In this document: positions 1 through 64,000 of the stretch, piece after piece
How positions within the stretch are numbered: position 1 is the first letter of the stretch
How the letters are laid out: every line of letters begins with the position of its first letter
NCBI GenBank assembly: GCA_965246945.1
Contig: CBDFFW010000001.1
Coordinates: 90,796-154,795, forward strand
Length of the DNA: 64,000 nt
Direction of reading: 5' to 3'
DNA from: Alphaproteobacteria bacterium
GTDB taxonomy: Bacteria > Pseudomonadota > Alphaproteobacteria > UBA11073
The notes under the pieces: generated by a model
The model's input: only the letters and a program-made list of their open reading frames with translations
Told to the model about the DNA's origin: nothing
Databases searched by the model: none
Translations under genes and position numbers: made by a program

Positions 1-833
1 CCCTGGCACCTGCGCCTGCGGATAGCGGGATTACCTTTATCCGCAGCGATGTCGAGCCGGATGCCGCGCGTGTGCCCGCCCGCTGGGATTTAATCAGCGA
101 TACCAAATTATGCACAACCTTGCGCAATAGCGCTGGTACCGTGGTGATGACTACAGAGCATGTCATGGCCGCCTTGCGCGGCTGCGGCGTGGATAATGCC
201 ACTATCAACCTGAATAATGCCGAAGTACCGATTATGGATGGCAGCGCCCAACCCTTTGTCGACCTTATTCACCAGGCCGGTTTGCAGCCGCAAATGGCCC
301 CGCGCCAGGCCATTCATATTTTGCAGCCGATCAAAGCGCAGATTGGCGATAGCTGGGCGATCCTTAACCCATCGACCACTGCGCGCTATGAAGTATTGGT
401 GGATTACACCGCCGGTGCCATTGGCCAACAACAATTTGTGCTGGAAGGCGAAACACTAACGCCAGTGGCCGCTGCCCGCACCTTTGGTTTCAAAAAAGAT
501 ATCGATGCCTTACGCGCCATTGGTCTGGCCCAGGGTGGTAGCTTGGACAATGCGATTGTTGTTGATGGTGATCACGTCTTGAACCCGGAAGGGCTGCGAT
601 ATGCCGATGAATTTGCGCGCCATAAAGCCTTGGATGCGGTGGGCGATTTAGCCTTGGCCGGTGCACCGCTGATGGCCGCTTACCAAGGCTATAAGCCTGG
701 TCATGGTGTGCATGCTGCCTTGCTGCAAGCCTTGTTCGCCAATCCCCGCGCCTGGTGTTTAAAGCCCATGCGCCCGCAAACGGTGCGTGAACCGTCGATG
801 ACCGAATTACTGGAAGCGGCTGTTCTAAACTAA
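1..833 (+). CDS. lpxC: UDP-3-O-acyl-N-acetylglucosamine deacetylase LpxC, 5'-truncated by the window edge (frame continues from position 3)
   Basis: The translation shows LpxC-like sequence over the whole ORF. The reading frame is open from the first bases of the window. The 253-aa ORF starts at 72, but the upstream in-frame codons are also LpxC-like. Confidence 0.8.
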   Translation, partial: LAPAPADSGITFIRSDVEPDAARVPARWDLISDTKLCTTLRNSAGTVVMTTEHVMAALRGCGVDNATINLNNAEVPIMDGSAQPFVDLIHQAGLQPQMAPRQAIHILQPIKAQIGDSWAILNPSTTARYEVLVDYTAGAIGQQQFVLEGETLTPVAAARTFGFKKDIDALRAIGLAQGGSLDNAIVVDGDHVLNPEGLRYADEFARHKALDAVGDLALAGAPLMAAYQGYKPGHGVHAALLQALFANPRAWCLKPMRPQTVREPSMTELLEAAVLN

Positions 834-2081
834 ATCCAATAATGCTGCGGCAGTTAATTGCCGGTCGCTTTGTAGCCAAGCTGCTTCGAGCTGGCGCAAT
901 TTTTCGCCCAATTGTGGGCCAGCAACCATGCCATGAGCCATTAATTGTTTGGCGGTAAGCGGAAACGGTTGCGGCTGCCAGGTTTCAATTGTCGGACGGT
1001 GCTGTCTATATAAGTCCGGCGCATAGGCCAGCAGAGCGGTGGCTACTAATTGCGAACCGTCATAATGCAGTGCCGTGGTTAAATGGAAGGCGCTAGTCTG
1101 TAATTGGTTTTGCAATGCAGCCAATTGTCGCAGCCAGCCATTATCCTTTTTTCGCCAACCCCATTGCTGGGCAGCTTCTGCAGCTTGCACTGCATTTGGC
1201 CAGCAAACTGCCCAGCGGATAAGCATACATTTAGGGTCATCCTCACGCAAAGCGTGGGGATCCAAATGACTGACTGTGTTGTTTGGATCCCTAGTGGCGC
1301 TGCGCTTGCTAAGGATGAGAAGTTCGGGCTCTCGGTTAAGCCAGTGCGCCATTGAAGATTCGTTCAACGACTGGCCAAATAAGGTTTTCCATATGCCATC
1401 GGCTTGCATGGCTTGCAAGGCAGGTAGAAGATTAGGTGCTTTTAACAGCCGCTGGATTTCGGCATTTACCCGCTCGCGCGATAATTGTTTTAAGCCCGCG
1501 CGCAAAGCTTGCGCAGCTTGCCGTTCGGCTTGACCCAATGGCGTTTGGCCATACCAAGCGTAAAAGCGGTAAAGACGTAGAATGCGCAGGTAATCTTCTT
1601 GAAAGCGCTGCGCCGATTTGCCCACTGTGCGAATAATCCCGTTTTGCAAATCGGGCAACCCGCCGACCAGATCGTAAACCTGGCCGCTTAAATCGGCATA
1701 TAATGCGTTCATAGTAAAATCCCGCCGCGCGGCATCACCCGCCCAATCACTGGTAAAACTTACTACCGCATGACGGCCATCGGTTTCTAGATCAGCACGC
1801 AAAGTGGTAATTTCAACCGTTTGCTGATTAGCCAATAATGCCGTGACCGTGCCGTGTTTTAGGCCAGTTGGAATGGTATGGATACCGGCAGCCTGGCACG
1901 CCGCCATTACCGTTGCTGGCAGCAAGGTGGTGGCTGCATCCAAATCTTTCACCGGTTTATGCAACAATGCATCGCGCACACAGCCGCCGACCAAACGGAT
2001 TTCACCGCTCATTTGTTCAATGGCGCGCCATAAGGGCTGCAGCGCCGTCAGCGGCCAAATGACAGGATCAATTTGCATCAC
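825..2081 (-). CDS. cca: CCA tRNA nucleotidyltransferase / poly(A) polymerase family
   Basis: 418 aa. The N-terminus has the PolyA_pol head-domain pattern (GGCVRDALL...DLD). Convergent with lpxC, overlapping it by 9 nt. Confidence 0.8.
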   Translation of the reverse strand: MMQIDPVIWPLTALQPLWRAIEQMSGEIRLVGGCVRDALLHKPVKDLDAATTLLPATVMAACQAAGIHTIPTGLKHGTVTALLANQQTVEITTLRADLETDGRHAVVSFTSDWAGDAARRDFTMNALYADLSGQVYDLVGGLPDLQNGIIRTVGKSAQRFQEDYLRILRLYRFYAWYGQTPLGQAERQAAQALRAGLKQLSRERVNAEIQRLLKAPNLLPALQAMQADGIWKTLFGQSLNESSMAHWLNREPELLILSKRSATRDPNNTVSHLDPHALREDDPKCMLIRWAVCWPNAVQAAEAAQQWGWRKKDNGWLRQLAALQNQLQTSAFHLTTALHYDGSQLVATALLAYAPDLYRQHRPTIETWQPQPFPLTAKQLMAHGMVAGPQLGEKLRQLEAAWLQSDRQLTAAALLDLV

Positions 2082-2088
2082 GGGCTTA

Positions 2089-2832
2089 TTATGCCTGTTT
2101 CACTGCCGCAATCAAAAACTCTTTATTGCCTTCTTGGCCAGTGATCGGGCTTTTGGTGATGCCCAACACCTGCCAGCCTGGTTGCTGGGCAAACCACGCT
2201 TCAACTTCGGTGCATACCGCGGCATGCACGGCGGGATCACGGATAATACCGCCTGCGCCAATTTCATGTTTGGCGGCTTCAAATTGTGGTTTGATCAGCG
2301 CAATCAGCCAGCAAGCATTGGCAGCCAGCGCCATGGCGGCGGGCAGCACCGTGCTCAGCCGAATAAAACTCGCATCACACACAATCGCGTTAAGCTTTTC
2401 AGATATCTGGGTATCATTTAAATAGCGGGCATTGGTTTTATCCAGCACCACCACGCGTTCATCGGTGCGCAAGCTCCAGGCCAATTGGCCGTAACCAACA
2501 TCAACCGCATAAACTTTGGCTGCCTGGTGCTGCAACAATACTTGGGTAAAACCGCCAGTGCTGGCCCCAATATCCGCGCAAATACGGCCGGCTACTGATA
2601 ACTGGAAATATTCTATTCCCTTGGCCAGTTTTAAACCCGCGCGGCTAACATAAGGGTGTTCCGCTTCTTTTAAGGTAATCACCACATCCGCGCGCAGCAT
2701 TTCACCGGCTTTGGTCACCACTTGATCATTCACGCGCACCTTGCCGGCCATTACCAAAGCTTGCGCTTTAGCCGCATTCTCAACCAAACCGCGTTGCACC
2801 AATAAGGAATCGAGGCGATGTTTGGCCATCAA
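2089..2832 (-). CDS. tlyA: TlyA family rRNA (cytidine-2'-O)-methyltransferase / hemolysin A
   Basis: 247 aa. N-terminal S4 RNA-binding domain (RLDSLLVQRGLVENAAKAQALVMAGKVRVN) followed by an FtsJ-type methyltransferase fold. Confidence 0.85.
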   Translation of the reverse strand: MMAKHRLDSLLVQRGLVENAAKAQALVMAGKVRVNDQVVTKAGEMLRADVVITLKEAEHPYVSRAGLKLAKGIEYFQLSVAGRICADIGASTGGFTQVLLQHQAAKVYAVDVGYGQLAWSLRTDERVVVLDKTNARYLNDTQISEKLNAIVCDASFIRLSTVLPAAMALAANACWLIALIKPQFEAAKHEIGAGGIIRDPAVHAAVCTEVEAWFAQQPGWQVLGITKSPITGQEGNKEFLIAAVKQA

Positions 2833-3105
2833 TCAGCGATGACATAGGCTAAATAGGGCTGTAAAGGGCTGTGAATTTTGTATGACGGACAGATGACAAT
2901 TAAGTACATAGGTTAAAATGGATACCGCTAGATATGGTGGCAAACATAATTTGATGCTACTACGCCTAGAATCTTTCAATATAAGATTAGATTCAACATA
3001 AAAATGCGATCAGGAAAGAGCGCCAAAATTACCTTGACTCCATTAAGACTGTGGCATAATGATCACTATATTGCAGCTGGGCTGTAATAAGGTTGCTGCT
3101 CTCGT

Positions 3106-4503
3106 ATGGCAGAAACCGCTCAACGGGGTGCTACTCCAAAGGCGATGCGCATTTGCTTAACGGCAAATTCACATTGTCCCTTAAAGGCCAACCAACGGAG
3201 GAGTCCGGCTTTGCGTTTTTATGCTGTCTTATTGCCAGCCTTACTTGCCATGCAGGTAGCGGCAGAAAATCTTGCTTTTGATCATCCGTGGCTCGCGGAT
3301 GCCTTGGGTACGCCATCGGTTAGCGATGTTGCTGATGACCAGATAGCGATCCTCACACCCAAACCTGAACCATGGCAGGCGCAAAATTTAACCGCGTCCC
3401 TGGGCAACCGCCAAAAATTCACCCAATTTCTCAGCCGTTATAAAGTGCATCCTACCGAAGCGGCCCAAGTGACTACTGCCCTGCAAAAAGTCTATCCTGT
3501 TAAAAACATCAAAGCGGGCCAAAATTTTGATCTGAATATGCGCCAGCGCCGCCGCATTGCCCAGGTCGATAAAATTGTTTTCAAGCCGGATGCTTTTTCC
3601 AAAATCGAGCTGACCCGCCAGGCAGATAACAGTTTTAGCGCGCAAAAAATCGCGCGTACGGTCACCAATAAAACCTTGGCCGGCTTTGGTGTGGTCCGCA
3701 CGTCTTTATCGGCAGCGATGAACCAGGCCAATGTGCCGCGCACTGCGCTGGCTGAATTTATCAAAAATATGTCTTACGATGTGGATTTCCAGCGCGATAT
3801 TAGCGCCGGCAATACCTTCGCCATTTTGTATGAAGGCACCGTAGATGATGAAGGCAAAGTGATCAAAACCGGTAAATTATTATTCGCGGCTTTGCGTACC
3901 GATGATGATTTGGTGGCGATTTACCGCAACAACGATAACAAATTTTATCAGGCAGATGGCGCAGCCATTCAAAAAGCCTTTATGCGCACGCCGGTTGATG
4001 CCGCGCATGTCACTTCCGGCTTTGGTTTCCGCATTCACCCGCTCTTGGGTTTTAGCAAAATGCATAAAGGTGTGGATTTCGGCGCGCCCACTGGTACCCC
4101 AATTTTTGCCGCTGCTGATGGCGTAGTAGAAAAAGCCGCGCCATTTAGCGGTTATGGCAATTACGTGCGCATCAAACACAATGCCACTTACAGCACCGCC
4201 TATGCGCATATGAGCCGCTATGCCGCCAATATCCGCCCGGGTGCACGCGTAGTGCAAGGCCAAGTAATTGGCTATGTCGGCATGACCGGCAGTGCTACTG
4301 GTCCACATCTGCATTTTGAAGTCGTTAAAGGCGGCGAACAAGTGAACCCAACGGCTGTCACCTCGATCGGCTCTAACAAATTACTGGGCAAGGATTACGC
4401 GCAATTTGCTTCTTTAGTAAAACAACGCCAACAACAATTCGCCCAACTCGCCGGCACCACCAACAAATTCGCGTTTAATGATACAGGCAAAAAAGTTAAT
4501 TAG
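3106..4503 (+). CDS. M23 family metallopeptidase (LytM/NlpD-like) with a long N-terminal region; the start codon is uncertain
   Basis: The C-terminal M23 motifs are present (HKGVDFGAPTGTPIFAAADGVV ... GPHLHFEV). A hydrophobic signal-like stretch lies near the N-terminus. A hairpin terminator follows the stop. Confidence 0.75.
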   Translation: MAETAQRGATPKAMRICLTANSHCPLKANQRRSPALRFYAVLLPALLAMQVAAENLAFDHPWLADALGTPSVSDVADDQIAILTPKPEPWQAQNLTASLGNRQKFTQFLSRYKVHPTEAAQVTTALQKVYPVKNIKAGQNFDLNMRQRRRIAQVDKIVFKPDAFSKIELTRQADNSFSAQKIARTVTNKTLAGFGVVRTSLSAAMNQANVPRTALAEFIKNMSYDVDFQRDISAGNTFAILYEGTVDDEGKVIKTGKLLFAALRTDDDLVAIYRNNDNKFYQADGAAIQKAFMRTPVDAAHVTSGFGFRIHPLLGFSKMHKGVDFGAPTGTPIFAAADGVVEKAAPFSGYGNYVRIKHNATYSTAYAHMSRYAANIRPGARVVQGQVIGYVGMTGSATGPHLHFEVVKGGEQVNPTAVTSIGSNKLLGKDYAQFASLVKQRQQQFAQLAGTTNKFAFNDTGKKVN

Positions 4504-4526
4504 TTTCAAAATTTAATAATCGTTTG

Positions 4527-4558
4527 AGGCCACAATATTGTGTGGCCTTTATTTTTTA
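4527..4558 (+). terminator. Rho-independent terminator after the M23 peptidase gene; it overlaps the 3' end of SURF1 on the opposite strand
   Basis: Perfect 8-bp stem aggccaca/tgtggcct with a 6-nt loop, followed by ttatttttta. Confidence 0.6.
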
Positions 4559-5250
4559 CGGCGTTGCCATAGTAACTGCAAATACATGCCACTAACCACC
4601 AAAGCCAGTGCCGCCCAGGTCAGCGCATATTGTAAATGATTATTATTTGGCAAAGGCGGGGCGGCCTGCATGTCTTCAACCTTAATCGCTTGCAAATAAT
4701 AATCGGTCACTTCAGCGCCCAGGGCGACGGCCAATTGCTGATCGATATAATACCAGTTTTGCTGGGCGGTATCATTATGCGCACTAAATAAAGGCGGTTT
4801 TAATACCGGCTTAACCACCGCCAGTGGCGTATCTGGATAAATACTTTGGCCATTTGTCTGCGGAAATGTGGTTTGGGCCGATTGCCAAGGCGCGGCGATT
4901 AGCCAACCGCTTGTGCCCCATAACTGCACATCCCGCCAGCCAAAGCGGCCATTTTGGATAGTTGTTAATTTAACTGCTGTCACCGGCGATGGTAGCGCTG
5001 CAGCTAAGTTATTCTGCGGCACCTCATCGGAAATTAAGCTGATATGCCGCCAAGCCCATTGGTCACGGGGTAATTTAGCCAGCGTTGCTAATGTAACGGG
5101 CGGCTGTACCCAGTGATTTTTCATTTCAGCAATAACCGCATTTTTCCACGCCAACCGGTGAAACTGCCACACGCTTAGACAGCCCATGCCGATAATGGTG
5201 ATGACCATAATCAGGTGAAACCAAATGCCGCGTATTTGCTTATTTGCCAT
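4549..5250 (-). CDS. SURF1 family cytochrome oxidase assembly protein
   Basis: 233 aa with an N-terminal and a C-terminal transmembrane segment, and a SURF1-like pattern (WQFHRLAWK ... C-terminal TM YALTWAALALVVSG). Confidence 0.7.
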   Translation of the reverse strand: MANKQIRGIWFHLIMVITIIGMGCLSVWQFHRLAWKNAVIAEMKNHWVQPPVTLATLAKLPRDQWAWRHISLISDEVPQNNLAAALPSPVTAVKLTTIQNGRFGWRDVQLWGTSGWLIAAPWQSAQTTFPQTNGQSIYPDTPLAVVKPVLKPPLFSAHNDTAQQNWYYIDQQLAVALGAEVTDYYLQAIKVEDMQAAPPLPNNNHLQYALTWAALALVVSGMYLQLLWQRRKK

Positions 5251-5302
5251 GGCATATTTTAATGTGCTTAGCGATTAAACGGTAGCGATATCATCAAGCA
5301 AT

Positions 5303-6289
5303 TTAGCTGTTTGAAATTTGAATGCGCGCCACCGTGGCGTTGGCAATAGCGCTGAGCTGTAATGCCATAGGGTTATCCGGCCACAGTGCCAGCGCGGCGC
5401 AGGCTTGGTGCGCATAATTAGCCGTCAAAGTTTGAATGCGGGTAAACACATCATGTGCATTCAGATATTTTAAAGCCTGCGGCCAGTCGACCGCTTCGCC
5501 ATCCATCGCGGCGGCGATGGTCACGGCCCAAAAACTGCGCTCATTTTGATCAGCATTTTCCAGGGCATAAATCACTGGCAGAGTGAGTTTGCCTTCATGC
5601 AAATCATCGCCCAACTGTTTGGAAAAATCCTCCGGCGCGGCCAGATAATCCATCACATCATCGGATAATTGGTAAGCCATACCCAAAGCATCGCCATAAG
5701 CGCGTAATGCAGCGCGCGCCTCGGCATCTGCCGATAACCCGCCCACCTCACAAGCCGCCGAAAACAAGGCGGAGGTTTTGGCACGCACAATGCCGAAATA
5801 ATGTTCGGGCTGCATGGCCAGATTGCCTTTCCATTGCAACTGATCCACCTCGCCTTGCGTAATTTCAGAACTGGCGGCTGCTAGAATGGCCAGGCCAGCC
5901 ATATCGCCATGTTCGACCATCAAATTGAACGCCTGCGCAAACAGAAAATCGCCGACCAATACCGATGCTTCCGAGCCAAATACCAAATGCGCCGCCAGTT
6001 TGCCGCGGCGTTGCTGGCTACCATCCACCACATCGTCATGCAACAGGCTGGCAGTGTGGATAAATTCAACCGCGGTGGCGTGCAGATAAACATTTTCGCT
6101 GGCATCGCCAGTCAGCTTGGCACAAGCCAAAGTTAATAACGGGCGCAGGCGCTTGCCGCCGGCATTAATTAAATGCGCCGCCACTTCGGCAATCATTGGC
6201 ACGCGGGTTTCCAGCCGCGCCATAATCAGCGCATTCACGGCTGCCATTTCGGGCTGCAGCGCGGCGGCTAAAGTGTTGAAAGCATTCAC
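5303..6289 (-). CDS. ispB: Polyprenyl diphosphate synthase (octaprenyl-diphosphate synthase-like, trans-IPPS)
   Basis: 328 aa. Two Asp-rich motifs are present (LLHDDVVDGSQQRRG; DDVMDY). Confidence 0.85.
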   Translation of the reverse strand: MNAFNTLAAALQPEMAAVNALIMARLETRVPMIAEVAAHLINAGGKRLRPLLTLACAKLTGDASENVYLHATAVEFIHTASLLHDDVVDGSQQRRGKLAAHLVFGSEASVLVGDFLFAQAFNLMVEHGDMAGLAILAAASSEITQGEVDQLQWKGNLAMQPEHYFGIVRAKTSALFSAACEVGGLSADAEARAALRAYGDALGMAYQLSDDVMDYLAAPEDFSKQLGDDLHEGKLTLPVIYALENADQNERSFWAVTIAAAMDGEAVDWPQALKYLNAHDVFTRIQTLTANYAHQACAALALWPDNPMALQLSAIANATVARIQISNS

Positions 6290-6417
6290 TGGCTGTACTT
6301 CTTAAGCGCCAAAATGCCAGAAGCATCACAAAGGTCAAGCTTGCTGGCAGCAGCGCCAAAATTTCTGCGGAAAGAATTTGTCAATTATTACTGGATACGG
6401 TTATGTTATGGCCAAGT

Positions 6418-6501
6418 GGTCCCATGGCGGAATGGTAGACGCTCACGACTTAAAATCGTGTGCCGATAGGCGTCCCGGTTCAAGTCCGGGTGGGACCACC
6501 A
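6418..6501 (+). tRNA. tRNA-Leu (anticodon UAA), type II with a long variable arm
   Basis: The acceptor stem is ggtccca/tgggacc. The anticodon loop is cttaaaa. The T-arm is cccgg-ttcaagt-ccggg. A discriminator A and an encoded CCA are present. Confidence 0.85.
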
Positions 6502-7133
6502 TAACAGAGAAATGCTTTCATATCAACGTTCTATGTTAACTTATGCCAAATGCCGGTGCTATTCGAATTTAAATAAATAAACCGGCACGACTTTTGGTCG
6601 TAAAATGAAAAAGCTGTGTAAAGAAAAGTTGCAAGAAATCAGTATGTTGACAGTGAGGCAGCTCAAGAAAGCCTTGCACAAGGCTTACCCAACATTATAC
6701 CGTATTGCAAGCTAGTTACTCAAATTCAAAATTTAAACCCAAAGGGTGGAATGAAGCCGGTAGATTTTTGAGTTAGATTGCCTTTGCTACCGTTATTGGC
6801 CACAAGTTGAGGTGCCGGTGCTAGTCACAATGGCTATGCTGCCATTGCTTGTGTAATTAGCTATTTGTTTTCTGGTCATACCGGCATCTACCGTGCCCAG
6901 CGCCGCAACGACCCATTTACTGACAATATATAAACTTAACTATTTCGCATTGGTTATGTCGTTAACACAGCGCTTTAAGCTATTTTATTGCTGATCAATT
7001 AATTCTAAGAGAACCGGATTTATGAAAAAGGCGCAGTGAATTTTGAATTTCATTTTTCAATATGTTGTATTATTATAAAACAGTTCAAAGATTTTGTATC
7101 ATCTATGGTAGGGTGTCTAATGCGTAGGCATTT

Positions 7134-7883
7134 ATGATAGGTTTAAGACAATGGGAATCTGCCACGAAGCAGATCCAACCATTCGCCTTTTTAAAAGCGT
7201 TGACGTTATTCGTCGGTTTATCAGATCAAGAAATAGCGCTTTTTACCGATGTAGCCAAAGTCAAAACTTATAAAAAGGGGCACACACTTTATTCAGAAGG
7301 TGATGAAGCTAAGTTTTTTTATATCATTCGCGATGGCTGGGTAAAATTGTTTCACGTTACTGAGGATGGTGAAGAAGTCAATTTGGGGGTAATTACCAAA
7401 GGCAGCATGCTTGGCAAAAGTGCTATTTTTGAGAATAATATTTTTAATAATAATGCGCAGATTGTTGAAGCCGCAGAAATTGTTAGCATTCCACTGAGTT
7501 TGCTTAAAGAGCAGATCCAAAATAACCAAAAAATTGCCTATAATATGCTCAATTCCATGGTGCAGCATCAGCGAGAGCATGAAATGCAGTTTGAGCAATA
7601 TTTTCTTTATAGCGCCCCGCAGCGCATCGGCTGTTTTTTGTTGGGACTATGCCCAACCTTGGAACAGGTTGATGGCGTGATGCTTAATTTGCCGTATGAC
7701 AAAACGCTAATTGCTTCAACGCTTGGGATGAAGGGGGCTACTTTCTCGCGCGCTTTAAATTTACTGCGCACAGAAACCGGTATTCAGATTGAAGGAACTG
7801 CGGTTGTCATTGCTTCTATGTCTCGCCTGCTTAAATTTGTCGATGGCTGCTATTCGCATCATCACTTAATTAGTAAAATCTAA
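7134..7883 (+). CDS. Crp/Fnr family transcriptional regulator (cNMP-binding domain plus C-terminal HTH)
   Basis: 249 aa. cNMP-binding beta-roll pattern (YSEGDEAKFFYIIRDGWVKLF) and a C-terminal HTH (TLIASTLGMKGATFSRALNLL). AT-rich codon usage. Confidence 0.7.
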   Translation: MIGLRQWESATKQIQPFAFLKALTLFVGLSDQEIALFTDVAKVKTYKKGHTLYSEGDEAKFFYIIRDGWVKLFHVTEDGEEVNLGVITKGSMLGKSAIFENNIFNNNAQIVEAAEIVSIPLSLLKEQIQNNQKIAYNMLNSMVQHQREHEMQFEQYFLYSAPQRIGCFLLGLCPTLEQVDGVMLNLPYDKTLIASTLGMKGATFSRALNLLRTETGIQIEGTAVVIASMSRLLKFVDGCYSHHHLISKI

Positions 7884-8269
7884 ACTTCGCCAAATACGGT
7901 TTTTAACCAGCCCCATTCTAGCATGGCGGGACTATCAATATATTTTTGCCGGTTATCGGCAACGCGTTTGAGATATTGATAATTAAATGGCCATTCATCA
8001 TCTGGGGAAATCGTTTTCGTTTCGGTGATTTCGATTTTCATATTTTTAGTGAGGCGGAGCTTAAATTTTGCTTTTGGCCGATCATCAAAAACAATGGCGT
8101 GCAAGGCTGCGTCATCCGCCAGTTTTTTAAACCGCGCGGCCCAAATTTCGGTATAAGGAAATTTGCTTTTATTCTTTTCAATCGCTTCATTACAGATCTC
8201 TAAATACTGCCGAAATATCTGTTCATATTCTCTTTTTTCTTCAACGGCTTGGGCATTTTTACGAGGCAT
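7880..8269 (-). CDS. Hypothetical protein (129 aa, charged, AT-rich)
   Basis: ORF only. No recognised domain. Convergent with the Crp/Fnr gene, overlapping it by 4 nt. Confidence 0.4.
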   Translation of the reverse strand: MPRKNAQAVEEKREYEQIFRQYLEICNEAIEKNKSKFPYTEIWAARFKKLADDAALHAIVFDDRPKAKFKLRLTKNMKIEITETKTISPDDEWPFNYQYLKRVADNRQKYIDSPAMLEWGWLKTVFGEV

Positions 8270-8321
8270 GGCTTATGCATAGCATTATTTAAAAACAACG
8301 CTTTGATCTAAATCAAATGCG

Positions 8322-9275
8322 TTAATTTAAATTTGCATTGGAATACTGTTTTGTTCCGATCGCAACTGGCAGGCCACTTCCATGCTGAATGGCATTGGCC
8401 ACAACATCCCAATTTATTTCGGTGGTGAAAGTTGCCGCGCTGGCGATGGCAGTATAAATCATTTGGTTGTTGTCCTGCACGAAATGAAGATTGCCCGTGA
8501 TCAAATCGATTGGTTGGATGGGCGCAATTTCCAAATATAACGTATCGCCCTGCCAGCCAAGTTTATAGGGCTGGTTAACCACGGTAACTTCTGTGCCGTC
8601 TTCGATTAATCCGAATAAAGCTTCAATATCTTCAGGGAATAGGCGAATGCAGCCATGGCTGGTGCGTTTGCCAACACTATTCGGCACATTGGTGCCATGA
8701 ATAAGATAGCTCGGCCAGCCGAGATATAGTGCAAAATTGCCAAGCGGATTATCTGGCCCTGGTAAAACCTGTTCAGGCAATTCCGGGTTTTCAGCGCGAA
8801 TGGAAGCAGGCGGTGTCCAAATAGGATTTTGCTTCTTTCTAATAACCGTAGTAGTGCCTTGCGGTGTTTGCGAACCTTCTTTGCCAACACCAATCGGGAA
8901 GCTAAATACATGATCGATATCGGCAAAATAGAACAAGCGCAGTTCCGCCAGATTGATGACAATTCCATCGCGCGGCGCATCGGGCAAAATATGTGCTGTC
9001 GGCAAGGTAAGTATTTTACCAACTTTCAATTTTAGGGGATCGATACCTGGATTGGCTGCCAATAATTTAACGATGCCGACATCATGCTGCTGGGCAATCT
9101 TATATAAATTATCATTTGGCTGTACGGCATAAGAAGTGATGGTGCCAATCAGGTCATCATTAGCGAAAAATTCTGTGGCTTGCACCGCCGACGTTGCCCA
9201 CAGCGATAAAATGAGTAGCAAGGCAAAACGAAACAGAATTTGCCGAAAGTGTAATTTGGTAACAGATATAATCAT
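8322..9275 (-). CDS. L,D-transpeptidase (YkuD/ErfK family) with LysM domain and signal peptide
   Basis: LysM motif (YAVQPNDNLYKIAQQHDVGIVKLLAANPG...KVGKILTLP). YkuD catalytic motif (HGTNVPNSVGKRTSHGCIRL). I chose the start at the Met that precedes the signal peptide (MIISVTKLHFRQILFRFALLLILSLWATSAVQA). The tracked ORF extends to 9380. Confidence 0.75.
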   Translation of the reverse strand: MIISVTKLHFRQILFRFALLLILSLWATSAVQATEFFANDDLIGTITSYAVQPNDNLYKIAQQHDVGIVKLLAANPGIDPLKLKVGKILTLPTAHILPDAPRDGIVINLAELRLFYFADIDHVFSFPIGVGKEGSQTPQGTTTVIRKKQNPIWTPPASIRAENPELPEQVLPGPDNPLGNFALYLGWPSYLIHGTNVPNSVGKRTSHGCIRLFPEDIEALFGLIEDGTEVTVVNQPYKLGWQGDTLYLEIAPIQPIDLITGNLHFVQDNNQMIYTAIASAATFTTEINWDVVANAIQHGSGLPVAIGTKQYSNANLN

Positions 9276-9438
9276 GCGGTTTGATGACCTGTAGAAATAA
9301 ATTGAAGATTCAAAAGCCATTGTTTCCGGTGAGCGAAATAAAAATAAATCAAGCTGCTGATCGTGGCCGCAAAAAAGCACCAGACGGAAACCAGATAATA
9401 ATTAAAAAATGCGTAGGCGATGACAAAGGTAATCAAAT

Positions 9439-9951
9439 TCACAATGCCCAATTTACGCAGATGATTATCGCTGAAAAAAAGAACGCAGCGCAGGTCGCAA
9501 TAACGTAAATCGGGGTGACCCAATGATCATAGGGTATTGGCGGGTAGACGTATAAAATGCATGAATTGGCAATTTGTGCCGAGCCAGTGACCTGTAACAT
9601 GGCTGCTAAAACATAGGCCGCGACGACCCCACCAACTAATGTAACGCCGACCATGACCACACGACGTTGGTGGTTAGGTTCCAGTAACGCCACGCTGGCC
9701 GGTACTAGGATTGGCCAGATAATACCGGCGAATACGCCGTAAATGATGACCAGCCATAGCTGTATTTGCGGCCAAGTGCCGTGCAGCAGGTTAAGCCACA
9801 CCAAACCTTCAATGAATTGCTGAATCGCAAACAGCAGCGGCAAGGCGGCAAAAGGGATTTCTCGGTAACTACTGGTCTTTCGCAGCGAAGCAAAACCGAT
9901 GGTCGCCAAAACAGCAGCTGCACTAAAGCTGGCAACAGGCGAAAAACACAT
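9439..9951 (-). CDS. Hypothetical integral membrane protein (about 5 TM helices)
   Basis: 170 aa, hydrophobic throughout. No recognised motif. Confidence 0.45.
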   Translation of the reverse strand: MCFSPVASFSAAAVLATIGFASLRKTSSYREIPFAALPLLFAIQQFIEGLVWLNLLHGTWPQIQLWLVIIYGVFAGIIWPILVPASVALLEPNHQRRVVMVGVTLVGGVVAAYVLAAMLQVTGSAQIANSCILYVYPPIPYDHWVTPIYVIATCAAFFFSAIIICVNWAL

Positions 9952-10081
9952 CGCTTTGCTTAGCAGCTTGCGAAGCAGAAATATTTGACGTTAGTCAAAT
10001 TAGCCATTTTCAAGTCGTATTTGCTACCCTTAGGTCTGTTGACAAATTGGCCTCTCAACCTAGCGTTAATAGGGTACCACC

Positions 10082-10503
10082 ATGAGCCGCTTGCATATTC
10101 ATTCTGAAAACCATCTGGTTAAGCGCATAGGATGGTTAAGGCAGCCGTACTGGGTGCCAATGACGGCATCATTTCGGTCGCCAGTTTAATTATTGGGGTG
10201 GCTTCCGCTTCAACCGAACATAATCAAATTTTAATTGCCGGTGTGGCTGGGATTGCCGCCGGTGCCATGTCGATGGCAGCAGGCGAATATGTTTCGGTCA
10301 GCTCGCAATCTGATACTGAGCAAGCAGATTTGGCACGTGAACGTAAAGAACTAGCCGAAATGCCTGAAGCCGAATTGAATGAGTTAACTAAAATATACAT
10401 GGATCGCGGGCTGGAGGAGCCATTGGCGCGAGAAGTTGCCACCCAATTGATGAAAAGAGATGCATTAATCTCCTCTTTGGCGGCCACTTCCATTTTAAGC
10501 TGA
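10082..10503 (+). pseudogene. VIT1/CCC1-family iron/manganese transporter pseudogene (a 1-bp frameshift near 10131 plus C-terminal truncation)
   Basis: The frame from ATG 10082 gives MSRLHIHSENHLVKRIGWLRQ. The +1 frame from 10132 gives the conserved VIT continuation AAVLGANDGIISVASLIIGV...AGEYVSVSSQSD. Restoring one G in the run 'ggttaagg(g)cag' would join the two frames into the canonical GWLRAAVLGANDG. The ORF stops after about 120 residues of VIT domain, so the C-terminal TM half is missing. Confidence 0.6.
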
Positions 10504-10574
10504 TCGCTCAATATTTTTAGATCAGCCGTACGCGCTTCCACCGTTAGTTCGGTTGCTGCATAGGCCATTTCTAA

Positions 10575-10964
10575 TTGAGCATTTACCTTTTTCTATGGTT
10601 ACCGCAAGTTTTATGGCTGCATGTCATTTCGGATGCCATTATTGCGCTTTCTTATTACTCCATTCCGCTAACGATCTTATATTTTATTCGCAAACGCCGC
10701 GATCTGCCATTTCCTTATTTGTTTTATTTATTTGGTGCATTTATTCTTTTTTGCGGCACTACACATCTGATGGAAATCTGGGTGATCTGGCAACCCGATT
10801 ATCCGGAGGAAGGCCTTATGAAGGCCTTAACGGCCATGGTTTCCATATGTGCCGCTATTATCACCTGGAAAATTGTCCCTGTAGCACTGCAGTTAAGAAG
10901 CCCAGCAGAATTGGAAACAATGCCCATGCGGCATAAAATCAGCCGTGTCAAAAAAATGGTTTAG
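10575..10964 (+). CDS. Ethylene-binding-domain protein (ETR1-type copper/ethylene-binding transmembrane domain) without any output domain; possibly truncated
   Basis: 129 aa. ISDAIIALSYYSIPLTILYF...FGAFILFCGTTHLMEIW aligns closely with Arabidopsis ETR1 ISDFFIAIAYFSIPLELIYF...FGAFIVLCGATHLINLW. That alignment includes the Cu-ligand Cys and His (CGxTH). Three TM helices are followed by a short helical tail and then a stop. Confidence 0.6.
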   Translation: MSIYLFLWLPQVLWLHVISDAIIALSYYSIPLTILYFIRKRRDLPFPYLFYLFGAFILFCGTTHLMEIWVIWQPDYPEEGLMKALTAMVSICAAIITWKIVPVALQLRSPAELETMPMRHKISRVKKMV

Positions 10965-11725
10965 CATGGTAACAATAACCGTAATTTGAGTTGTCTAAAT
11001 TTTAAAGTTAAAACCCTTTAGCCAATCTTTAAGAAGGCGTATTAGCATACCATTCGGCTTATTGCCACCTAATGGAAATTCTAGAATTCCAGTTGATGAC
11101 AATACGAAAACTTTAAAAAGTTTTACCGCAAAGTAGAGTTTTTTGCCGACGCTTATTTGCGATTATGCGGTTTTATTTCAACACAATACCATGACCTTAA
11201 GCCACCTCAATTATAGATATCCCACCGGTACGGCGTTCACATGCTGATTTAGGGACACTAAACTATTAGCATAACACATTACTCCACCCTGACCAATCGG
11301 GATATTAAGATTTCCACCGCATTGAATCCTTTAAAGCCTGCCTGCATTTAAAATAGAAGCGCTTTTCTTTATCCCGAGTAGAACATGCGTGAGGAGTACG
11401 TACATAAAGTGTAAATATTCGTTATAGAAATGTGTTAGAGCCATTAGATATTCTAATGCGGAACATTAAAACTATGCATTTGACTAATCAATTCGTGGAC
11501 GACAAATTGTATAAAAATAGAGGCTCTCAATGGTGCGGCAAAATTTAGTTCAAAAGAAGCGTGCAGTGGTCAACGAACATTCCGCAGTGGCAGCTCCCAC
11601 AAACCATTGGAATTGCAAGCCTGGATAGCCAGATAACCATAATGCGGTTGGCTAGGTAAACCCTTAGAACAAGATTTTAAAATACTACTTTCAACAATTT
11701 TACAATAAAAAATATAGGATTCTTT

Positions 11726-14683
11726 ATGACAAAATCAGAATGTCCATTTATGCCGCAAGGCGCGACCAAACATGGGTTTGATCTTTTTCGTTATACTTTG
11801 GAAAAGCCAGACCGTGATCTGTTCGATGCTTGGCAGGATACTGTAACTACTGAGGCGCAAAAAGAACTTTATGATATATTATCAACCGAAGCACGTTTAA
11901 AAGTAGCTCAAATTGTGCATGTTTATGGTTTTTATAATTCACAATTAATCGCAAAAGCGCATCGTGAAGCAATTAAATTGCGGCAGGATAATGATGATCT
12001 GCCAGGCCAGACGATCGCTGGTGCTATTCAACGTGCTGCAGAAATGGGTTTAACAGCCGAGCAGATGAAAGAAGTTTTGTTGCGGCAAATTGCTTTATCT
12101 TTAACGGCGCATCCAACTCAATATAATTTACCTGAGCATGTACAGGCACGACAAGTTTTGGCTAAAGCAATACAAAAAGACGATCCCTCTAAGGACGAGA
12201 TCACAGAAGCGCTAAGTCTACTTTTAAATACGCCAGCTGGATTTGCTGAAAAAAAGATCCCGCAACAGGAATTGTTAGAAAATCTTGAGCATGCAACGAA
12301 TTTATTTTGGGTACTGCCTGGTCTACTTGATAGCGTTCGAAAATCGTTAGACATTGTGCATAGACAATTTCCTAACAATGGTTACGGCTATATTTTCACT
12401 GGTATCGAACCAGACATAAAATCAATTGTATTGCGCTTATGGCCGTGTGTAGACCGCGATGGCAATCCAGCGATTACAACGATGGTTACCACACTGGGTA
12501 TTGCCCAAAGCCAAGAAAAAATAGTTGATTTATATATAAATTCTATTGATTACATTTGTAAATTGAATGGCGATAAAGCACCGCGCAAAGTTACTTTCGA
12601 CAGATTACAGCGATTGAAACAAGCTTTAATCGACGGATCAATTTCGCCAAAAAATGATGCGGATATGGAGAAATTTGGTTTATTGCTAACAACTTGTTTA
12701 AAAGTGGAAGATGGGGATGAAGCATCAAAGCAACTACGCTGGCTAGATATGCGGGCACGTGTTTTCCGGTGGCATTTAGGTAAGTTTCAACCACGCCAGG
12801 AAGCAGGTGCCCATACCCAAGCGGTAGCCGCTATTGGTCCGCTTTTGCAGTTCGAAAATGGTTTCGAAGATACTGCTTATAATGCAAATATGCCCCAACC
12901 AGAAAAGCAGCAACAACTGCAAAAAATATTGGCCGCAATAAAGAATGCCAATATTGGTACTTTAGATCGTCTTAATAAAACTATCAGCGATCAATTATCT
13001 ATTGTAAGCCCTCAAATTTATAAGAACTACACTATTTTTAATCTCATAAGCGAAAACCCTGCGCATTTTTGCGATTACATTATTTCAAACGCCGGTAAGC
13101 CAAGCGATGTGTTGGAAGTTCTGGTATTGGCCAAGCTGGCTGGAGCTGAACAGACAATAAATATTCGTATGCTTTGTGAGACGTTGACTGATTTAAAGGC
13201 CATGCCACAAACCCTTGAAACGCTTTTGGCAATTCCTGAATATCGCGATTTCATCAAGCAAAATCACAATAATCGTTTACCTGTTATGATTGCGCTTTCA
13301 GATACTCAGCGCCAACACGGCCCAGCTATTATTTTCGATCAAATCTTAACGATGGTTGATTTATGTAAAGTTGCTTTAAAGCATGAGATCGAGCTCGAAA
13401 TTATGTGGGGTGGCTCTGATGATTTATACCGTGGTGGCGGTGATATTTCGATGTATCCTTATTACCTGGCCCGCAGCATTGTGGGTTATGCGGCAACCAC
13501 TAATCAAAAACTGAGCAAACTGGCAGCGTGCGTAAGAGAAGTTTCGTTTACGCTTCAAGGCCGGCAAGTGGAAGATGTGATTGGCAATACTGCATCTGCT
13601 TGGCGTCTGGGCGAGCGTATGTTTGCTGCCGCAACCAACTTTTATAGCTTTCTACGCGGCGAACACACAGCACAATTTCAGTTAGATTTGGCAGAAGAAT
13701 ATCAAGCCAATGAAGCTGCACGCGATGCCTTGCAGCCCTGCATGCGTGCCTATGAATTCATGCGCGGACCTTTGCTTGACACATTAAGTTTAGCTGTAGT
13801 GCCTGCTGCCGCAGTTAAAAAGTTAAACACTTCTTCTAGGCCAGACAAACGGCCAACGGTTATTGGCAATCCAGACCCACGTGAAATTGATGCATTGCCA
13901 TTAACTGATACCCGCGCCATTACCAACCAGTTTGCGGTGCAATTACCTGGATTAGAAATAAACGGTTGGTTTGGTTTAACCCAATTGGCTGACCTTGATG
14001 CCCGAATTGTTCAAAACTCTCCCATTCTACAGGAAATGCTTAAACGTGCGCTTATCTGTTTAGAACGCACATATCTTGAAAAAGTTTGGATGTTTTCTGG
14101 ACTTACACCACCTGCTTCCTGCATAGCCGCTTTGTACGATACCGCATTCAATCAGGTTTGGCAGCGGGAATTGCAACTTAGTATCAATGGCAAGCTAGAT
14201 CAAACCAATAAGCTCATACAATTTGATTTTAACAAATATATGCCCGTTGTATTGCAGCAATTGGATTTGGATGATACGTTAATAAATCGTCAGACTGTTT
14301 TATTAACCTGGCTTGAAGCAGAATATAAGCGTACGGAAAAAGTAGTTTGTCGGAAGTTTTTTAATAATCCCAAATTTAGTTCTCAATCCGCACGTGAAGC
14401 AGTAAAAACTTTTCCACGTTTATCTGAAGAACTTGTTTTGCAGAAAAGAAATATTGCGCCTATGCAAACATGGCTGGCAATGGCCACTACAGAATTGTAC
14501 CAAACGCCTCAGCCGACCCAAGCGCAACTTACTGCCCTGCAGGCTTTTGCCCAGGTAATTGCTGAAGGCACGCGTACGCCTAATGCTTACATTAACCACA
14601 CGCCCGGCTTTGAGCCAGACATGCGCAAAGTTAGTGATCATTTAAGTAAATTTGGCCCCAAAACATTCGCTGTTACTATTTAA
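11726..14683 (+). CDS. Divergent phosphoenolpyruvate carboxylase (PEPC)-like protein with substituted catalytic motifs; AT-rich
   Basis: 985 aa. It is colinear with E. coli Ppc through several signature blocks. LTAHPTQ matches [17 protein letters not shown] matches [31 protein letters not shown] matches [29 protein letters not shown] matches [21 protein letters not shown] corresponds to [32 protein letters not shown] corresponds to IELTLFHGRGGSIGRGGAP, with the His and the first Arg replaced. The C-terminus ends at ...FAVTI and lacks the conserved ...AGIAAGMRNTG tail. Confidence 0.7.
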   Translation: [985 protein letters not shown]

Positions 14684-14695
14684 TTCAACATTTCC

Positions 14696-15538
14696 TCAAC
14701 ATTTAAGTCTTTTTAGCACAAATTCTTCGAATGAATTTATCGCGGCATTATCGGCACGGTGTTTCAATAGTGAAACATGCGTAGCCTCCAACGCGGGTAA
14801 TAATTTTGTGCGCAAGGCATTTAATTGATCTGGAATCATAGTTAACGGTAAAACGGTAATTCCCAAACCGGCTTTAACAGCGGCAATTGTACCAGCATAA
14901 CTGGGACTAGAGAAGACCAGCCGCCATTTCAATCCAGCCCTTTCAAGCGATTGGAGGGCGCTGGACCGGTAGACACAAGGTTGCGGCGCAACTACCAAGG
15001 GAATAGGCCTGCCAGACTCCACCAAATTCATATCGCCTACCCATTCCAAGGGTTCAGACCACACTTCAACGCCATTTGGAAAATTCTCAGGTTGGTTCAT
15101 TTTCACCAGTACCAGATCAAACTTTTTTTGTTTGAAGCGCTGGAATAAATTTAAAGTTAAATCGCACTCCACATTTACCAATATGCGTGGATGAATGCGC
15201 GCGAACTCCACCAAAATATCTGATAAAAAGACGCTGGCAAAATTCTCTGGTAAGCCAAACCGTACTTCACCATGTAATTCCGGCTCTTTAAATCGATCTA
15301 ATGCTTCTCGATGCAAGGCGAAAATCTGCCGCGCATAGCTGCGAAAAATCTCGCCTTCGGCAGTTAAAGCAAAAGCTTTGCCACGTGTGAATAACTGTTT
15401 GCCAAGCAACTCTTCAAGTTTAGCAATTTGCTGACTAACAGCGGATTGCGTGCGGCCCACACGTTCAGCTGCTTTGGTGAAGCTAGCAGTTTCCGCCACA
15501 GCTAAAAAGGTCTGCAAAGTGATGGTATCGATAGTCAT
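14696..15538 (-). CDS. LysR-family transcriptional regulator, divergently transcribed from dabB
   Basis: 280 aa. N-terminal HTH (LQTFLAVAETASFTKAAERVGRTQSAVSQQIAKLEELLG) plus a substrate-binding domain. Convergent with the PEPC-like gene, with a 12-nt gap. Confidence 0.8.
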   Translation of the reverse strand: MTIDTITLQTFLAVAETASFTKAAERVGRTQSAVSQQIAKLEELLGKQLFTRGKAFALTAEGEIFRSYARQIFALHREALDRFKEPELHGEVRFGLPENFASVFLSDILVEFARIHPRILVNVECDLTLNLFQRFKQKKFDLVLVKMNQPENFPNGVEVWSEPLEWVGDMNLVESGRPIPLVVAPQPCVYRSSALQSLERAGLKWRLVFSSPSYAGTIAAVKAGLGITVLPLTMIPDQLNALRTKLLPALEATHVSLLKHRADNAAINSFEEFVLKRLKC

Positions 15539-15641
15539 TAGATTTTCTAATTTAGGATATAAGAATTATCCGTTTCACTTATCTAAATAATACTAATAGC
15601 TTGGTCAATAGAAATTAACATTTCTATGCCAAGGAGCAAAT
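15539..15641. promoter_or_regulatory. Divergent lysR/dabB intergenic control region (putative LysR-box-like AT dyads; RBS aaggag at 15630-15635)
   Basis: 103-bp AT-rich spacer containing ATAAGAATTAT / TTATC...TAAATAAT dyad-like elements. A canonical Shine-Dalgarno lies 7 nt before the dabB ATG. Confidence 0.35.
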
Positions 15642-16970
15642 ATGCTATCATCACTATTCCATATTGATCGGCTTGCCATCATTATGCTGGCTTTAATTGG
15701 TGCTATTGGCCTAATCATTTGGCAATTTTCACGGCGTTATTTGCAGGGCGATCAATTATATCGTGTTTTTTTCCAGCGGCTCGCATGTTTATTGGCATCA
15801 TTGGCATCATTGGTCATTACCGATAACCTAATTGTATTTTTAATCAGCTGGGGATTGGCCAATTATTGGTTGGTAAAATTGATGGTTCACAAGTCGGAAT
15901 GGTCTGCCGCCAAAGCGGCGGGGGAATTAACAGGTAAATCGCTTGGCCTGGGTTTTGCCAGCCTAGTTGCTGGCTTTACCTTGCTTTATTGGCTAACCGG
16001 CACGGCTTCTATTCAAGCGATTTTGCTGCACAATAATCAACACCCGGCTTTGCTGCTTGCCCTTGGATTAATTTTATTTACCGCCCTCATCCAATCAGCG
16101 ATTTGGCCTTTTTCCGGCTGGTTGAAAAATTCGCTTAATTCACCAACCCCTGTTTCGGCCATCATGCATGCCGGTCTGGTGAATGGGGGCGGTTTTTTAC
16201 TGGTACGTTTTGCGCCGCTTTATCTGCAACAGCCGTTGCTGCTCCAAATCATTTTTGTGCTTGGCATTACCAGCGCGGTGATTGGCACGTTATGGAAACT
16301 GCTGCAGCCGGATATTAAGCGGATGCTGGCTTGTTCGACCATGGCGCAAATGGGTTTTATGCTGGCGCAATGCGGCCTTGGTTTATTCCCGGCGGCAGTG
16401 GCCCATCTGTGCTGGCATGGCCTGTTCAAAGCCTATTTGTTTTTAGGCGCAGGTGGCGCGGCCCAGGAAAAGCGCTTGCCGATTATCCATCCGAATAGCT
16501 TTACCGCTTTTGCTTTGGCGCTGCTCTGCGGCTTACTTGGCAGTTATGGCTTTGCATTGGCCAGCCAACATGCATGGCTGGCGCCCAATAGCATATTGGT
16601 ACTGCAAGCGGTGGCTTCAATAGCTGCTGCGCAACTCGCGCTCACCCTGCTGCAAAATAAGCCATGGCAACGGCTGCCGCTGGCCGTTTTATTATGCGCC
16701 ATCGCTGGTGGTATGTATGGCGGCACCGTTGGCTTGGTTGAGCAAGTAATGGCACCGCTGCAAATTTTCCAACCGCAATCACTAAATGCTCTGCATATCA
16801 GTGCCATCGTTATCCTGGCCGCTGGTTGGCTCGGCATGTTGTTTAGCCAGCAGCTTGGCCGCCTAACCCAGCAGCCGTTTTTCTTACGCGGTTATGTGCT
16901 GGCGCTAAATGCAAGTCAGCCAAGCCCCGCTACCATCACCGCCCACCGCAACCATTATCGCTTAGGATAA
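15642..16970 (+). CDS. dabB: DabB/MpsA-like proton-conducting membrane transporter (NuoL/MrpA/NDH-5 family, PF00361-like)
   Basis: 442 aa polytopic membrane protein. Complex I antiporter-like subunit motifs are present (SPTPVSAIMHAGLVNGGGFLL; STMAQMGFML; HLCWHGLFKAYLFLGAG). It is immediately followed by a DUF2309 gene. Confidence 0.75.
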   Translation: MLSSLFHIDRLAIIMLALIGAIGLIIWQFSRRYLQGDQLYRVFFQRLACLLASLASLVITDNLIVFLISWGLANYWLVKLMVHKSEWSAAKAAGELTGKSLGLGFASLVAGFTLLYWLTGTASIQAILLHNNQHPALLLALGLILFTALIQSAIWPFSGWLKNSLNSPTPVSAIMHAGLVNGGGFLLVRFAPLYLQQPLLLQIIFVLGITSAVIGTLWKLLQPDIKRMLACSTMAQMGFMLAQCGLGLFPAAVAHLCWHGLFKAYLFLGAGGAAQEKRLPIIHPNSFTAFALALLCGLLGSYGFALASQHAWLAPNSILVLQAVASIAAAQLALTLLQNKPWQRLPLAVLLCAIAGGMYGGTVGLVEQVMAPLQIFQPQSLNALHISAIVILAAGWLGMLFSQQLGRLTQQPFFLRGYVLALNASQPSPATITAHRNHYRLG

Positions 16971-16973
16971 ATC

Positions 16974-19208
16974 ATGCAAACTGCCCTGAAAACCAAAGTT
17001 GTTGAAGTGACTGAAAACCCAGCCTACGACCTCGGCGAAGCGATTGCGACGGCTTGGAATTATATTGCGCCGTTCTGGCCGCTGAAAAACTTAATTGCCT
17101 GTAATCCCTTGCAAGGCCTAGAAGATTTACCTTTTGAGCAAGCGTTAAATAAAGGCATCGTGCTGTTTCAGCGCGCTGATCTGCCATCACCGCTGCTGGC
17201 TGTTAATCGCCAAACCATCAAATGGTGTCAGGTATTGTTTGACGATGGACAGGCGAGTTTAACCATGCCGCTGCGCGAACAGGGGTTTTTCGCCGCCTGG
17301 CGGCAATTGGCGGTGTTCGATGCACAGCTGCATCAAAATAATCAATTTCATAAAATGTGGTTGAACCGCCTGCCGCTTTCGGCTGAACAAACCATTGCGG
17401 AATGTTTGGTGAAATTGAATATTCCAGCAGCACAACACGAAACGTTTTTAACTTTATTATTAACCACCTTGCCTGGCTGGGCGGCTTATGCCAAATACCG
17501 TCTGAATTGGGAGCCAGATCAAGCGAATGCCACTTGCCCCATCCGCTCGGCTGATTATCTGGCAGTGCGCTTGGTTATCACCACCCTGCTATGGCCGGAT
17601 GCGGCAGAGTTATTGGTGGAACAAGATAATATTTCACCAGCAACTGATATCTTGGCCACCATCACTACCAAAGAAACAGCTTACCGCCAGGATTTATTGG
17701 CGAATTTGAAGCGGCAAGCGGCTGCCCCGCCAACTATCCGCCCAGCCGCACAAATGATATTCTGCATCGATGTGCGTTCCGAACCAATGCGCCGGGCGAT
17801 AGAAGGGCAGGGTGACTATGAAACCTTTGGCTTCGCAGGCTTTTTTGGCCTGCCGATAAGCTTGCAAAATGAAAAAACGGGCGAACGCTATGCATCCTGC
17901 CCAGTTTTGCTGCAACCTAAGTATCATTTGTCCGAAACCAGTTGCACTAGTGGGGATTGTGCTTCAGATAATGCGAACAGTAAGGCGCGTTTGCGTTTGT
18001 ATAAAAGTTTCTATCAGGCATTGAAATATCATTTTACGACCCCGTTCGCGCTGGTTGAAACGTTAGGCTTATGGGCCGGTTTGTGGATGGGTTTGCGCAC
18101 ACTGGCGCCGCAGACAGCTATTCAATTAAAGACCAACATTGTTAAAAAAATCAGGCCTGAAGTGCAAACCCAATTTGATATTGCGGGCAGCATCCCCTTT
18201 GCCGATCAATGTACTATGGCTGGCGGCGCCTTGCGTATGATGGGGTTAACCCAAAATTTCGCGCCACTAGTCGTTCTATGCGGCCATGGCAGTACCACGC
18301 AAAACAACGCTTATGCCACGGCCTTGGATTGCGGCGCGTGCGGCGGACGGCATGGCGGGAGCAATGCGCGTATTTTGGCGGCGATTTTGAACCATCAAAT
18401 GGTCCGGGTAGCTTTGGTGCAAGACGGTATTGTCATTCCGGCCGATACGCATTTTATCGCCGCGCAGCATGATACCACCACGGATGCGATTAACTTGTTA
18501 GTCGATGACGAATTATTAGGTGATCATCGCAACCAGGTCAGCACGTTACACGCAGCATTATCCCAAGCACAACACACCAATCAGCGAGTGCGCGCCGCAC
18601 AAATGAATACAGAGCTTGATCATATTCAATTGCGTAGCTGTGACTGGGCCCAAACCCGCCCGGAATGGGGCTTGGCACGCAATGCGGCGTTTATTGTTGG
18701 GCCACGTAGTTTAACTGCAACATTAAATTTAGCGGGCCGTAGTTTTCTGCATTCCTATGACTGGCAGCAAGATGCTAATAGTACAGCGCTTACTACCATT
18801 TTAACCGCGCCGATGGTGGTTGCCCAATGGATTAATAGCCAGTATTTATTTTCCAGCTTGGATAATGTGGCTTATGGCAGCGGCAGCAAAATTACCCAAA
18901 ATGTCACTGGCAAAATGGGGATTATGCAGGGCAATGCCAGCGACTTAATGCATGGTTTGCCCCTGCAATCGGTTTACTCCAACGACAACAAACCTTATCA
19001 CCAGCTGCAACGGTTGCTAACCGTGGTTTACGCGCCCAAAGCGAAAATTGATAAAATTATCGCCGCGCAGCCCGTTTTACAAAAACTATTCGGCAATGGC
19101 TGGGTGCAATTGGTTTGCCTTGAACCAGCCAGCAAACTGGCCTATCAGCTGCAGCGTGATTTCACTTGGGAGAAATTAGTAGGTGAGCATGTCATGCTAT
19201 GCGGGTAG
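16974..19208 (+). CDS. dabA: DabA/MpsB-like DUF2309 protein (beta-carbonic-anhydrase-like component of the DAB inorganic-carbon uptake system)
   Basis: 744 aa. It starts 4 nt after the dabB stop. It contains a beta-CA-like CxDxR motif (IFCIDVRSEP) and an H...C cluster (CGHGSTTQNNAYATALDCGACGG). Length and arrangement match DUF2309 partners of NuoL-like proteins. Confidence 0.75.
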   Translation: MQTALKTKVVEVTENPAYDLGEAIATAWNYIAPFWPLKNLIACNPLQGLEDLPFEQALNKGIVLFQRADLPSPLLAVNRQTIKWCQVLFDDGQASLTMPLREQGFFAAWRQLAVFDAQLHQNNQFHKMWLNRLPLSAEQTIAECLVKLNIPAAQHETFLTLLLTTLPGWAAYAKYRLNWEPDQANATCPIRSADYLAVRLVITTLLWPDAAELLVEQDNISPATDILATITTKETAYRQDLLANLKRQAAAPPTIRPAAQMIFCIDVRSEPMRRAIEGQGDYETFGFAGFFGLPISLQNEKTGERYASCPVLLQPKYHLSETSCTSGDCASDNANSKARLRLYKSFYQALKYHFTTPFALVETLGLWAGLWMGLRTLAPQTAIQLKTNIVKKIRPEVQTQFDIAGSIPFADQCTMAGGALRMMGLTQNFAPLVVLCGHGSTTQNNAYATALDCGACGGRHGGSNARILAAILNHQMVRVALVQDGIVIPADTHFIAAQHDTTTDAINLLVDDELLGDHRNQVSTLHAALSQAQHTNQRVRAAQMNTELDHIQLRSCDWAQTRPEWGLARNAAFIVGPRSLTATLNLAGRSFLHSYDWQQDANSTALTTILTAPMVVAQWINSQYLFSSLDNVAYGSGSKITQNVTGKMGIMQGNASDLMHGLPLQSVYSNDNKPYHQLQRLLTVVYAPKAKIDKIIAAQPVLQKLFGNGWVQLVCLEPASKLAYQLQRDFTWEKLVGEHVMLCG

Positions 19209-20037
19209 ACAGATCTTGTTGCCTACCCAGCATCAAAAAGCGATGGCACTAGCGCCAGCATTCAAAAATGTTTTGGACGCTGAGATTGCCGAAATTATCA
19301 TTGATACCGATCAATTCGGTACTTTTTCAGGCGAGGTTGAACGACCAGGTGATGCACAGGCTTGCGCCAAGCTTAAATGTGAAGCAGCGTTGGCTATCAC
19401 GGATACACCTTACGCTGTCGCCAGCGAAGGCAGTTTTGGTCCGCATCCCGTTATTCCAATATTGGCTTGCAACCATGAACTGCTATATTTTATTGATCAC
19501 GAAAATGACTTTCACTTGTCTTTAACCAAGCTATGCACAGATACCAATTACCGCATGGCAACGGTTGAGAATGTTGATCAGCTACATACTTTTGCCAAAC
19601 AAACTTATTTTACTTCGCATGCTTTGATGATCAGGCCCAATATCTGGGCTGACCAAAAGATTATTTTCAAAGGTCTCCAAACATATGAGGCCCTCCATCA
19701 AGCTTTTATAGTTGCTTGCCAAAATTCTGGTGATGGGCAGGCTTTCGTCCAAACCGAAATGCGTGCTCACTTCAATCCAACCCGCATGCGAAATATTGCC
19801 AAATTGGCAGGAGATTTGGCTAAACGGTTATGTTCAATTTGCCCTGTTTGCCAAACACCCGGTTGGGGCAAGATTGCCATCAAAACTGGCTTGCCCTGTA
19901 GCTGGTGCCAAACCAAAACCAACCTTGTAAAAAATGAAATATGGGGTTGCGCCAAGTGTGATTATCAGGAAGCGAAAGAACGATTAGATGGTTTGCGAGC
20001 TGCCGAGCCGACTTATTGTCCCAGCTGTAATCCTTAA
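19183..20037 (+). CDS. Hypothetical protein with a C-terminal double CxxC zinc-ribbon, translationally coupled to dabA (start uncertain: 19183, 19189 or 19243)
   Basis: 284 aa ORF overlapping the dabA stop by 26 nt. The C-terminus reads CSICPVCQTPGW...CSWCQT...CAKCDY...CPSCNP, which gives 4 to 5 CxxC pairs. Confidence 0.5.
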   Translation: MSMSCYAGRQILLPTQHQKAMALAPAFKNVLDAEIAEIIIDTDQFGTFSGEVERPGDAQACAKLKCEAALAITDTPYAVASEGSFGPHPVIPILACNHELLYFIDHENDFHLSLTKLCTDTNYRMATVENVDQLHTFAKQTYFTSHALMIRPNIWADQKIIFKGLQTYEALHQAFIVACQNSGDGQAFVQTEMRAHFNPTRMRNIAKLAGDLAKRLCSICPVCQTPGWGKIAIKTGLPCSWCQTKTNLVKNEIWGCAKCDYQEAKERLDGLRAAEPTYCPSCNP

Positions 20038-20348
20038 ATTTCTACTAAATTGAAGTGACAAAAAATTAAATGAAAACTTTTAGCGAGAAGGTGCTAGCTA
20101 AATCTATGTCCGCTGATACCAATAATATAGGCGATGTCATGCTGCGTATTTTAGCGCCAGATAAACCATTTTTTAACTTACCCTTTATGTTTTCAAATCG
20201 CTTGGTAGTTATCATGCAAAAACCGTAAAAAAGCTTTAAAGTTCTGATTAAATAATTTTTAATAGTTAACATTTATTATTTTGAAATAAGTGATTGTTGA
20301 TCAAATCCTCGCTAAATAGCTTCCTGCAGAACCTCACGGCGTTCTTGC

Positions 20349-20975
20349 TCAGGCTTGGTTGCGAATCTGTCCATATTTGGTCTGCTTAATTTTTAGGATA
20401 ACATCGGCCAGCCAACCTGGCACCTGGGAAACGGTAGAAGTTAAATCTTTCAGATCCTGATCATCCAGCCGATTGGCACATTGCTGGATGGTTTGCGCAT
20501 CAATACTGCCTTTACCGAGACAAGATAGGGCCTGCAGGGTAAAATTGGCATTGGTGGAAATGCGATCCATCAAAGGCACCCTGGCATGTTTGAAGGTGAT
20601 GGTGCGGCCAGCCATGTGTTTAGTTTTGGAAATGCCATTAGTCAGATAAACAGGCTTTGCTGGCACCTGGGTGGATAATCCCAGGATATTAGCAGACGCA
20701 GCACCAGAAGGAAAAACCATAGCGCCGGTTTTAGTGGCGATGATTTGCGCCAAATCATCAGCGCTGGGGGATAGGGTGCCAAGGGTTGGGTGTTGCTTAG
20801 GGTAATCGTAAATACCACGCCCCAAGCGCCGGATGGTACCATTCTTTGCCAACCGTGCGAATGTTTGATCGACAGCGGCACGCGTGCCAACATCTAAAAA
20901 GTCTTTGGGCGTAAACACCCAGCCACGCCGTTTGGCGTGGATTCTTTGGGTAATCGTGGCGGTAACGTCGTACAT
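20349..20975 (-). CDS. DUF6088 / AbiEi-family (type IV TA antitoxin-like) protein, apparently orphan
   Basis: 208 aa. The N-terminal pattern RGWVFTPKDFLDVGTRAAVDQTFARLAKNGTIRRLGRGIYDYP and the central LGLSTQVP motif match the DUF6088/AbiEi_4 family from memory. No AbiEii-like nucleotidyltransferase ORF is adjacent. Confidence 0.6.
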   Translation of the reverse strand: MYDVTATITQRIHAKRRGWVFTPKDFLDVGTRAAVDQTFARLAKNGTIRRLGRGIYDYPKQHPTLGTLSPSADDLAQIIATKTGAMVFPSGAASANILGLSTQVPAKPVYLTNGISKTKHMAGRTITFKHARVPLMDRISTNANFTLQALSCLGKGSIDAQTIQQCANRLDDQDLKDLTSTVSQVPGWLADVILKIKQTKYGQIRNQA

Positions 20976-21230
20976 AGCAGTATTTATATGTCAGATAATA
21001 ACATATATATTTCTGACAATCAAAAATTTACAGTTTACCTGACTTTTAGTGTTAATCAGACGTTCCGAAATAATGGAATAAATTATGAAATACAGCTTTG
21101 TTAATGTTTAGCCAAAATTATCACCTAAAAGAAGCCCAAAATCGTCAAAAGTTACCCAGAAACTTACCCAATTATATTTTCTATATATAAAACACAATTA
21201 ATATCAGTACATTATAGGTAGTCCCAATAC

Positions 21231-21285
21231 ACTTAAAATCGTGTGCTGTTATGGCGTCCCGGTTCAAGTCCGGGTGGGACCACCA
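21231..21285 (+). repeat. Partial tRNA-Leu copy (anticodon loop through CCA), a direct repeat of 6448-6501. Putative distal att site of the island.
   Basis: acttaaaatcgtgtgc ... cgtcccggttcaagtccgggtgggaccacca is identical to the tRNA-Leu 3' part, apart from the variable-loop segment (tgttatgg versus cgatagg). It has no 5' half, so it is not a functional tRNA. Confidence 0.7.
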
Positions 21286-21374
21286 CTACATAAATTTGAT
21301 TTTTAGGGCGGCTTCTTTTTAAAGCATTTGACTAAAAAAAATATTTATCCTGCTTGCTTTCACTCGTATTATGT

Positions 21375-21389
21375 GTTCTACTTTTGTTC
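21375..21389 (+). promoter_or_regulatory. Alphaproteobacterial-type LexA operator (SOS box) GTTC-N7-GTTC immediately upstream of the likely lexA start
   Basis: The sequence gttctacttttgttc lies between the first ATG of the ORF (21371) and the more plausible start ATG at 21392. Confidence 0.55.
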
Positions 21390-21391
21390 TA

Positions 21392-22003
21392 ATGTTTACC
21401 ACCCGTCAAAAACAGCTGTTTGAGTTTATTAAATCGCATTATGCACATAGTGGGATCGTGCCGTCTTATGATGAAATGAGGGCCGCGCTGGGTTTGGCTT
21501 CGAAATCCTCTGTCTTCGCTCTAATCGACCAGCTGGTGCAAAAAGGTTTTATCCGCAAATCACTAAACAAAGCGCGCAGTTTGGAAATTGTTGAACAAGC
21601 AGCCAAAACATTAAACCTTATTCCGCATTATGGGCGTATTGCCGCCGGTCTGCCGATCGCCGCGTTAACACAAGCGGATGAATTTGAAATGCCCGGTAAT
21701 TGGCTCGGCAAAGCCGATTATGCCTTAACGGTAGTTGGACAATCCATGCAGGATGCTGGAATTCTGGATGGCGATACGGCGTTGATTAAGCAGACGGCTA
21801 CGGCACCGCCAAAATCGATTGTGGTGGCATTGATTAATAACGAGGAAACCACGCTTAAATATTATCAGCCGCATGGCACAAACATTATTCTATTGCCAGC
21901 CAATGCCGCATTTGAACCGCAGCACTACCATGCCAGCCAAGTGCAAATTCAAGGCGTATTGGCCGGCATTTTTCGCAACTTGGAGGCTAAATGGAAAATC
22001 TAA
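21392..22003 (+). CDS. lexA: LexA repressor (SOS regulon transcriptional repressor, S24 peptidase)
   Basis: N-terminal winged HTH (TTRQKQLFEFIKSHYAHSGIVPSYDEMRAALGLASKSSVFALIDQLVQKGFIRK). Cleavage region (GRIAAGLPIA). Ser/Lys dyad context (VVGQSMQDAGILDGD ... K). I chose the start at Met8 of the tracked ORF so that the SOS box is not translated. Confidence 0.8.
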   Translation: MFTTRQKQLFEFIKSHYAHSGIVPSYDEMRAALGLASKSSVFALIDQLVQKGFIRKSLNKARSLEIVEQAAKTLNLIPHYGRIAAGLPIAALTQADEFEMPGNWLGKADYALTVVGQSMQDAGILDGDTALIKQTATAPPKSIVVALINNEETTLKYYQPHGTNIILLPANAAFEPQHYHASQVQIQGVLAGIFRNLEAKWKI

Positions 22004-22251
22004 ACTTATTCTCAACCGCCGTTGATGGATTGAAAGACGTTAACCGGCTGATTACGCTGTTGCATGAAAATGAAAATGGTAATGGTGAAAATCAAAAATG
22101 CACACTCGCCGAATTGGCCTTAATTGCCCATGAAACCAGCCGGTTTGTGAATGAACCATCTGCCAGTGCTTTAAACACATCATCTGCATCGCTTGCCACT
22201 ACGCAATTATTTGCAACTAAATGGTTGCATATCAAGCATCAAGATAATTAG
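21991..22251 (+). CDS. Hypothetical small acidic protein (86 aa) overlapping the lexA stop; possibly co-transcribed
   Basis: ORF only. Its ATG sits 13 nt before the lexA stop codon. There is no recognisable domain. Confidence 0.3.
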   Translation: MENLNLFSTAVDGLKDVNRLITLLHENENGNGENQKCTLAELALIAHETSRFVNEPSASALNTSSASLATTQLFATKWLHIKHQDN

Positions 22252-22270
22252 CTAGTGATTGGGTCGTCTT

Positions 22271-23233
22271 TTAAGCTGCTTCACGGATAACCGTTACGGC
22301 TTTGATAGTGCCAGCTGGCTCGAGAATAGAGCAATCAAGCGCTGGCGCTTTTTTAGGAAATTTTTTGTAAGCATTCGGCATACTCACCAAAGCACCCCGA
22401 ATAAACGGTGTTTTTAGTTGTCCCCAAAAGGTAGCCGGCATCGGGTGGGAAATCCCAATATTTACCGGCGGGGCGCGATCGGGCCGCAAATAACTGCCAA
22501 ACACATGATCCCACAACATTAAGTTTTCACCGTAATTACTGTTGCTCTCGCGCAATTTGCGGGAATGATGCCAACGATGTAATTCAGGCGTATTAAAAAT
22601 CCAGCTCAAAGGGCCAAAGCGCATTTCGACATTGCAGTGGGTTAGCATGCCAATATAAGCAGTGATCGCTGCGGCCCAGGAAAAAACGGCTTCCGGTGCA
22701 CCCAAAAGATATAATAAAGGTAGTGCCAAAATCAAACTGGTAACGGTATCGACAATATGAAACCGCCCCGTATTAAAAAACCACAAACGCGGCGCAGAAT
22801 GATGCACCGCATGAAACGGCCATAACCAATCTTGCTCATGCGCCAAACGGTGCTTCCAATATAACCCAAAATCCATAACTGCCACGGCCAGGCAAATCTG
22901 TGCGACCAGCGGCCAATGGACCGGCCATAATTTTAAACTCACCGCTTCGACATGACTGGCGATATGCATAATCGTTGTGACAACCACGACCACTTGCACA
23001 ATACCCTTGTTAAAAAGCGTATGCAGTAAATCGGTTTTTACCTGCCCATCATGCTCCAGCCATTTGCTGGCATGCGAAAAACGGCGTTCTAAAAAGGTCA
23101 AGCTGAGCGCCAGTAAAACATAGGTAATATTAAATGCCCAAATAGGATGGCCCCAATCAAGGCCAAGTTTAGTGCCCAGCAAACACAAGCCCAATAGTAA
23201 TGGCCACCATAAATAAGATAATATCAAACGCAT
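22271..23233 (-). CDS. Fatty acid hydroxylase / sterol desaturase superfamily membrane protein
   Basis: 320 aa. Histidine boxes typical of the family (HEQDWLWPFHAVHH; HRWHHSRK). Multiple TM segments. Confidence 0.7.
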   Translation of the reverse strand: MRLILSYLWWPLLLGLCLLGTKLGLDWGHPIWAFNITYVLLALSLTFLERRFSHASKWLEHDGQVKTDLLHTLFNKGIVQVVVVVTTIMHIASHVEAVSLKLWPVHWPLVAQICLAVAVMDFGLYWKHRLAHEQDWLWPFHAVHHSAPRLWFFNTGRFHIVDTVTSLILALPLLYLLGAPEAVFSWAAAITAYIGMLTHCNVEMRFGPLSWIFNTPELHRWHHSRKLRESNSNYGENLMLWDHVFGSYLRPDRAPPVNIGISHPMPATFWGQLKTPFIRGALVSMPNAYKKFPKKAPALDCSILEPAGTIKAVTVIREAA

Positions 23234-23335
23234 GTTATCCTGAATACAACACTGCTCATTTTTCAGACAAGCATTGCGCTGCTATAAACGCCAGATTCAT
23301 ATACCGTTTTGATATCGATCCATTGCGCAGCGTAA

Positions 23336-23905
23336 TTAGGGCGTTTGCGTAGCAGTAATTTGAAATTCAACTTTAACTGCGTTTTTAATCACATCATCTT
23401 TGGCCCATTCACCAGTGCCGATACCAAAATCGCTGCGCTGTAAAACCACCTTGCCTGTGGCGCTAGTGGTTTTGGCATCCAGCGGAGTTAGTTCAAAATC
23501 CAACATAGCTGGCACGGTTTTATCCCGCAGGGTCAGCAGGCCAGCGGCTTGAAAATGATTGGGCTGCACCGCGGCTGTAATTTTTGTGCTTTTAAAAACA
23601 GCTTGCGGGAAAGATTTTACCGCTAACCATTCCGGCAACGTGATATATGACATAATATCGGCATCGGTCACTTGCACACTGTTCATAGCGACAGTGACTT
23701 CAACGCTGCTTTGCGCCAATTGTTGCGCATCAAAATGAATATTTGCGATAAAATCTTTAAACTTCCCTTTAACGGGGGAACCATTTTGCGTCGCGGTAAA
23801 TTGTAAACTGCTTTTATCTTTCACCACAATATAGTTGGGCACAGTGGCCCAAGCTGGTATACTAAAAATAGCAGCCACAAAAATCAAGCTAAAAAATAGA
23901 CGCAT
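23336..23905 (-). CDS. YceI-family periplasmic (polyisoprenoid-binding) protein
   Basis: 189 aa with a signal peptide. YceI-like beta-barrel pattern. It is classically paired with the upstream cytochrome b561 gene. Confidence 0.7.
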   Translation of the reverse strand: MRLFFSLIFVAAIFSIPAWATVPNYIVVKDKSSLQFTATQNGSPVKGKFKDFIANIHFDAQQLAQSSVEVTVAMNSVQVTDADIMSYITLPEWLAVKSFPQAVFKSTKITAAVQPNHFQAAGLLTLRDKTVPAMLDFELTPLDAKTTSATGKVVLQRSDFGIGTGEWAKDDVIKNAVKVEFQITATQTP

Positions 23906-24459
23906 TACGCATCTTTGCCAAAAGGCAACATGCGTTTCAACACATTATCTTTAAAGTAAAAATGGTGCGTTAAAGCAGCCAATACATGCCCGCTAATTAC
24001 AGCAATTAATGTCCAAGCCAAATAAAAATGCATTTGTTGAAACAGTTCACGCAAGCTAGATTCGGGTGTGACTAGATCCGGCAGCAAAAACAACCCAAAG
24101 ACTGAAACCGCTTTGCCTGCAGCGGAGGACATCGCCCAGCCGGATATGGGCATAGCCACCATTAAAGCATATAGTAAGACATGTCCGGCTTTGGCGGCAT
24201 ATTGCTCTCGTTTTTTCATGCGTTCCGGTAAGCTGGGTGCGTGGTTAACGCTGCGCCACATAATACGCAATAATGCGAGCAACAAAATCGTAACACCAAT
24301 CGATTTATGCCAGCCATAAAGCTTAAATTTATCGGGAGTAATCGGCAGATTAATCATCACAAAACCGATAATCAGCATACCAATAATTAGTAAAGCCATC
24401 AGCCAGTGCAAGCCCTTGGCTACATTGCCATAAGAATTTTGCGTATTGAAGATGGCCAT
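23905..24459 (-). CDS. Cytochrome b561 family protein (CybB/YceJ-like)
   Basis: 184 aa, 4 TM helices. N-terminal GLHWLMALLIIGML with His ligand positions. Its stop overlaps the yceI start. Confidence 0.75.
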   Translation of the reverse strand: MAIFNTQNSYGNVAKGLHWLMALLIIGMLIIGFVMINLPITPDKFKLYGWHKSIGVTILLLALLRIMWRSVNHAPSLPERMKKREQYAAKAGHVLLYALMVAMPISGWAMSSAAGKAVSVFGLFLLPDLVTPESSLRELFQQMHFYLAWTLIAVISGHVLAALTHHFYFKDNVLKRMLPFGKDA

Positions 24460-24586
24460 GGCTAAATTTTTAGCAGATCACGCTATACTTTGGCCAAGAA
24501 CTTTTCGAACCATTTATGGCAATAGGTATCAACTAGTGCGCACGGTTAAACTGGTAAAAGCTGCTGCTGGCCTTTAAATAAGACAA

Positions 24587-25003
24587 ATGGAATTGCCGAA
24601 TATAAGACCAATGGCACCGATGCCAGCGCCAGTGGTGAGCGATGCCCCGTGGGATGATCCAGATATCACACCGCCGCATGTGCAGCTTGGCGATCACCCG
24701 CTAATTCCGGAAGTGGTGGAAGCGCTGCGCCATGTCTACGACCCCGAAATTCCTGTCAACTTATACGAGCTAGGTTTGATCTACGATATTCAGATTAGCG
24801 AAGAAAATGATGTAAAGGTAATCATGACGCTGACCACGCCCAATTGCCCAGTCGCCGGCGAAATGCCGGTAATGGTGCAAAACAGCATTATGAACCGCGT
24901 GGCGCGCGCAGGCGATTGCGAAGTGGAATTAGTGTGGGAGCCAGTTTGGTCGCCCGAATTTATGGCGGAAAGCGCGCGCCTGGAATTGAATATGGGTTTT
25001 TAA
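24587..25003 (+). CDS. DUF59/MIP18-family Fe-S cluster assembly protein (SufT/PaaD-like)
   Basis: 138 aa. VYDPEIPVNLYELGLIY ... TLTTPNCPVAG is the characteristic DUF59 motif. Confidence 0.75.
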   Translation: MELPNIRPMAPMPAPVVSDAPWDDPDITPPHVQLGDHPLIPEVVEALRHVYDPEIPVNLYELGLIYDIQISEENDVKVIMTLTTPNCPVAGEMPVMVQNSIMNRVARAGDCEVELVWEPVWSPEFMAESARLELNMGF

Positions 25004-25120
25004 TGCATGCTTTTAGATTCAATTGTTTTTGGAATGACCGCAACGGGAACATGGTCTATGAATTTAATTAGCCTGCGGCCAAGGAATCGCTGATGTTTTG
25101 GTATAAGGTGTTCCGAGTAA

Positions 25121-26854
25121 TTAATTAGCTTCGGCCAACCACGGTTTATTAATATCCGGCTTGCCGAACATGAAGCCTTGTAAATAATGCACGCCTTCAT
25201 TACGTAGGAATAAGGCTTCGCCTGGTTGTTCGATACATTCGGCGATAATTTGCAAGCCAAAAGTTGAAGCTAGATCAATTAAAGAATGCACAAATACTTT
25301 ATTTTCGCGGTTGTTATGGATATTGCGGATGTAAGACCCATCAATTTTGACGATATCGACCGACAGCATTTTTAAATGTTTAAACGAGGTGAAACCGGCC
25401 CCGAAATCATCCAAAGCCACTTTGCAACCCAACGCGCGGACGGCATCCACGAAACGTGCGCTTTCATCCAAATCACGCAAGGCTTCTGTTTCGGTAATTT
25501 CCACTACCAAACGCTCGGCTACACTGCGGTCACCCTGTACATGGTGGATTAAGGTGCGGAGCCAGGTATTCTCAGTCACCGTTAAACCGGAAATATTAAC
25601 GGCAACGCGCAAATTGGCATTTTCTTTCATTTCGCGAATGGCCATATCCAGCACATAACGGTCCACCTGACGGGTGAGGCCGACATGTTCAATCGCGGGA
25701 ATAAATTTACCGGCCGGAATAATTGTACCATCTGGCGCACGCATACGCAGCAAAGCTTCATAAAAGGCAATTTTATCGGTCAGCGTATCGATAATCGGCT
25801 GATAGGCGAAAATAATGCGGTTTTCACGCATGGCTTCCAGCACCTGGTGACCGATGACCATCTGATCCTTGTGATTGCTGCTGATTTCCGGTGTTGGCTT
25901 ATATATAATATAACAATCGCGGCCGCGGTCTTTGGCCTGGTGCAGCGATGCTTCGGCCTTGGCCATCACATCAAACGCGGAATTATTTAATAATGGGAAA
26001 CCAACGCCACCAATAGAAACCGACACATGAAGTGAGCCATTTTTGGTTTGAATCGGCTGTTCGCGGCACACTTTTAAAATCTTTTCTGCTACTGCTTCCA
26101 CATGTTCAGGCGTGCAGCGGCTTAAGATAATGCCATAACTATCACCGCCAATCCGGCCAATGGCGTCACTACCGCGGGTATGACCTTCCAACCGGCTACC
26201 AATCGAAATCAATACTGTATCGGCGGCTTCATGCCCGTAAACTTCGTTAATGACCGACATCTTGTCGATACCAACCACCAAAAATGCGCCGCCTGATTGG
26301 TAGCGATCCGCCTGTTTTAATGCTTCAGACAAGCGTTCGCGCAGGCGCGGGCGGTTGTAATGGCCGGTTAATTCATCGAAATTGACACGGCGTTGCAGTG
26401 CCACTTCCCGCAATTTGCGGTTTTGAATAACCCGCATCACCCCGCGTACCATCACGGGTTGGCCATGCCGGTCCAATTCTGCCACGCCGCGGTCATGCAC
26501 CCATACATAATCCCCTTCGCCGCGGCGAATTCGGTATTCGCTTTCATAGGCGTGGGCCCCGCCATAATGGGCTTCCAGCGCGGCCAGCCGCGTGGGGGCA
26601 TCGTCTTGATGGATTAAACTATTGAAAAAATGGATTTGTCCTAGTTGTTCGCCGCGGAACTTTTCACCAAAAACAGCCTGATGATCACCAAGCCAATAAA
26701 TCTGCTTGGCATTTACATGCCATTCATAAGCCAAATCACCCGTTGCTTGTAAAGCGGCCAGGATTTTTTCATGAGTCACAGTAAAACCATTTGCTCTTCC
26801 TGAATTAATTGCGGCAGAATCGCTCTGAACTGTCAAGGGCACAATATTGGTCAT
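25121..26854 (-). CDS. PAS-GGDEF-EAL signalling protein with a degenerate GGDEF motif (GGDSY) and an EAL phosphodiesterase domain
   Basis: 577 aa. The GGDEF position reads RIGGDSYGII. The EAL motif (YEALLR) and downstream PDE residues are present. Confidence 0.75.
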   Translation of the reverse strand: MTNIVPLTVQSDSAAINSGRANGFTVTHEKILAALQATGDLAYEWHVNAKQIYWLGDHQAVFGEKFRGEQLGQIHFFNSLIHQDDAPTRLAALEAHYGGAHAYESEYRIRRGEGDYVWVHDRGVAELDRHGQPVMVRGVMRVIQNRKLREVALQRRVNFDELTGHYNRPRLRERLSEALKQADRYQSGGAFLVVGIDKMSVINEVYGHEAADTVLISIGSRLEGHTRGSDAIGRIGGDSYGIILSRCTPEHVEAVAEKILKVCREQPIQTKNGSLHVSVSIGGVGFPLLNNSAFDVMAKAEASLHQAKDRGRDCYIIYKPTPEISSNHKDQMVIGHQVLEAMRENRIIFAYQPIIDTLTDKIAFYEALLRMRAPDGTIIPAGKFIPAIEHVGLTRQVDRYVLDMAIREMKENANLRVAVNISGLTVTENTWLRTLIHHVQGDRSVAERLVVEITETEALRDLDESARFVDAVRALGCKVALDDFGAGFTSFKHLKMLSVDIVKIDGSYIRNIHNNRENKVFVHSLIDLASTFGLQIIAECIEQPGEALFLRNEGVHYLQGFMFGKPDINKPWLAEAN

Positions 26855-26947
26855 TCGCAGGGAACTTTCTTCACAAACTCACATTAATTCATCTTTAAAT
26901 TTACGCGAATTTCCTTAAAGAAAGATGAACTCTTTAAGTATTTTTTC

Positions 26948-27892
26948 CTAATTCTCTTGTCCAAAGGCAGTTTCTAACCGTTTAACCAGTTCAATAGCTT
27001 CATCGCTGTTGGTCTCGGGCGCTTCAATAAAAAACTCCCAAACCTTACCGCTGCCTTTAGGTTCATATAGTAACAGCCAGGCCCGTGTGGGGTCGCCCTG
27101 AAAATGACAGGCAAGTTCAGCTTTTACAGCCGTGCCATCCGGATAATCAACGGGCAAGCCCAGCGTCGATTGAAAATACCCGCGGCATTGTGGCTCCAAC
27201 GGGTCAACGCGGTTTAATAATAAGGTATCCAAACTTTCATGGCTGCGTTGATTGCTTAAGCGCACATAGGTATTTTGCGATTTAATCAAATAGGTTTCTT
27301 TATCCGCCACCGTTTTATCCAACAGAATATGGGCATCCACCCAGCTTGCCGTATGTAAAACCGGCTCGATATCAGAAGGCAGGCCGCCGACATCCGGCTG
27401 CTGCGACCAGGCGGAAGCGATACATGCGCGCAATTGGCCAGTCACACTGGTCATATTCGGCAATTTGAATTCCTGGGCTGTACTGTCTTTACCGCTACCA
27501 GCACGCAAGGTCAGCGCTTGTTTTTCGCCTAGTTCGCTTAGCCATTTCTCTTCCCGCCCCAGCGCCATATTCACCTCGCCATTGGCGGCAAGGGTAATGC
27601 CTGCTTGGCGGATTAATTTGCCAGCCACTAAAATCTGAATGGGTTGGCTGGCGGCCACGCGCCAGGCGGAGGGCTCATCCGGTGTAAACAACATGGCCAT
27701 TTGCCCCAGGCTGTTACGGGCTAGCCGAAAACTGGGTTTGCCATTGGGTGCATAGCTGGCCATGCAATAATCGGCCACCCGCAGGGGGATCGAGGTCTCA
27801 CTGCGCAACTTCCACGGCACTTCGGCCTGCGCCAAGCCAGGCAGCAAAACAGCTATCAAAAAGGCCAAACCGATCGCTTTCATCACACGCAT
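26948..27892 (-). CDS. Hypothetical secreted protein (signal peptide MRVMKAIGLAFLIAVLLPGLAQA)
   Basis: The ORF extends to 27931. I chose the start at the Met that precedes the signal peptide. No recognised domain. Confidence 0.45.
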   Translation of the reverse strand: MRVMKAIGLAFLIAVLLPGLAQAEVPWKLRSETSIPLRVADYCMASYAPNGKPSFRLARNSLGQMAMLFTPDEPSAWRVAASQPIQILVAGKLIRQAGITLAANGEVNMALGREEKWLSELGEKQALTLRAGSGKDSTAQEFKLPNMTSVTGQLRACIASAWSQQPDVGGLPSDIEPVLHTASWVDAHILLDKTVADKETYLIKSQNTYVRLSNQRSHESLDTLLLNRVDPLEPQCRGYFQSTLGLPVDYPDGTAVKAELACHFQGDPTRAWLLLYEPKGSGKVWEFFIEAPETNSDEAIELVKRLETAFGQEN

Positions 27893-28032
27893 GTTACTTG
27901 TCCGCCACAGAAATAAGGGTTTTGCTCGCACATCACATAGTTTTGCACGATTCGCGATGTAAGTATTTGTCAGTAAGTTGCAAATCGAGTATAGTCTTTT
28001 AAAGGTCGGGTGGCAGCAAGTCGCAGGGCCAA

Positions 28033-29514
28033 TTGTCAGGGTTTTCAGATATGTCTAATAATTCTCGCGCTAAAGCAGCGCCCAAAAAAAAAGTGAGTCA
28101 ATCCCGTGCTGCGGCCAAACCCGTCAGCGCCAAATCAGTTAGTAAGGCGACCGCTAAAAAACCCGTTGCCAAAGCACCGGTTAAAACAGCGAACCAGAAG
28201 TCAGTAAAAGCTGTCGCCAAACCAGTTGCCGCCAAAAAAGCCACCGCTAAAACGGTTGCTAAACAAATCGCTAAAAAACCAGCAGTTGTTTCTAAAAAAG
28301 CGCCCGTTAAAATGGTCGCTAAGCCTATTGCGAAAAAGTCAGCGCCAGCGAAGATTGCAGCCAAAAAAACTGTTGCACCCACCAAAACAGTTAGTAAAAC
28401 AACAGTTAAGCCCGTGGCCAAAACCAATAGCAAAATGCCGGCAAAACCGGCTAATGCAGCAAAATCCTCAACCAAAGCAGCCGTTAAGCCAGCCAGCAAA
28501 ACGCCTGTGAAGACAGTGGCAAAAGCGCCAGTAAAAGCAATTACCAAGGCACCCGCCAAAGCTGTGGCCAAAGCACCCGTAAAACCGGTAACCAAACCCG
28601 TATCAAAAAAAGCAACGGCGAAGCCAGTTAATACGCCAACCAAAACGGCAGCCAAACCCGCGTCAGTTAAACTAGCTGCTCAAGCAACACCAGTGGTGGC
28701 CAATAACAATCAACCAGTGATTGAAAAAGCAGCCGCACCCGCTAAGCCGAAAGCAACCAGCAAAAGCAAAGCGGCGGCACTGAAACTCAGCACTAAAGAA
28801 AAACGCACGCTCGTGCGAATTGCCAATGCCAATGTCACAGCCGTGGCCGATAGCAGCACGCGCACCATGATGTCGGCCGTGCAAATGGCATTGCAAGCCA
28901 CACTAAACCGTATTTCCGCCAATGCGCCGGCAGCAGCCAATGACGATGCACAAAATGCGAAAACAGCCGCCAAAGCTGCGGCCGAGCCCGCCGATATCAA
29001 ATCACCTTTCAAAATGGGCGATATGGTGGTTTACCCTGCCCACGGCGTTGGTAAAATTGAAGCGGTTGAGATCCAAAAAATTGGCGAACAAGAATTACGC
29101 CTGTTCAAAATTCATTTTGAACATGAACGCATGACCCTGCGCGTGCCGGTCATGCGCGCCACCGGTTCCGGTTTGCGCAAATTGGCATCGGGCGAATTGC
29201 TGGATAAAGCGTTTGAAACCATGCGCGGCCGCCCGCGTATCCGCCGCGTGATGTGGAGCCGCCGCGCCCAGGAATATGAAGCCAAAATTAATTCCGGTGA
29301 TCCGATTTCGATTGCGGAAGTATTGCGCGATTTGCGCCGTAATGCGGAGCAAGGCGAACAGTCTTACAGCGAACGCCAAATTTTCCAATCGGCCTTGGAA
29401 CGTTTTGCACGCGAACTCGCCGCCATTGAAAAAATCGCCCAAGATGAAGCGGTTAAAAAATTAGAAAGCCTATTAATTCGCGCCGCACAAAGCGGCAACA
29501 GCTCGGCTGCCTAA
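28033..29514 (+). CDS. CdnL/CarD-family RNA-polymerase-binding regulator fused to a ~320-aa N-terminal histone-H1-like Lys/Ala/Pro-rich repeat tail
   Basis: One continuous 493-aa ORF. Residues 1 to about 320 are AKKPVAKAPVK-type degenerate repeats. The last ~166 aa, from MGDMVVYPAHGVGKIEAVEIQKIGEQELRLFKIHF at nt 29017, are a canonical CarD_CdnL N-domain plus the CdnL C-domain. No SD-like sequence precedes the internal Met. Confidence 0.65.
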   Translation: MSGFSDMSNNSRAKAAPKKKVSQSRAAAKPVSAKSVSKATAKKPVAKAPVKTANQKSVKAVAKPVAAKKATAKTVAKQIAKKPAVVSKKAPVKMVAKPIAKKSAPAKIAAKKTVAPTKTVSKTTVKPVAKTNSKMPAKPANAAKSSTKAAVKPASKTPVKTVAKAPVKAITKAPAKAVAKAPVKPVTKPVSKKATAKPVNTPTKTAAKPASVKLAAQATPVVANNNQPVIEKAAAPAKPKATSKSKAAALKLSTKEKRTLVRIANANVTAVADSSTRTMMSAVQMALQATLNRISANAPAAANDDAQNAKTAAKAAAEPADIKSPFKMGDMVVYPAHGVGKIEAVEIQKIGEQELRLFKIHFEHERMTLRVPVMRATGSGLRKLASGELLDKAFETMRGRPRIRRVMWSRRAQEYEAKINSGDPISIAEVLRDLRRNAEQGEQSYSERQIFQSALERFARELAAIEKIAQDEAVKKLESLLIRAAQSGNSSAA

Positions 29515-29525
29515 TTTTTATTAAA

Positions 29526-29594
29526 ATCCCTTCGCACAAAGGGACTTAATTTATTTAGCAAAGTGAAAACCTCAATTTTGGTTGAGGTTTTTTT
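29526..29594. terminator. Tandem hairpins between the convergent cdnL-like and gltX genes; a likely bidirectional terminator
   Basis: Hairpin 1 is tccctt-cgcaca-aaggga (29526-29545). Hairpin 2 is aaaacctcaa-tttgg-ttgaggtttt followed by a T-run (29566-29594). Confidence 0.6.
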
Positions 29595-30982
29595 CAATTT
29601 AAATTATTTAGCCTTCTTGTAATTTCTTCATATCCCAATAACGCACACAAAGCACCGATATCAGGTGCTTGGGTTGTGCCGGTTAGCGCTGCACGTAAAG
29701 GCATGCCGATATTTTTAAATGGGATATTATTTTCTTTGGCATGCGTTTGTAAAGCAGTTTGAATTTTTGTTGCTTCAAAAAGTTGTACGTTTTCCAATAC
29801 TGGCAAAAGATTTTGCAACACTTGTTTGGCTTCCGTGGTTAAGGCTTTTTGCGCATCAGCATCATAAATTAGCGGGGCTAGTAAAAAACCTAAAGCTTGC
29901 GCGAGTTCTATCAATGTTTTCACGCGTGGTTGGTATAATGCAATCGCTTGCTGAATTTTGCCTGCTTTTTCTGCATAAGCGCTTTGCTGCTCAGCAGGAA
30001 TGAACGGTTTTACCAATTCATATAAATCCGCCGCGCTGCGTTGCTGAATATAATGGGCATTCAAATTTAACAATTTTACGCGGTCAAAGCGGGATGGGGA
30101 TTTGCCGACGCCATCCAGCGTAAACCACTCAATCGCTTGCTCAATTGAAATGGTTTCGGCATCGCCATGCCCCCATCCGAGGCGCAGCAGGTAATTACGC
30201 ATGGCTTCCGGCAGAAAGCCTTCATCTTTATATTGATCAACCGCCACCGCACCATGGCGTTTCGACAATTTGCCGCCGCTTTCGCCATGGATCATCGGGA
30301 TATGTGCAAAGATTGGAATGCTCCAACCACAAGCTTGATACAGTTGAATTTGCCTAAAGGTATTGGTGAAATGGTCATCGCCGCGGATTACATGTGTCAC
30401 TGCCATATCATAGTCATCCACTACCACGGCCAGCATATAGGTCGGCGTGCCATCGCCGCGTAGGATAATCATATCATCCAGCTGGCTATTGGGCACGGTC
30501 ACCGTGCCTTGCACTTGGTCATCAACCGTGGTTTCACCGCTGGTTTCCGCGCGCAGGCGAATGGCGGGTTTGATGCTGGGATCGGCGTCAAACGGTTTGC
30601 CATGGCGGCAGCGGCCGTCATAACGGGGCTGTTCACCGGCGGCCATAGCGGCTTCGCGCTTGGCGGTTAATTCTTCAGACGTGCAGTAACAATAATACGC
30701 TTTATCCTGCGCCAATAAATCATGGGCCACGGCCGCATGGCGCGGGGCGCGACTGAACTGATAAATCTCCTCGCCATCCCAATCCAGTTTCAACCAGCGC
30801 ATACTATTAAGAATGGTTTGAATGGCGGCTTCGGTCGAACGCACGCGGTCGGTATCTTCAATTCTAAGCAAAAATTTTCCGCCTTGATGCTTGGTAAACA
30901 GCCAATTGAATAAGGCAGTCCGCGCGCTACCAATATGGAGCATGCCAGTGGGTGACGGCGCAAAACGGGTAACAACAGACAT
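29594..30982 (-). CDS. gltX: Glutamyl-tRNA synthetase
   Basis: 462 aa. HIGS motif (PSPTGMLHIGSARTALFNWLF) and KLSKR-type motif (GGKLSKRHGA). Confidence 0.9.
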   Translation of the reverse strand: MSVVTRFAPSPTGMLHIGSARTALFNWLFTKHQGGKFLLRIEDTDRVRSTEAAIQTILNSMRWLKLDWDGEEIYQFSRAPRHAAVAHDLLAQDKAYYCYCTSEELTAKREAAMAAGEQPRYDGRCRHGKPFDADPSIKPAIRLRAETSGETTVDDQVQGTVTVPNSQLDDMIILRGDGTPTYMLAVVVDDYDMAVTHVIRGDDHFTNTFRQIQLYQACGWSIPIFAHIPMIHGESGGKLSKRHGAVAVDQYKDEGFLPEAMRNYLLRLGWGHGDAETISIEQAIEWFTLDGVGKSPSRFDRVKLLNLNAHYIQQRSAADLYELVKPFIPAEQQSAYAEKAGKIQQAIALYQPRVKTLIELAQALGFLLAPLIYDADAQKALTTEAKQVLQNLLPVLENVQLFEATKIQTALQTHAKENNIPFKNIGMPLRAALTGTTQAPDIGALCALLGYEEITRRLNNLN

Positions 30983-31026
30983 ACCGGCTAGCTATAGCTT
31001 AAACCAGGCCTGCACTGCTATTTCTT

Positions 31027-31449
31027 TCAAGCAGCTGAAAGCAGCAGATCATTCACCAGCAAAATTTTCTCCGGTGTTTGTGATGAATGGTGGTGGATGA
31101 TTTTCCATATGCCATCGCCGTCATTCAATAATGAGAACGAAAAACGGGCATGCACGTGGCTGCCTTCATTTGCGCTAAAAAATTCATAATCACCCGATAA
31201 AATAACAATATTGCCGCAAGTCAATTTATGCGGCAGGCCATCGCTAAACTGCACCTGAATACCGCGGTCTAATAATGATTTAAAATAGGTTGCGCGGGCT
31301 TGCTGGTTTTCCAGAAACGCCCCCACCATGGTCGGCACCAGCATGGCATGTTCAGCATACAGTGACAGCACGGCCGGAATATCGCCGCGATTTAAGGCGG
31401 CCGCCCAATTTTGCAAGACAGCGCCATACGGATTTTGCCAATCTTTCAT
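31027..31449 (-). CDS. NTF2-like / SnoaL-like (DUF4440-like) small protein; the start is uncertain
   Basis: The ORF is open to 31563. The domain-sized product (~140 aa) begins at MKDWQNPYGAVLQNWAAALNRGD. The fold assignment is tentative. Confidence 0.45.
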   Translation of the reverse strand: MKDWQNPYGAVLQNWAAALNRGDIPAVLSLYAEHAMLVPTMVGAFLENQQARATYFKSLLDRGIQVQFSDGLPHKLTCGNIVILSGDYEFFSANEGSHVHARFSFSLLNDGDGIWKIIHHHSSQTPEKILLVNDLLLSAA

Positions 31450-31569
31450 GAAAATAAACATGCAAGCATCTCGGTTTCCTGTCAATTCCCGCTTGTTTTT
31501 CAAAGCGATGCATGGTGTGTGGAACATGTGGTTACAGCGGTTGGCGCTTATTTGCACAAGCAATTACAA

Positions 31570-33609
31570 ATGGAACGCACGCGGTGGTTCTATTGGTGGC
31601 CGGTGGGTTTTGGCACTGGCATTGCCATTTATTTTGTCCTGCCGGCTGAGCCGGTTTGGTGGTTAAGCGTAACTGTATTTTGCGGCGTGATTTTGCTAAC
31701 CATGCTGCGCTGGCAGCAAGATGATTGGCGGGCTATGGGTCTAGGTGCGCTCGCGCTCACTCTCGGGTTTGTGGTTGCGCAAACCCAAACCACTTTGAAC
31801 CGGCATCCCATTTTAATGCAGGAAGTGGGGCCGATTTCTATTCAGGGTCGGGTGATTGATATTGATGAACGGCCAAAAGATGCTGTGCGCTTAACGCTCG
31901 ACCAGGTAAATTTATGGCGTAATCCAATCAAGCTGTATCAAGTGCGAATTAATGTCCGCAAATTTCAGAATCATATTGGCCCAGGTGATATTGTGCGGGT
32001 GAAAGCGGTGCTGCGGCCGCTGACCGAACCAGCCTATCCTGGCAGTTATGATTTTACGTTGTTTCAATATTTCCAAGGGTTGAGTGCCACGGGTTTTAGC
32101 TATGGCAACCCGCGCGTCATTAAACCGGCCACACCGAATGATTGGCATAATCGTTTGGAAGTTTGGCGGCAAAGAATTGCCACCCATATCCATCAGCATT
32201 TCACCAATAATACCGATGCTGCAACGCGCAGTATTTTAGTGGCGCTGATGACGGGCGAACAAAACAGCGTACCCGCCGAAACCACTGAAGATTTGAAAGC
32301 CGCTGGTATTTACCATATCGTTTCCATTTCGGGGTTGCATATCAGCTTTGTCGCCGCGCTCGCATTTGTCATTTTACGGCGGCTATTGGCGCTTATTCCA
32401 TTTCTGGCGCTGCGCTTACCGCTTAAAAAAATTGCAGCTGTATGTGCGTTGTTAATTGTGGCGGCATATACCGCTTTGGTGGGCGCGCCGGTGCCGACCC
32501 AGCGGTCGGCATTGATGTTGGGGCTGGCCATCATCGGTATTTTATGCGACCGCGGGCATGGCGTATTGCGGCCAGTGGCTTGGGCGGCCATGATCATTTT
32601 ATTTATTGAACCGGTGGCAGTGTTGAATGTGGGCGTGCAACTTTCATTTGCCGCGGTAACGGGGTTATTGGTGTTTTACGAAAGCATTCAACAGCCATTA
32701 AAGCTATGGTGGGCCACGCGCCCATGGTGGCAGCGCTGGGCCGAAGGGATCTTTTTTGCCTTGTGCAGTTCATTGGTCGCCACCTTGGTGACGCTGCCAA
32801 TCATGGCGTATTATTTTCATGACCTTGAAGTTTATGGTCTGCTCACCAATATTCTGGCGCTGCCATTGACCGATTTTTGGATCATGAGCAGCATTTGTTT
32901 AAGTTATGTGCTCATGCCTTTTGGTCTTGATGGCTGGTGTTTGGATTTGGCCGCAGATGGCACGCATTTGTTGCTATGGCTGGCCCATTTTATGGCCGGC
33001 CTGCCGCAAGCCAGCCTGGCATTACCCAATCTGCCGGCTTTAAGTTTACCCTTATTTGGAGCCGGTTTAGTTTGGTTGCTGTTATGGCAACAAGCATGGC
33101 GCTGGTGGGGCCTATTATGTATTGGCCTTGGTTTCAGCTTATTCATAGTCACGCCACTTCCCCATCTATTGATCGCCCAGAATGGGCAAATTGCTGTATT
33201 GAAATTAAGCAATGGCACCTATATCCGGCTAAGCCGTGCGCGGGAAAGTTATTACACCGAAAGCTGGGCTGCTTATCTCAACCAACGAGAAATTCCGGTG
33301 TGGCAGAATGCACAAACCGATGCGTGGCTGCAATGCGATGACAATGGCATCTGCCAATATGCGCCAACTGGGTTAAAACCAGTTACCTTGGCATTACGTA
33401 AAGATTTCACCGACGGTATATGTCCAACAGCGGATATATTGCTGCAATTAAGAACAGCTGTTCCATGTCCATTGGCCGATAGTATCACCGCCAATGATTT
33501 ATTGCGCAGCGGCACGCAAAGCTGGTTTGCGGCGGGCCCGCAATGGCAGGTGCAAACGGTGGCCAACACCCGCGCCATGCGGCCATGGTTTAGCAATCAA
33601 CCGGAATAA
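31570..33609 (+). CDS. comEC: ComEC/Rec2 family competence DNA-uptake channel protein
   Basis: Polytopic membrane protein with the ComEC competence domain pattern (GIYHIVSISGLHISFVAAL ... ). I chose the start at MERTRWFYWWPVGFG. The tracked ORF begins at 31411 and would overlap the opposite-strand gene. Confidence 0.75.
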   Translation: MERTRWFYWWPVGFGTGIAIYFVLPAEPVWWLSVTVFCGVILLTMLRWQQDDWRAMGLGALALTLGFVVAQTQTTLNRHPILMQEVGPISIQGRVIDIDERPKDAVRLTLDQVNLWRNPIKLYQVRINVRKFQNHIGPGDIVRVKAVLRPLTEPAYPGSYDFTLFQYFQGLSATGFSYGNPRVIKPATPNDWHNRLEVWRQRIATHIHQHFTNNTDAATRSILVALMTGEQNSVPAETTEDLKAAGIYHIVSISGLHISFVAALAFVILRRLLALIPFLALRLPLKKIAAVCALLIVAAYTALVGAPVPTQRSALMLGLAIIGILCDRGHGVLRPVAWAAMIILFIEPVAVLNVGVQLSFAAVTGLLVFYESIQQPLKLWWATRPWWQRWAEGIFFALCSSLVATLVTLPIMAYYFHDLEVYGLLTNILALPLTDFWIMSSICLSYVLMPFGLDGWCLDLAADGTHLLLWLAHFMAGLPQASLALPNLPALSLPLFGAGLVWLLLWQQAWRWWGLLCIGLGFSLFIVTPLPHLLIAQNGQIAVLKLSNGTYIRLSRARESYYTESWAAYLNQREIPVWQNAQTDAWLQCDDNGICQYAPTGLKPVTLALRKDFTDGICPTADILLQLRTAVPCPLADSITANDLLRSGTQSWFAAGPQWQVQTVANTRAMRPWFSNQPE

Positions 33610-33796
33610 ATTTACTGAATATATTAGATAATTCTATTTTCTAAAATACATGTGGCCCATTTCAAAATTTTTAATCCTGTTTAGTAAAAAGCCTTGACCA
33701 AACATACATACCCTAGCTTAAAATCACATAAGCATATTAATTACAGTGAATAGTTAATGTTACTAAAAGCAATTATTATAAAAATTAAAAAGTTTA

Positions 33797-34240
33797 TTAT
33801 TTATTATCAAATTTTATAGCTTTCCGAGCTAGTTCATCACAGCGCTCATTTTCAAGATGCCCATTATGGCCGCGCACCCAATGCCAGGTAATTTGATGCG
33901 GCGCAGCGGCGGTGAGCAAAGCCTGCCATAATTCTTTATTCGCGACCGGTTTTTTATCGGCTGTTAGCCAGCCGCGTTTTTGCCAGTTATGCACCCATTC
34001 AGTAATTCCTTTGCGCACATATTCGCTGTCGGTATATAAATCGACCTGACAGGTGCTTTTGAGAGCTTTCAGCGCTTCGATGGCCGCTGTTAACTCCATT
34101 TTATTATTAGTTGTGGGATTTTCCCCACCCGATGATTCTTTTTCTACCCCATTACAGCGCAAAATTGCCCCCCAACCGCCAGGCCCCGGATTGCCAGAAC
34201 AGGCGCCATCAGTATAAATCTCCACATATTTCATGCGCAA
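33797..34240 (-). CDS. rnhA: Ribonuclease HI
   Basis: 147 aa. [17 protein letters not shown] ... TDSEYV ... are RNase H catalytic motifs. Confidence 0.9.
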
Positions 34241-35917
34241 TTAGCGGATGATCGGTTTGTATTTCACGCGTTTCGGCTGCGTGTCTTCACCATAGCGGCG
34301 TTTGCGATCAGCTTCGTAATCCTGGTAATTGCCTTCAAACCATTCGACATGGCTGTCCCCTTCAAAAGCCAGAATATGCGTGGCGATGCGATCGAGGAAC
34401 CAGCGGTCATGGGAAATAACGACGACACAACCTGGAAAGCCCATTAACGCATCTTCGAGCGCGCGCAAAGTTTCGATATCCAAATCATTTGTTGGCTCAT
34501 CTAACAATAATACATTCGATTCGGATTTTAACATTTTGGCCAGATGCACGCGGTTGCGCTCCCCGCCCGAAAGTGAACCCACTTTTTTCTGCTGGTCGGT
34601 ACCTTTGAAATTAAAGCTGGCGGCATAGGCACGCGACAGCATGGTTTTTTTGCCTAAGTCGATCATCTCCTGCCCATCGGAAATTTCTTCCCAGACATTT
34701 TTATTGGGATCAAGCGTATCGCGCGACTGATCGACGAAGCCGAGTTTGACGCTTTCACCTACGCTGATGCTGCCGGTATCCGGCACTTCGCCTTTGGTAA
34801 TCATGCGGAACAAAGTCGATTTACCGGCGCCGTTCGGGCCAATGACACCGACAATGCCACCGCGCGGCAGGCGGAACGTTAAATCTTCAATCAGCATGCG
34901 GTCGCCAAACCCTTTGGTTAGGTTTTTGGTTTCGATCACGTTTTCGCCCAAGCGCGGTGGGGCTGGGATGATAATTTGTGCAGTACCTGGGGCTTGGTCC
35001 TGACTGGCTTCCAGCAATTGCTCGTAACGCGAAATCCGCGCTTGTGATTTGGTGCGGCGACCAGCCGGGGTTTGTCCCATCCATTCTTTTTCGCGGGCTA
35101 GGACCCGCGCGCGGCCCTCCTCATCGCTTTTTTCCTGCTGCATGCGTTTGGCTTTGGCATCGATATAGGAGCTGTAATTGCCTTCCGACGGAATACAGCG
35201 GCCGCGATCCATCTCCAAAATCCAGCCCGTGACATTATCCAGGAAGTAACGATCATGCGTAATCATCACCACGCAGCCAGGATAGTTTTTCAGTGTAGTT
35301 TCAAGCCACGCGACGCTGTCCGCATCCAAATGGTTAGTCGGCTCATCGAGTAATAACAAATCAGCGCCACGTAAAAGTTCACGCGCCAGTGCGACGCGGC
35401 GGCGTTCACCGCCCGATAGTTTGGTCACATCGGCATCATTGGGCGGGCAGCGCAGCGCGTCCGCCGCAATTTCGACTTTGCGTTCGAGATCCCAGGCATC
35501 GGCGACATCAATCAATTCCTGCAATTCGCCTTGGCGCGTGATGAGCGCGGTCATTTCATCGTCGCTCATCTCCTCACCAAATTTGTTGGAGATTTCGTTG
35601 AATTCATCCACCATCGCTTTGAGCGGGCCGAGGCCATCGAGAATATTTTCAACGACGTTTTTATTCGGATCTAAATGCGGTTCCTGTTTCAGGTAGGCAA
35701 CTGTCGCGCCATCAGCCAGTTTCGCCTCACCGGTATACTCTTTATCCACCCCCGCCATGATTTTCATGAGCGTGGATTTACCCGCACCATTCACGCCGAG
35801 CACGCCAATCTTAGCATCCGGCAAGAACGACAGCGTGACATTATTCAGCACCGGCTTGCTGTTACCATAAGCACGGGTGACCTGATATAGGGTGTAAACG
35901 TATTGGAAAGAGGCCAT
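34241..35917 (-). CDS. ettA: Energy-dependent translational throttle protein EttA (ABC-F ATPase)
   Basis: 558 aa. Two ABC cassettes (GVLGVNGAGKST ... LSGGERRRVALA ... ; GVIGPNGAGKST ... LSGGERNRVHLA). The EttA-type N-terminus is MASFQYVYTLYQVTRAYGN. Confidence 0.9.
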   Translation of the reverse strand: MASFQYVYTLYQVTRAYGNSKPVLNNVTLSFLPDAKIGVLGVNGAGKSTLMKIMAGVDKEYTGEAKLADGATVAYLKQEPHLDPNKNVVENILDGLGPLKAMVDEFNEISNKFGEEMSDDEMTALITRQGELQELIDVADAWDLERKVEIAADALRCPPNDADVTKLSGGERRRVALARELLRGADLLLLDEPTNHLDADSVAWLETTLKNYPGCVVMITHDRYFLDNVTGWILEMDRGRCIPSEGNYSSYIDAKAKRMQQEKSDEEGRARVLAREKEWMGQTPAGRRTKSQARISRYEQLLEASQDQAPGTAQIIIPAPPRLGENVIETKNLTKGFGDRMLIEDLTFRLPRGGIVGVIGPNGAGKSTLFRMITKGEVPDTGSISVGESVKLGFVDQSRDTLDPNKNVWEEISDGQEMIDLGKKTMLSRAYAASFNFKGTDQQKKVGSLSGGERNRVHLAKMLKSESNVLLLDEPTNDLDIETLRALEDALMGFPGCVVVISHDRWFLDRIATHILAFEGDSHVEWFEGNYQDYEADRKRRYGEDTQPKRVKYKPIIR

Positions 35918-36042
35918 GAGATTTCTATTCGATTAAGGCCAAAGCAGAGATGAATTCAAGTATTATGAATATCAACTGAAGGGAAAGTTATTGCTTTCAG
36001 GGAATTATGCATTTAGCACATTACTGATATTCAGGTTATTTT

Positions 36043-36723
36043 ATGAGCAAAAAACATCAAGGACTGTTTAGCCCCAAAGCATTTATTCAACGCGTTAAGC
36101 GGAAGTTTCCTGATGAAGCTTGGGATGATGGTGAATTAACTCCAATTCATGCAGTCGTAGTGGCCAGGTTAATTGCGGAAATAGTGTTTGGTCCTATCGT
36201 GCGGAATGACCACACGCCTTGCTTCCAGCACATGCAGGCGGTTGCAAAAGCAAGTAATTTAACTGAGCAAGCAATTGGTTGGTTACATGATTTATTAGAA
36301 GATTCCATTTGGAAAGTTGACGATCTTTATCAGCTCGGTTTTTCTGAACAGATCATTCAAGGCGTTATCAGAATGACACGTATTGAAAAACCATTAGATG
36401 GAGTAACTGTCAAAGAACCTTATTTTGATTTGATTAAAAGATGCGGAAGTACTGTGCCGACTTGCAATTGCAAAATCAGGGATATCGCCCATAATTCAAT
36501 TCCACGTAAAGGGTATAAAGTTCCGGATGATAAATTTTTGCGCTATCAAGTTTCTATTGCTTATCTAGAAGCAATTAAACGCCAGAAAATTAAACCTGAT
36601 ACACCAGTAATTAATTTTGTAATAACTGATCCCAAATTTAAAAAAAGTGATAAGATAAGAAAATTCGTTCTCAAACATTCGTCACATAATACATCTGGAC
36701 AGTCTGGGGAGGCTACTCCTTAA
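36043..36723 (+). CDS. Small HD-domain protein (possible Mesh1/SpoT-hydrolase-like alarmone hydrolase); AT-rich
   Basis: 226 aa. H...HD...ED pattern (HAVVVARLIAE ... GWLHDLLEDS). The C-terminus has a Cys pair (CNCK). AT-rich codon usage, unlike the neighbouring genes. Confidence 0.45.
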   Translation: MSKKHQGLFSPKAFIQRVKRKFPDEAWDDGELTPIHAVVVARLIAEIVFGPIVRNDHTPCFQHMQAVAKASNLTEQAIGWLHDLLEDSIWKVDDLYQLGFSEQIIQGVIRMTRIEKPLDGVTVKEPYFDLIKRCGSTVPTCNCKIRDIAHNSIPRKGYKVPDDKFLRYQVSIAYLEAIKRQKIKPDTPVINFVITDPKFKKSDKIRKFVLKHSSHNTSGQSGEATP

Positions 36724-36724
36724 T

Positions 36725-37639
36725 TTATTTACACTTCAACCGCGTTAATTCACTTTCAGCCTTGGTCGCAATTGTACCGCTGGCGGTGGGATAGGCTTTG
36801 ACCAATTGTTTGTAGACCACGCAGGCATCTTTCGGGCGATTTTGTGCCGAGAGGGATAGACCTAATTTTAATAAGCTATCCGGCGCTTTTGGGCTTTTGG
36901 GATATTTTTGATAGGCTTCCGCAAAGGCTGTACCCGCGTTTTTATAATCTGCACGTGCGTAATAGCTTTCGCCTAGCCAATACTGGGCATTGCCGGCCAA
37001 ACTGTGTTTGGGATTTTCGGTTAGAAACTGCTGATATAAGCTTTGCGCCTTGGTGTAATCTTTGGCTTGCATGGCTTTATAGGCATCATCATAAAGTTGA
37101 TCGGGTTTGGGTTTATCCTCCCCCAATTTGGCGACCGGTTTAGGCTTTTCGGCGATTGCGGCACTGGTTTGATCTTCATCATTGGTGCTGACCACCAGGC
37201 TGTCATCTTTAGCGGTGGTGAGATTGGCTTGGTTGGTTGCAAGCGTGGCAGCTGCTGTGGTTGAGGCAGCGGCGCCTTTATGTTCTAAAGTTTGCAAGCG
37301 CAAATCATAATCGCTTTTCACTTTTTCCAAATCCGCCTGGGCTTTTTTGGCGGCGAAATTGGCTTGTTCAATCTGGCCGGTCATATCGCGCAATTGCCGT
37401 TCCAGATCCGCCATGCGCAATTCCAAATTACCGGCAGCCGGATCGGCGATGCCCACACCATTGCCGCTATAGGCGCTGGAGCCAATGGTTTGCGGTCCCC
37501 CTTTTTGGCTCATGGTTTGCACCTGGTTTTCCAGCTGCGAAATGCGGTCCATTAAAGCGCGCGTTTCCGGCGATAATTCGGCATGGGCCAAGTTAGCTAT
37601 TAAAAAGATACCGATTAGGCAAAGCCATGAATAACGCAT
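36725..37639 (-). CDS. cpoB: Tol-Pal system protein YbgF/CpoB (coiled-coil plus TPR)
   Basis: 304 aa. Signal peptide, coiled-coil (LENQVQTMSQ...LERQLRDMTGQIEQ) and C-terminal TPR repeats. Located downstream of pal. Confidence 0.75.
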   Translation of the reverse strand: MRYSWLCLIGIFLIANLAHAELSPETRALMDRISQLENQVQTMSQKGGPQTIGSSAYSGNGVGIADPAAGNLELRMADLERQLRDMTGQIEQANFAAKKAQADLEKVKSDYDLRLQTLEHKGAAASTTAAATLATNQANLTTAKDDSLVVSTNDEDQTSAAIAEKPKPVAKLGEDKPKPDQLYDDAYKAMQAKDYTKAQSLYQQFLTENPKHSLAGNAQYWLGESYYARADYKNAGTAFAEAYQKYPKSPKAPDSLLKLGLSLSAQNRPKDACVVYKQLVKAYPTASGTIATKAESELTRLKCK

Positions 37640-37658
37640 GGCTCGAATCTAGCAAATT

Positions 37659-38072
37659 TTATGCTGCAGAATAAAGCGGAGAATTACCGGTTCTAAGCGG
37701 CACTGTATTTGCATCAGGTGTTTCTGTGCATGAGTATTTGCCAAGATCAAATGCAATGGTAATCCCTAATGCCTGCGCAAACGCCGCTGGGGTTGCATCC
37801 GTAAACGTTTTGGGTTTTCCCTGATAGCCTTGCATGGCAGCCGCTAAACCTTTGAAAAGGGTTGCTTCATCTTGATTGCTGGTTTCCGCCTTACGGCGCA
37901 ATTGAGCCTCTGTATAAAAATACATGACATTCCTTGTTGTTTTTTGAGCTGACCCTGGCCGGCATGTTTCAATTGTCAATAAAACAGGCAATTGTCTGCT
38001 GCCAGCCAAATTAACGGTAGGAAAAGCGCGTATCCGTCTGCCAGATGTTTTCAGGTCAAAAATAGCTTTCAT
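37659..38072 (-). CDS. Hypothetical ORF between pal and ybgF; may be shorter or spurious
   Basis: ORF only, 137 aa, with no motif. It occupies the pal-ybgF spacer on the same strand. Confidence 0.25.
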   Translation of the reverse strand: MKAIFDLKTSGRRIRAFPTVNLAGSRQLPVLLTIETCRPGSAQKTTRNVMYFYTEAQLRRKAETSNQDEATLFKGLAAAMQGYQGKPKTFTDATPAAFAQALGITIAFDLGKYSCTETPDANTVPLRTGNSPLYSAA

Positions 38073-38187
38073 TTATATCTTCTTTTAAAAGGGGATAAAT
38101 ACATCATTTGATCGATTTTACAACAATTAATAAAAAAAGCCCTGCTACTGATAAGGTGGCAGGGCTGAGCTTTAATAACTACTTAGC

Positions 38188-38712
38188 TTATTGAACAACA
38201 GTTACACCGCGGCGGTTTTGTGACCAGGCGGTTTCATCGCTGCCAGGAACAGCCGGACGCTCTTTACCATAAGAAATGGTTTTGATGCTGCCATCGCCGA
38301 TGCCTTGAGCAACCAAGTAAGTTTTAACGGCAGTCGCCCGGCGTTCGCCCAAGGCCAAGTTGTATTCACGCGTGCCGCGCTCATCGCAATGGCCTTCAAT
38401 GGTGATAGATAAGTTCGGGCGGGCCTTCAACCACGCAGCTTGTTTATCCAAAGTGGTACGCGCTTCGGATGATAATTCGCTGCTGTCAAAGGCAAAAAAT
38501 ACGCGGTCGCCTGCTTCAACTTGCAAAGTTTGGTTATTGCCTTCGCTACCGATTCCAGATGGCGTTACACCGGTATTGCCGTAATCAACTGGGGCATTAG
38601 ACGCTTGGCCAGGGCCAGCATTTACCTGGCTCATGCCATCGGTTTCTGGGTCAGAGCTGCAGGCTGCCAATAATAAGGTTGCAGCGGCAAGTGGCAATAA
38701 TGCTTTATACAT
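38188..38712 (-). CDS. pal: Peptidoglycan-associated lipoprotein Pal (OmpA-like domain)
   Basis: 174 aa. Lipobox (LLLAACSS). OmpA_C motif (FAFDSSELSSEA ... ITIEGHCDERGTREYNLALGERRA). Confidence 0.9.
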   Translation of the reverse strand: MYKALLPLAAATLLLAACSSDPETDGMSQVNAGPGQASNAPVDYGNTGVTPSGIGSEGNNQTLQVEAGDRVFFAFDSSELSSEARTTLDKQAAWLKARPNLSITIEGHCDERGTREYNLALGERRATAVKTYLVAQGIGDGSIKTISYGKERPAVPGSDETAWSQNRRGVTVVQ

Positions 38713-38776
38713 AGGTATTCTCCGTTTTTGAGCGTAATTAAGAAGTTGATTCTTGGATTTAAGATAAGCAATTACC

Positions 38777-40075
38777 TTAGTTTAGCAAGCCTGACCATGC
38801 AGGATCTGACCCATCTAGAGGGGTAATCAGCTTACGCTGGTTCATGCCGGTTAAATCGACGGTTGAAATTTGGCTGCGCCCACCCCAGCTTTCAAAGAAC
38901 ATCAGCACGCGCCCGTTGGGTGCCCAGGTCGGCCCTTCCGGATGTGAACCCTGCGCAATCAGGCGCTCGCCCGAACCATCCGGCCGCATGACCCCAACAT
39001 AAAACTGCCCACCCCGAATTTTGGTAAAGGCAATCAAATCGCCGCGCGGTGACCATACCGGTGTGCCGTAATCCCCTTGGCCAAAGCTAATCCGGTGCGG
39101 ATTACCACCATTGGCATCCATCACATAAATCTGCTGGCGGCCGCCCCGATCGGATTCAAACGTAATTTGCCGCATATCTTGGCTATATGACCCGCCGGTG
39201 CTGATCGATGGGTGATTGGTCAATTGCTGTACGCGCTGGCTGCTTAAATCCATGCTGTAAATATTGGAATTAGCACCTTTGGACAGGGTAAATAACATGC
39301 TGCGGCCATCGGGCGCGAACCGCGGCGCAAAGGTCATGCCCGTGAATTCGCCCAAAATGCGCTGCTGGCCAGTTTCCAGGTTAAATAGATAAACCCGCGG
39401 CCGGTCGTTGCGGTAAGATAAAAAGGTGATTTCATTGGCCGCCGGATTAAAGCGGGGCGTGAGCACCAAATCCGAACCATCGGTTAAAAACCGGTGATTG
39501 GCACCATCTTGGTCCATGATCGCCAGGCGCTTAACCCGTTTAATCTGCGGGCCACTTTCTGCCACATAAACAATGCGGGTATCAAAATAACCGCTTTCGC
39601 CGGTGATGCGGTTATAAATCACATCGGCAATTTTATGGGCAATCCGCCGCCAATTTTCTGGTGTGGTCGTATAGGCCAAACCGGCAATTTGCTGGCTAGA
39701 GAAAATATCATAAAGCCTAAATTCCACACGCAGTTGCCCGCCACCCGCATCGGTTACTTTACCGGCGACCAAAGCCTGCGCATTTAACACTCTCCAATCG
39801 GGATAGCGCGGACCGGCCTGTAATTCGCTTGGTGATTGAATAAAACTGGCTTTGGCAATCGGCCGAAACAAGCCTGAGCGTTCGAGATCGGCGGCGACTA
39901 CGCCACTGATATTGGTCGCCGCTGTCGCAGCTGCACCAGCACTAGCACTGAAAAAATCGGTGACCGCAATCGGCATTGGATCGTTATTACCGTGGCTGAT
40001 ATCGATATGCAGCGCGGCTTGCGCTTGGCTGGCAAACAATAAGAAGGCAAAAAGTGAAAACAGAATTTTACGCAT
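38777..40075 (-). CDS. tolB: Tol-Pal system beta-propeller protein TolB
   Basis: TolB N-domain plus WD40-like propeller repeats (PxFSPDG-like: FAPRFAPDGRSMLF, PVWSPRGDLIAF, PTWAPNGRVLMF). I chose the start at the Met before the signal peptide. The ORF extends to 40120. Confidence 0.85.
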   Translation of the reverse strand: MRKILFSLFAFLLFASQAQAALHIDISHGNNDPMPIAVTDFFSASAGAAATAATNISGVVAADLERSGLFRPIAKASFIQSPSELQAGPRYPDWRVLNAQALVAGKVTDAGGGQLRVEFRLYDIFSSQQIAGLAYTTTPENWRRIAHKIADVIYNRITGESGYFDTRIVYVAESGPQIKRVKRLAIMDQDGANHRFLTDGSDLVLTPRFNPAANEITFLSYRNDRPRVYLFNLETGQQRILGEFTGMTFAPRFAPDGRSMLFTLSKGANSNIYSMDLSSQRVQQLTNHPSISTGGSYSQDMRQITFESDRGGRQQIYVMDANGGNPHRISFGQGDYGTPVWSPRGDLIAFTKIRGGQFYVGVMRPDGSGERLIAQGSHPEGPTWAPNGRVLMFFESWGGRSQISTVDLTGMNQRKLITPLDGSDPAWSGLLN

Positions 40076-40219
40076 GTGAGTCTTACTATTGTGGCTAAGC
40101 TGCGCCGCTGGCAAATTCAATATCGAATTGATTAAAACTTTGACAATTCAGCCTAACCTATAAATTTTATGCCATTCTCAGCGAAAGCTAGCCTGACGTT
40201 TAAAATTTCGTTTAAATCA

Positions 40220-41194
40220 ACCATGCTTTGGCAACTAACCCTGACCGCGCCAGCGGAATTATGCCTGGCGGCGGAAGACACTTTGGACGTTTGGGCACAA
40301 GCCACCAGCCAGATTTGGGATGATGCGGAAAAGCTGACGGGCCTAGTTGCTTATGCCTCCAACAAACCAGATGCAATATTTTTGTCGCGTTTGGACATAC
40401 TCGCACAGTCGCTGCAGATTACCGATTACCATTATATTATTGCCACGGTGCCGGAAAATGATTGGGTCCAACAGGTATTGAACGAATTAACACCCTTGCA
40501 ACTTGGCCGGTTTTATATCTATGCCAGCCATCATATTGCACCGGCGCGTGATGGCCGCTGGCCATTATGTTTGGATGCAGCGCAAGCCTTCGGCACTGGT
40601 CAGCATGGCAGCACAGCTGGCTGCCTGCTTGCGTTAGATATATTGGCAAAAAAATTACGGCATGTGCCACGCGCTTTGGATATGGGTTGTGGTAGTGGCA
40701 TTCTGGCCATGGCGATGGCGCGTGCCTGGGACGGGCGAGTTGATGCTATCGATAATGATGCGCTGGCCGTACGGGAGACTAAACGCAATGCCAAGCGCAA
40801 TCACTTGCGCAGCAAAATTCATGCTTATCATGGTAACGGCAAATGGCTGCGCCAGCCGCAAATGGCATATGGTCTGCGCCAACAAAAATATAAAGTAATT
40901 TGCGCCAATATTTTAGCCAAGCCGTTGGTTTGGCTTGCACCAAAACTGGCACCACAAGTCGCTGCTGGTGGCTACCTCGTGCTCGCCGGTTTATTGAATC
41001 GTCAGGCACCCATGGTACTTTCGGCTTACCGCCGCCACGGTTTATATTTGTCTAAAGCAATCCGCCAAGGCAACTGGACCACATTGCTTTTGCATAAACC
41101 ATGCCGCAAATTTCATCCCAATAGTTTGCTTGCATCGACCGCTTTGTTCCGGCTAGCCTCAGCCACTAAGTCGGGACGTAGCGCAGTCCGGTAG
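40220..41194 (+). CDS. prmA: Ribosomal protein L11 methyltransferase PrmA; the 3' end may be slightly over-extended into tRNA-Pro
   Basis: MLWQLTLTAPAE... is a typical PrmA start. SAM-binding motif LDMGCGSGILA. The tracked ORF starts at 40169 and overlaps the tRNA by about 23 nt. Confidence 0.75.
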   Translation, partial: TMLWQLTLTAPAELCLAAEDTLDVWAQATSQIWDDAEKLTGLVAYASNKPDAIFLSRLDILAQSLQITDYHYIIATVPENDWVQQVLNELTPLQLGRFYIYASHHIAPARDGRWPLCLDAAQAFGTGQHGSTAGCLLALDILAKKLRHVPRALDMGCGSGILAMAMARAWDGRVDAIDNDALAVRETKRNAKRNHLRSKIHAYHGNGKWLRQPQMAYGLRQQKYKVICANILAKPLVWLAPKLAPQVAAGGYLVLAGLLNRQAPMVLSAYRRHGLYLSKAIRQGNWTTLLLHKPCRKFHPNSLLASTALFRLASATKSGRSAVR

Positions 41195-41248
41195 CGTACT
41201 AGTCTGGGGGACTAGGGGTCGCGGGTTCGAATCCCGCCGTTCCGACCA
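41172..41248 (+). tRNA. tRNA-Pro (anticodon GGG)
   Basis: The acceptor is cgggacg/cgttccg (one G-U pair). The D-arm is agcgcagtccggtagcgt. The anticodon loop is ctgggga. The T-arm is gcggg-ttcgaat-cccgc. An encoded CCA is present. Confidence 0.85.
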
Positions 41249-41408
41249 TTTCATAATCCAACCTCATCCGATACAATCCAAAAATGGCTCTGTATCCCTT
41301 ATATCACAAGGGTTTTAAAGGTTATTCGGATTGGAATGGATTCATCGACATCCGACATTTTTAGGGGTATATATATGGATATATCCAACCCAGCTAGGAT
41401 GTACCCGC

Positions 41409-41600
41409 ATGTTGCTTAGCGAAACCAAAGTCCGTAATGCCAAATCTGAAAGCAAGTCATATAAGCTTACGGATGGCGATGGCATGTTCCTGTTAGTGCA
41501 TTCCAATGGGGGTAAATACTGGCGTCTGCGCTACCGCTTTGGCGGTAAAGAAAAGCTGCACGCCATGGGCACCTATAGAAGAGCTAGGATTAGATTTTAA
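41409..41600 (+). pseudogene. Remnant of a P4-type (DUF4102 N-domain) tyrosine integrase, truncated after about 60 codons
   Basis: MLLSETKVRNAKSESKSYKLTDGDGMFLLVHSNGGKYWRLRYRFGGKEKLHAMGTY matches the conserved integrase N-terminus. The frame then collapses (RRARIRF*). It lies directly downstream of tRNA-Pro and is followed by AT-rich non-coding DNA. Confidence 0.65.
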
Positions 41601-41886
41601 ACGTTATTTTACATTATCAACATCTGAAGTTTACAAACAAATTGAAAAAGGTAGTGCTCAACGTAGATGTGTTTTAAGTAGTCCATATTTGGAACATCTA
41701 ATTTCTAGATACTGTTACTTTCAATCAAGAATAGCACTTCCTTATGATCATGAAAGCGAACCGGACATAAAAGGTAATAATCTTAGGGTATAAATATGGG
41801 TACAATATTTTTCAGAGAATGTAATTATCGTTAACAATCATATATTTAATGTCGTAATATGAAAGTCGCCGTTTCCGACCAACTCT

Positions 41887-42060
41887 TTAGGCTGTGCAGG
41901 TAATGTTGAGATTATTGGCATCTGCTTCTGTTACTAAGCCCTGGGCTATTTTTGCTTTTAATAGGGTTTCAAGGGCTTCGATGTCATGATTGTTGTGCGC
42001 TTCGTTAATCAGCGCTTCTATCGTTGGTGGTAATTCAATTTCATATACTAGCATATTCAT
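41887..42060 (-). CDS. Small hypothetical ORF (57 aa) in the AT-rich integrase-remnant region
   Basis: ORF only (MNMLVYEIELPPTIEALINEAHNNHDIEALETLLKAKIAQG...). It falls below the provided track threshold. Confidence 0.2.
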   Translation of the reverse strand: MNMLVYEIELPPTIEALINEAHNNHDIEALETLLKAKIAQGLVTEADANNLNITCTA

Positions 42061-42227
42061 CTCTGCGGTTTGGTAAGAATGTCAAAATTAAAATCTAATG
42101 CAAGTGCCAAATAATTATTAAATCAGCTGTTAAGCTTTTGGTAAGGTATTTGGTTATTCCAGGTTGCATCCAAATACGCAATTAAATCTGGCGTGGATAC
42201 AATCTGGATAACTATAAGTTGAAACGG

Positions 42228-43799
42228 CTATTTGCCTAGTAGCATAAACAATCCTGGCACTTCATGCCCCATATAAGAACGCACAGTATCTTGTTTAATA
42301 CTTAACACTTGTAAGCCAGTATCGGCAGCTAATTTGCACAGATAGCTTTCTTTATGCGCATAGCGGGCAGTGGGCAAAATGGCATAATGCGGATGCGGAT
42401 CGCTTTCCGGCAAGGCATCGCAACTAAACGCGAACAGACCTTTAGCCACCAATGCCTGGCCAATGCCGTTAAAGACATCACCCAAATCACCGATGAAAGT
42501 AAAAACATCGGCGGCAAAAGCGATATCGTAACTGGCTGGTTCGGCTTTGGTTAAAAACTCGCCCAAATCCGATTTATGCAAAGCGGCATAAAGTTTCTTT
42601 TCTTCGGCCCGTTGTAGCAATTTGCTGGATAAATCCACCCCTTCCAAGCGCAAAGCGATATGCCGCAGCAACAAACCATTCAAACCGGTGCCGCACCCCA
42701 AATCCAAAATCCGGTTGGCTGCAGCCGTCACATCCCGCACGGTTTTTGCTTCCGGTGATTTTAACATATTCACCAAAATACCTGGGGCGCGATGCTGCTG
42801 GTTTTCTTCCAGGGCTTTTTCAAAGGCTTTATCAAAATGGGTATAGAGATCATTCACCAGTTTGATTGGTGTTTTGGCTGGCAGGGGCGCGGTTGCCGGT
42901 GCGGGTGCCACTGTTTCCTTTAAGAAAATTGCCGCTTCGACTTCGGCCCCGCCATTGGTGATAATTTCGCTGTATTGCTGGGCAGCGGCGGCATGATCCC
43001 CTTTGGCTTGCAAAAACTGGCCGTAATGGCGGCGCAATTCTTCATGCTCCGGCGCATAGACCATGCCTTTTAAATAAGCCTGTTCAGCCTCATCATACAT
43101 ATTGCGGCGTTGCAATTCGCGCGCCAAGGCGTGATGCGCTGCGACATAATTCGGTTTTAGGCGCAAGGCTTCTTCAAATAATTCAACTGCCGCATCATAT
43201 TCTTCAGCGCCCGCCATGGCCATGCCAAGTTTATAGGCATATTCTGGATTATGCGGCATGACCTGATACGCGCGCGCATGATATAAAACGGCTTCATCAA
43301 ACATGCCATCTGATTGCAAAATACTGCCAAGGGCATCGGCCAATTCCGGATTTTGCGGATCGCTGCGATGCGCCCGCGCATAGGCTTCAACTGCGCTGAT
43401 CTGTTCGCCCAATGACAGCCGTAAATCGCCTAAGCGGCGATGCAATTCCGAATCTTGCGGAAATTTACTGGTGGCAATTTCCAAATGTTTTTTTAATTCT
43501 TCACTACGCTGCTGTTCGATTAATAAATCTGCTAAGCGGACATAAGCGCCAGGCCCATTGGGGGCGGCAATCATGGCCTGCCGAAAGGCTTTTTCAGCAC
43601 CGGCAATATCACCAATCAGCCATTTGGCATCGCCTTCGGCCACCTGCCGCCAATCTAAATTATCGTAATTAAAGCTGACGCCTTTTAACATTTCCAACGC
43701 TGCTTCGGCAGCTTGTTTGGCAATATCCAACTGGCCGGCGGCATGTGCACGGCGGCCTTCGCCAACTTTTTGGGCAATGGCGGTAATTTGTTCTGACAT
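42228..43799 (-). CDS. TPR-repeat protein with a C-terminal class I SAM-dependent methyltransferase domain
   Basis: 523 aa. Multiple TPR repeats, then the MTase motif I ILDLGCGTGLNG. Confidence 0.7.
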   Translation of the reverse strand: MSEQITAIAQKVGEGRRAHAAGQLDIAKQAAEAALEMLKGVSFNYDNLDWRQVAEGDAKWLIGDIAGAEKAFRQAMIAAPNGPGAYVRLADLLIEQQRSEELKKHLEIATSKFPQDSELHRRLGDLRLSLGEQISAVEAYARAHRSDPQNPELADALGSILQSDGMFDEAVLYHARAYQVMPHNPEYAYKLGMAMAGAEEYDAAVELFEEALRLKPNYVAAHHALARELQRRNMYDEAEQAYLKGMVYAPEHEELRRHYGQFLQAKGDHAAAAQQYSEIITNGGAEVEAAIFLKETVAPAPATAPLPAKTPIKLVNDLYTHFDKAFEKALEENQQHRAPGILVNMLKSPEAKTVRDVTAAANRILDLGCGTGLNGLLLRHIALRLEGVDLSSKLLQRAEEKKLYAALHKSDLGEFLTKAEPASYDIAFAADVFTFIGDLGDVFNGIGQALVAKGLFAFSCDALPESDPHPHYAILPTARYAHKESYLCKLAADTGLQVLSIKQDTVRSYMGHEVPGLFMLLGK

Positions 43800-43981
43800 T
43801 TCGGGCTTCTCCGTCCTGTAATTGAGCTTATGAGCAATAACCTGCTTTAGGTATTTTGGCTAGTGGTGATTGTTTGCAAGTATTTGCATTAAGGACACTA
43901 CCAATACATAAAAGTTATATTTAGTTTGTTTATAACCTGCATGGTAGCGGGAATATTCTAAATGATGAAAAAGAGCCGATC

Positions 43982-45001
43982 ATGACAAATATATTTCCGA
44001 CCTTCCGCGACCTTCTTTTCGCATTTGAAGGAAACGACACATGCTCACCAAAGGCGGCGCACCTCCTTGATTATTTCCATCTTTGTTTGCCCAACCCCCG
44101 AACCCGTGCTGGGTATCAGCGAACCGCTTTGCAGTTCTGTCAGTGGGCCAAAGCGAGGGGATTAACTAGCGTTCGCGCCGTTCAGCCCGCCGATATTGCG
44201 GCCTTTATCACCGAGCGACGCGCACACGTCACGGATACAACAGCGGCAAGTGAGCTAACGGCTTTGCGTGGCTGGTTTCAGCATCTTGCGACCGAGGGGC
44301 ATTTGCCCTTTAGCCCTGCGGCAAGCGTTAAAGGGCCAAGCGGAACCCGAACCGAAAACAAAGCCATTGGCCTAACCGATAAAGAAGTTGCTGCTCTTTT
44401 TAACAGCATAGAAACTAACACCTTAAAGGGTTTGCGCGACCGGGCCATGATTGGCCTTATGCTTTATACAGGTTGCCGCGTTGGAGCCGTATGCGCGATG
44501 CAGGTGCAGGACTTTTACGGCGAAGCAGGTCATTTTTATGTGAGCCTACATGATAAAGAGGGCAGGAACGGCGAAGGCCGTACTGTGGCGATTTCGCATA
44601 AAGCGGCGGGCTATCTTTCCACTTGGCTTGACGCGGCAGGAATCGCCAGTGAGCCAGAAACCCCTTTGTTTCGTTCCATGCCGATCCATTTGCGAAATAA
44701 GCCGTGTCAGCTTACCGAAAACCCAACGCTTATTCAAGATGCTTGGTTCATGGTAAAAGCCCGCTGCCAAAAGGCAGGGCTGGGCCGTGGTTTTACCAAT
44801 CAGAGTTTTCGGGTGACGGCGATTAGCAAACTGCTTGAAAGCGGGGCAACGCTTGGCGAAGTACAGCAAATCGCCGGACACGTAGACGCTCGCACGGCGG
44901 CCTTTTATGACCGCCGCAGCCAAATGGCGACCGCTGATCTGATGGAGCGCATCAACTACGAGAAACCAGCGCAGCGTTTGCGTAAACGGGAACCTGCATA
45001 A
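43982..45001 (+). CDS. Site-specific tyrosine recombinase (phage-integrase/XerC-like family)
   Basis: 339 aa. N-terminal SAM-like domain. Catalytic-domain residues are present (LYTGCRVGAV ... SFRVTAISKLLESG ... GHVDARTAAFYDRR), with Y in the final block. Confidence 0.7.
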   Translation: MTNIFPTFRDLLFAFEGNDTCSPKAAHLLDYFHLCLPNPRTRAGYQRTALQFCQWAKARGLTSVRAVQPADIAAFITERRAHVTDTTAASELTALRGWFQHLATEGHLPFSPAASVKGPSGTRTENKAIGLTDKEVAALFNSIETNTLKGLRDRAMIGLMLYTGCRVGAVCAMQVQDFYGEAGHFYVSLHDKEGRNGEGRTVAISHKAAGYLSTWLDAAGIASEPETPLFRSMPIHLRNKPCQLTENPTLIQDAWFMVKARCQKAGLGRGFTNQSFRVTAISKLLESGATLGEVQQIAGHVDARTAAFYDRRSQMATADLMERINYEKPAQRLRKREPA

Positions 45002-45043
45002 TCGGTGCAGCTAGACATTATATCTAATAATATATTTTCTATA

Positions 45044-45062
45044 CCAATTATTTTTTAATTGG
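45044..45062. terminator. Hairpin between the convergent recombinase and TPR-glycosyltransferase genes; a weak candidate terminator
   Basis: ccaatta-ttttt-taattgg, a 7-bp stem. It overlaps the stop of the minus-strand gene. There is no strong T-run. Confidence 0.3.
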
Positions 45063-47064
45063 GCTGCCTGCACCAGTCCTGCCACATGTAGCGAAATGCG
45101 GCAGCGATGTTTTCAGTAAAACGTTCCCGATTACATAATGGGCTGTCCCACATTTGTTGGCGCAAGGTGCGGCGATATTCGGCGATGCGCGCGCGGTCAT
45201 GGGCCAGGGCCACAACTTTTTGCACATAATCTTGCGCGTCGCTGGCGACCAATTCATCCAACCCAATATTTTTGAGATAGGTTAGTGAATGGCGCGCCGG
45301 AAAAATATCGCCTGGCAAAGTAATAACCGGTACGCCCATCCATAACGCTTCCAGCGTGGTAGTGCTGCCGGTATATGGGAATGGGTCAAGCGCAATATCT
45401 ACTTCGTTATATTTATTCATCAAATCGCGGTGCGGTGCTTGATTTTCAAAATACAATTGATCCGGATTGTTTAATCCCGCAGTAATGAAATGCGCCCGGA
45501 ATAATTTGCTGGTATCCGTTTCGCCAAAGCCAATAAATTTTAACAGTAATTTTGCATTGGGCACTGCATTTAAAATCTGCACCCATAATTCAATACAACG
45601 GGGACTGATTTTAGCCGGTTTATTAAAGCAACCAAAAGTGATGTAACTATTGGTTTCGCACGGGGTTGGCCCAATGGCCGGGCTATCGGTGGGCGGGGTG
45701 AAGCAGATAAAGGCATCCGGCATTTCGTAAATGCGTTCTGAATAATAGGGTTGATGCGCGGCCGGCGTTTGCCATTTATCCCCGATCAGCCAATCAATGG
45801 CGCGCAGGCCAGTGGTGGCCATGTAACCGGCCCAGGTAACTTGGACCGGGGCCGGTTTAATGGTAAACACGCCCAAACGGTTACGATCATTATGACCGGT
45901 GAGATCGACCAAAATATCGATGCCATCTTGCTGGATCAGATTGGCCAATTCACGGTCACCGGTTGACCAAACCTTGCGCCAATTGCCCTGTACCGCACTC
46001 ATAAACCGCGCTGTGAGTAAGTCGCTATCATATTGCATGGCATATAAAAAAACTTCGCAATCAGTGCGCTTGGCCAAATCTTCAATCGTGCGAATGGTGA
46101 ACCAGCCCACGGGATGACCGCGGAAATCGCCTGATACAAAACCCAATTTTAATTTTTTTTGTGGATCAGGTGTATTGGTAAAATGAGCATCTTGCGGTAC
46201 ATGTTTGGCTGCAAACATTTCATACCATTCATCATGCAGGGCTTTTACTTCGGCAATCGTGGTGCCGTCTTTGTGCAATTCGCCAAACAGCAAATTACTA
46301 AATGCTTCAAAGAAAAATGGGTCAACCTGCAGCGCTCGGCGAAAATGATGCACTGCTTCTACATGCCGCGCCTGTGCTGAATATATCACCCCTAAATTAT
46401 TATGGGCACCGGCATATTCTTCTTTAAGTGCCAGGGCCCGCTTTAAAGATGCTTCCGCCCCATCCAGGCGGCCTAACTTACTGAGACAAAGCGATAGATT
46501 GGCATGCACTTCGGCGCGCTCATCATCCAATTTGATCGCTTCTAAAAACGCATTGGCGGCTTCGATATTTTTACCGACATCGGATAAGGCAATGCCCATA
46601 TTATTCCAGGCTTCTAAATTATCGGGATAATCTTTTAACAAAGCGCGGAACTTATCAATCGAATGGCCGACATCGCCGTGAATACGTACTAAAGTGGCAT
46701 GCAGCAACCGTGCCTCGGGAAAGTCTGGCTGTAATTCGAGCGCTTTAACACAATATTCCAACGCTTCATGCTGCATGCCCATAAAATGATAAGCGGTGGC
46801 GAGATTATAATTGGTCGAAACATCATCGGGCTTTATTGTCAGGGCTTGCTGTAGATAGCCGATCGCTTCTTGATGGCGGCCTAAACCGCCCAGGGCTTGG
46901 GCCATATTGTTGAGAATATCAAGGGCTTGCGGCTGTTGGGTTAGAATCTGCTGATAAATTGGCAGGGCTTTGGTGTAATCCTGATCATAAGTAGCTTGCA
47001 ATGCTTGCAGCCGCATATCCTGAATTTCTGCTTCGGAAAAGGGTGCGGGTTGCAAATCAGCCAT
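45055..47064 (-). CDS. TPR-repeat glycosyltransferase, O-GlcNAc-transferase-like (SPINDLY/GT41-like C-domain). Candidate flagellin glycosyltransferase.
   Basis: 669 aa. N-terminal TPRs. The C-terminal half is colinear with COG3914-type OGT-like transferases. It lies divergently upstream of the flagellin gene. Confidence 0.65.
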   Translation of the reverse strand: MADLQPAPFSEAEIQDMRLQALQATYDQDYTKALPIYQQILTQQPQALDILNNMAQALGGLGRHQEAIGYLQQALTIKPDDVSTNYNLATAYHFMGMQHEALEYCVKALELQPDFPEARLLHATLVRIHGDVGHSIDKFRALLKDYPDNLEAWNNMGIALSDVGKNIEAANAFLEAIKLDDERAEVHANLSLCLSKLGRLDGAEASLKRALALKEEYAGAHNNLGVIYSAQARHVEAVHHFRRALQVDPFFFEAFSNLLFGELHKDGTTIAEVKALHDEWYEMFAAKHVPQDAHFTNTPDPQKKLKLGFVSGDFRGHPVGWFTIRTIEDLAKRTDCEVFLYAMQYDSDLLTARFMSAVQGNWRKVWSTGDRELANLIQQDGIDILVDLTGHNDRNRLGVFTIKPAPVQVTWAGYMATTGLRAIDWLIGDKWQTPAAHQPYYSERIYEMPDAFICFTPPTDSPAIGPTPCETNSYITFGCFNKPAKISPRCIELWVQILNAVPNAKLLLKFIGFGETDTSKLFRAHFITAGLNNPDQLYFENQAPHRDLMNKYNEVDIALDPFPYTGSTTTLEALWMGVPVITLPGDIFPARHSLTYLKNIGLDELVASDAQDYVQKVVALAHDRARIAEYRRTLRQQMWDSPLCNRERFTENIAAAFRYMWQDWCRQPN

Positions 47065-47266
47065 AATGCTGGCTTACCGTGCTTTGCCCCAGATCGTCCA
47101 GCTTGGAACACCATCGGCTATTTTAACTAAATTTAGCGAAAATTGCATATGAAGATTCGGTGAATTCGAAATTAACGAAGGTATCTTAACAGATCGTTAA
47201 GAATCTGTATGATATGGTAAGCATTGTCCAAGAAAGGACAGTCAACTTATCCTAGGAGAATTCCAA

Positions 47267-48103
47267 ATGGCTTTATCATCAATCAACACCAACACTGCAG
47301 CACTCATTGCGCTGCAAGGTTTAAATAACACCAACAATGCGCTAAACACGGTTACCAAACGTATCAATACTGGTTACAATGTTAACGACGCTTTCGACGA
47401 CTCTGCAGTATTTTCGGTAGCCCAAGGGCTGCGCAGCGATGTCAAAGCTCTCGAAACAGTAACTAGTCAGCTATCTAGTGTAACTGGCTTACTGCAAGTC
47501 GCCAATACTGCGGCAACCAGTATTTCAGATGCAACTATTCGTTTGAGATCAACATTGACCAAACTGGCCGATGGAACAGTAACAGGCAGCACGCGGACAG
47601 ATTACGAAAATCAATACGCATCTATCCGTGATGAAATTCAAGGTTACATTTCAAATGCATCCTTCAATGGCATCAACCTGTTAAATTCCAGCACCAGCAT
47701 CAACGTTATTTCTAACCTATCCGGTGGTACCATTACCGTTACTGCACAGGACTTAACTGGCTCTAGTTCAGTATTGGGTTATTTGTCTTCTTCTGCGCCA
47801 AGTGGTGCATCAGCGGCATTGGCTTTCTTAGATGCCACTTCTGGTGCTTTCTACAGCGCACAGAGATCATTAAGCTCAGTTCTAAGCAATATTGGTACAG
47901 CTAACACACGGGTTACCAGTCAGGTAACTTACCTAAAAGCATATTCAGATGCGACTACAACTGGTTTGGGCGCACTTGTGGATGCCGATTTGGCGAAAGA
48001 AAGTGCGAAATTACAATCGCTGCAAATCAAACAGCAATTGGCGTCTCAAACTTTGGGTATTGCCAACCAACAATCTTCTATCTTGTTGTCTTTGTTCAAA
48101 TAG
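47267..48103 (+). CDS. Flagellin (short alphaproteobacterial type)
   Basis: 278 aa. Conserved N-terminal (MALSSINTNTAALIALQGLNNTNNALNTVTKRINTGYNVNDAFDDSAVFSVAQGLRSD) and C-terminal (LQSLQIKQQLASQTLGIANQQSSILLSLFK) helices. The central region is Ser/Thr-rich. Confidence 0.9.
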   Translation: MALSSINTNTAALIALQGLNNTNNALNTVTKRINTGYNVNDAFDDSAVFSVAQGLRSDVKALETVTSQLSSVTGLLQVANTAATSISDATIRLRSTLTKLADGTVTGSTRTDYENQYASIRDEIQGYISNASFNGINLLNSSTSINVISNLSGGTITVTAQDLTGSSSVLGYLSSSAPSGASAALAFLDATSGAFYSAQRSLSSVLSNIGTANTRVTSQVTYLKAYSDATTTGLGALVDADLAKESAKLQSLQIKQQLASQTLGIANQQSSILLSLFK

Positions 48104-48129
48104 ACTGCTGGGTAGTATTCCTTACCATG

Positions 48130-48163
48130 CCCCAGATGGTTCGCCATTTGGGGCTTTATTTTA
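48130..48163 (+). terminator. Rho-independent terminator after the flagellin gene
   Basis: 10-bp stem ccccagatgg/ccatttgggg (one G-T pair), a ttcg tetraloop, then ctttatttta. Confidence 0.75.
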
Positions 48164-48223
48164 GTCATGACCGTGACACGATCTAGAACAGATTGTTAAA
48201 CTCATTATTTTGGGGAGGGCAGA

Positions 48224-48670
48224 ATGCCTTTAAAAATCGAACTTAAACCAGGTGAACGGGCCATTTTAAATGGGGCTGTAATTGAAGGTGCCAGCGATGG
48301 CCGCACCGAATTTGTGGTGCTTAACCGCGCCAGCATTATGCGCCAGCGGCATATTCTGCAGGAAGAAGATGCCAATACACCAGTTAAACGTTTGTATTTC
48401 AGTCTGCAAATTTTGTATATTGAACCGCAGCAGCGCACTTTAAACCAAGAACGCTTTAACCGCTTTTTCAAAGACTTAGAAGAAACATTCACCCTGCCAA
48501 CCGTGCGTTTTGCGCTTGAACAAATTGACGTTTTAATACAGCAAGAAGCCTATTACGAGGCGTTAAAAATTTGCCGCGTGATGATTGAAATAGAAGAAAA
48601 ATTATTAAATTTAGATTTATCGAGCCGTTTGGACATGCCGCCATTTGAACCCGAATTTGAGACCATTTAA
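48224..48670 (+). CDS. flbT: Flagellar biosynthesis repressor FlbT (post-transcriptional regulator of flagellin)
   Basis: 148 aa. MPLKIELKPGERAILNGAVIEG is the characteristic FlbT N-terminus. Confidence 0.8.
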   Translation: MPLKIELKPGERAILNGAVIEGASDGRTEFVVLNRASIMRQRHILQEEDANTPVKRLYFSLQILYIEPQQRTLNQERFNRFFKDLEETFTLPTVRFALEQIDVLIQQEAYYEALKICRVMIEIEEKLLNLDLSSRLDMPPFEPEFETI

Positions 48671-48741
48671 TTTTTTTCAATCAATTTGAGTTATTTTTCT
48701 AATTTTGGCCTGGTTCTTGCTTTAATTAAAGCGAGGGTATT

Positions 48742-50217
48742 ATGGGCGTTAATGTAGATATTTTAACCATTGTGAATTCTGGCCTAAGAGCGTCTCAGAA
48801 TCAGCTCAATGTGATTAGCCAAAACGTCGCAAATGCTTCAACCCCAGGTTATACTCGCAAAAAGTTACCCCAATTTTCTGCAACCGTAGTCGCTTCCGGC
48901 GCTGGGGTCAGCACCGGTATTGTACAGCGAACTGTTAATACCACGATTCAAAACAGTTTACTGCAGCAAGTCACTCAAACTTCTAAATACGACGTTCAGG
49001 AACAGTATTTAAATAGGCTGCAAACGCTGCAAGGCACACCTGATAGTGAACAATCTATCACAGCTGCGCTCAATAAATTGAAAAATGGTTTTGCCAGTCT
49101 TTCGGTTACGCCCAGCGATAGTTTAAGCCAAAGCCAAGTGGTAACTTATGCGCAGCAATATGCCAATCAAGTAAACCAGTTAAGTACTTCCATTCAAAGT
49201 ATGCGTAACGACGCGCAAAACAATATGGCGGATATTGTTAATCAGGTGAATACTCAATTGACCGCAATTGCCACCTTGAATGCCCAAATTACCAATGTGA
49301 AAGCCAGCGGCCAGGATGCCACCAGTTTAGAAGATCAGCGCGATTTAAATATTCAGAATTTATCTCAAAATATGAATATTTCGACTTATAAAGCCGATAA
49401 TACGATCGTTGTGCAAACGGCCAATGGACAGGTATTGGCCGATACTGTCGCCTACCCAATTTCCTTTAATAAAGTAGATTTAAGCGCCACTACAACCGGC
49501 AACCCAATTACCTTAAACGGGGCCAATATCACCAGTTACATTACTGGCGGTAAACTAGGCGGTTTACTGGATCTGCGGGATAACAGTTTGCCAACTGCGC
49601 AAGCAAGGTTGGATGAAATGGCCGAACAAACCGCTGTGCGGTTTAACGAACAGGGTTTAAAATTATTCACCGATAAATCCGGTAATGTACCGTCTAGCAC
49701 AGCCCCGACGAGTGCTCCACCGACCGGCTATCTTGGGTTTAGCGGCCTTATACAGGTTAACACTGCGGTGGTGAGCGATCCCAGCCTGCTGCAAAAAGGC
49801 ACCACGGGCGCGACATCCAATGCGGGGGATGTGACACTGATTAACAATGTGTTAGACTATACATTCGGTGCCAATAAGGATGCATCCAACACGCCACATG
49901 CCAGCTTTAATGCCACCAGTTTGGGGGCAGCGGCAAATTTAAGCAGTAACTTGCCGACCAATACAGATTTATTAACCTACAGCACGCAATTAATCAGCCG
50001 CCAAGCGCAAGAATATAGCGATACCAAAGGCAGTTTAACGACCAGCAAAAGTTATAGCGATGCGCTGCAAACCAAACTGGCCAATGACACGGGCGTGAAT
50101 ATCGATGATGAAATGGCCAATATGTTGCTTTTTCAGCGGGCCTATCAGGCTTCAGCGCAGATGATATCCACAGTAAAAACGATGTTTGATCAACTGGCAG
50201 CGGCAATCGGGAGATAA
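48742..50217 (+). CDS. flgK: Flagellar hook-associated protein 1 FlgK
   Basis: 491 aa. FlgK N-terminal rod-like motif (LRASQNQLNVISQNVANASTPGYTRK). C-terminal helix (MANMLLFQRAYQASAQMISTVKTMFDQL). Confidence 0.85.
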   Translation: MGVNVDILTIVNSGLRASQNQLNVISQNVANASTPGYTRKKLPQFSATVVASGAGVSTGIVQRTVNTTIQNSLLQQVTQTSKYDVQEQYLNRLQTLQGTPDSEQSITAALNKLKNGFASLSVTPSDSLSQSQVVTYAQQYANQVNQLSTSIQSMRNDAQNNMADIVNQVNTQLTAIATLNAQITNVKASGQDATSLEDQRDLNIQNLSQNMNISTYKADNTIVVQTANGQVLADTVAYPISFNKVDLSATTTGNPITLNGANITSYITGGKLGGLLDLRDNSLPTAQARLDEMAEQTAVRFNEQGLKLFTDKSGNVPSSTAPTSAPPTGYLGFSGLIQVNTAVVSDPSLLQKGTTGATSNAGDVTLINNVLDYTFGANKDASNTPHASFNATSLGAAANLSSNLPTNTDLLTYSTQLISRQAQEYSDTKGSLTTSKSYSDALQTKLANDTGVNIDDEMANMLLFQRAYQASAQMISTVKTMFDQLAAAIGR

Positions 50218-50221
50218 ATAA

Positions 50222-51235
50222 ATGGCTTATAATATTGTTTCGGAAAGCGGCCGCTTATTGCAATACGGTTCCCTGTTCAGCATGCTGAACCAGGATTTGC
50301 TGGATACGCAGGCACGCATTGCCACTGGTAAAAAAGCAACAACCTATGGCGGGTTGGGCGCCAGCGATGCGACCCTTTCGCAAAGTTATCGGGCCACCCA
50401 AAGCACGACTGATGTTTATACCAAAGTGATTGCGCAATTAAAAACGCGCACAGACACGATGGATCAGATGATGACGAGTACCAATGACTCGGCAACGTCT
50501 TTCATTGCGACGCTAAAAGGCTTTGGCCGCTCTGCCAATCAAACGAATTTTGCTGGCAATTTTTCACAGCTGCAATCCCAGGCCAAAGGTTTATTGAATG
50601 AACTAACCACCCGTCTTAATATTCAACAAGGCGGCCGCTATTTGTTTTCGGGCGACTTGGTTTCCACAGCGCCAGTAGCAGATAACAATTTGGCAAATAG
50701 CAATATTTCATTGGCAATTGGCAATTATGGTCCTGGCAGCGCCAGTACCGTTATTGGTTATATAAGTGGGCTTACAACCGATCAATTGGGTTATGATACC
50801 AATTTGAAAAATGCCAATGCGGTTAAAACCCGGGTGGAAAATGGTTATGATGCTAACTACGGTGTAAAAGCTGATAATAGCGGTTTTAACGATTTGATTA
50901 AGGGGTTATCAACGATCGCCAATCTGCCATATAATAGTGCTGCGGATAGTGATTTTTGGAGTATTTTTGATAATGCGACCAGCCGTTTAACCACTGGTTC
51001 TCAAGCGTTAAGTACTGCCACGGGCAAATTGGGGGCTACCCGCCAGTTGATTAGCAATATTACGGATCAACACCAACTAACCTTGACCAGTTTGGAAACC
51101 AGTATTTCTGGTGTGGAAGATAGCGATGTCACGCGCGACAGCACCAAAATGTATGCCCTGCAAAACCAATTGCAAGCTGCTTATACCATCACCTCTAAAT
51201 TGACTGGTCTAACCTTACTCAACTACTTAAAATAA
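50222..51235 (+). CDS. flgL: Flagellar hook-associated protein 3 FlgL
   Basis: 337 aa flagellin-like protein, 4 nt after flgK. Flagellin-type terminal helices are present. Confidence 0.75.
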   Translation: MAYNIVSESGRLLQYGSLFSMLNQDLLDTQARIATGKKATTYGGLGASDATLSQSYRATQSTTDVYTKVIAQLKTRTDTMDQMMTSTNDSATSFIATLKGFGRSANQTNFAGNFSQLQSQAKGLLNELTTRLNIQQGGRYLFSGDLVSTAPVADNNLANSNISLAIGNYGPGSASTVIGYISGLTTDQLGYDTNLKNANAVKTRVENGYDANYGVKADNSGFNDLIKGLSTIANLPYNSAADSDFWSIFDNATSRLTTGSQALSTATGKLGATRQLISNITDQHQLTLTSLETSISGVEDSDVTRDSTKMYALQNQLQAAYTITSKLTGLTLLNYLK

Positions 51236-51436
51236 AAATTTAAGAGCGGTTTAATATACCTTTTTATATTTTATAAGAGGCTAATCCCATAGTTAATCAT
51301 AATGGCTTTTCCAAATCTGTATTAACCTCTCATAAATTCTTTTTTGAATAAAATTATTATACAAATATTAGTTTCTGGCCGAATCAAACCAACCATAAAT
51401 TTTTACAATTAATTCCATATTAACACTTCAAAGAAA

Positions 51437-52009
51437 TTATTGCAGCAATGCCTTAAGCCGGCCGGTGCCAGGGGTGGTGACCGCTTTGGCTTGTTGGCTG
51501 TCCATATCGTAAACCACTTTGGTGGCACCGGTTAAAACTTTGCCTTGGCTTTTTATCACCACATGGTCGCCGGTGACCGTAACCAGATTTTTAAGCTTGT
51601 CATAAACCGCTTTATCGCCGGTTAGATCATCGCCGTTTTTGATAATATGCACATGGCCAATTGCCACCATTTGGGAAATTTGCTGTCCGCCACCTGGCCC
51701 ATTACTGCCCAAACCATTATTGGCTGATTTGGCCGGTTTTACTGGCTGGCCATCCGCTGCCGCTTCTTCATAATAAGCGGTTACTTGATCGGCAAATAAT
51801 TCGCTATCGGTTTGGGTGACGTGGACTTCGCCTTCCGCCACATAGCTTTGTGTGTTTTGGTCCCAGCTGAAACTATCGCGCGCGGTAATCTCAACCGGAT
51901 CTTTTGGCGCGCCATTTTTACCTGGCTTGGCTGCGGAACTTTCAGCGGCCAAAACCGGCATTGCCAATAATAGCAGTACCAACAAAAGATTACGGTTGAA
52001 GAATAACAT
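51437..52009 (-). CDS. lptA: LPS transport periplasmic protein LptA (OstA-like N domain)
   Basis: Signal peptide, then an OstA_N-like beta-jellyroll. It overlaps the lptC stop. I chose the start at the Met before the signal peptide. The ORF extends to 52105. Confidence 0.7.
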   Translation of the reverse strand: MLFFNRNLLLVLLLLAMPVLAAESSAAKPGKNGAPKDPVEITARDSFSWDQNTQSYVAEGEVHVTQTDSELFADQVTAYYEEAAADGQPVKPAKSANNGLGSNGPGGGQQISQMVAIGHVHIIKNGDDLTGDKAVYDKLKNLVTVTGDHVVIKSQGKVLTGATKVVYDMDSQQAKAVTTPGTGRLKALLQ

Positions 52010-52538
52010 GCACATGGCCCCGAAAATGAATGATTTGTTGATCCTGCAGATAATCTGCGGTGTTTGATTGAATTTGCATGGTGGGCGTGGCACCCTGCAC
52101 ATCATTTTGCAATTGCACGATATGCTTTTGGGTATCGACCTGCCCTTGCGCGGCCTGCAAATGCAATTGCGAGGTTGAAGCAGTCAGCACGACACCATTA
52201 TTCAAGGCGATTTGCGCCGTTTGTTTGTTATAAATACCTTCGGGTGTGGTAATCGTAATCAACTGCTTATCGTCCTGCGCTTCCAATTTGGCATTTTGCA
52301 AATTCACAATTTGTTGATCGGCACTGTAATTGGCTTTGCTACCGGTGAGCACATGGGTAAATGCCCCTTGTTTGATCACAAACCGCGGGGCGGCCAATTC
52401 ATTCTTCGGTGGCAACGCGGCCAGGATCGGGGGTTCTGCCTTCGGCCAGGCCCAAATAACAGCAGTCAGCACCAGGCCGAGCATCGCCAAAATTAATGTC
52501 CAGCGAAATATAACAACCTGGTGGGTGTAACGCGTCAT
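51990..52538 (-). CDS. lptC: LPS export protein LptC
   Basis: 182 aa. A single N-terminal TM anchor (FRWTLILAMLGLVLTAVIWAW). It sits in the kdsD-lptC-lptA arrangement. Confidence 0.65.
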   Translation of the reverse strand: MTRYTHQVVIFRWTLILAMLGLVLTAVIWAWPKAEPPILAALPPKNELAAPRFVIKQGAFTHVLTGSKANYSADQQIVNLQNAKLEAQDDKQLITITTPEGIYNKQTAQIALNNGVVLTASTSQLHLQAAQGQVDTQKHIVQLQNDVQGATPTMQIQSNTADYLQDQQIIHFRGHVHVILQP

Positions 52539-53545
52539 GCCTGCAAGCCAATTTGCACCAAATCATGCAAATGCAAGGCGCCGATAGGTTGGCGCTCGGC
52601 ATTGACCACAAATAGAACCGTAATTTTAGCATCGCTCATCAAAGCCAGTGCATCTTCCAGCATGGCATCGCCTGTAATGGTTTTAGGCTGGCCAGTCATA
52701 ATGTCAGTAGCGGTTTGGGCGGCCTGCAAATCTTCCAAATGCCGGCGCAAATCACCATCGGTGATAATGCCGATCAACACACCGACCGCGTTTTGCACGC
52801 CAGCGGCCCCTAAACGACCGGCAGTCATGGTGACAATCACGTCATGCAAATTAGCGGTTTCGGCCACCAATGGCAGCGCGTCTTTCTTCATCACATCATG
52901 CACATGCAATAAGCGCTGGCCAAGCTGTCCGCCCGGGTGCATTTTTCGGTAGGCTTCGCGCGTTAGTTCTTTGCGCTGCATCAAATCAACGGCCAATGCA
53001 TCGCCGACCGCCAGCATTAATAACGTGGACGTGGTGGGTGCCAAACCCAGTGGGCAAATTTCCCGTAATTTTGGAATAAGCAGAATATGCGTGGCCGCGC
53101 GGGCCAAAAGCGAATCCGCATGGGCGCAAATGGCAATTAACGGTATTTCCTGGCTATGCGCATAAGCAATTACCCCAGCCAGCTCAGCGGTTTCGCCGGA
53201 ATTTGAGAGGGCGATAATGATATCATCGCCGGTAATCATGCCCAAATCCCCGTGATTGGCTTCGGTGGGATGCACAAAAAAAGCGGGTGTGCCGGTGGAA
53301 GCCAAAGTGGCAGCAATTTTATGACCGATATGACCCGATTTACCGACCCCTGTTACTACCACGCGGCCATAACAATTAGCACATAAATCAAGCGCTGCTT
53401 GCCAGGCATCCGGCTTGAATTGCTGGGCCAGCATTTCCAAAGCCTGCGCGTAACTGCGATACATATCCGTTGGTTGTTGGAGCGGCGCGGCCATTAGATT
53501 GCCATCATAGGCATGCTGCTGGCCGCTGCCAAGAATTGCGTCCAC
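52535..53545 (-). CDS. kdsD: Arabinose-5-phosphate isomerase KdsD/KpsF (SIS plus tandem CBS domains)
   Basis: 336 aa. SIS domain (VVVTGVGKSGHIGHKIAATLASTGTPAFFV) plus C-terminal CBS pair. Confidence 0.85.
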   Translation of the reverse strand: MDAILGSGQQHAYDGNLMAAPLQQPTDMYRSYAQALEMLAQQFKPDAWQAALDLCANCYGRVVVTGVGKSGHIGHKIAATLASTGTPAFFVHPTEANHGDLGMITGDDIIIALSNSGETAELAGVIAYAHSQEIPLIAICAHADSLLARAATHILLIPKLREICPLGLAPTTSTLLMLAVGDALAVDLMQRKELTREAYRKMHPGGQLGQRLLHVHDVMKKDALPLVAETANLHDVIVTMTAGRLGAAGVQNAVGVLIGIITDGDLRRHLEDLQAAQTATDIMTGQPKTITGDAMLEDALALMSDAKITVLFVVNAERQPIGALHLHDLVQIGLQA

Positions 53546-53570
53546 TTAAAAAACTTGGCAGGATCAAACA

Positions 53571-55103
53571 GTGCCCACCCCTAAATTCACGCTTAATTGG
53601 TATGGCGCAGGTATTTCCCTACGGATCTTTGTTATCAATTTGCTGTTTTTAACTTTGGTCGGAGGCGGCGTGATTGCGCTGATGCTCAGCGTTTACAGCA
53701 ATGCGTATGAGGCAGAAAAAAAATTTCTGACCAATGCGCTACAGCAGTTGGATGTCTCCTTGCGCTATTTACGCAGTGATGATCCGCAGCTGAACCGGCA
53801 TTTGCAGCAATGGGGCGTGTTGTTCAGCGATCCGAATTTACTAGCCGAGCTTACTTCCGGTTCTGAAACCATTGCCAGTGTTGCGCCGCTGGCCCCAGTA
53901 CGGCCGAACACCGTGCCGACCATGGATTGGCAAACCAATCTGGCTCTACGTTTATTTCATATCGATCCCAACACCATTTTGCCGGTACCGGATTTAACTT
54001 CGCCCGCCGCCTACCGCCTGTCGCTGGCGCAGCACGATGATGATTTCGTGTTGGTGTTTGCGCGCAATATTATGCTGCAGGACCGCATGGTGCGGCTGCG
54101 CGGTTATATTCCCTTGGAAGAATTAACGCATGCCATTAACTGGATCCGCCAATTAATCGCGCCTGTTTTTTGGTTATTTCTGGTGATCAGCAGTATCCAG
54201 GCCATTTTGCTGGGCCAGATGATCAGCGGCCCGTTGCAGCGCCTGGCGCGCCGCCTGCAATATATCCGGCTGGATCCCAAAGCCAAATTGCTGACCCCTT
54301 CATCGGTCCAGGGCAATAGCGAAATCAGCCTGCTGTACCGGTTTATCCGTGAGATGCTGGAAACCATTCGGGAAAGCAGCCAAACCAATAAAGCGATTAT
54401 TGAAGATTTCATTCATGAAATTAAAAACCCGCTGGCTTCCATTGAAAGCGCTATTCAAAGCATCCGTAAAATTAAAGACCCCGAAAAAAATGCGATGCTG
54501 ATTAAAATTATTGAACATGATTTGCGCCGCATGATCCGTATTTTACATGATGTCGATGCCCTATTTGCCGCTGGTAGTGAAGGCAACACCTATGTCACCA
54601 ATTTTGCCGATGTGCCATTGGTGCCATCGCTGCAGCAAATTGTGAAACACCTAAACCAGCAAGCCACTACGGATGAGAAAAAAGTGCAAATTCGCTATGT
54701 TTATGACCGCGAAATTACCATCCGTGCCAACCAATTTTATTTTGAACAGATGATGATCAATTTACTGACCAATGCGATGTCATTTTCCCCGCCGCATGGT
54801 GAGGTGGTACTGCAAACCATTGCGACCGCCGACGGGCAGCATGTGGATATCATTGTAGATGATTGGGGCACCGGTATTCCGGCCGGTAAACTAGCCAAAG
54901 TGTTTGAACGGTTTTATACCGACCGTGAAAACGCCCCGCGCACTGGCGAAGGTATGTATCATTCCGGCCTCGGCCTCAGCATCGCCAAACAAACCGCAGC
55001 CTCAATGGGCGGCCAAATCTGGGCCGAAAACCGCCTTAACTCCAACAAAAACATCATCGGCGCCCGATTTAATGTGCGACTGCCGGTGGTGGAGAAGAAG
55101 TAA
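53571..55103 (+). CDS. Two-component sensor histidine kinase (two TM helices, periplasmic loop, HisKA plus HATPase_c)
   Basis: 510 aa. H-box (IHEIKNPLASIESAI). G-boxes (DDWGTGIPAGKLAKVFERFYT ... GLGLSIAKQ). No response-regulator gene is adjacent in the window. Confidence 0.8.
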   Translation: MPTPKFTLNWYGAGISLRIFVINLLFLTLVGGGVIALMLSVYSNAYEAEKKFLTNALQQLDVSLRYLRSDDPQLNRHLQQWGVLFSDPNLLAELTSGSETIASVAPLAPVRPNTVPTMDWQTNLALRLFHIDPNTILPVPDLTSPAAYRLSLAQHDDDFVLVFARNIMLQDRMVRLRGYIPLEELTHAINWIRQLIAPVFWLFLVISSIQAILLGQMISGPLQRLARRLQYIRLDPKAKLLTPSSVQGNSEISLLYRFIREMLETIRESSQTNKAIIEDFIHEIKNPLASIESAIQSIRKIKDPEKNAMLIKIIEHDLRRMIRILHDVDALFAAGSEGNTYVTNFADVPLVPSLQQIVKHLNQQATTDEKKVQIRYVYDREITIRANQFYFEQMMINLLTNAMSFSPPHGEVVLQTIATADGQHVDIIVDDWGTGIPAGKLAKVFERFYTDRENAPRTGEGMYHSGLGLSIAKQTAASMGGQIWAENRLNSNKNIIGARFNVRLPVVEKK

Positions 55104-55225
55104 TTTAACTAAATACGCATTTCTAATACATAAGCAGTTTTTTCACTTTTCACTTTCAACTTTGTTTTCTCGCTGAAAGCCCATTAAAATTAATTGATCC
55201 CTATACAACCCTTACTACCAAATAG

Positions 55226-57310
55226 TTGGATGTTTTTCAGGCATTATTTGCGCTTTGGTGGGTGAGTTTGCTAAGCCTAAAGCTTCTGATGACCGCTGCC
55301 GCTTTGCTTGCCAAAATTAATCATGATCCGCTGCATGCGCAGCTTTCGGGGGCTATACGTTTGCTGGCGGTCGATGCGGTGGAGGCGGCCAATTCCGGCC
55401 ATCCTGGCATGCCGCTGGGCATGGCCGATGTGGCCACCGTGCTGTTCCGCGATTTTTTGAAATTTGATGCCAGCAACCCTGAATGGCCGGACCGTGACCG
55501 GTTTATTTTGTCCGCCGGCCATGGCTCGATGCTGCTTTATGCCTTGCTGCATTTAACCGGTTATGCCGAAGTTACGCTCGAGGACATTAAAAAATTTCGT
55601 CAGCTCGGCAGTTTTTGCGCGGGCCATCCGGAACATCACCCCAGCGCTGGGATTGAAACCACCACCGGCCCGCTGGGTCAGGGCCTAGCCAATGGTGTGG
55701 GCATGACGCTGGCCGAGGCGCATCTGGCGGCCCGTTTTGGCGCTGATCTGGTCAATCACTACACCTATGTGATTGCCAGCGACGGCGATTTGATGGAGGG
55801 TATTAGCCACGAAGCGTGCTCACTCGCCGGTCATCTCGGCCTGCATAAACTCGTTGTGCTGTATGATGATAATGGCATCAGCATTGATGGGCCGACCAGC
55901 CTGTCTTTTACCGATAATACCGCCCAGCGCTTTGAAGCCTATGGCTGGGCCGTGCAAAAAATTGATGGGCATGACCCGCAAGCAATTCATGCCGCCATTG
56001 CTAAGGCGCAACAGTCTGATAAGCCATCGCTGATTTGCTGCAACACTACCATCGGTTTAGGTTCGCCTAGCAAAGCGGGCAGCGCCGCGTCGCACGGTTC
56101 GCCATTGGGCGGCGACGATATCAAAGGTCTGCGTGAATATTACACCTGGCCGCATGCCCCGTTTGATGTGCCGGCCGATATTTTAGCCGCGTGGCGCATG
56201 ATTGGTGCGCAAGGGGCAAGTGGCGTGCAAGCATGGCAACAGCGTTACGAACAAGCGGCTAAGCGTGGCGAATTTGATGCGGCATTATCAGGCGAAATTC
56301 CGGCCGGTGCTTTAACTGCTTTGCAGCAATATAAAAAAGATAGCATCGCGAATAAACCGGCCATCGCCACGCGTGCTGCTTCGGGCCAGGTGATCGATGC
56401 GCTGTTGGCGCATCTTCCCGCACTAATTGGTGGTTCGGCCGATTTATCGGGCTCGAACAACACCAAAAGCAAAATCGCCAAAGTGATTAATAAAACCGAT
56501 TACGCCGGTAACTATATCCATTACGGCGTGCGCGAACATGCGATGTGCGCGGCCATGAATGGCATGGCGCTGCATGGTGGTATTATCCCGTATGGTGGTA
56601 CCTTTTTGGTATTTGTAGATTATTGCCGGCATTCGATCCGCCTGGCCGCGCTGATGCAACAACGCGTCATTTTTGTGATGACGCATGATAGCATCGGCGT
56701 GGGCGAAGACGGCCCGACCCATCAACCGATTGAACATCTGGCGTCTTTACGCTGTATTCCCGGCCTGCGCGTGTTCCGCCCGTGCGATCCGGTTGAAGTG
56801 GCCGAAGCCTGGGAACTGGCCCTGCAGCATCCGGGCCCCAGCGTGCTGGTACTCACCCGGCAAAATCTGCCAACCTTGCGGACCGATACCGATAACCAAT
56901 CCGTCAAGGGTGCTTATGTGTTGCGCGACGCGACTGATGCCAAAGTCTGTTTAATGGCTACGGGCTCCGAAGTTTCCCTGGCGATGGCCACCGCCGATAA
57001 ACTTGCCGCGCAGAACATCGCCACCCGCGTGGTCTCTGCCCCCTGCCTAGAAATTTTTGCACAGCAAACGTTAGAATTCCAAGATCGAATTCTTGGAGAT
57101 AATAAAATAGTTCGCGTAGCAATCGAAGCAGCTCATCCTCAAAGTTGGTATAAATGGGCATATCGTTGGGGTAGTCAAAATGGTTTAATTTGCGGTATTG
57201 ATACCTTTGGGGCTTCTGGTCCTTATCAGGATTTATACAAACATTTTGATCTAACTGCAGAGGCAATCAGCGAAAAAATTAAAGCAAGCCGGTTAACTTG
57301 GTTTAATTAA
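55226..57310 (+). CDS. tkt: Transketolase
   Basis: TPP-binding motifs (GHPGMPLGMADV; GDGDLMEGISHEA). Full three-domain length. The true start may be the internal Met at about 55289. Confidence 0.9.
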   Translation: MDVFQALFALWWVSLLSLKLLMTAAALLAKINHDPLHAQLSGAIRLLAVDAVEAANSGHPGMPLGMADVATVLFRDFLKFDASNPEWPDRDRFILSAGHGSMLLYALLHLTGYAEVTLEDIKKFRQLGSFCAGHPEHHPSAGIETTTGPLGQGLANGVGMTLAEAHLAARFGADLVNHYTYVIASDGDLMEGISHEACSLAGHLGLHKLVVLYDDNGISIDGPTSLSFTDNTAQRFEAYGWAVQKIDGHDPQAIHAAIAKAQQSDKPSLICCNTTIGLGSPSKAGSAASHGSPLGGDDIKGLREYYTWPHAPFDVPADILAAWRMIGAQGASGVQAWQQRYEQAAKRGEFDAALSGEIPAGALTALQQYKKDSIANKPAIATRAASGQVIDALLAHLPALIGGSADLSGSNNTKSKIAKVINKTDYAGNYIHYGVREHAMCAAMNGMALHGGIIPYGGTFLVFVDYCRHSIRLAALMQQRVIFVMTHDSIGVGEDGPTHQPIEHLASLRCIPGLRVFRPCDPVEVAEAWELALQHPGPSVLVLTRQNLPTLRTDTDNQSVKGAYVLRDATDAKVCLMATGSEVSLAMATADKLAAQNIATRVVSAPCLEIFAQQTLEFQDRILGDNKIVRVAIEAAHPQSWYKWAYRWGSQNGLICGIDTFGASGPYQDLYKHFDLTAEAISEKIKASRLTWFN

Positions 57311-57361
57311 AAGGCGTTCGTAATAATTGCCATTAGATAGCCAAATTATTAACGTCTATAT

Positions 57362-58366
57362 ATGTCCATACGTTTAGCAATTTCTGGGTTTGGCCGGATT
57401 GGCCGGTTGTGTTTGCGGGCGGCGCTGGAAACGCAGCGTCGTGATGTGGAGGTGGTCGCGCTCAACATCCGCGGCGATTTGGCGGGCGCGGCACATTTGT
57501 TTAAATATGACAGTATTCATGGTATTTTTTCCGGTGAAGTATCACACGAGACCAACGTGTTGATTATCAATGGTGTTCGTATTCCCGTGCAGCAAGCGAA
57601 CGCTATTGAAGATTTGGATTGGCGCCAAGATAAAGTGGATGTCGTTTTGGATTCCACCGGTAAATACAAAGATAAACAGGATTTGCAAAAACATATTGCG
57701 GCTGGTGCCAAAAAAGTGTTGTTGGCTTCGCCTGGCAAAGGGTTGGATTTGACGGTGGTTTACGGCGTGAATGATGACCAGCTCACATCCGAACACAAAA
57801 TCATTTCCAACGGTTCCTGCACCACCAACTGCCTGGCGCCAATTGCCAAAGTAATTCATGCAGCGATCGGCATTGAACGCGGGTATATGACCACTATCCA
57901 CAGCTATACCAGCGACCAGCAATTGCATGATAAAACGCATGATGATTGGGGCCGTGCACGGGCCGCCGGTATGTCAATTATCCCCACCACTACGGGTGCG
58001 GCCAAAGCGGTCGGCGAAGTGCTGCCCGCGCTGAAAGGCAAACTGGACGGCACATCTTTGCGTGTGCCCACACCCAATGTGTCTGCGATTGATTTCACGT
58101 TCAACACAGCCCGCGCAGTAACTGCCGAAGAAATTAATCAGGCGCTAATTGCTGCTAGTAAAGGGGCAATGAAAGGTATTATCGGCGTTTACGATTTGCC
58201 GCTGGTGTCGACCGATTTCAACCACAGCCCGTATTCCGCCAGCTTTGCCCTGCACGAAACCACCGTGATTGACGGTACTTTCGCGCGTATCCTGGCCTGG
58301 TACGATAATGAATGGGGTTTTAGTCTGCGCATGCTGGATATCGCCGCGAAACTGGGCAGCCTATAA
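57362..58366 (+). CDS. gap: Glyceraldehyde-3-phosphate dehydrogenase (type I)
   Basis: 334 aa. NAD-binding GFGRIGR. Active-site SCTTNCLAP. Confidence 0.9.
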   Translation: MSIRLAISGFGRIGRLCLRAALETQRRDVEVVALNIRGDLAGAAHLFKYDSIHGIFSGEVSHETNVLIINGVRIPVQQANAIEDLDWRQDKVDVVLDSTGKYKDKQDLQKHIAAGAKKVLLASPGKGLDLTVVYGVNDDQLTSEHKIISNGSCTTNCLAPIAKVIHAAIGIERGYMTTIHSYTSDQQLHDKTHDDWGRARAAGMSIIPTTTGAAKAVGEVLPALKGKLDGTSLRVPTPNVSAIDFTFNTARAVTAEEINQALIAASKGAMKGIIGVYDLPLVSTDFNHSPYSASFALHETTVIDGTFARILAWYDNEWGFSLRMLDIAAKLGSL

Positions 58367-59346
58367 TGTCTGCTATTCAAATTGAACTAACGGCTTTCGG
58401 GGATGCCGCACGATTACACGCTGCTTCCCAAATGATACCACAGCCACAGTTTGGCGAGATTGTGGTACAACATACCGCAATTGGCGTGAATTTCATCGAT
58501 ATTTATCAGCGTACGGGTTTGTATCCCCTGCCCTTACCGGCCGTGTTAGGCAAAGAAGCGGCGGGTAAAATTGTTGCCATTGGTGATAATGTCACTGAAT
58601 TTAAAATCGGCGACCGTGTGGCTTACGGCACTTCGGTTCATGGCGGCGGTTATGCCAGTTATAATAATATACCGGCCGAGATTGCCGTGCCTATTCCGGC
58701 TGACGTGAGCGATGAAGATGCGGCGGCGTTAATGTTGCAAGGCATGACTGCGTATTATTTGTTGCACCAAACCTATGCGGTACAAGCCGGCCAGACGATT
58801 TTGGTGCATGCGGCAGCGGGCGGCGTGGGTCTATTACTCGGTCAATGGGCCCACGCCTTGGGGGTTAAAGCCATTGGCACGGTGAGCAGCGCAGCCAAAG
58901 CGGAATTGGCAAAGGCGCATGGTTATACTGGTATTATCAATTATAGCGAGGAAGATATTACTGCGCGTGTGAAGGCGCTAACCAACGGCGCGGGCGTGCC
59001 GGTGGTTTATGACGGCGTGGGGCAATCAACCTTTCAAGCCAGCTTGGATAGCCTTTCGCCGCGCGGCATGTTGGTGAGTTTCGGGCAGGCTAGCGGTTTG
59101 GTGCCACCCTTTGATCTGCGGGAATTATCCAAACGCGGTTCGCTGGCCATTACGCGGCCATCATTATTTGATTACACCCGTACACGCGCGGATTTATTGC
59201 GGGCGGCAGGTGCTGTATTTACAGCCGCGCAGCAAGGTATTTTGAAACCCTTGATTGGCAAGCGTTATGCGTTAACTGACGTAGGTGCCGCGCATACTGC
59301 CCTGGAAACCCGCCAAACCACCGGCAAGATTTTGCTGATCCCTTAA
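58366..59346 (+). CDS. NADPH:quinone oxidoreductase / zinc-type alcohol dehydrogenase-like (MDR family)
   Basis: 326 aa. MDR Rossmann motif (VHAAAGGVGLL). Confidence 0.75.
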   Translation: MSAIQIELTAFGDAARLHAASQMIPQPQFGEIVVQHTAIGVNFIDIYQRTGLYPLPLPAVLGKEAAGKIVAIGDNVTEFKIGDRVAYGTSVHGGGYASYNNIPAEIAVPIPADVSDEDAAALMLQGMTAYYLLHQTYAVQAGQTILVHAAAGGVGLLLGQWAHALGVKAIGTVSSAAKAELAKAHGYTGIINYSEEDITARVKALTNGAGVPVVYDGVGQSTFQASLDSLSPRGMLVSFGQASGLVPPFDLRELSKRGSLAITRPSLFDYTRTRADLLRAAGAVFTAAQQGILKPLIGKRYALTDVGAAHTALETRQTTGKILLIP

Positions 59347-59978
59347 TCAGCGCGTTCAACGGCCAAGGCTTGCCGCGCGATATCTAAGCTAAACCCCTGC
59401 CGCATCAGCGCGGCGAGATCTTTATCGCGGGCGTTTTCGACCTCGCGCGTGCGGTAGGGGCCAAGGCGGCGGCGCTGGATATAGCGCAGCGCGGCGGTTA
59501 GTTCCGGATCGGGCACTTCTTCATCGGGCAGCGCGGCGGTTGCTTGTGCTGCCGTAAAATCATCGAGTGCTGTTTTAATTTGCGGCGATGGCAACCCTTT
59601 TTGCTGCAGCTTCATGGCGATTTGCCGCGCTGATGAGCCGCGGCCGCGCAATTGCCGCACTTGGGATTGCGCGTAAGCCGCATCATCCAACCAGCCGCGC
59701 GCGATGTATTTTTCGATTAGCTCACTAATCCATTGCGCGGTCTCATTTGGCACTTCGCCTTCACGGCCCACGCGGCGTTTGACTTTTTGCGTTAAAATCT
59801 GCCGCAATTTTTCGGCGCTGGCGCTAAACCGCTGCAGATAATAAGCGGCCGCATTATCCAGATATTGCGGGGTAACAGGGCGGGGTTTGAATTCGTATTT
59901 TTTGGCTTCACCGGCATTGCCCAGCAGTTTTTTACGGCTGCGTGGCAGATTGCTATCCGGCTGATCGGTCATCGCCAT
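59343..59978 (-). CDS. recX: Recombination regulator RecX
   Basis: RecX three-helix-repeat pattern. Convergent with qor. The start is uncertain; the ORF extends to 60011. Confidence 0.65.
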   Translation of the reverse strand: MAMTDQPDSNLPRSRKKLLGNAGEAKKYEFKPRPVTPQYLDNAAAYYLQRFSASAEKLRQILTQKVKRRVGREGEVPNETAQWISELIEKYIARGWLDDAAYAQSQVRQLRGRGSSARQIAMKLQQKGLPSPQIKTALDDFTAAQATAALPDEEVPDPELTAALRYIQRRRLGPYRTREVENARDKDLAALMRQGFSLDIARQALAVERAD

Positions 59979-60048
59979 TATAATATGCGGTATATCTTGT
60001 CCGATGCACAAATCGTTTTATTCACAAATGCGCGGAAATGCTTACACT

Positions 60049-61239
60049 ATGCGGATGACCATCAATCCCGTGCTGCCTGTTTATAATATTTTCGACCGCG
60101 AATTTGTGCGCGGTGAGGGCGTTTATTTATATGGTGCCGATGGCAAAGATTATTTGGATTTTGCCTGCGGGTATGGCGTGACAGGCCTGGGCCATTGCCA
60201 TCCCAAACTGGTTGCGGCGCTAACCGAACAGGCCAAAACTTTATGGCATGTTTCCAACATGTTTCATTTGAAAAGCAAAGAACGGCTGGCGGCGCGGTTG
60301 GTGGAGTATAGCTTTGCCGATAGTATTTTCTTCACCAATTCCGGCGCGGAAGCGTGGGAATTGGGCTTGAAAATGATCCGCCGGTATTTTGACCGCATGG
60401 GCCAGCCGGATAAATACCGCGTGATTTGTATTGAAGGCGCATTTCACGGGCGCACGATGGGTGCGATTTCCGCAGCGCCGCGCGATTACATGGTGGATGG
60501 GTTCGGACCGCTGCTGGACGGTTTTGATATTGTGCCATTTGAAGATTTAGCGGCGTTGAAAAAAGCGATTACCCCACAGACCGCCGCCATTCATCTGGAA
60601 CCCGTGATGGGCGAAGGCGGGATTAAACCGCATTCGACCGAATATCTTAAAGCGGTGCAGAAATTATGTGCGGAACACGATTTGCTGTTATTTTTCGACG
60701 AGGTGCAATGCGGCATGGGGCGCACAGGCAAATTATTCGCGCATGAATGGTCCGGCGTGACACCTGATGTGTTGTGCACGGCCAAAGGGATTGGCGGCGG
60801 TTTCCCGCTAGGTGCATGCTTGGCGACTGAACGCGTGGCGCAATATATGACCGCCGGTTCGCACGGCACCACCTATGGCGGCAACCCGCTGGCGATGGCA
60901 GTGGGCAATGCGGTCGCTGATATTATTTTAGAAGCTGGGTTTTTTGAGACAGTGGTGCAACGCGGGCAATATATGCGCGGCAAGCTGCAGCAATTGTTAC
61001 AAAGCTTTCCCAGCTTGTATACCGAAGTGCGCGGTGAAGGGCTAATGCTAGGTTTAAAATGTGCTGATGGGGTAGATAACCGTGCGCTGATTGAAGCCAT
61101 GCATCAAGCAGGGGTTATTAGCATTCCATCCGGCGAAAACACCGTGCGTGTGCTGCCGCCGCTCGTTATTTCAGAAACGGAGATTGACCAAGGAATCGAA
61201 CGCATGCGGGTGGCCAGTGAAAAATTTGCGCAAGCTTGA
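60049..61239 (+). CDS. argD: Acetylornithine/succinylornithine aminotransferase family (class III PLP aminotransferase)
   Basis: PLP-lysine context (CTAKGIGGGFPLGA) and a class III fold. The start is uncertain among the Mets at 60004 to 60055. Confidence 0.8.
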   Translation: MRMTINPVLPVYNIFDREFVRGEGVYLYGADGKDYLDFACGYGVTGLGHCHPKLVAALTEQAKTLWHVSNMFHLKSKERLAARLVEYSFADSIFFTNSGAEAWELGLKMIRRYFDRMGQPDKYRVICIEGAFHGRTMGAISAAPRDYMVDGFGPLLDGFDIVPFEDLAALKKAITPQTAAIHLEPVMGEGGIKPHSTEYLKAVQKLCAEHDLLLFFDEVQCGMGRTGKLFAHEWSGVTPDVLCTAKGIGGGFPLGACLATERVAQYMTAGSHGTTYGGNPLAMAVGNAVADIILEAGFFETVVQRGQYMRGKLQQLLQSFPSLYTEVRGEGLMLGLKCADGVDNRALIEAMHQAGVISIPSGENTVRVLPPLVISETEIDQGIERMRVASEKFAQA

Positions 61240-61315
61240 TTTTTAGCTATTCTTTACAAACCAGCGCGGCTTTCTCCTTGTTTCCTTAATAAGCTACCGA
61301 AAGTATAGCGGCTGA

Positions 61316-61930
61316 ATGGTCTTATCTAAACCAGCAGCCGCGCTGCGCAAAAGTTTTTCCGCCGTCAAAGCGCAGCATGATGCCAAGCAAAACACGCTTG
61401 AATTACAGCAAGCGTGGTTGCTGGCCATTGGCACGCGGCGCGACCAATCCGCGTTTCAAGCTTTGGATGCTTATTACCGGCCGCGTTTGATTGCTTTTTA
61501 TGCCAATAAACAAATGCCGGTCGCGCAAGCAGAAGATTTGGTGCAGGAAGTATTATTAACTTTGTGGCAGAAAGCCAGCCAATATGATCCGGCCAAGGCC
61601 AAGCCAGCGGCTTGGATTTACCAGATTGCGCGCAATAAGCGCTTGGATTATTTGCGCAGTCCGGGCGCCCAAATTCATCAGCCCCTAAATGATAATTTAC
61701 CGGTATTTGCCACCGATAATGCAGCGGAAATTATGGAAGCCAATTTGCATCAGCGTGCGCTTGATCATTTAAATTTATTACCGCCGGAACAATCGCAATT
61801 AGTTGAAGCAGCTTTTGTGGCCGAAAAAACACATGCGCAACTGGCTAAATCTAGCGGGTTGCCGCTGGGCACTGTTAAATCACGTTTAAGGTTAGCGTTG
61901 GCGCGCCTACGGCAACTGCTTGCCACCTAA
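61316..61930 (+). CDS. ECF (sigma-70 family group IV) RNA polymerase sigma factor
   Basis: 204 aa. Region 2 (LVQEVLLTLWQKASQYDP ... AWIYQIARNKRLD). Region 4 HTH (AQLAKSSGLPLGTVKSRLRLA). Confidence 0.8.
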   Translation: MVLSKPAAALRKSFSAVKAQHDAKQNTLELQQAWLLAIGTRRDQSAFQALDAYYRPRLIAFYANKQMPVAQAEDLVQEVLLTLWQKASQYDPAKAKPAAWIYQIARNKRLDYLRSPGAQIHQPLNDNLPVFATDNAAEIMEANLHQRALDHLNLLPPEQSQLVEAAFVAEKTHAQLAKSSGLPLGTVKSRLRLALARLRQLLAT

Positions 61931-61954
61931 AATCTTTGCACTACCTTAATAAAT

Positions 61955-62623
61955 GTGGATGAAAATCTATACCCGCTGCTGATGGATTACGCCGCTGGCA
62001 TATTGGGTGAAGGTTTGCGACTGGCCATTGCCACGCATTTGGTCTTGAACAATCAAAGCCGTGTTTTGGTTACTGAGTTGGCTGAAGCGGCCAATGCTTT
62101 GCTGAGCGAATTACCGGCCAGCCAATTGCCGGATACCTTAAAAGCACGCAGCTTCACGGCTTTAAAAGATCATAATCAAAAATATATTGAAACCGAGGAA
62201 TGTGCGGTGACGGATGCGGCGTGCGCGGTTCAGCCGTTATTCCCCAGCCCGTTGCGCGCATATCTGCCGCCAGACATTGAAAATATAAATTGGCAGCCAT
62301 TGGCCCGCGGCATTGAACATTATCCCTTGGCTTTACAGGATAATGCCAAAGTACAATTAATCCGCGTGCAAGCGGGTTGCAAAATTCCCGCGCATACCCA
62401 TACCGGTTTGGAACTGGCCGTTATTTTAGAAGGCAAAATTTATGACGGGCGGCAGCAGTGGCAACGCGGCGATATTGCGATTGCGGATCAACAAACGCAT
62501 CACCAGCCTTATACCAATGGTGAAAGCTGTTTGTGTTTACTGGTAACAGAAGGTCCGTTGCGGTTCACCGGCATTGCCGGCCAATTATATAACCGTTTTA
62601 GGCGTGTTCATCATTCCACATAA
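61955..62623 (+). CDS. ChrR-like anti-sigma factor with a C-terminal cupin domain
   Basis: 222 aa, immediately downstream of the ECF sigma gene. C-terminal cupin (AHTHTGLELAVILEGKIYDG). The N-terminal ASD-like helix lacks the HxxxCxxC zinc motif. Confidence 0.65.
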   Translation: MDENLYPLLMDYAAGILGEGLRLAIATHLVLNNQSRVLVTELAEAANALLSELPASQLPDTLKARSFTALKDHNQKYIETEECAVTDAACAVQPLFPSPLRAYLPPDIENINWQPLARGIEHYPLALQDNAKVQLIRVQAGCKIPAHTHTGLELAVILEGKIYDGRQQWQRGDIAIADQQTHHQPYTNGESCLCLLVTEGPLRFTGIAGQLYNRFRRVHHST

Positions 62624-63849
62624 TTCAAATCACGGCCATGCGTTTCCCGCATAAGATACCAGCCAATCAATGCCAACCCATAAACGATTGCACCAATGAT
62701 GCTAATCGCATACACGGTACCCCAAGGTTTAAACGCCACATAGGCCAAATTCATGGGAATAGTTAGCGCCCGCGCAAAATTAGGGGTAGTGGAGGCAACG
62801 GTTGCCCGAATGTTGGTGCCAAAATGTTCGGCTGCCCATAATGCGGTAATTGTCCAAATACCAAAGACCAAACCCATCGCCACATTCACCGCATAAAAAG
62901 TGATTAAATTGGTTGGCTGCCAAATTAAATAAATGCTGAGCGATACCGCACCTAATATTAAAAACGGCATGGTTGCCTTTTTACGACTACGCCATTTTTC
63001 ACTGAGATAAATGACGGTGATGTTGCCGATAATGCCCGTTATCATGCCTAAGGCAATCATCACACTGGCTTTGACGGTACCAGTAACCTGCATTGCTTTG
63101 GCGATTTCGGGCGATAGCGTCCATAATACCTGCGGCAGAAAAACGCCGGTGGCAATCAGTAAAATACCGCCCACATAATAACCTAGAGATTGCGGATTTT
63201 TTAAAACCAGCCACAAATTACCGCGGCTCGCCTCTTGAGACAAACTGGTGGTAAATAGATGAGATTCACCTACCAGTGTGCGCGTTAATAGCAACGCCAA
63301 GCCAGCTATTCCGCCGATAATGTAGGCTGTACGCCAGTCTACAGTTTCGGTACAAATACCGGCGAATATAACGCCGATATAGCCAAGCGAAATAAATGTG
63401 ATAACGCCATAACCGCGTTTTGCCGCATTCAATTTTTCGGTAATAAGCGCCACACCAGTGCCAAGTTCGCCAGCCAAGCCCAGCGCCGTCACAAAACGTA
63501 AAATACCATAAAGCTGTATATCCTGTACAAAAGCGCAAGCGAGTGAGCCAAGGGAATACAGCAAAATCGATGGAAACAAAGCGAATTTACGCCCAAACCG
63601 GTCAGCGGTTATACCCCAAATCAATGCCCCGACCAAAAAGCCGCCCATTTGCCAATTGGAAATTGTAAGTCCTGCTTGCGTTAACGCATCACCGCTTAAG
63701 CCCAGATCGGTTAAACTTTTGACACGGTTCATGTTGTACAGAAACATGTCAAACATATCGATCAGATAGCCCAGACTGGCGATTAGCACGGTCGCATTGA
63801 ATAATTTATTTGATAATTCAGTAGCTGGTTGCTGCACCCTTTCGGGCAT
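62611..63849 (-). CDS. MFS transporter
   Basis: 412 aa. 12 predicted TM helices. MFS signature-like GRKFALFPSILLYSLGSLACA. Confidence 0.75.
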   Translation of the reverse strand: MPERVQQPATELSNKLFNATVLIASLGYLIDMFDMFLYNMNRVKSLTDLGLSGDALTQAGLTISNWQMGGFLVGALIWGITADRFGRKFALFPSILLYSLGSLACAFVQDIQLYGILRFVTALGLAGELGTGVALITEKLNAAKRGYGVITFISLGYIGVIFAGICTETVDWRTAYIIGGIAGLALLLTRTLVGESHLFTTSLSQEASRGNLWLVLKNPQSLGYYVGGILLIATGVFLPQVLWTLSPEIAKAMQVTGTVKASVMIALGMITGIIGNITVIYLSEKWRSRKKATMPFLILGAVSLSIYLIWQPTNLITFYAVNVAMGLVFGIWTITALWAAEHFGTNIRATVASTTPNFARALTIPMNLAYVAFKPWGTVYAISIIGAIVYGLALIGWYLMRETHGRDLNYVE

Positions 63850-64000
63850 AGCAAAGTTTTAGTTTATTGTCATGGGCTTAACCCAACGTAATTTTAAGCG
63901 CTGAGTTTATTGGGCGTTATATTGTTTTGCGCGTTTGGCTGGGGCAGTTGTTGGCTGGCCAAACCTTCGTGTAGGTTTCTATTTAATACGACCATAAAAT

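Follow-up and report, generated by a model that had tools for sequence, protein, structure and literature searches.

The window analysed here is the whole 64-kb stretch of DNA. It contains an intact tRNA-Leu(UAA) gene and, beside lexA, a second copy of the 3' half of this gene; the features of the interval between the two are listed in Table 1. The earlier note had named genes for a Crp/Fnr-family regulator, an ETR1_N protein, a PEPcase-like protein, a LysR-family regulator, DabB, DabA and a DUF6088 protein, and all of these were confirmed. Truncated VIT1 and DUF6629 genes were found in addition.

Table 1. Features of the tRNA-Leu(UAA) locus (positions in the 64-kb window).
Feature	Position	Strand	Evidence and remarks
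tRNA-Leu(UAA), intact, encoded CCA	6418..6501	+	ARAGORN; Rfam RF00005, 58.6 bits
Direct repeat, left copy: anticodon loop to CCA	6448..6501	+	Sequence comparison, shuffles
Non-coding stretch directly 3' of tRNA	6502..6736	.	235 nt, 75% identical to L038 (blastn, pairwise alignment)
AT-rich non-coding stretch, stops in every frame	6737..7133	.	Expected integrase position; no remnant detectable
Crp/Fnr-family regulator	7134..7883	+	Pfam cNMP_binding + HTH_Crp_2; low GC, GC3 0.41
129-aa ORF, low GC	7880..8269	-	No match in Pfam, NCBIfam, PADLOC, PHROGs
L,D-transpeptidase	8322..9380	-	LysM + YkuD (Pfam, NCBIfam)
DUF6629 gene, probably C-terminally truncated	9439..9951	-	Pfam profile positions 1-153 of 209
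VIT1-family pseudogene, 5' fragment	10132..10503	+	Profile positions 1-117 of 214 (Pfam, NCBIfam)
Stand-alone ethylene-binding-domain protein (ETR1_N)	10575..10964	+	Pfam E = 1.3e-39
760-nt AT-rich non-coding gap	10965..11725	.	No recognisable gene remnant (six-frame scan)
Divergent PEPC-like protein, 985 aa	11726..14683	+	PEPcase match; GC3 0.35
LysR-family regulator, divergent from dabB	14696..15538	-	Pfam
DabB-type (NuoL-like) membrane subunit	15642..16970	+	Pfam, NCBIfam
DabA, inorganic carbon transporter subunit	16974..19208	+	Pfam PF10070, E = 8.8e-225
DUF6671 protein	19183..20037	+	Pfam match from residue 65
310-nt gap downstream of abiEi	20038..20348	.	Usual AbiEii toxin gene position; no remnant detectable
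DUF6088 / AbiEi-family antitoxin gene, orphan	20349..20975	-	PADLOC AbiEi E = 1.7e-60; Pfam
AT-rich non-coding arm beside right repeat	20976..21230	.	Gap scan
Displaced tRNA-Leu 3' half, putative attR side	21231..21285	+	16 nt + TGTTAT + 33 nt
Right flank outside element: lexA + promoter region	21344..22003	+	L040 collinearity from 21344

The top NCBIfam match of the Crp/Fnr regulator is FtrB-like and lies far under the cut-off. The DUF6671 gene probably starts further downstream than listed. The PEPC-like protein belongs to a very rare family, and with its altered motif its gene is the most unusual item of the interval. Homologues of the DUF6088 protein were found in 522 plasmid records, mostly alphaproteobacterial and 321 of them conjugative, where an AbiEii/AbiGii gene is usually adjacent. 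Here the antitoxin gene adjoins the right repeat and has no toxin partner. This orphan abiEi, whose type is frequent on alphaproteobacterial conjugative plasmids, is the single hint at a descent of the interval from an ICE or IME. The idea that the genes form a coherent cargo found no support: the dabB ORF begins about 65 residues into the family models, i. e. it lacks about 65 N-terminal residues, the glycine-rich catalytic loop of the PEPC-like protein is remodelled, and the one PEPC-like relative seen in its genomic context has no dabBA nearby.

The compositional deviation of the interval is modest and mosaic. Mean GC3 was 0.452 for the interval genes versus 0.504 for the rest of the window (Mann-Whitney p = 0.008). 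GC3 varies in blocks: the Crp, 129-aa ORF, YkuD and PEPC-like genes have low values (0.35-0.41 for the PEPC-like gene, the Crp gene and the 129-aa ORF), whereas dabBA (0.52-0.53), DUF6629 and abiEi are host-like. The tetranucleotide signature, taken within the 64-kb window of host genome, dips at 9-16 kb. GC3 thus confirms the mixture of AT-rich and normal-GC genes described before, yet the window parts at 34-38 kb and 46-51 kb deviate in composition as much as the interval does.

The displaced copy comprises the tRNA-Leu sequence from the anticodon loop to the CCA, and both copies have the same orientation. The first identical run pairs 6448-6463 with 21231-21246 (16 nt) and the second 6469-6501 with 21253-21285 (33 nt). 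Between these runs, the variable-loop segment reads CGATA in the tRNA versus TGTTAT in the copy. The recurrence, the 16-nt run and the divergent loop are as had been noticed before, but the second run is 33 nt and not 31 nt long. No such match arose by chance in 100 dinucleotide-preserving shuffles. In the window the 33-mer occurs exactly twice, even with three mismatches allowed, and no tRNA-Leu fragment beyond the one copy was found even at six mismatches. The 5' limit of the repeat is sharp at the anticodon loop, and downstream of the CCA the two copies show marginal similarity (13/30, p = 0.025). A decayed second tRNA-Leu gene, which the earlier note had named as a possible refutation of its own reading, was rejected as the source of the copy because the repeat stops so sharply: the 30 nt upstream of the copy match the tRNA 5' half at 10 positions (10/30, p = 0.18; local alignment p = 0.37). 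An intact tDNA with a displaced direct 3' fragment is the accepted signature of site-specific integration on which Islander (Hudson, Lau and Williams; PMC4383910) is built, and this principle supports the attL/attR-type signature proposed for the locus.

No integrase gene was found in the interval, as had been claimed; this was borne out by a domain search of the ORFs and a six-frame scan of the gaps. Phage_integrase, serine recombinase and transposase domains were absent from all interval ORFs of 70 aa or more (Pfam). Tyrosine integrase PF00589 had no match in the interval ORFs or the six-frame gap translations (E <= 1), and the scan of the four non-coding gaps gave no integrase remnant at E <= 1. 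Likewise, neither an excisionase nor a relaxase nor a detectable remnant of either was present in the interval ORFs or gaps. PHROGs gave no match to phage genes for six interval proteins. The viral contigs searched contained neither the arm motifs nor an attP pattern of the tRNA type. No related complete element was found. The sole tyrosine recombinase in the window is encoded at 43982-45001, about 22.7 kb past the right repeat.

The locus was compared with the only two relatives in the searchable data, both represented by short or low-coverage contigs. These nearest database relatives are 81-87% identical in a housekeeping protein: one at 87% (contigs L038 and L040) and one at 81% (L039). In the 87% relative, tRNA-Leu lies on L038; on the other contig, L040, pgsA-like, cdsA and plsC genes (phospholipid synthesis) precede lexA. 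The 81% relative has msrA, DoxX and an ECF sigma gene downstream of tRNA-Leu. The three lineages have three different contents after the same tRNA-Leu. Homology to L039 ends precisely at the 3' terminus of the tRNA (6502). With L040, homology begins at 21344 and the order stays collinear up to about 29.5 kb; the 58 nt that separate this point from the fragment on its left are not alignable to L040. The region includes a GTTC-N7-GTTC box at 21375-21389 before lexA, whose likely start codon is at 21392. None of the interval genes was found in the DNA available for L038, L039 and L040, and the tRNA fragment is absent upstream of lexA in L040. Synteny breaks at or near both repeats, but the unoccupied ispB-tRNA-Leu-lexA site for which the earlier note had suggested a search was found in neither of the two relatives, and the 235 nt after the tRNA are common to L038.

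These 235 nt (6502..6736) are more conserved between the window and L038 than 4-fold degenerate sites (about 51% identical). They contain the hairpin AAAGCCTTGCACAAGGCTTACCCA at 6668-6691, match no Rfam family and are absent from L039. In the adjoining 6737..7133, homology to L038 is lost (49% identity, the random level). The segment could be an element arm adjoining attL or a constrained native segment. Its identity of 75%, as against about 51% at synonymous sites, would be expected if related elements use tRNA-Leu in both lineages. If it were native and constrained, the left border of any foreign DNA would lie near 6737 and not at the tRNA end. Between the left and right arms, no common motifs were found beyond chance.

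The copy itself bears on the age of the event. It differs from the tRNA at three positions, all in the variable arm, and the arm stem is kept (C-G to U.G). By simple arithmetic, three random changes in 54 nt would all fall within a 9-nt stretch with a chance of about 0.005. The tRNA-Leu gene (6418-6501) is 100% identical in L038 and differs at 1 nt in L039, in the variable loop; one of the differences in the copy (A to T) is the state in the tRNA of L039. A chimera of the copy and the tRNA 5' half is still called as tRNA-Leu by ARAGORN, with the variable-arm stem retained. Hence the three differences look like those of a second allele and not like decay. Outside the variable loop, 0 of 49 positions have changed. 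At neutral sites the nearest relative has diverged by d = 0.79 per site, and a neutral relic predating the split from it would have remained without change with a probability of about 1e-8. The putative integration event would therefore post-date the split from the nearest sampled relative, as the copy would otherwise be far too clean; this is consistent with L040, where no fragment precedes lexA. The locus had been described as an old, decaying island. The signs of decay are there, with truncated genes and no integrase, but "old" has to be qualified, since the unchanged copy makes the event much younger than the nearest-relative split.

Judging from these sequence comparisons, 6502-21285 is probably what is left, in degraded form, of at least one integrative element inserted into tRNA-Leu(UAA) by a tyrosine integrase. 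This reading is favoured by the exact, direct repeat (16 + 33 nt, 0/100 in shuffles), which spans the anticodon loop to the CCA and thereby has the size of the anticodon-centred sites of Islander. It is further favoured by the allele-like differences and the young age of the copy, by the break of synteny with L039 at 6502 and its onset with L040 at 21344, by the absence of the interval genes from the relatives' DNA and their lower GC3, and by the orphan AbiEi gene beside the right repeat. The crossover would have occurred in the anticodon loop. The 3' half carried by the element would have regenerated the gene, leaving an intact tRNA followed by element DNA from 6502, and the original 3' half of the host would have been pushed 14.8 kb rightward to its place beside lexA. 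We infer that tRNA-Leu(UAA) was the target and now forms the attL side, and that all of the DNA in the interval is of foreign origin. A later deletion, probably in the non-coding stretch 6737-7133, would have removed the integrase gene and abolished excision; the toxin gene AbiEii and portions of two other genes would have been lost too. The outcome would be a fixed island without integrase but with two intact att-like repeats.

Several observations speak against this reading. There is no unoccupied ispB-tRNA-Leu-lexA junction, and each relative has different DNA after tRNA-Leu, so that a simple insertion is not demonstrated. Integrase, excisionase, relaxase and phage genes are all absent, with no detectable remnants, the 235 nt common to L038 may be constrained native DNA, the compositional deviation is modest, and the arms share no motifs beyond chance. 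There is a modest chance that integration was real but that the 14.8 kb result from several events at a tRNA-Leu hot spot, by accretion in tandem, by deletions inside the interval and by the capture or retention of resident genes such as lysR-dabBA. The block-wise GC3 mosaic would fit such a history, as would the two long non-coding gaps and two truncated genes at block borders and the three contents in three lineages. At tRNA-linked islands, both tandem arrays and degenerate remnants with partial tRNAs have been described (bioRxiv 10.1101/2020.12.28.424599; PMC4383910). However, the window has a single tRNA-Leu fragment and hence no internal att remnants to mark separate events. If the origin were composite, the notion of one island with coherent cargo would be wrong.

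It is improbable that the fragment was made by integration and then placed beside lexA by a later chromosomal rearrangement or imprecise excision, in which case the interval would not be an insertion into an ancestral ispB-tRNA-Leu-lexA order. In neither relative is lexA near tRNA-Leu, housekeeping-type genes precede it in L040, and the 58 nt before the L040 homology are unalignable, all of which would agree with a rearrangement. Yet the break with L039 lies exactly at the tRNA end and the fragment is young; moreover, synonymous divergence from the relatives is near saturation, so rearrangements could equally have occurred in their lineages. That the copy has nothing to do with integration, being a local partial tRNA duplication or what remains of another tRNA-Leu gene, is highly improbable. 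The lack of an integrase and of an empty site and the marginal similarity past the CCA would speak for it. The chance-level similarity to the tRNA 5' half speaks against it, as do the exact bounds at anticodon loop and CCA with differences limited to a still-paired variable arm, and two copies 14.8 kb apart with unrelated genes between them are unlike the product of a local duplication.

The remnant of an integrative element could also be less inert than it looks. The pristine repeats might still serve, in trans or in cis, as substrate for the integrase of an element family that repeatedly targets tRNA-Leu(UAA) in this sparsely sampled alphaproteobacterial clade, with the 235-nt arm common to L038 as the recognition arm of that family. 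The interval would then be an integrase-less, hitch-hiking carrier that takes a very rare PEPC-like enzyme and a DAB inorganic-carbon module from one small-genome alphaproteobacterium to another. We regard this as rather improbable. If an integrative remnant it is, tRNA-Leu(UAA) is a hot spot at which this scarcely sampled lineage of alphaproteobacteria, with a 1.79-Mb genome contig, gains genes; integration there would explain how it came by its Crp-type regulator, ethylene-binding-domain protein, DAB carbon-uptake module and unusual PEPC-like enzyme.

Enterobacterial P4-type islands at tRNA-Leu genes, e. g. leuX, carry a P4-like integrase beside the tRNA, and a direct repeat of the tRNA 3' end marks their far border. 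The interval resembles them in its putative tRNA-Leu target and in the 3'-end repeat at the far border; they differ in having the integrase and a shorter repeat, and homology to the interval is not expected. As for a prophage origin, no gene for phage structure, replication or lysis was recognised among the six interval proteins compared with PHROGs, and the viral contigs gave no match to the attP pattern or the arm motifs.

The tRNA-linked islands of Prochlorococcus described in the tycheposon paper (bioRxiv 10.1101/2020.12.28.424599) are likewise variable regions by a tRNA with a partial tRNA copy and decayed content, and their cargo differs between related genomes at the same tRNA. In contrast to them, the interval has no tycheposon hallmark genes, an alphaproteobacterial host and a single partial tRNA copy. 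Like the islands of Islander (PMC4383910), in which sites of the "anticodon-centred" class A account for 2083 of 3919 islands, the interval has an intact tRNA gene at one end and a cognate, same-orientation 3' fragment from the anticodon loop at the other, and its 14.8 kb are within their usual size range. Islander, however, requires a tyrosine integrase gene (not of Xer or integron type) inside, and the interval has neither such a gene nor a remnant of one. In CIMEs (ICEberg 2.0, PMC6323972) the integration and transfer genes are gone and both att-type repeats are kept. The interval has no integration or transfer genes and retains both putative att repeats, which are undamaged outside the variable loop; at the level of sequence it is thus formally in the same state as a cis-mobilizable element. 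CIMEs as described are mainly streptococcal; the interval has no known partner element and no known integrase to match. Islander-type tDNA islands that have lost their integrase and CIMEs are the closest known kinds. The kind of island is ordinary. Integrase-less islands flanked by a tRNA gene and a displaced piece of it are familiar, and no new principle is involved. The interval illustrates how an island can escape integrase-dependent finders such as Islander through their very design.

The window holds two tRNA genes according to ARAGORN, tRNA-Leu(UAA) and tRNA-Pro(GGG); Rfam confirmed both and revealed no further RNA families in the window. A second copy of part of tRNA-Leu lies on the same strand at 21231-21285; the copied part (6448-6501) starts with the final base of the 5' strand of the anticodon stem and ends with the encoded CCA. 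An identical run of 16 nt (6448-6463 and 21231-21246) is followed by an identical run of 33 nt (6469-6501 and 21253-21285), with CGATA between the runs in the tRNA and TGTTAT in the copy. The earlier note had described this repeat correctly except for the second run, which it took to be 31 nt long. With up to 3 mismatches permitted the window contains the 33-mer at two places only, and none of 100 dinucleotide-preserving shuffles contained it. No third copy of the tRNA-Leu fragment was found in the window with up to 6 mismatches permitted. The 30 nt 5' of the copy agree with the tRNA 5' half at 10 of 30 positions (window-wide null 7.4 +/- 2.3, p = 0.18), and local alignment likewise gave a chance-level score (p = 0.37). 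Thus the similarity ends abruptly on the 5' side, and the copy did not arise by decay of a complete tRNA gene, a case which the earlier note had raised against its own reading. On the other side, 3' of the CCA, similarity between the copies is marginal (13/30, p = 0.025).

The host is a divergent alphaproteobacterium. For both IspB and LexA the database has an entry with 100% identity; homologues from named organisms (Acidocella, Paracoccus, Sphingomonas) reach just 45-51%, and an IspB search of genome contigs for empty sites gave no match above 42% identity. The comparison set is sparse, with three contigs from two closer relatives: L038 (5.6 kb, IspB 87% identical) and L040 (LexA 86% identical), both from ENA sample ERZ26165376, and L039 (10 kb, IspB 81% identical) from Logan SRR25375730. 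In L038, L039 and the window alike, ispB is followed by tRNA-Leu. Homology of the window to L039 stops exactly at the tRNA 3' end (6502), and L039 continues (122-4015) with genes for MsrA, DoxX, an ECF sigma factor, NrsF, BufA1, a glyoxalase and a methyltransferase. Homology to L038 extends 235 nt beyond the tRNA to 6736 with 75% identity and is random from there on; beyond this shared arm L038 carries a GGDEF gene (472-1257) and a response-regulator gene (1-465) and then ends. On the right side, collinear homology to L040 begins at 21344, 58 nt right of the fragment, and runs through lexA and the fatty-acid hydroxylase, yceI and cytochrome b561 genes to about 29.5 kb. Upstream of lexA, L040 has pgsA-like, cdsA and plsC genes up to the contig end and no tRNA fragment. 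A decayed fragment at this place, suggested by a global alignment, was rejected since the local scores were at chance level (p ~0.1).

None of the interval genes is present in the three contigs, and L038 and L040 have no overlapping ends. In these three contigs of two relatives a synteny breakpoint falls at each repeat, but the unoccupied ispB-tRNA-Leu-lexA site, which the earlier note proposed to look for, was not observed in L038, L039 or L040. The three related genomes have three different gene sets directly 3' of the same tRNA-Leu. In the DNA at hand, no integrase follows tRNA-Leu in the window interval, L038 or L039. Near the right boundary, a GTTC-N7-GTTC direct repeat (21375-21389), which we take to be a box of the alphaproteobacterial SOS type, lies just upstream of the probable lexA start and is kept in L040. 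lexA probably begins at the ATG at 21392, which yields 203 aa as in L040, rather than at 21371, the start of the longest ORF.

Features of the interval and selected features elsewhere in the window
Feature	Position	Strand	Remark
tRNA-Leu(UAA)	6418-6501	+
Crp/Fnr-type regulator	7134-7883	+
129-aa ORF	7880-8269	-	no family
LysM-YkuD L,D-transpeptidase	8322-9380	-
DUF6629 gene	9439-9951	-	profile positions 1-153/209 only
VIT1 gene	10132-10503	+	profile positions 1-117/214 only
Stand-alone ETR1_N ethylene-binding domain	10575-10964	+
Non-coding gap	10965-11725		760 nt
PEPC-like protein	11726-14683	+	985 aa
LysR regulator	14696-15538	-
DabB	15642-16970	+	442 aa
DabA	16974-19208	+
DUF6671	19183-20037	+
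Gap	20038-20348		310 nt
DUF6088 protein = AbiEi antitoxin	20349-20975	-	PADLOC E = 1.7e-60
226-aa ORF	36043-36723	+	GC 0.38, GC3 0.29, no Pfam match
tRNA-Pro(GGG)	41172-41248	+
Tyrosine recombinase	43982-45001	+	339 aa, SAM-like N-terminal domain and Phage_integrase

The content of the interval was annotated with Pfam, NCBIfam, PADLOC and PHROGs. No interval ORF matched a domain typical of integrases, recombinases, transposases, relaxases or phages, and six-frame translations of the four non-coding gaps had no Pfam match at E <= 1, which bears out the claim that the interval has no integrase. Between 6502 and 7133, stop codons occur throughout every frame. The only remaining gene of mobile-element type is the orphan abiEi, 255 nt from the right repeat, which has no AbiEii partner beside it. 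By tblastn, AbiEi homologues were detected in 522 plasmid records, mostly of Agrobacterium, Rhizobium, Sinorhizobium and sphingomonads; 321 of these plasmids are predicted to be conjugative, and the plasmid homologues usually adjoin an 'AbiEii/AbiGii toxin' gene. Eight cargo proteins are present in the cluster collection, seven of them as singletons at 90% identity; the LysR cluster at this level is shared with 52-residue entries. This collection lacks the YkuD and DUF6671 ORFs in their listed form. The ETR1_N ORF lies about 70 nt 3' of the VIT1-family 5' fragment on the same strand, and 10553-10964 is covered by two overlapping ORFs in different frames.

The earlier note had seen coherent cargo in the ethylene-binding protein, the PEPC-like gene, LysR-dabBA and the DUF6088 gene. 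DabB can be aligned to the NuoL-type models only from about position 66-77, and dabB is separated from the divergent lysR by 103 nt. With a start some 65-75 residues into every such model DabB is without its first transmembrane segments, and lysR leaves no space for the missing N-terminus. Judged from this ORF, impairment of the DAB module is possible, as is a short variant. The PEPC-like protein reaches 129 bits against the PEPC equivalog model, the cut-off of which is 815. It retains the TAHPTQ, DRDGNP, LxE and SD motifs, one RGG and the later Arg motifs, and has ALSDTQRQHG in place of GYSDSxKDxG and WGGSDDLYRGGG in place of FHGRGGxxGRGG. The canonical C-terminus (GIAAGxRNTG) is absent from the protein and from its very rare family, which at E <= 1e-30 comprises 7 proteins including itself among 1.84 billion cluster representatives; one relative, P0252, is 43% identical. 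The altered motifs are common to all aligned members: GYSDSxKDxG is consistently replaced by (A/M)(L/M)SDTQRQxGP and FHGRGGxxGRGG by GGSDDxxRGG, and TAHPT, DxDGNP, LxE, SD and RAI are retained. Possibly the family is a PEP-using enzyme with an altered second half-reaction. The sole relative recovered with its context (26% identity; 9764-12826 of the JGI metagenome contig L041) is surrounded by dxs, CorC-type transporter, isochorismatase, TPR and outer-membrane-protein genes, with no dabBA or mobile-element genes nearby. Given the short dabB, the altered PEPC motifs and this neighbourhood without dabBA, a functional PEPC-DAB bicarbonate link is conjecture, and coherence of the cargo is not established.

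The GC content is 44.0% in the interval and 48.5% in the remaining window, and the mean GC3 is 0.452 (12 genes) versus 0.504 (39 other genes; Mann-Whitney p = 0.008). Values are low for the PEPC-like gene (0.35), the 129-aa ORF (0.39) and crp (0.41) and higher for dabB and dabA (0.52-0.53), abiEi (0.51) and the DUF6629 gene (0.54). The tetranucleotide signature dips across 9-16 kb; however, 34-38 kb and 46-51 kb, outside the interval, deviate equally. Thus GC3 is indeed lower and mosaic, and composition weakly supports a foreign origin for part of the interval only. The 226-aa ORF has a very low GC content and lies within the 34-38 kb dip; it may be another small foreign insert.

The age of the fragment was estimated from how far the window and the L038/L040 organism have diverged. 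In four genes, 51% of the 4-fold degenerate sites are identical, which corresponds to a Jukes-Cantor distance of 0.79, i. e. 0.40 per lineage. Outside the variable loop the fragment is identical to the tRNA at 49 of 49 positions. The chance that a neutral 49-nt relic older than the split stays unchanged is about 1.5e-8, and 0/49 changes sets a 95% upper bound of ~0.06 substitutions per site. This indicates that the fragment arose, or was homogenised for the last time, well after the split, in agreement with the lack of a fragment in L040. For a fragment this young, no more than ~0.5 neutral changes are expected in the 8-9-nt variable segment, whereas three are seen; these differences look pre-existing and allelic. 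They retain the variable-arm stem (C-G to U.G) and merely enlarge the loop, tRNA-Leu(UAA) is still called in a chimera that joins the fragment to the tRNA 5' half, and the A-to-T change is the state in the L039 tRNA. The suggestion that two alleles met here thereby gains support.

The left arm (6502-6736) is 75% identical to L038, with synonymous (4-fold) sites at only ~51%, and a hairpin inside it (6668-6691) is perfectly conserved; Rfam gave no RNA family for the arm. Either it is constrained, or both lineages recently received it from related elements. Neither left-arm motifs in viral contigs nor the arm in plasmids gave a match, and arm-type sites common to the left and right arms were not found beyond chance. 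The tRNA-Leu 3'-half pattern with free variable loop had no match in viral contigs or JGI metagenomes.

The tyrosine recombinase lies 2.7 kb downstream of tRNA-Pro, amid TPR-methyltransferase and TPR-GT41 genes, and adjoins flagellin. It scores 113 and 90 bits against XerD and XerC, far under the cut-offs (~330), and matches a PHROG integrase family (5e-34). The window holds no repeat of the tRNA-Pro 3' end and thus shows no sign of another island of this type. The recombinase could be part of another element, or a candidate trans-acting integrase.

Under the accepted model, a tDNA is split on integration and made whole again by sequence from the element, while the displaced piece is left as a marker of the far end (PMC4383910). 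Islander assigns crossover sites to class A (anticodon-centred) or class J (T-stem/junction) (PMC4383910). The fragment, which has 54-55 nt and begins at the anticodon loop, fits the A class. On this assignment the crossover would have occurred in the anticodon loop, the element would have brought along both the present tRNA 3' half (with GATA in its variable loop) and the DNA starting at 6502, and 21231-21285 would be the displaced native half. L038 shares the tRNA allele and the 235-nt arm with the window and would, on this model, carry a related element whose cargo differs. In P4-type and many other islands, the usual place of the integrase gene is beside the regenerated tRNA. The likely scar of an integrase deletion would be the non-coding 6737-7133, at the point where L038 ceases to be homologous; the outcome would be an interval without integrase and with both repeats intact.

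We consider it fairly probable that the interval is the remnant of a tDNA island that lost its integrase. The repeat described earlier is confirmed and its reading as an island partly supported: synteny breaks coincide with both repeats, but the empty site was not seen and the cargo may not form a coherent set. Mosaic GC, gaps and truncated genes would also suit a composite of several events instead of one element, but internal att remnants are lacking, and we regard this as rather unlikely. Less likely still is a rearrangement that placed the fragment beside lexA: tRNA-Leu is not linked to lexA in either relative, yet at d = 0.79 rearrangements could equally have taken place in the lineages of the relatives. 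Local duplication or a second tRNA gene is very improbable in view of how sharply the copy ends on its 5' side and of the allelic look of its differences.

An island remnant of this sort has parallels, as degenerate elements and partial tRNAs were described in tRNA-linked islands of Prochlorococcus (bioRxiv 10.1101/2020.12.28.424599). The integrase-less tDNA island is a well-known kind, to which the interval would add a new member that is CIME-like (cis-mobilizable element) in form, integrase-less with both repeats intact.

Follow-up and report, generated by a model that had tools for sequence, protein, structure and literature searches.

In Arabidopsis, the N-terminal domain of the ethylene receptor ETR1 consists of three transmembrane helices. 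The N-terminus of plant ETR1 uses Cys4 and Cys6, whereas the bacterial subfamily of ethylene-binding domains (EBDs) uses an HGxC motif at its N-terminus. Within ETR1, a Cys and a His chelate copper, an Asp bonds His69, and a Lys sits in helix 3 (PMC11971883). Ethylene-binding domains have also been described in proteobacteria, where they are linked to diverse outputs (PMC7700396, PMC11819568). Two bacterial EBD sensors are SynEtr1 of Synechocystis (slr1212) and AzoEtr1 of Azospirillum brasilense, the latter an alphaproteobacterial protein with the architecture EBD-PAS-HK (PMC11819568). Each is an undisrupted sensor kinase that has a response regulator as its partner, and in both of them the first 130 residues are enough to bind ethylene when assayed in a heterologous system. 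N-terminal constructs of around 130 residues from AtETR1 and SynEtr1 likewise bind ethylene in heterologous expression (PMC6682694, PMC11819568).

The locus described here lies in a 64-kb stretch of DNA (64,000 nucleotides), referred to below as the window, from an alphaproteobacterium. It contains an open reading frame (ORF) of 129 codons with a TTG start, which an initial annotation located correctly at 10575-10964 on the plus strand and read as either a stand-alone EBD protein or the decayed 5' remnant of a receptor. From the comparisons that follow, the ORF is very probably the middle piece of the gene for an ordinary bacterial EBD histidine kinase, and not a gene in its own right. The anatomy can be read directly from the DNA: the receptor gene lies in three pieces, these are colinear with its relatives, and its output domains are absent from the window. 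The features of the locus are collected in Table 1. Unlike AzoEtr1 and SynEtr1, it has no kinase, no PAS or GAF domain and no adjacent regulator; the neighboring genes encode a CRP-like regulator, an L,D-transpeptidase, a DUF6629 protein, VIT1, a PEPcase-like protein, a LysR regulator and DabBA, and no adjacent cognate response regulator is found among them.

Table 1. Features in and around the disrupted receptor locus, in positions of the window
Feature	Position	Strand	Description
DUF6629 gene	9272..9951	-	Frameshift at or close to a T7 run (9474-9480) splits the gene
VIT1/CCC1 pseudogene	10082..10467	+	Frameshifted; cut off near residue 130 of ~226
Junction zone	10468..10493		Truncated receptor linker (-) meets truncated VIT1 (+); breakpoint located to this zone
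R3, receptor linker / signalling helix after the domain	10494..10589	-	KVNAQLEMAYAATELTVEARTADLKILSDQLK (begins KVNAQLEMAYAATELTVEARTADLK...)
129-aa ORF	10575..10964	+	Chimera: 5 antisense codons (MSIYL), 109 true receptor codons, 15 antisense codons and stop
R2, EBD body, ancestral codons 18-126	10590..10916	+	Three TM helices and the Asp/Cys/His/Lys site; inverted relative to both flanks
R1, ancestral receptor start	10917..10967	-	ATG at 10967-10965, sequence MLNHFFDTADFMPHGHC, ends at 10917
Ancestral upstream (divergent promoter) region	10968..11725		Separates the receptor start from the PEPcase-like gene at 11726; no domain relic

Relatives of the ORF are numerous. A HMMER scan of 1.84 billion cluster representatives with the ORF as query, used as the unbiased counterpart of a word-indexed search that gave short proteins only, returned 8035 relatives (clusters at 50% identity), the nearest of which is 63% identical. 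The best 150 of these 8035 have a median length of 562 aa, 134 of the 150 being at least 350 aa long, and all except one carry the HGxC motif before helix 1 (149/150). Homology to these 150 proteins starts at query residues 4-6, which align to their residues ~19-20, and ends at query residue ~115-117. Among the relatives examined, the five closest have the architecture EBD-HisKA-HATPase_c, with a receiver in some of them, and the same is found in P0139, P0140, P0142 and P0145, again with a receiver in some. Metagenomic hybrid kinases of the P0139 type (EBD-HisKA-HATPase_c-Response_reg, ~410-570 aa) are 58-63% identical to the ORF over the domain. They share with the window pieces an N-terminal FMPHGHCFLW and a linker, ELEKVN..L..AYA..E..V..RTA.L, which in the P0139 type runs straight into HisKA. 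In contrast, the window gene is divided into three pieces that alternate between the strands, and it is without HisKA, HATPase and receiver.

A scan of genomes with an EBD alignment found at least 587 loci in many phyla, the best among the matches listed being 55% identical. The loci listed include Rugamonas, Duganella, Pseudomonas gingeri, Asticcacaulis, Verrucomicrobia, Acidimicrobiia and Rickettsiales metagenome-assembled genomes. EBDs are therefore common outside the cyanobacteria, as the 8035 clusters and the proteobacterial cases already described (PMC11819568, PMC7700396) also indicate, and neither the domain nor its host is remarkable, contrary to the initial view that an EBD would be notable in a non-cyanobacterial genome. 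None of the loci listed from the genome scan is a sister locus showing the ancestral arrangement. The contig of the best relative (L001) is not syntenic with the window, and the convergent gene found there is not VIT1.

Short EBD-only proteins are also found. The closest short relatives, P0002, P0003 and P0004 (197-204 aa, metagenomic, 60-62% identity), consist of an EBD and a coiled coil of ~80 residues with a conserved end, ..RExRMxELKQxINxL..GKPxxY, and Pfam finds no catalytic domain in them; they could represent an output-less EBD class that exists in nature, or else gene calls cut short. On a Terriglobales metagenome contig (ENA ERZ25039471; L083, 4001-5366), a complete EBD-only ORF of 141 aa overlaps by 8 nt an ORF of 315 aa that has a receiver and a weak HisKA match, and a second receiver gene comes next. 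The same or a near-identical 141-aa protein occurs on ~70 contigs. This arrangement could be a genuine split pair of EBD and output or a recurrent frameshift. By Pfam, the short proteins (Terriglobales 129/141 aa; the ~200-aa P0002-P0004) contain ETR1_N alone, as does the ORF in the window. However, they have a complete N-terminus with HGxC, are found on many contigs and lie beside receiver-domain genes, none of which is true of the window ORF. A complete N-terminus, a start and stop of its own, and recurrence, as would be expected of a stand-alone EBD, are all lacking in the window ORF.

The assignment of the domain itself, as made in the initial annotation, is sound. The Pfam family PF25487 (ETR1_N, 'Ethylene receptor 1-like, N-terminal domain') matches ORF residues 12-107 over profile positions 2-97 of 97 with 134.7 bits (E=1.3e-39), well above the curated threshold of 27 bits, so that the predicted ethylene-binding domain is far beyond chance; NCBIfam has no model for it, and a PDB sequence search gave no solved relative. 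Three hydrophobic segments, at residues 5-35, 44-62 and 80-107, are seen by hydropathy alone (Kyte-Doolittle windows of 19 residues above 1.6, as distinct from a dedicated transmembrane predictor). In two alignments D20, C60, H64 and K83 occupy invariant columns, which we take to be those of ETR1 Asp25, Cys65, His69 and Lys91. On this matching, the Cys and His ligands are kept, as was initially claimed, and so are all the residues of the predicted copper/ethylene site; identity to the ETR1 domain is ~30%.

As an EBD protein, though, the ORF product is incomplete. Its homology to the relatives begins only at residue 6, the receptor sequence being residues 6-114 (10590-10916), and the polypeptide is without the HGxC motif, which in the window is separated from the domain and encoded on the opposite strand at 10967-10917. 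In a search of 5.8 billion proteins the sole exact match of the window protein was itself, a single-member cluster on one contig; no orthologue was found among them, and no relative exceeds 63% identity.

From 137 of the 150 best relatives we made profile HMMs of the N-terminus, the body and the linker, and ran these three against all stop-to-stop pieces in the six frames of the 64-kb window. The body model finds its sole match in ORF residues 6-114 (HMM positions 1-109 of 109, E=2.5e-52). The N-terminal model has a single significant match, on the minus strand at 10967-10917 (E=1.8e-8; runner-up 0.31), which tblastn with P0007 also finds, at E=5.7e-5. Local tblastn places the N-terminal segment of the homologues (..LF..DFMPHGxC) at 10964-10914 of the minus strand, antisense to the tail of the ORF. 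The best match of the linker model in the window is on the minus strand at 10589-10494 (E=0.015; runner-up 1.6); this piece is in frame with a minus-strand ORF at 10224..10568 and extends the alignment to P0139 without gaps through residue 158.

When R1, R2 and R3 are rejoined, they align to P0139 (558 aa) without a gap at 61% identity over 154 residues, with 221 bits as against 173 bits for the gapped alignment of the ORF alone. Both junctions, HGHC/FLWLP and ELE/KVN, are identical in the rejoined sequence and P0139, and the same colinearity holds against 13 other homologues. The ends of the ORF are read from the ancestral gene in antisense. Residues 116-129 (MPMRHKISRVKKMV) and the stop, initially described as a short coiled tail, are the antisense reading of the first 17 ancestral codons, the stop TAG at 10962-10964 being the antisense of ancestral codon 2 (CTA). 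At the other end, the ORF codons ATTTACCTT (I-Y-L; ATT TAC CTT) are the reverse complement of the linker codons AAGGTAAAT (K-V-N; AAG GTA AAT). The suggestion that the ORF might be a decayed 5' remnant of a receptor was thus right in so far as it is a receptor remnant, but it is an internal inverted piece of 327 bp and not a 5' end in front of decayed output DNA. This piece is flanked by the true 5' end and the linker, both encoded on the opposite strand, and the output domains appear to have been deleted or moved at the VIT1 junction.

The DNA that follows the ORF fits this orientation. The initial annotation noted about 760 bp of AT-rich DNA downstream; the region is slightly AT-richer (GC 0.36-0.40 against ~0.42 in its surroundings), yet with respect to the ancestral gene it lies upstream. 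A six-frame search of 10965-11725 for relics of output domains gave no Pfam match at E<=1, because this is the region upstream of the ancestral gene. Stops occur in all frames of 10968-11725, and no Rfam family is found there, the only Rfam matches in the window being two tRNAs. Promoter-like sites in this region are not above shuffle expectation in a promoter and terminator scan, and there is no convincing promoter or Shine-Dalgarno sequence before the TTG of the ORF.

On the other side of the domain, the minus-strand linker meets the plus-strand VIT1 sequence ~32-40 codons after the domain, with VIT1 homology ending at 10467-10473 and receptor homology at ~10494. The VIT1 match (PF01988) covers profile positions 1-117 of 214 only. 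VIT1 relatives are 223-226 aa long, and in tblastn their residues 1-20 align to 10082-10141 and their residues 18-130 to 10132-10467/10473, in two frames; one G is missing near 10138-10141, in TGG TTA AGG(G) CAG. The first 20 VIT1 codons (MSRLHIHSENHLVKRIGWLR), 95% identical to a homologue, are therefore out of frame with the annotated ORF of 123 aa (10132-10503), and no full-length five-helix VIT1/CCC1 protein of ~225 aa in one frame occurs at the locus. A tblastn search for the C-terminal half of VIT1 found nothing in the window, the effective probe being residues 130-165 only, as the queries were garbled beyond ~165. For the receptor, tblastn with four full-length kinases found no HisKA or HATPase remnant anywhere in the 64-kb window, the sole kinase match being an unrelated ChvG-like gene at 53571-55103. 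In no frame at the locus is the EBD contiguous with a transmitter (HisKA and HATPase_c) or another output domain. At the stop of the VIT1 ORF, within the antisense receptor linker, positions 10499-10526 form a palindrome, GCTGATC-N14-GATCAGC, which lacks a T-tract and did not register as a terminator.

The next gene, for a DUF6629 protein, is also broken, with the ORF at 9439..9951 matching profile positions 2-153 of 209 and an overlapping ORF at 9272..9523 matching positions 149-202 of 209. Three adjacent genes are thus broken within 9.3-11.0 kb. Around 30 other ORFs of the window were tested and gave no sign of such disruption, most family matches spanning the whole profile, as in EttA, transketolase, DabA, FlgK, KdsD, RNase H, YceI, cytochrome b561 and LexA.

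We put the probability at about 80% that the locus is a recently scrambled pseudogene of a minus-strand EBD hybrid histidine kinase, of the form EBD-HisKA-HATPase_c and probably with a receiver. One lesion would be a precise inversion of 327 bp (10590-10916), which would have put codons 18-126 on the plus strand. In the other, the receptor would have been cut ~40 codons past the domain and joined tail-to-tail to VIT1, which was likewise cut, near residue 130. Most simply, a single deletion would have taken the 3' ends of two convergent genes; the locus would look the same after a large inversion whose second breakpoint fell beyond the window. The flipped piece would stay open because it is real coding sequence, and a TTG that happens to lie five codons before it and a TAG that happens to lie fifteen codons after it would make it into the 129-aa ORF that gene callers report. 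Since every fragment still has its conserved residues, the events appear to be recent. Moreover, R1 and R3, which can no longer be translated as receptor, are as well preserved as the body, so that the intactness of the body points to recency and is not evidence of selection. With the kinase absent in either orientation, ethylene signalling through the locus would be lost. We infer a product without function, arising from recent events as part of gene loss in a small alphaproteobacterial genome.

The inversion is exact, with a flipped segment of 109 codons and no base gained or lost. A reversible switch of the kind seen in intragenic invertons, in which a short segment is inverted within a coding sequence, might come to mind, as the inversion is exact to the codon and both orientations can be read. 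Intragenic invertons are reversible inversions inside coding genes whose hallmarks are inverted repeats at their borders and an invertase. Here, a repeat search found no pair of inverted repeats at 10590/10916, and local alignment of the two junctions scored 7, where random sequence has a mean of 6.1 and reaches 8 at the 95th percentile, with only ~2 nt of microhomology (TT), read from the sequence, common to each junction. No recombinase, invertase or transposase is encoded by the neighboring genes, and the other orientation would still be without a kinase. The anatomy is not that of a programmed inverton, and a switch that toggles the reading frame of the receptor is scarcely credible; the inversion looks instead like illegitimate rejoining of two breaks or a template-switch event. 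An error of assembly or consensus is a different matter, since the real gene could then be un-inverted and perhaps intact, the lesions being errors or minority variants in a metagenome assembly. The perfectly conservative inversion, the lack of decay in any fragment, and the position of both frameshifts at homopolymer runs (G2/3 in VIT1, T7 in DUF6629) speak for this, as such an inversion and such frameshifts could arise in long-read metagenome assembly. The lineage also seems to be known from long-read metagenomes, as its nearest EttA relative lies on a circular 1.93-Mb metagenome contig labelled 14x, and the GTDB representatives include neither the source genome nor its close kin. However, three independent kinds of lesion fall within 1.7 kb while the other ORFs are clean, and random error would not cluster in this way. 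Assemblers rarely make clean inversions of 327 bp without duplication, and the junction of VIT1 with the receptor would require a second, unrelated misjoin. We consider an artefact unlikely.

If the DNA is as assembled, the ORF might still encode a functional ethylene/copper-binding membrane protein, acting alone or in trans and perhaps expressed from the VIT1 promoter by read-through. None of the 109 receptor codons is disrupted and no conserved residue is lost, which may reflect purifying selection, and the truncated VIT1 upstream on the same strand could be a source of transcription. Short EBD-only ORFs recur in other lineages, such as the Terriglobales. As the ~130-residue constructs of AtETR1 and SynEtr1 bind ethylene, the product would not, by analogy, be obviously inert. 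These points count against the pseudogene reading. Set against them are the absence of a near-invariant N-terminal motif, the 20 of 129 codons that are antisense junk and make up both ends, the TTG start, before which neither a clear ribosome-binding site nor a clear promoter is seen, and the lack of any orthologue or close relative among the 5.8 billion proteins. The adjoining genes are decaying, and as the sister fragments, which cannot be translated, are equally well preserved, the intactness of the ORF is explained by recency. A stand-alone protein, the first of the readings offered initially, is accordingly judged very unlikely on the protein and DNA comparisons. There is a slim chance that the flipped piece is alive in a more general sense, either as a minimal three-helix copper/ethylene-binding protein without HGxC or output, or through a repeat-less switch that is heterogeneous in the population. 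Were this so, the locus would offer a natural experiment in the smallest ethylene-binding unit, or a newborn stand-alone sensor or copper-handling protein.

Under the pseudogene reading, which we prefer, the main value of the locus is as a correction, in that an apparent output-less ethylene receptor would be the flipped central part of an ordinary EBD histidine kinase gene that has been broken. The locus belongs, in disrupted form, to a known family rather than representing a new kind of receptor, and no new question on ethylene sensing is opened by it. The lesson is that both strands should be inspected before a domain-only match to a sensor module is taken for a stand-alone receptor. The locus also documents a repeat-less intragenic inversion together with a tail-to-tail gene fusion, in an island of three decaying genes within an otherwise intact stretch.

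With regard to the host, the best named matches of EttA are from Alphaproteobacteria/Rhodospirillales, at ~69% identity, and the closest match, at 75%, is on the circular contig mentioned above (L082; ENA ERZ26165376, ctg355606_14x_c). On that contig an ankyrin-repeat gene adjoins ettA, which hints at a eukaryote-associated lineage. A small genome (~1.8 Mb) and local gene decay would fit a host-associated lifestyle.

Beyond the receptor start, the window carries at 11726-20037 a further set of genes. It begins with the PEPcase-like protein of 985 aa, which at 129 bits falls below the NCBIfam PEPC threshold of 815 and is without close relatives among the GTDB representatives. After it come a LysR regulator on the minus strand, a DabB-like Proton_antipo_M protein, DabA (PF10070, E=9e-225) and a DUF6671 protein, and the whole looks like a cluster for bicarbonate uptake with a divergent carboxylase.

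Follow-up and report, generated by a model that had tools for sequence, protein, structure and literature searches.

The catalytic core of phosphoenolpyruvate carboxylase (PEPC) is commonly regarded as invariant throughout the family, and in plants the C-terminal tail has been reported as important for the activity of the enzyme. Precedents for strongly divergent forms with altered regulation or missing regulatory segments are plant BTPC and the archaeal-type PepcA (PF14010), in both of which the catalytic lysine, the catalytic arginine and the lid are canonical and both of which are proven carboxylases. Among the papers listed in a literature search, none deals with Dab subunits and PEPC jointly. 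The locus described here lies in a window of 64,000 nucleotides from an alphaproteobacterial contig (the whole stretch of DNA that was analysed, to which all coordinates refer) and carries a PEPC-like gene, whose product we call P0001, close to a dabB/dabA pair. A preliminary description of the sequence had proposed a PEPC homologue with substituted catalytic motifs, encoded beside a bicarbonate pump.

An intact member of the PEPC superfamily

The gene and the region preceding it are as follows.

10965..11725, no strand: AT-rich gap 5' of the PEPC-like gene, 761 bp, lacking any ORF that reaches 80 aa
11726..14683, + strand: PEPC-like CDS (P0001), 985 aa, from the ORF listing and translation, PF00311, and AF2 with Foldseek

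The reading frame runs for 985 codons without interruption, with AGGA 7 nt 5' of the ATG. A single promoter-like site lies upstream at 11677-11706, although such sites are no commoner in the gap than in shuffled sequence. The profile search that had been proposed as a check detected the homology (PF00311, E=1.5e-39, 136 bits; gathering score 22.4), and the blocks named earlier do stand in canonical order, with TAHPT at residues 127-131, DRDGNP at 243-248, KPSDVLEVL at 458-466 and CETLTDL at 484-490. Maize PEPC is matched at 6e-18 (phmmer, PDB), identity to canonical PEPC is about 20%, and the score against the NCBIfam PEPC equivalog NF000584 is 129 bits, below its cutoff of 815. The Pfam search gave no match to PF14010 (archaeal-type PEPC), unlike the Bacteroidota PEPCs compared, which do match it, and PADLOC gave no match for P0001 or for its relatives P0002, P0241, P0243, P0244 and P0247.

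The AlphaFold (AF2) model is confident overall (pLDDT 81.3, pTM 0.86), with pLDDT below 50 at residues 566-571, in the lid, and low at 927-976. Only PEPC chains occur among the 50 PDB matches listed by Foldseek (TMq 0.57-0.66, quoted as 0.65), and the barrel about which the preliminary description had asked is predicted to be intact, with the beta-barrel and helical shell of the PEPC fold. P0001 is a real, intact member of the PEPC superfamily, encoded by a 985-aa gene.

Retained and remodelled parts of the active site

The motifs on which the comparison with E. coli PEPC turns are listed below, all on the + strand and placed by alignment, with the methods named for two of them.

12104..12118: TAHPT motif, kept; H129 corresponds to E. 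coli H138
12452..12469: DRDGNP motif, kept
12785..12808: FQPRQEAG; R357, corresponding to R396 (PEP phosphate ligand), kept; D394 replaced by Q
13175..13195: CETLTDL; E485, corresponding to E506 (metal ligand), kept; L483 corresponds to L504 (hydrophobic pocket)
13292..13315: ALSDTQRQ (residues 523-530), aligned with GYSDSAKD; G540A, K546R (R529) and D547Q (HMMER to maize PEPC, MAFFT)
13403..13441: remodelled glycine-rich lid; F578M, H579W, R581G, G582S, G583D and S584D; R569, corresponding to R587, kept (HMMER, MAFFT)
13838..13852: RPDKR; R705 and R709, corresponding to R699 and R703, kept
13910..13951: RAITNQFAV block; R730, corresponding to R713, kept; P716T, W717N, W721V and R725G
14594..14683: C-terminus, ...KTFAVTI in place of the canonical ...GMRNTG

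The ligand set formed by H138, R396, E506, D543, R587, R699 and R713 is thus complete in P0001, where D526 stands for the metal ligand D543 and R569 is the lid arginine R587, and the hydrophobic enolate pocket is retained as W239, L483 and M521. H138, for which a role in the carboxyphosphate step has been reported (Terada and Izui 1991, as cited in PMC11832675), is invariant in all 44 atypical and all 87 canonical sequences that align at this position. In the 69 columns of a MAFFT map where conservation among 56 PEPCs is 95% or higher, P0001 and P0002, a paralog encoded in the same genome, both keep the canonical residue in 40 columns and have changed to the same residue in another 14; the two proteins are identical in 54/69 of these columns, against 42% identity overall.

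The suggestion that the catalytic motifs are substituted therefore holds for K546R, R581G, H579W, the lid and the tail, but overstates the damage, as H138, R396, E506, D543, R587, R699 and R713 are all in place. Among the eight residues proposed for mapping, H138, R396, R587, R699 and R713 are conserved and only K546 (R), H579 (W) and R581 (G) differ. The position of H579 is already occupied by H or D among canonical PEPCs. One of the proposed substitutions, WTQNR read as AITNQ, came from a register that was off by 7 residues: the counterpart of RAITNQFAV is RAIPWIFAW, which leaves R713 in place, and WTQNR aligns with VQLPG, which is itself substituted.

The remaining changes proposed earlier are borne out by the alignments. 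ALSDTQRQ takes the place of GYSDSAKD, the lid loop has lost its histidine and first arginine (H579 to W, R581 to G), and the C-terminal ...MRNTG is missing. The lid block at residues 560-571 aligns with FHGRGGSIGRGG (HMMER, MAFFT), with GGSDD where canonical enzymes have GRGG and G563 at the position of R581; P0001 lacks K546, R581 and the G-R-G-G lid. K546 and R581 are invariant in the 144 canonical PEPCs compared (56/56 and 88/88), and the GRGG lid and the C-terminal tail likewise belong to the invariant positions of these sequences. The allosteric aspartate site is likewise not preserved, with K773 replaced by R, R832 by Q, and N881 and the RNTG tail absent. Near the C-terminus an NHTPG block is common to P0001 and P0002, and SPG-type variants of it recur in relatives; the residues that follow vary. 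Judged from these alignments, the parts of the active site assigned to bicarbonate and carboxyphosphate, and the allosteric parts with them, are rebuilt: K546R, D547Q, R581G, the GGSDD lid, W717/W721/R725, the residues of the aspartate site and the tail.

An atypical clade of PEPC-like proteins

An exhaustive profile search recovered atypical relatives: its top 150 matches contain 48 or more representatives of clusters drawn at 50% identity, among them P0002, P0241, P0461, P0243, P0244 and P0247-P0250. Their median length is about 990-994 aa, against 880 aa for canonical enzymes, and apart from the kept ligands they share only some 20-26% identity. Across the 48 representatives K546R is found in 48/48, G540A in 47/48 and R581G in 45/48; E506, D543, R587, L504, T611 and Q613 are each present in 48/48 and M538 in 44/48, and H138, W248, R396, R699, R703 and R713 either never vary or do so in a single aligned sequence at most.

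In a rough neighbour-joining tree the atypical set forms one bipartition (83/100 bootstrap), within which a GGSDD subclade that includes P0001 is recovered at 86/100. P0001 carries every signature of the clade, namely K546R, R581G, G540A, the loss of W717, W721 and R725 and the absence of an RNTG tail, and belongs to it. Its nearest relative is P0002 (39-45% identity). The GGSDD-x-[YV]RGG lid is common to P0001, P0002, P0241, P0242/P0461, P0243 and the protein of locus L021, and the first five of these also share SDTQR[QE]xGP and T[DE]TRAITN. P0001 retains DRDGNP, which reads DGDGNP or DADGNP in most of the clade, and its C-terminus is shorter than those of P0002 and P0241. The members with labels come from Alphaproteobacteria MAGs, in which NCBI names them 'hypothetical protein' or 'phosphoenolpyruvate carboxylase, partial' (HCM84376.1, HRJ13150.1).

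These proteins diverge quickly. Between loci L010 and L012, DnaN is 97% and LptB 95% identical, whereas the PEPC-like protein is only 29% identical; P0243, the syntenic copy at L012, is only 28-29% identical to the other syntenic copies. The clade diverges far faster than DnaN, LptB and RecF, and an adjacent acyltransferase diverges almost as much. A Tajima relative-rate test of P0001 against P0002 was non-significant with 3/4 outgroups. The P0001 gene shows no decay, given its intact frame and a relative-rate test that is mostly non-significant. As far as the sequences compared can tell, the atypical branch is an undescribed, previously unannotated, fast-evolving and monophyletic lineage of the PEPC superfamily, found in small-genome Alphaproteobacteria wherever labels or context exist.

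Pseudo-enzymes usually lose their metal ligands and catalytic base. The preliminary description had allowed for a pseudo-enzyme or a metabolite sensor, a PEPC scaffold that binds PEP or a related compound without turnover and acts by protein-protein interaction or regulation. The altered K546, R581 and glycine-rich lid, the missing tail and the quick change of sequence outside the motifs would fit such a role, but we consider it quite unlikely because the metal and PEP ligands are strictly retained: E506, D543, H138, R587 and the PEP arginines are invariant or nearly so in about 48 representatives that otherwise share so little sequence. Nor is any partner gene conserved beside the PEPC-like gene.

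Genomic context

The gene lies on an island bounded by a tRNA-Leu gene and a partial copy of it, together with a regulator and a DAB gene pair.

6418..6501, + strand: tRNA-Leu(taa), whose 3' half (6448-6501) is the left boundary repeat (ARAGORN, Rfam, repeat search)
14696..15538, - strand: LysR-family regulator (Pfam HTH_1 and LysR_substrate; below every NCBIfam equivalog cutoff)
15642..16970, + strand: DabB-like proton-translocating subunit, NuoL/Mrp-type (PF00361, 3.9e-39; PF00662; NCBIfam NuoL-like matches)
16974..19208, + strand: DabA, carbonic-anhydrase-like subunit of the DAB pump (PF10070, 8.8e-225, 749 bits)
19183..20037, + strand: DUF6671 ORF directly following dabA; its longest version runs across the stop of dabA, but the Pfam match starts only at residue 65
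20349..20975, - strand: AbiEi-type antitoxin-like gene (DUF6088), the last in the island (Pfam; PADLOC AbiEi, 1.7e-60)
21231..21285, + strand: partial tRNA-Leu copy, from the anticodon loop to CCA, the right boundary repeat (repeat search)

The direct repeats are 55 nt long with about 95% identity (an identical run of 33 nt, 2 mismatches and 1 indel) and delimit an island of about 14.8 kb (6502-21285), as expected of tRNA-integrated islands. No Phage_integrase match was obtained among the ORFs at 6502-21285. The sole integrase-family gene in the window is at 43982-45001. The third-position GC content (GC3) of the PEPC-like gene is 0.348, where the window averages 0.481 (SD 0.073), and the tRNA-Leu repeat and this AT-rich codon usage agree with the horizontal acquisition on an island that had been proposed. 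The positions of the ORFs also agree with the arrangement described earlier, with a gap of 12 nt between the PEPC-like gene and the stop of lysR, and lysR divergent from dabB/dabA (15642-19208). The dabB and dabA genes are adjacent, with a 3-nt gap, and from their sequences would form a DAB pump gene pair.

The PEPC-like gene converges on lysR and is therefore a transcription unit of its own, not part of a Dab operon, and the difference in GC3 (0.35 against 0.52 for dabB/dabA) suggests different histories. The idea that the pump is wired to the PEPC-like gene, which in its strongest form would make the protein and DabAB a dedicated module, with a LysR-controlled pump feeding the enzyme in a co-acquired, portable unit of inorganic-carbon assimilation, draws on bicarbonate being the co-substrate of PEPC and on the position of both within the same tRNA-Leu-bounded island, 12 nt and one lysR gene apart. 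Relatives' loci speak against it. dabA, dabB and this lysR are absent within 8-10 kb at 10 atypical loci (L010-L013, L016, L018-L021 and L043; tblastn and gene tables), so that the co-occurrence proposed as a check is 0/10, and tblastn with the DabA, DabB, LysR and DUF6671 of the window found no match in L009-L020 or L021-L100, including the 10 atypical and about 70 canonical PEPC loci. The association thus stands at n=1, and in the four closest chromosomal relatives, one of them in a 1.93-Mb circular genome, the gene is found between gyrB and recF, a slot in which P0001 is not. We judge a dedicated module unlikely; adjacency to the Dab genes is best explained by co-carriage on a shared island, since two pieces of island cargo can be neighbours without forming a module.

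Also improbable, and to a far greater degree, is that P0001 is a secreted, host- or prey-directed effector that reuses the PEPC fold in small-genome, possibly host-associated Alphaproteobacteria. Divergence far faster than that of DnaN, LptB and RecF, the two paralogs, genomes of 1.8-1.9 Mb and the gene for a Rickettsiales-type Surface_Ag_2 outer-membrane protein that adjoins the clade member at L021 could be read in that way, but inspection by eye showed no signal peptide or recognisable secretion signal, neither the window nor the related loci contain secretion-system genes, the recF/gyrB slot is stable and PADLOC gave no match.

Proposed function

Our tentative preference, held at somewhat less than even confidence, is that P0001 is a functional cytoplasmic enzyme of the atypical PEPC branch, most likely a non-allosteric PEP carboxylase variant, carried as island cargo. 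It would still bind Mg-PEP and perform phosphoryl transfer and enolate chemistry of the PEPC type, the reaction being PEP + HCO3- -> oxaloacetate + Pi, with R529 and D547Q offsetting the lost guanidinium of R581. In four related lineages the gene has been kept vertically in the gyrB-[gene]-recF slot; the window copy would be the second of two old paralogs, riding on a degenerate 14.8-kb tRNA-Leu island with lysR-dabBA, where the DAB pump would raise bicarbonate for any carboxylase in the cell. Hints of carboxylase chemistry are weak and contextual: a Mdh-type dehydrogenase two genes away from the PEPC-like gene at L016, and DabAB nearby in the window.

Several features count against a carboxylase. 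The loss of R581 and K546 may abolish bicarbonate activation. In this subclade two aspartates sit in the lid, the part expected to cover a negatively charged intermediate, and there is no C-terminal tail. Evolution that is fast relative to housekeeping neighbours is unusual for a central anaplerotic enzyme, and two paralogs in a 1.8-Mb genome are unexpected for a simple housekeeping role.

These points leave some room, though we are doubtful of it, for an enzyme still active on Mg-PEP that catalyses a new reaction, in which the rebuilt lid and acceptor side (R581G, K546R, the acidic GGSDD loop and the lost W717/W721/R725) would position something other than bicarbonate and the product would be something other than oxaloacetate. 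With water as acceptor it would be a PEP phosphatase; other candidate acceptors are a different carboxylate and a nucleophile that is neutral or cationic. The branch, widespread on this view, would then have kept the Mg-PEP half-site and evolved another acceptor site (K546R/R581G/G540A and a new lid), a possible course of events in which a tRNA-Leu island captured the second copy along with a LysR-controlled DAB pump. The substitutions are concentrated in the lid and the strands next to it and leave all PEP and metal ligands invariant; they are clade-wide and coupled, which has the look of a new, fixed specificity and not of drift; the clade branches off separately and has a C-terminal motif of its own, and in its fast evolution and its paralogy it differs from canonical PEPC. 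However, H138 is strictly kept in spite of its reported role in the carboxyphosphate step, the net charge of the trio 546/547/581 is about preserved, and the neighbours at the 10 loci point to no alternative pathway.

If members of the clade are still carboxylases, they reveal which of the 'essential' residues tolerate replacement and offer a PEPC scaffold that is naturally non-allosteric; otherwise they stand for a new PEP-dependent activity in small-genome Alphaproteobacteria, a poorly known group. In either case these genes should not be named 'phosphoenolpyruvate carboxylase' automatically in metabolic reconstructions without experiment.

Comparison with known systems

The DAB pump (DabAB/MpsAB) of the window is a standard two-gene dabB-dabA pair with a divergent LysR gene, and the PEPC-like gene lies outside that unit. 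With this pair no small membrane gene resembling DabC was identified; DabC has been described as having no Pfam family (bioRxiv 10.64898/2026.05.01.722082), whereas the neighbouring DUF6671 is one.

Canonical PEPC (Ppc; EC 4.1.1.31; PF00311; E. coli 1FIY/1JQN, maize 1JQO/5VYJ) has the same fold and motif order as P0001. The two are identical at H138, W248, D252-x-D254-G-N-P, R396, L504, E506, M538, S542-D543, R587-G-G-G, T611, Q613, R699, P700, R703 and R713-A-I. They differ at G540A, K546R, D547Q, R581G, G582S, G583D, S584D, P716T, W717N, W721V and R725G, in the tail and at the aspartate site, and the clade to which P0001 belongs is longer than canonical PEPC and evolves far faster than the housekeeping genes beside it.

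Homology and active-site residues

The main result of this analysis is a sizeable, uncharacterised clade of PEPC-like proteins with a fixed alternative active-site signature, of which the gene in the window is an island-borne second copy. The window's 985-aa protein, P0001, is homologous to PEPC far beyond chance and its gene is intact, as follows from the reading frame, the profile and sequence matches and the predicted structure taken together. The gene (11726-14683, + strand) is an uninterrupted ORF of 985 codons whose start codon ATG is preceded, at a distance of 7 nt, by AGGA, and its product matches the Pfam PEPcase profile (PF00311) with E=1.5e-39 (136 bits). A phmmer search of PDB chains returned PEPCs only, the best being maize 1JQO (6e-18). 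The AlphaFold2 model drew on 57 sequences and has high overall confidence (mean pLDDT 81.3, pTM 0.86), which becomes low at the lid (566-571), at another loop (710-723) and over the last ~50 residues; it contains the barrel, and all 50 of the Foldseek matches listed against PDB were PEPC chains (TMq up to 0.66). By sequence and fold P0001 is thus a member of the PEPC superfamily. It departs from PEPC in three sequence-level tests, namely the NCBIfam PEPC equivalog score (129 bits, below the cutoff of 815 bits), the K546/R581/GRGG lid, and the C-terminal tail with the Asp site.

The same 1,794,760-bp contig encodes, outside the window, a paralog of 1048 aa (P0002) that is 39-45% identical to P0001. 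Of the 69 columns conserved at 95% or more across 56 PEPCs, both paralogs keep 40 and share an identical change at 14; at 9 only one of them has the conserved residue, and the remaining 6 differ.

Residue map of P0001 and P0002, from an alignment with 55 canonical PEPCs to which E. coli ppc was added (E. coli numbering)
Kept in both paralogs: H138, W248, D252-R-D-G-N-P, R396, L504, E506, M538, S542, D543, R587-G-G-G, T611, Q613, R699, P700, R703, R713-A-I
Same substitution in both paralogs: K546R, D547Q, G540A, F578M, R581G, G582S, G583D, S584D, D394Q, P716T, W717N, W721V, R725G
Other changes: H579, W in P0001 and D in P0002; K773R; R832, Q or K
C-terminus: MRNTG tail absent; P0002 with a vestige, ...IVSMRAA, followed by 15 more residues

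The preliminary description was right for the most part. It had read TAHPT, [14 protein letters not shown] and [12 protein letters not shown] correctly, the last two being independently backed by the HMMER alignment, and the MRNTG tail is missing from P0001 as it stated. Its reading of WTQNR as AITNQ was mis-registered: RAITNQFAV aligns with RAIPWIFAW, so that R713 is kept, and the counterpart of WTQNR is VQLPG. Of the catalytic residues that it listed for mapping, K546 (to R), R581 (to G) and H579 (to W) are changed and H138, R396, R587, R699 and R713 are kept. The extent of the damage was overstated, as P0001 has the barrel and the hydrophobic pocket, the two metal ligands, H138, and the arginines of the lid and of the PEP-phosphate site. 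H579 is reportedly non-essential, and its loss weighs little because canonical PEPCs have either H (48) or D (39) at this position. PMC11832675 cites published mutagenesis of H138, H579 and R587.

An atypical PEPC-like clade

In a word-indexed single-sequence search of 5.8 billion proteins P0001 seemed to be an orphan apart from a single paralog, the results being P0001 itself and P0002, followed by ordinary PEPCs at no more than 82 bits. A word-indexed profile search was swamped by canonical PEPCs and missed the atypical family; only an exhaustive HMMER search with a two-sequence profile of P0001 and P0002 revealed it. The relatives P0241, P0242 and P0243 scored 487, 335 and 239 bits in that search and share the blocks SDTQR[QE]xGP, GGSDDx[VY]RGG and T[DE]TRAITN with both paralogs, and below P0243 the ranking continues with a long run of proteins of ~950-1200 aa. 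The cluster of P0242 includes NCBI records that carry the names 'hypothetical protein' or 'phosphoenolpyruvate carboxylase, partial'; their sources are MAGs of Rhodospirillaceae and Alphaproteobacteria. A scan of a genome-contig collection found ordinary PEPCs only (Acidobacteriota and Chloroflexi MAGs), and a metagenome scan nearly all canonical PEPCs, with two atypical loci (L021 and L043).

Mapped to E. coli numbering, the 150 representatives listed divide into 48 atypical and 88 canonical sequences, with the other 14 being partial or intermediate; the clade thus has at least 48 representatives. The atypical signature comprises K546R (48/48), G540A (47/48), R581G (45/48), R253G/A (40/48), R725G (33/48) and K773M (22/48), together with the loss of W717/W721 and of the RNTG end. 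E506, D543, R587, L504, T611 and Q613 are invariant in the 48 and M538 is kept in 44; at each of H138, W248, R396, R699, R703 and R713 no more than one aligned sequence differs. In a neighbour-joining tree, a rough method (772 columns; Kimura distances, capped because saturated distances distorted the uncapped tree), a single bipartition (83/100 bootstrap) separates all 35 of the atypical sequences included, together with two intermediates (P0244, P0315), from the rest, a split between atypical and canonical proteins that agrees with the residue signature. A GGSDD subclade of P0001, P0002, P0241, P0461 and P0243 has 86/100 bootstrap.

Genomic setting and tempo of evolution

Several relatives occupy a shared slot, kdsD-lptC-lptA-acyltransferase-lptB-dnaN-recF-[PEPC-like]-gyrB: those of P0241 (locus L010), P0244 (L011, a 1.93-Mb circular contig), P0243 (L012) and P0461 (L013-L015). 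More distant atypical members lie near gshB (L018, L020) or in unrelated surroundings (L019, L021). In L016 (13628-15081) the PEPC-like gene of P0258, from GCA_964588995.1, converges on an ORF of 161 aa and a gene for an Ldh/Mdh-family dehydrogenase; this Mdh-type gene, two genes from the PEPC-like gene, is a weak hint at oxaloacetate or malate metabolism.

Protein identity between loci of the shared slot
L010 vs L012: DnaN 97%, LptB 95%, RecF 69%, acyltransferase 48%, PEPC-like 29%
L010 vs L013: DnaN 95%, LptB 90%, RecF 65%, acyltransferase 48%, PEPC-like 62%

The PEPC-like family as a whole evolves quickly. Extreme diversifying selection, which the contrast between DnaN (97%) and the PEPC-like protein (29%) might suggest, was rejected: genes next to it already show a synonymous divergence of 0.8-1.3, and identity for the acyltransferase is no higher than 48%. 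The contrast is therefore real but less dramatic, and dN/dS of the PEPC-like gene cannot be estimated reliably. Across the lineages of L010-L015 the gene in the gyrB/recF slot shows 29-62% identity beside 90-97% for DnaN and LptB; in L012, P0243 may represent an allele that has been replaced or whose evolution has strongly accelerated.

The closest relative of P0001 is P0002 and vice versa, with 45% identity across the columns aligned, and Tajima relative-rate tests between them were non-significant with three of four outgroups; the island copy therefore decays no faster than P0002. The intact ORF, the constrained motifs and this equality of rates led to the rejection of a decaying pseudogene.

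Possible function

With the residues that it retains, P0001 would bind Mg-PEP and perform PEPC-type chemistry. The change of the trio 546/547/581 from K/D/R to R/Q/G roughly preserves net charge and, judging from the alignment, may relocate a guanidinium. Tentatively, we favour the possibility that P0001 is still a carboxylase, of a non-allosteric kind; that its acceptor has changed seems somewhat unlikely. Throughout the family a small active-site set is strictly conserved inside a rapidly changing shell, a pattern that fits an enzyme freed from the allosteric and oligomeric constraints of canonical PEPC and also a changed function. K546 and R581 are replaced in P0001 and the metal and PEP-phosphate ligands are present; a pseudo-enzyme or sensor is improbable, and a secreted effector highly improbable. 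The weights given to these readings, and to the coupling with DabAB considered below, are judgements and not calculated values.

The host, the tRNA-Leu island and the DAB genes

GltX of the window shares 55-58% identity with named sequences from Rhodospirillales and 'Ca. Nucleicultrix', and 86% with that of an ENA metagenome contig (L009), which is syntenic from comEC to lexA. The window's other genes, among them lpxC, tol-pal, flagellar genes, transketolase and GAPDH, are consistent with an alphaproteobacterium that is Gram-negative and has a chromosome of ~1.8 Mb. The CarD-like protein (28033-29514, + strand; 493 aa) has an N-terminal extension of ~320 aa without Pfam match, and at the matching position of L009 (12159-12377) the called gene is a 72-aa CarD_C fragment only. 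At 41172-45001, three genes come after tRNA-Pro(ggg): an ORF of 95 aa that is very rich in AT (GC3 0.23), a TPR-methyltransferase gene and a tyrosine-recombinase gene (43982-45001). This may be another small island or simply housekeeping xerC/xerD. A TPR/GT41 (O-GlcNAc-transferase-like) gene adjoins flagellin, flbT, flgK and flgL at 45055-51235, an arrangement also seen in L009 that may be a flagellin glycosylation cluster.

The PEPC-like gene lies on a compositionally mosaic, tRNA-integrated island of 14.8 kb (6502-21285). The island is bounded by a repeat of the tRNA-Leu 3' end with 33 nt identical, two mismatches and one indel overall; such a repeat is the classic boundary of tRNA-integrated islands. 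No integrase gene was found inside it. Its genes are crp-like, YkuD transpeptidase, DUF6629, half a VIT1 ORF, an ETR1_N-domain ORF, PEPC-like, lysR, dabB, dabA, DUF6671 and AbiEi-like.

Features of the island
6418-6501: tRNA-Leu(taa), left boundary; repeated 3' 55 nt at 6448-6501
10132-10503, + strand: VIT1-family ORF
10575-10964, + strand: ETR1_N ORF, 129 aa, consisting of an ethylene-receptor-type N-terminal domain (1.3e-39)
19183-20037, + strand: DUF6671 ORF directly after dabA; the longest ORF shares 26 nt with the end of dabA, stop codon included
20349-20975, - strand: AbiEi-type antitoxin-like gene (DUF6088; PADLOC AbiEi 1.7e-60), convergent with the DUF6671 ORF
21231-21285: partial tRNA-Leu copy, from anticodon loop to CCA, just upstream of lexA

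The VIT1-family ORF is truncated or split, since it covers only profile positions 1-117 of 214. Between the ETR1_N ORF and the PEPC-like gene, an AT-rich stretch of 761 bp (10965-11725) holds no ORF that reaches 80 aa and may represent a promoter region or what is left of a gene since lost; a promoter and terminator scan gave sites no more numerous than in shuffled sequence. No AbiEii toxin gene lies beside the AbiEi-like gene. A known anti-phage defence role for the PEPC-like proteins themselves was dropped because PADLOC gave no match for P0001, P0002, P0241, P0243, P0244 or P0247.

AT-rich codon usage, which had been noted together with the island location, is borne out by a GC3 of 0.348, the lowest among window ORFs longer than 250 aa; dabB and dabA have a GC3 of 0.52-0.53, near the window mean of 0.48. 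The 12-nt gap between the PEPC-like gene and lysR, and the divergence of lysR from dabB, are also as described. The PEPC-like gene and lysR are convergent, and a lysR facing dabB is the usual divergent LTTR arrangement. The PEPC-like and DAB genes are thus co-carried on one island, and the proposed 'wiring' of a PEPC paralog to a bicarbonate pump finds no support beyond this. A tblastn search with the window's DabA, DabB, DUF6671 and LysR found nothing in L009-L100 (among them 10 atypical and ~70 canonical PEPC loci), so that co-occurrence of PEPC-like and dabAB genes is absent there and, among these loci, the Dab adjacency is unique to the window. Dedicated coupling of P0001 to DabAB, a separate question from its chemistry, is unlikely. 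A literature search found no account of such a bacterial PEPC-like clade and no described Dab-PEPC module, and absence there is not proof of nonexistence. The Pfam match of the DUF6671 ORF begins at residue 65, and its true start may therefore lie downstream. Whereas DabC of the DAB1 system is a small subunit without Pfam domain, the ORF that follows dabA here is a DUF6671 protein and not DabC.

Follow-up and report, generated by a model that had tools for sequence, protein, structure and literature searches.

The locus at positions 14,696 to 20,037 of the window (the whole 64,000-nucleotide stretch of alphaproteobacterial DNA analysed) raises the question of what an apparent inorganic-carbon (Ci) uptake module does in this organism and what the third protein encoded with it contributes. 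By sequence, the locus is a four-gene cassette in which a LysR regulator faces a dabB-dabA-DUF6671 operon, and the open reading frames given in the original prediction were exact for all four genes: lysR (14696-15538, minus strand, 280 aa; Pfam PF00126 and PF03466), dabB (15642-16970, plus strand, a 442-aa membrane protein; PF00361), dabA (16974-19208, plus strand, 744 aa; PF10070) and the DUF6671 gene (19183-20037, plus strand, 284 aa; PF20376). A spacer of 3 nt separates the dabB stop codon from the dabA ATG. The 284-aa ORF begins at a GTG that overlaps dabA by 26 nt, which bears out the proposed coupling of the third gene to dabA as a translationally coupled, conserved partner; the alternative ATG at 19189, used by a database copy of the protein (P0001, 282 aa), gives an overlap of 20 nt.

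DabA scored 748.9 bits against the DabA/DUF2309 family (PF10070, E=8.8e-225, cut-off 25), confirming the suspected DUF2309 membership, and matched the solved DabA2 structure (9rd0_A) with E=2.5e-110. In this alignment C264, D266, R268, H438, C453 and L567 correspond to C351, D353, R355, H524, C539 and L658 of DabA2, and thus all three Zn ligands (C264, H438 and C453) are kept together with the D266-R268 dyad. The motifs quoted earlier lie at residues 264-270 (CIDVRSE), 436-440 (CGHGS) and within 444-458 (DCGACGG), and the DAB motifs GFAGFFG, NNAYATALDCGACGG and DWAQTRPEWGL are present, as is LVETLGL. Every residue assigned a role by cryo-EM work of 2026 (10.64898/2026.03.13.711513, 10.64898/2026.05.01.722082) is retained, i.e. 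the Zn ligands, the dyad, L567 and the three DAB motifs. DabA is thereby predicted to be a beta-carbonic-anhydrase-like catalytic subunit with a Cys2His-Zn site, and the DAB/MpsAB assignment is supported by the Pfam score, the ligand and dyad set, the DAB-specific motifs and the adjacent PF00361 partner. With DAB2 (DabA2/DabB2 of Halothiobacillus neapolitanus, PDB 9rd0) the locus shares the two-gene PF00361 plus PF10070 unit, an identical Zn-ligand set, the Asp-Arg dyad, Leu in place of Gln, the GxAGFFG lid, the ...ALDCGACGG and DWxxxRPEWGL motifs and the finger-motif Glu. Relative to DAB2, DabA has 83 fewer residues in its N-terminal helical domain, and the organism is a heterotroph; neither the divergent lysR nor the overlapping gene for DUF6671 is part of DAB2. 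As DABs of heterotrophs are already documented, including those of Legionella, Vibrio and Bacillus (PMC6689103), the non-autotroph context, first taken to be unusual, is not so in itself.

The divergent arrangement of lysR and dabB, across an intergenic region of 103 nt, is real and backed by a T-N11-A dyad shared across three phyla. Alignment of 12 intergenic regions from these phyla revealed two dyads conserved in alphaproteobacterial, gammaproteobacterial and verrucomicrobial loci. The first, ATTAGATTTTCTAAT (15537-15551; ATTAG-N5-CTAAT), is the LysR-type T-N11-A box and overlaps the lysR start codon. The second, ATAAG-N14-CTTAT (15559-15582), is followed on its 3' side by the conserved -10-like hexamer CTAATA (15593-15598), and together they constitute a putative activation site and dabB promoter. 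Furthermore, LysR orthologues with 60-75% identity flank DabB in loci of Paracaedibacteraceae, Rickettsiales, Legionella and Prosthecobacter. The gene arrangement had been called CbbR-like, which holds; membership of the regulator in the CbbR family was rejected, as the best NCBIfam match is LrhA, with a score of 150 bits where the cut-off is 530.

The cassette had also been placed on a tRNA-flanked island, and this claim holds in modified form, because a 14.8-kb segment carrying the dab module has a tRNA-Leu(UAA) gene (6418-6501, plus strand; ARAGORN and Rfam) at one end and a 55-nt repeat of the tRNA's 3' part at the other. The left att-like copy is the 3' portion of the tRNA itself (6448-6501, repeat families D1 and D3), and the right copy, 14.78 kb away (21231-21285, plus strand), is a partial tRNA-Leu extending from the anticodon arm to the 3' end. 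Synteny with the contig of a close relative (L082) breaks off at 21371, some 90 nt from the right copy, and G+C is lower (about 0.39-0.45) across most of the 6-26 kb region. The tRNA-Pro at 41172 was rejected as the right boundary in favour of the 55-nt tRNA-Leu copy. No integrase was found on the island. Its last gene (20349-20975, minus strand) is of the AbiEi-like/DUF6088 antitoxin type (PF19570, 118 bits, and a weak AbiEi_4 match), for which no toxin partner ORF was found. The neighbouring PEPC paralog is real, albeit highly divergent: a 985-aa protein (11726-14683, plus strand) with 136 bits to PF00311 and 129 to the NCBIfam PEPC model (cut-off 815), which retains the catalytic invariants and whose sole close homologue, a paralogue with 39% identity, is encoded on the same 1.79-Mb contig. 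Its gene lies inside the island, but none of the 81 DUF6671 loci analysed contains it, which places it outside the conserved module, although the enzyme would consume bicarbonate.

The third gene is of greatest interest. Described at first as a zinc-ribbon gene, it does encode a double zinc ribbon, but as part of a full-length DUF6671 protein (PF20376, 186.5 bits). The C-terminal part holds eight Cys, arranged as four CxxC pairs (C218/221, 237/240, 254/257 and 277/280), all of them invariant in 78 homologues. Invariant polar residues of the family are T13, H15, K17, D41, E49, R52, E80, H86, D103, N120, H144, D190, R192 and R199. A hydropathy scan detected zero hydrophobic segments, marking the protein as soluble. 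It thereby differs from DabC of DAB1 (DabABC of Thermocrinis albus and H. neapolitanus), likewise a three-gene DAB whose third product is required or associated, since DabC is a half-NuoM-like integral membrane protein and DUF6671 has an unrelated fold and zinc ribbons. Searches with sequence profiles found no link to a solved or named family; the Pfam echoes were of zinc-ribbon families only. In the AlphaFold2 model (pLDDT 92.7), the closest Foldseek folds to the N-domain are YjjX, Ham1 (ITPase) and Maf (E 2e-4 to 1e-2, probability 0.99-1.0). The best match (E=2.4e-4, 16% identity) has a TM of 0.43 target-normalised and 0.28 query-normalised. The modelled resemblance to the YjjX/ITPase fold is therefore weak: across the three families query-normalised TM is only 0.27-0.28 and identity 8-18%, no relationship is detected at profile level, and the double zinc ribbon is absent from them.

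Among 81 DUF6671 loci from species-representative genomes, 26 carry DabA no more than 5 kb away, usually abutting or overlapping, and in 16 of those the DabA end is at most 30 nt from the DUF6671 start. The adjacency recurs in Alpha- and Gammaproteobacteria, Verrucomicrobia, Dependentiae, Actinomycetota and Melainabacteria, and the complete DabB-DabA-DUF6671 trio is also found in Chromulinivorax (Dependentiae). Two in-frame DabA::DUF6671 fusion proteins were identified, 62% identical to each other. The remaining loci contain SbtA (13), Cmp/Nrt-like ABC transporters (14) and PII-like proteins (9), and other neighbours are PurK/PurE, Sua5 and PyrC-like genes; no Ci-linked neighbour, a category defined post hoc after the data had been seen, occurs in 19 of the 81 (about a quarter). 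Iota-CA-like proteins accompany SbtA-DUF6671. Iota-CAs have been reported to be Zn-independent. A small soluble protein encoded beside a Ci importer recalls SbtB and PII-like partners, and SbtB binds nucleotides, which suggests an analogy with nucleotide-sensing regulators; DUF6671, however, is YjjX/ITPase-like with a zinc ribbon and not a PII ferredoxin-like trimer. In Legionella a PII-like gene lies between dabA and DUF6671, and since both can occur in one operon the two are not simple substitutes.

We regard it as probable that the locus is an acquired, LysR-controlled DAB cassette with DUF6671 as an accessory or regulatory subunit. An unlikely competitor is that DUF6671 is no transporter subunit or regulator but a nucleotide-metabolism enzyme whose reaction needs, or is harmed by, bicarbonate or CO2. 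It might, for example, hydrolyse a carboxylated or otherwise non-canonical nucleotide or assist the PurK, Sua5 or carbamoyl-phosphate-dependent steps, and its gene would be co-transcribed with the Ci supply system present in each genome. The likeness to the house-cleaning NTP pyrophosphatases YjjX, Ham1 and Maf, the dense set of invariant polar residues and the direct adjacency to PurE-PurK, Sua5, PyrC-like, CysD-like and FolC genes in several phyla would fit such an enzyme. The fold match is weak, however, a substrate cannot be named, and the maintained in-frame DabA fusion and the tight translational coupling point instead to a physical complex.

A more doubtful alternative concerns the membrane subunit. 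The 442-aa protein matched Proton_antipo_M (PF00361) with 135 bits, as anticipated, and a crude hydropathy scan gave about 12 hydrophobic segments. It aligns to residues 86-447 of DabB2 (9rd0_B) and is 109 residues shorter, about 80 N-terminal residues being absent, and it has lost the TM5/TM7 Asp-Lys pair (D185 and K235 of DabB2 are F105 and Q151), which contributes to DAB2 activity; the coupling could therefore differ in this DabB. As TM7 Lys to Gln and TM5 Asp to Phe are found throughout this short 'Q-type' clade, its DabBA might serve mainly cation/pH homeostasis or be Na+-driven, with bicarbonate secondary, resembling the first proposal for S. aureus MpsAB. Na+-transporter mutants are complemented by MpsAB and not by DAB2, and NhaR, TerC and cation/H+ antiporter genes lie beside other DUF6671 loci. 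On the other hand, the carbonic anhydrase (CA) active site is complete, the DabA coupling motifs are strongly conserved, and DabB shares with DAB2 the essential proton-path His (H176) and the His-His-Lys triad (H255/H259/K263). Moreover, DAB2 Asp-Lys mutants still complement CA-deficient E. coli, with growth yield down 30-60%.

It is very improbable that DUF6671 is an unrelated passenger of dabBA, as mpsC proved to be in Staphylococcus aureus, where MpsAB, a DAB homologue, gives bicarbonate to a non-autotroph and a third gene also lies downstream. DabA occurs in just 126 of 72,556 plasmids and in at least 7 of the 12 that bear DUF6671, but most DabA-bearing plasmids are without DUF6671 (126 versus 12 records), and thus DUF6671 is not required by DABs generally. 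However, mpsC occurs only in staphylococci, follows a weak terminator and is a dispensable gene outside MpsAB function, whereas DUF6671 overlaps dabA, accompanies DabA in many phyla, is fused to it in two divergent proteins and also adjoins non-homologous Ci importers (SbtA and Cmp-like ABC transporters). Equally slight is the chance that the neighbourhood reflects zinc/metal economy, with DUF6671 a Cys-rich zinc-handling factor for Zn enzymes (DabA, dihydroorotase): the eight invariant Cys, the neighbouring DabA, PyrC-like amidohydrolase and TerC-type metal exporters and the iota-CA-like proteins would suit it, but the CxxC pairs are spaced as structural zinc ribbons, in keeping with the Pfam echoes, SbtA, the ABC transporters, PII, PurK and Sua5 are non-zinc proteins, and Zur-type context was not seen.

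Under the preferred reading, an acquired DAB cassette with an accessory DUF6671 subunit, the cassette would have arrived horizontally by insertion at tRNA-Leu, and LysR would bind the T-N11-A dyad and control the operon, presumably in response to Ci status. DabB, as a NuoL-like cation channel, and DabA, with its buried beta-CA-type site, would form a vectorial carbonic anhydrase, in which CO2 diffusing in is hydrated one-way to bicarbonate, powered by the cation gradient across the membrane. DabB-DabA would thus be a CO2-to-bicarbonate pump of known kind, and its product would feed the carboxylating enzymes of a heterotrophic, small-genome alphaproteobacterium, the PEPC-like enzyme next door being a candidate consumer. 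The novelty lies in the partnership of DUF6671 with Ci uptake. No mention of DUF6671 was found in the searchable literature library, and the family represents an undescribed partner adjoining Ci uptake genes in many phyla. This soluble two-part protein, whose start codon lies within the 3' end of dabA, may bind DabA physically, and other Ci importers in other genomes, and would serve as an accessory or regulatory subunit tying inorganic-carbon uptake to a nucleotide signal.

The four open reading frames of the original prediction were recovered by ORF calling at exactly the positions proposed. A LysR gene on the minus strand (14696-15538, 280 aa; Pfam HTH_1 and LysR_substrate) is divergent from three plus-strand genes: dabB (15642-16970, 442 aa), encoding a NuoL/MrpA-like protein, dabA (16974-19208, 744 aa) and a third gene (19183-20037, 284 aa) encoding a DUF6671 protein. 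Both Pfam families expected of the pair were matched, Proton_antipo_M (PF00361) by DabB with 135 bits and DabA (PF10070) by DabA with 748.9 bits (E=8.8e-225; gathering score 25). Three nucleotides separate the dabB stop codon from the dabA ATG, with AGGA within the dabB 3' end, and the predicted 26-nt overlap of the third gene with dabA holds for the GTG start at 19183, which has GGGAGA 8 nt upstream; the database copy of this gene (282 aa) starts at the ATG at 19189, giving a 20-nt overlap.

The catalytic and coupling residues of DAB, a family of pumps converting CO2 to bicarbonate, were defined in two 2026 preprints (10.64898/2026.03.13.711513; 10.64898/2026.05.01.722082). Using the solved DabA2 chain of Halothiobacillus neapolitanus DAB2 (9rd0_A; E=2.5e-110), we located their counterparts in the window DabA and verified residue and motif positions by script. 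The complete Cys2His zinc ligand set (C264/H438/C453 for DabA2 C351/H524/C539) and the Asp-Arg dyad (D266/R268 for D353/R355) are kept, as the original prediction had anticipated for the ligands, and L567 corresponds to L658, the leucine found in place of a bicarbonate-stabilising glutamine. The lid motif GI(A/G)GFFG is present as GFAGFFG (286-292), the motif NNPY..ALDCGACGG as NNAYATALDCGACGG (444-458) and DWxxxRPEWGL as DWAQTRPEWGL (557-567). In addition, LVETLGL (E362; VE(T/S)xGL) matches the DabA2 finger/elbow sequence FVESAGL (E444) by eye, the HMMER register being 6 residues off. The PF10070 score, the ligands and dyad, the DAB motifs and the adjacent PF00361 partner support the proposed DAB/MpsAB architecture and, judged from sequence, dabB-dabA is a genuine system of this type with a distinct short variety of DabB.

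The window DabB aligns with residues 86-447 of DabB2 and is without about 80 N-terminal residues; no upstream extension of its reading frame is possible because lysR lies only 103 nt away. The proton-path histidine (H176 for DabB2 H260) and the TM11 triad (H255/H259/K263 for H339/H343/K347) are kept, while the TM7-TM5 ion pair K235/D185 is replaced by Q151/F105. A crude scan gave about 12 hydrophobic segments against the 15-helix architecture of DabB2, and thus by alignment and hydropathy both the D185/K235 pair and the full set of helices are absent from the window DabB. The glutamine is common to a clade with members in Chromulinivorax, Rickettsiales, Paracaedibacteraceae, Prosthecobacter and Legionella, and about ten of these lineages with glutamine in place of the TM7 lysine (Q-type) also have the shortened N-terminus. 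The spread of both features through the clade therefore points to a maintained variant and not to decay. Alanine mutants of the TM5/TM7 ion pair of DAB2 were reported to complement still, with a yield lower by 30-60% (2026 preprints), so F105/Q151 would mark a variant without excluding membership in the family. The short Q-type DabB clade serves as a natural experiment for learning which portions of the NuoL-like channel coupling requires.

The third gene product matched PF20376 over residues 65-284 (186.5 bits, threshold 23.8); its N-terminal 60 residues are conserved yet lie outside the Pfam model. Mean column identity among homologues is 63-66%, and the invariant residues cluster in TxHxK, DTDxLGTFSGExxR, SEGSFGPHP and TDMRAHxNPxR, together with eight invariant cysteines forming four CxxC pairs. 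At 50% identity the family comprises 2,076 clusters (E<=1e-3) among 1.84 billion representatives, spread over at least ten phyla, with carriers including cyanobacteria, Legionella, rhizobia, methanotrophs and many intracellular bacteria. No match was obtained in NCBIfam, only zinc-ribbon echoes in Pfam at E up to 10 and nothing significant in a profile search of PDB sequences; no paper in the literature library searched names the family. The AlphaFold2 model (pLDDT 92.7, pTM 0.85) predicts an alpha/beta domain (1-215) and, C-terminal to it, small zinc ribbons made of beta-hairpins. In a Foldseek search of the PDB, YjjX, Ham1/ITPase and Maf ranked best (E 2.4e-4 to 1e-2), with a weak TM score of 0.43 per target and only 0.28 per query, and we take kinship of the modelled fold to the ITPase-like superfamily as a lead. 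Two known third subunits were considered for this gene. DabC of DAB1 is a half-NuoM-like membrane protein (2026 preprints), whereas the hydropathy scan of DUF6671 found no hydrophobic segment, and this, with PF20376 membership, rules DabC out. Staphylococcal MpsC was rejected on its published description as a staphylococcus-specific, dispensable hypothetical protein (PMC6689103).

To place DUF6671 in its genomic surroundings, its alignment was scanned against one genome per GTDB species, which gave more than 600 matching places. For the best 80 of these plus the Chromulinivorax locus (81 loci), neighbours within 5 kb were counted by tblastn and clustering, and cluster identities were confirmed by Pfam. 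Among these 81 loci, a LysR homologue was found in 29, DabA in 26, DabB in 23, Cmp/Nrt-like ABC components in 14, SbtA in 13, isocitrate dehydrogenase in 11, PII-like proteins and a PyrC-like amidohydrolase in 9 each, Sua5/TsaC in 5 and PurK in 4, with PurE too in 3 of them. The end of DabA lies within 30 nt of the DUF6671 start in 16 of the 81. At least one such neighbour is present in 62 of the 81, a category set after seeing the data and counted in loci of which 80 had the highest similarity to the query. A small secreted protein (cluster c13) comes after SbtA in four of the 81 loci (L010, L013, L014, L031), and a PII-like SbtB does so in two more. In four Legionella loci (L052, L069, L071, L075) the order is LysR-DabB-DabA-PII-like-DUF6671, with PurE-PurK next in two; in these genetically tractable carriers DUF6671 could be studied, as could the connection of purine synthesis with the supply of bicarbonate. 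Among 72,556 plasmids, 126 carry DabA and 12 records carry DUF6671, at least 7 of the 12 having both. A Mesorhizobium terrae plasmid has LysR-DabB-DabA-CysD-DUF6671 with overlapping genes, an Arthrobacter plasmid has DUF6671 adjoining SbtA, and a Pseudomonas plasmid has TerC-DUF6671-PyrC downstream of NhaR. A CysD-like gene (PAPS-reductase/ATP-pyrophosphatase family) without CysN stands between dabA and DUF6671 in L034, L057, L085 (the M. terrae plasmid) and NZ_CP045499, its frames overlapping both neighbours.

DabA and DUF6671 are also joined in frame in two proteins, L012 (1035 aa) and P0373 (1029 aa), each with a linker of about 30 residues. At only 62% identity to one another these cannot be put down to assembly error, and the fusion has been kept through substantial divergence. 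An apparent 830-aa fusion at a third locus, L061, was an ORF-extension artefact in high-G+C DNA and was discarded, leaving these two as the only true fusions. From adjacency, co-occurrence on plasmids and fusion together, DUF6671 and DabA are very likely linked in function and probably also physically, and the neighbourhoods suggest a wider link to the handling of inorganic carbon (Ci) or bicarbonate. Overall we regard DUF6671 as a fairly probable true functional partner. A more specific proposal, that it is an unrecognised, widespread soluble partner of Ci uptake (DAB, SbtA, Cmp-type ABC) docking by its double zinc ribbon and sensing or hydrolysing a nucleotide by its YjjX/ITPase-like domain, is put forward tentatively, as possible; its role as a nucleotide-sensing regulator, taken by itself, is rather doubtful. 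Beside the ITPase-like lead and the PyrC-like, PurE and PurK neighbours stand the fusions and the tight translational coupling to dabA, and a bicarbonate-linked nucleotide enzyme seems unlikely. A zinc-handling factor, for all the CxxC pairs, and a passenger gene, set beside recurrent adjacency and two diverged fusions, would both be highly improbable.

The small protein following SbtA has a relative in the window. Cluster c13 is related to a 140-aa SnoaL_3/CaMKII_AD-family protein encoded at 31027-31449 on the minus strand; its L010 member gave hits to the same Pfam families (CaMKII_AD/SnoaL), and that of L031 has an HHSS motif and no Pfam match. The window protein ends in ...WKIIHHHSSQTP, and HHHSS has been reported as the signature of iota-class carbonic anhydrases (PMC7191908, PMC8395977). 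An enzyme of this class may therefore be encoded in the genome as well, some 11 kb away from the DAB operon.

The arrangement of the regulator had been described as CbbR-like. The divergent orientation and a T-N11-A box bear this out, but the window LysR is not a CbbR: for the NCBIfam CbbR model, with its cut-off of 450, it scored 52 bits; its best NCBIfam match was LrhA (150 bits, cut-off 530). Orthologues with 60-75% identity, a higher conservation than that of DabA, occupy the divergent position upstream of dabB in loci of Alphaproteobacteria, Legionella and Prosthecobacter. Alignment of 12 lysR-dabB regions revealed three conserved elements: the dyad ATTAG-N5-CTAAT (15537-15551), which is of the T-N11-A form and overlaps the lysR start, a second dyad ATAAG-N14-CTTAT (15559-15582) and the hexamer CTAATA (15593-15598). 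Consensus promoter and terminator scans of the operon performed no better than on shuffled sequence, and the regulatory argument thus rests on conservation across phyla. Regulator, operator and operon have evidently moved between phyla as a single unit.

In the window the operon appears to lie on an island. The last ~55 nt of a tRNA-Leu gene (6448-6501) are repeated at 21231-21285, 14.78 kb away. The G+C content is about 0.39-0.45 over most of 6-26 kb, 0.47-0.51 over dabB/dabA and about 0.49-0.54 in the flanks. Synteny with a contig of a close relative (L082) runs from 33.6 kb down to 21.37 kb and ends at a LexA-like gene some 90 nt short of the repeat, beyond which the relative has unrelated genes. 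The tRNA-flanked island of the original prediction is thus retained on the strength of the repeat, the low G+C and the synteny break, but tRNA-Pro (41172) was dropped as its boundary in favour of the partial tRNA-Leu copy at 21231. Neither an integrase nor a remnant of one was found at either end, so the island would either have decayed or rely on mobilisation in trans. Apart from the DAB cassette it carries a CRP-like regulator, a YkuD transpeptidase, DUF6629, a VIT1 fragment, an ETR1_N-domain protein, a PEP-carboxylase (PEPC)-like gene and an orphan AbiEi-like gene. The VIT1 iron-transporter fragment (10132-10503, plus strand) covers only the first 117 of 214 profile positions and is followed by a 129-aa protein with an ethylene-receptor-type ETR1_N domain (10575-10964, plus strand; 135 bits); the DUF6088/AbiEi-like antitoxin-type gene at the right end (20349-20975, minus strand) has no recognisable AbiEii toxin partner. 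Outside the island, FlgK-FlgL directly adjoin ComEC in L082 (1-4600) and are 15 kb apart in the window (33.6-48.7 kb), with tRNA-Pro, TolB, PrmA, TPR-methyltransferase and glycosyltransferase genes among those in between; here the two genomes differ by a second insertion or rearrangement. A CarD-family protein (28033-29514, plus strand; CarD_TRCF_RID and CarD_C at residues 326-477) has an N-terminal extension of about 320 residues with a histone-H1-like Lys/Ala/Pro-rich repeat (AKKPVAK...), which accounts for an AT skew near +0.2 between 27 and 30 kb.

Taxonomic placement rests on GltX neighbours: the window GltX has 86% and 67% identity to two metagenomic proteins and only about 56% to named Alphaproteobacteria (Rhodospirillales, Candidatus Nucleicultrix). 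Among the genes of the window are those for flagellar proteins, TolB, ComEC, transketolase and GAPDH; its 64 kb yielded none for the Calvin cycle or carboxysomes. An alphaproteobacterial, non-autotroph-looking host is therefore a reasonable description; the surprise attached to this context does not hold, since, from the time the family was defined, DABs have been recorded in heterotrophs and pathogens and as horizontally transferred (PMC6689103).

The PEPC-like gene (11726-14683, plus strand, 985 aa) has a single close relative among 5.8 billion proteins, P0132, a 1048-aa paralogue with 39% identity on the same 1.79-Mb contig; ordinary PEPCs show at most 27% identity to it. Comparison with the invariant positions of 12 canonical PEPCs showed that it keeps TAHPT (H129), DRDGNP (243-248), R357, E485, D526, RGGG (569-572), R705/P706/R709 and RAI (730-732), and all invariant catalytic positions are retained in both paralogues. 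It is plausibly an active bicarbonate-using carboxylase, which beside a bicarbonate pump would make metabolic sense. As a part of the module it was rejected, being absent from all 81 DUF6671 loci (best 80 of more than 600 plus Chromulinivorax); set against these loci, the PEPC-DAB pairing is unique to the window genome. The pair may represent fast-evolving or functionally shifted PEPCs of a host-associated alphaproteobacterium.

The sequence shows the gene identities, the residues, the conservation of the operator, the adjacency and the fusions; beyond these we infer for this operon that CO2 entering the cell would be hydrated at the buried DabA zinc site and that cation flow through DabB would allow HCO3- release in one direction only, in line with the proposals for DAB1 and DAB2. 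LysR would switch the operon according to carbon status, and DUF6671 would bind DabA and modulate it, or itself be modulated by a nucleotide. DAB pumps are under study as minimal transplantable CO2-concentrating modules and as pathogen fitness factors, and two 2026 cryo-EM studies (10.64898/2026.03.13.711513; 10.64898/2026.05.01.722082) describe them as two- or three-subunit membrane complexes. The window DAB is a new member, of the short Q-type variety, of a known family. Its partnership with DUF6671, at times by fusion, appears undescribed, and the interest of the locus for further work lies there. Through a conserved soluble partner, in some cases fused to DabA, these pumps would gain a layer of regulation or catalysis missing so far. 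DUF6671 adjoins SbtA and Cmp-type bicarbonate importers too. Its link to Ci would provide a first clue to the function of an uncharacterised domain and, if true, DUF6671 would represent a new class of regulators or subunits of Ci uptake that works alongside the PII-like SbtB proteins.
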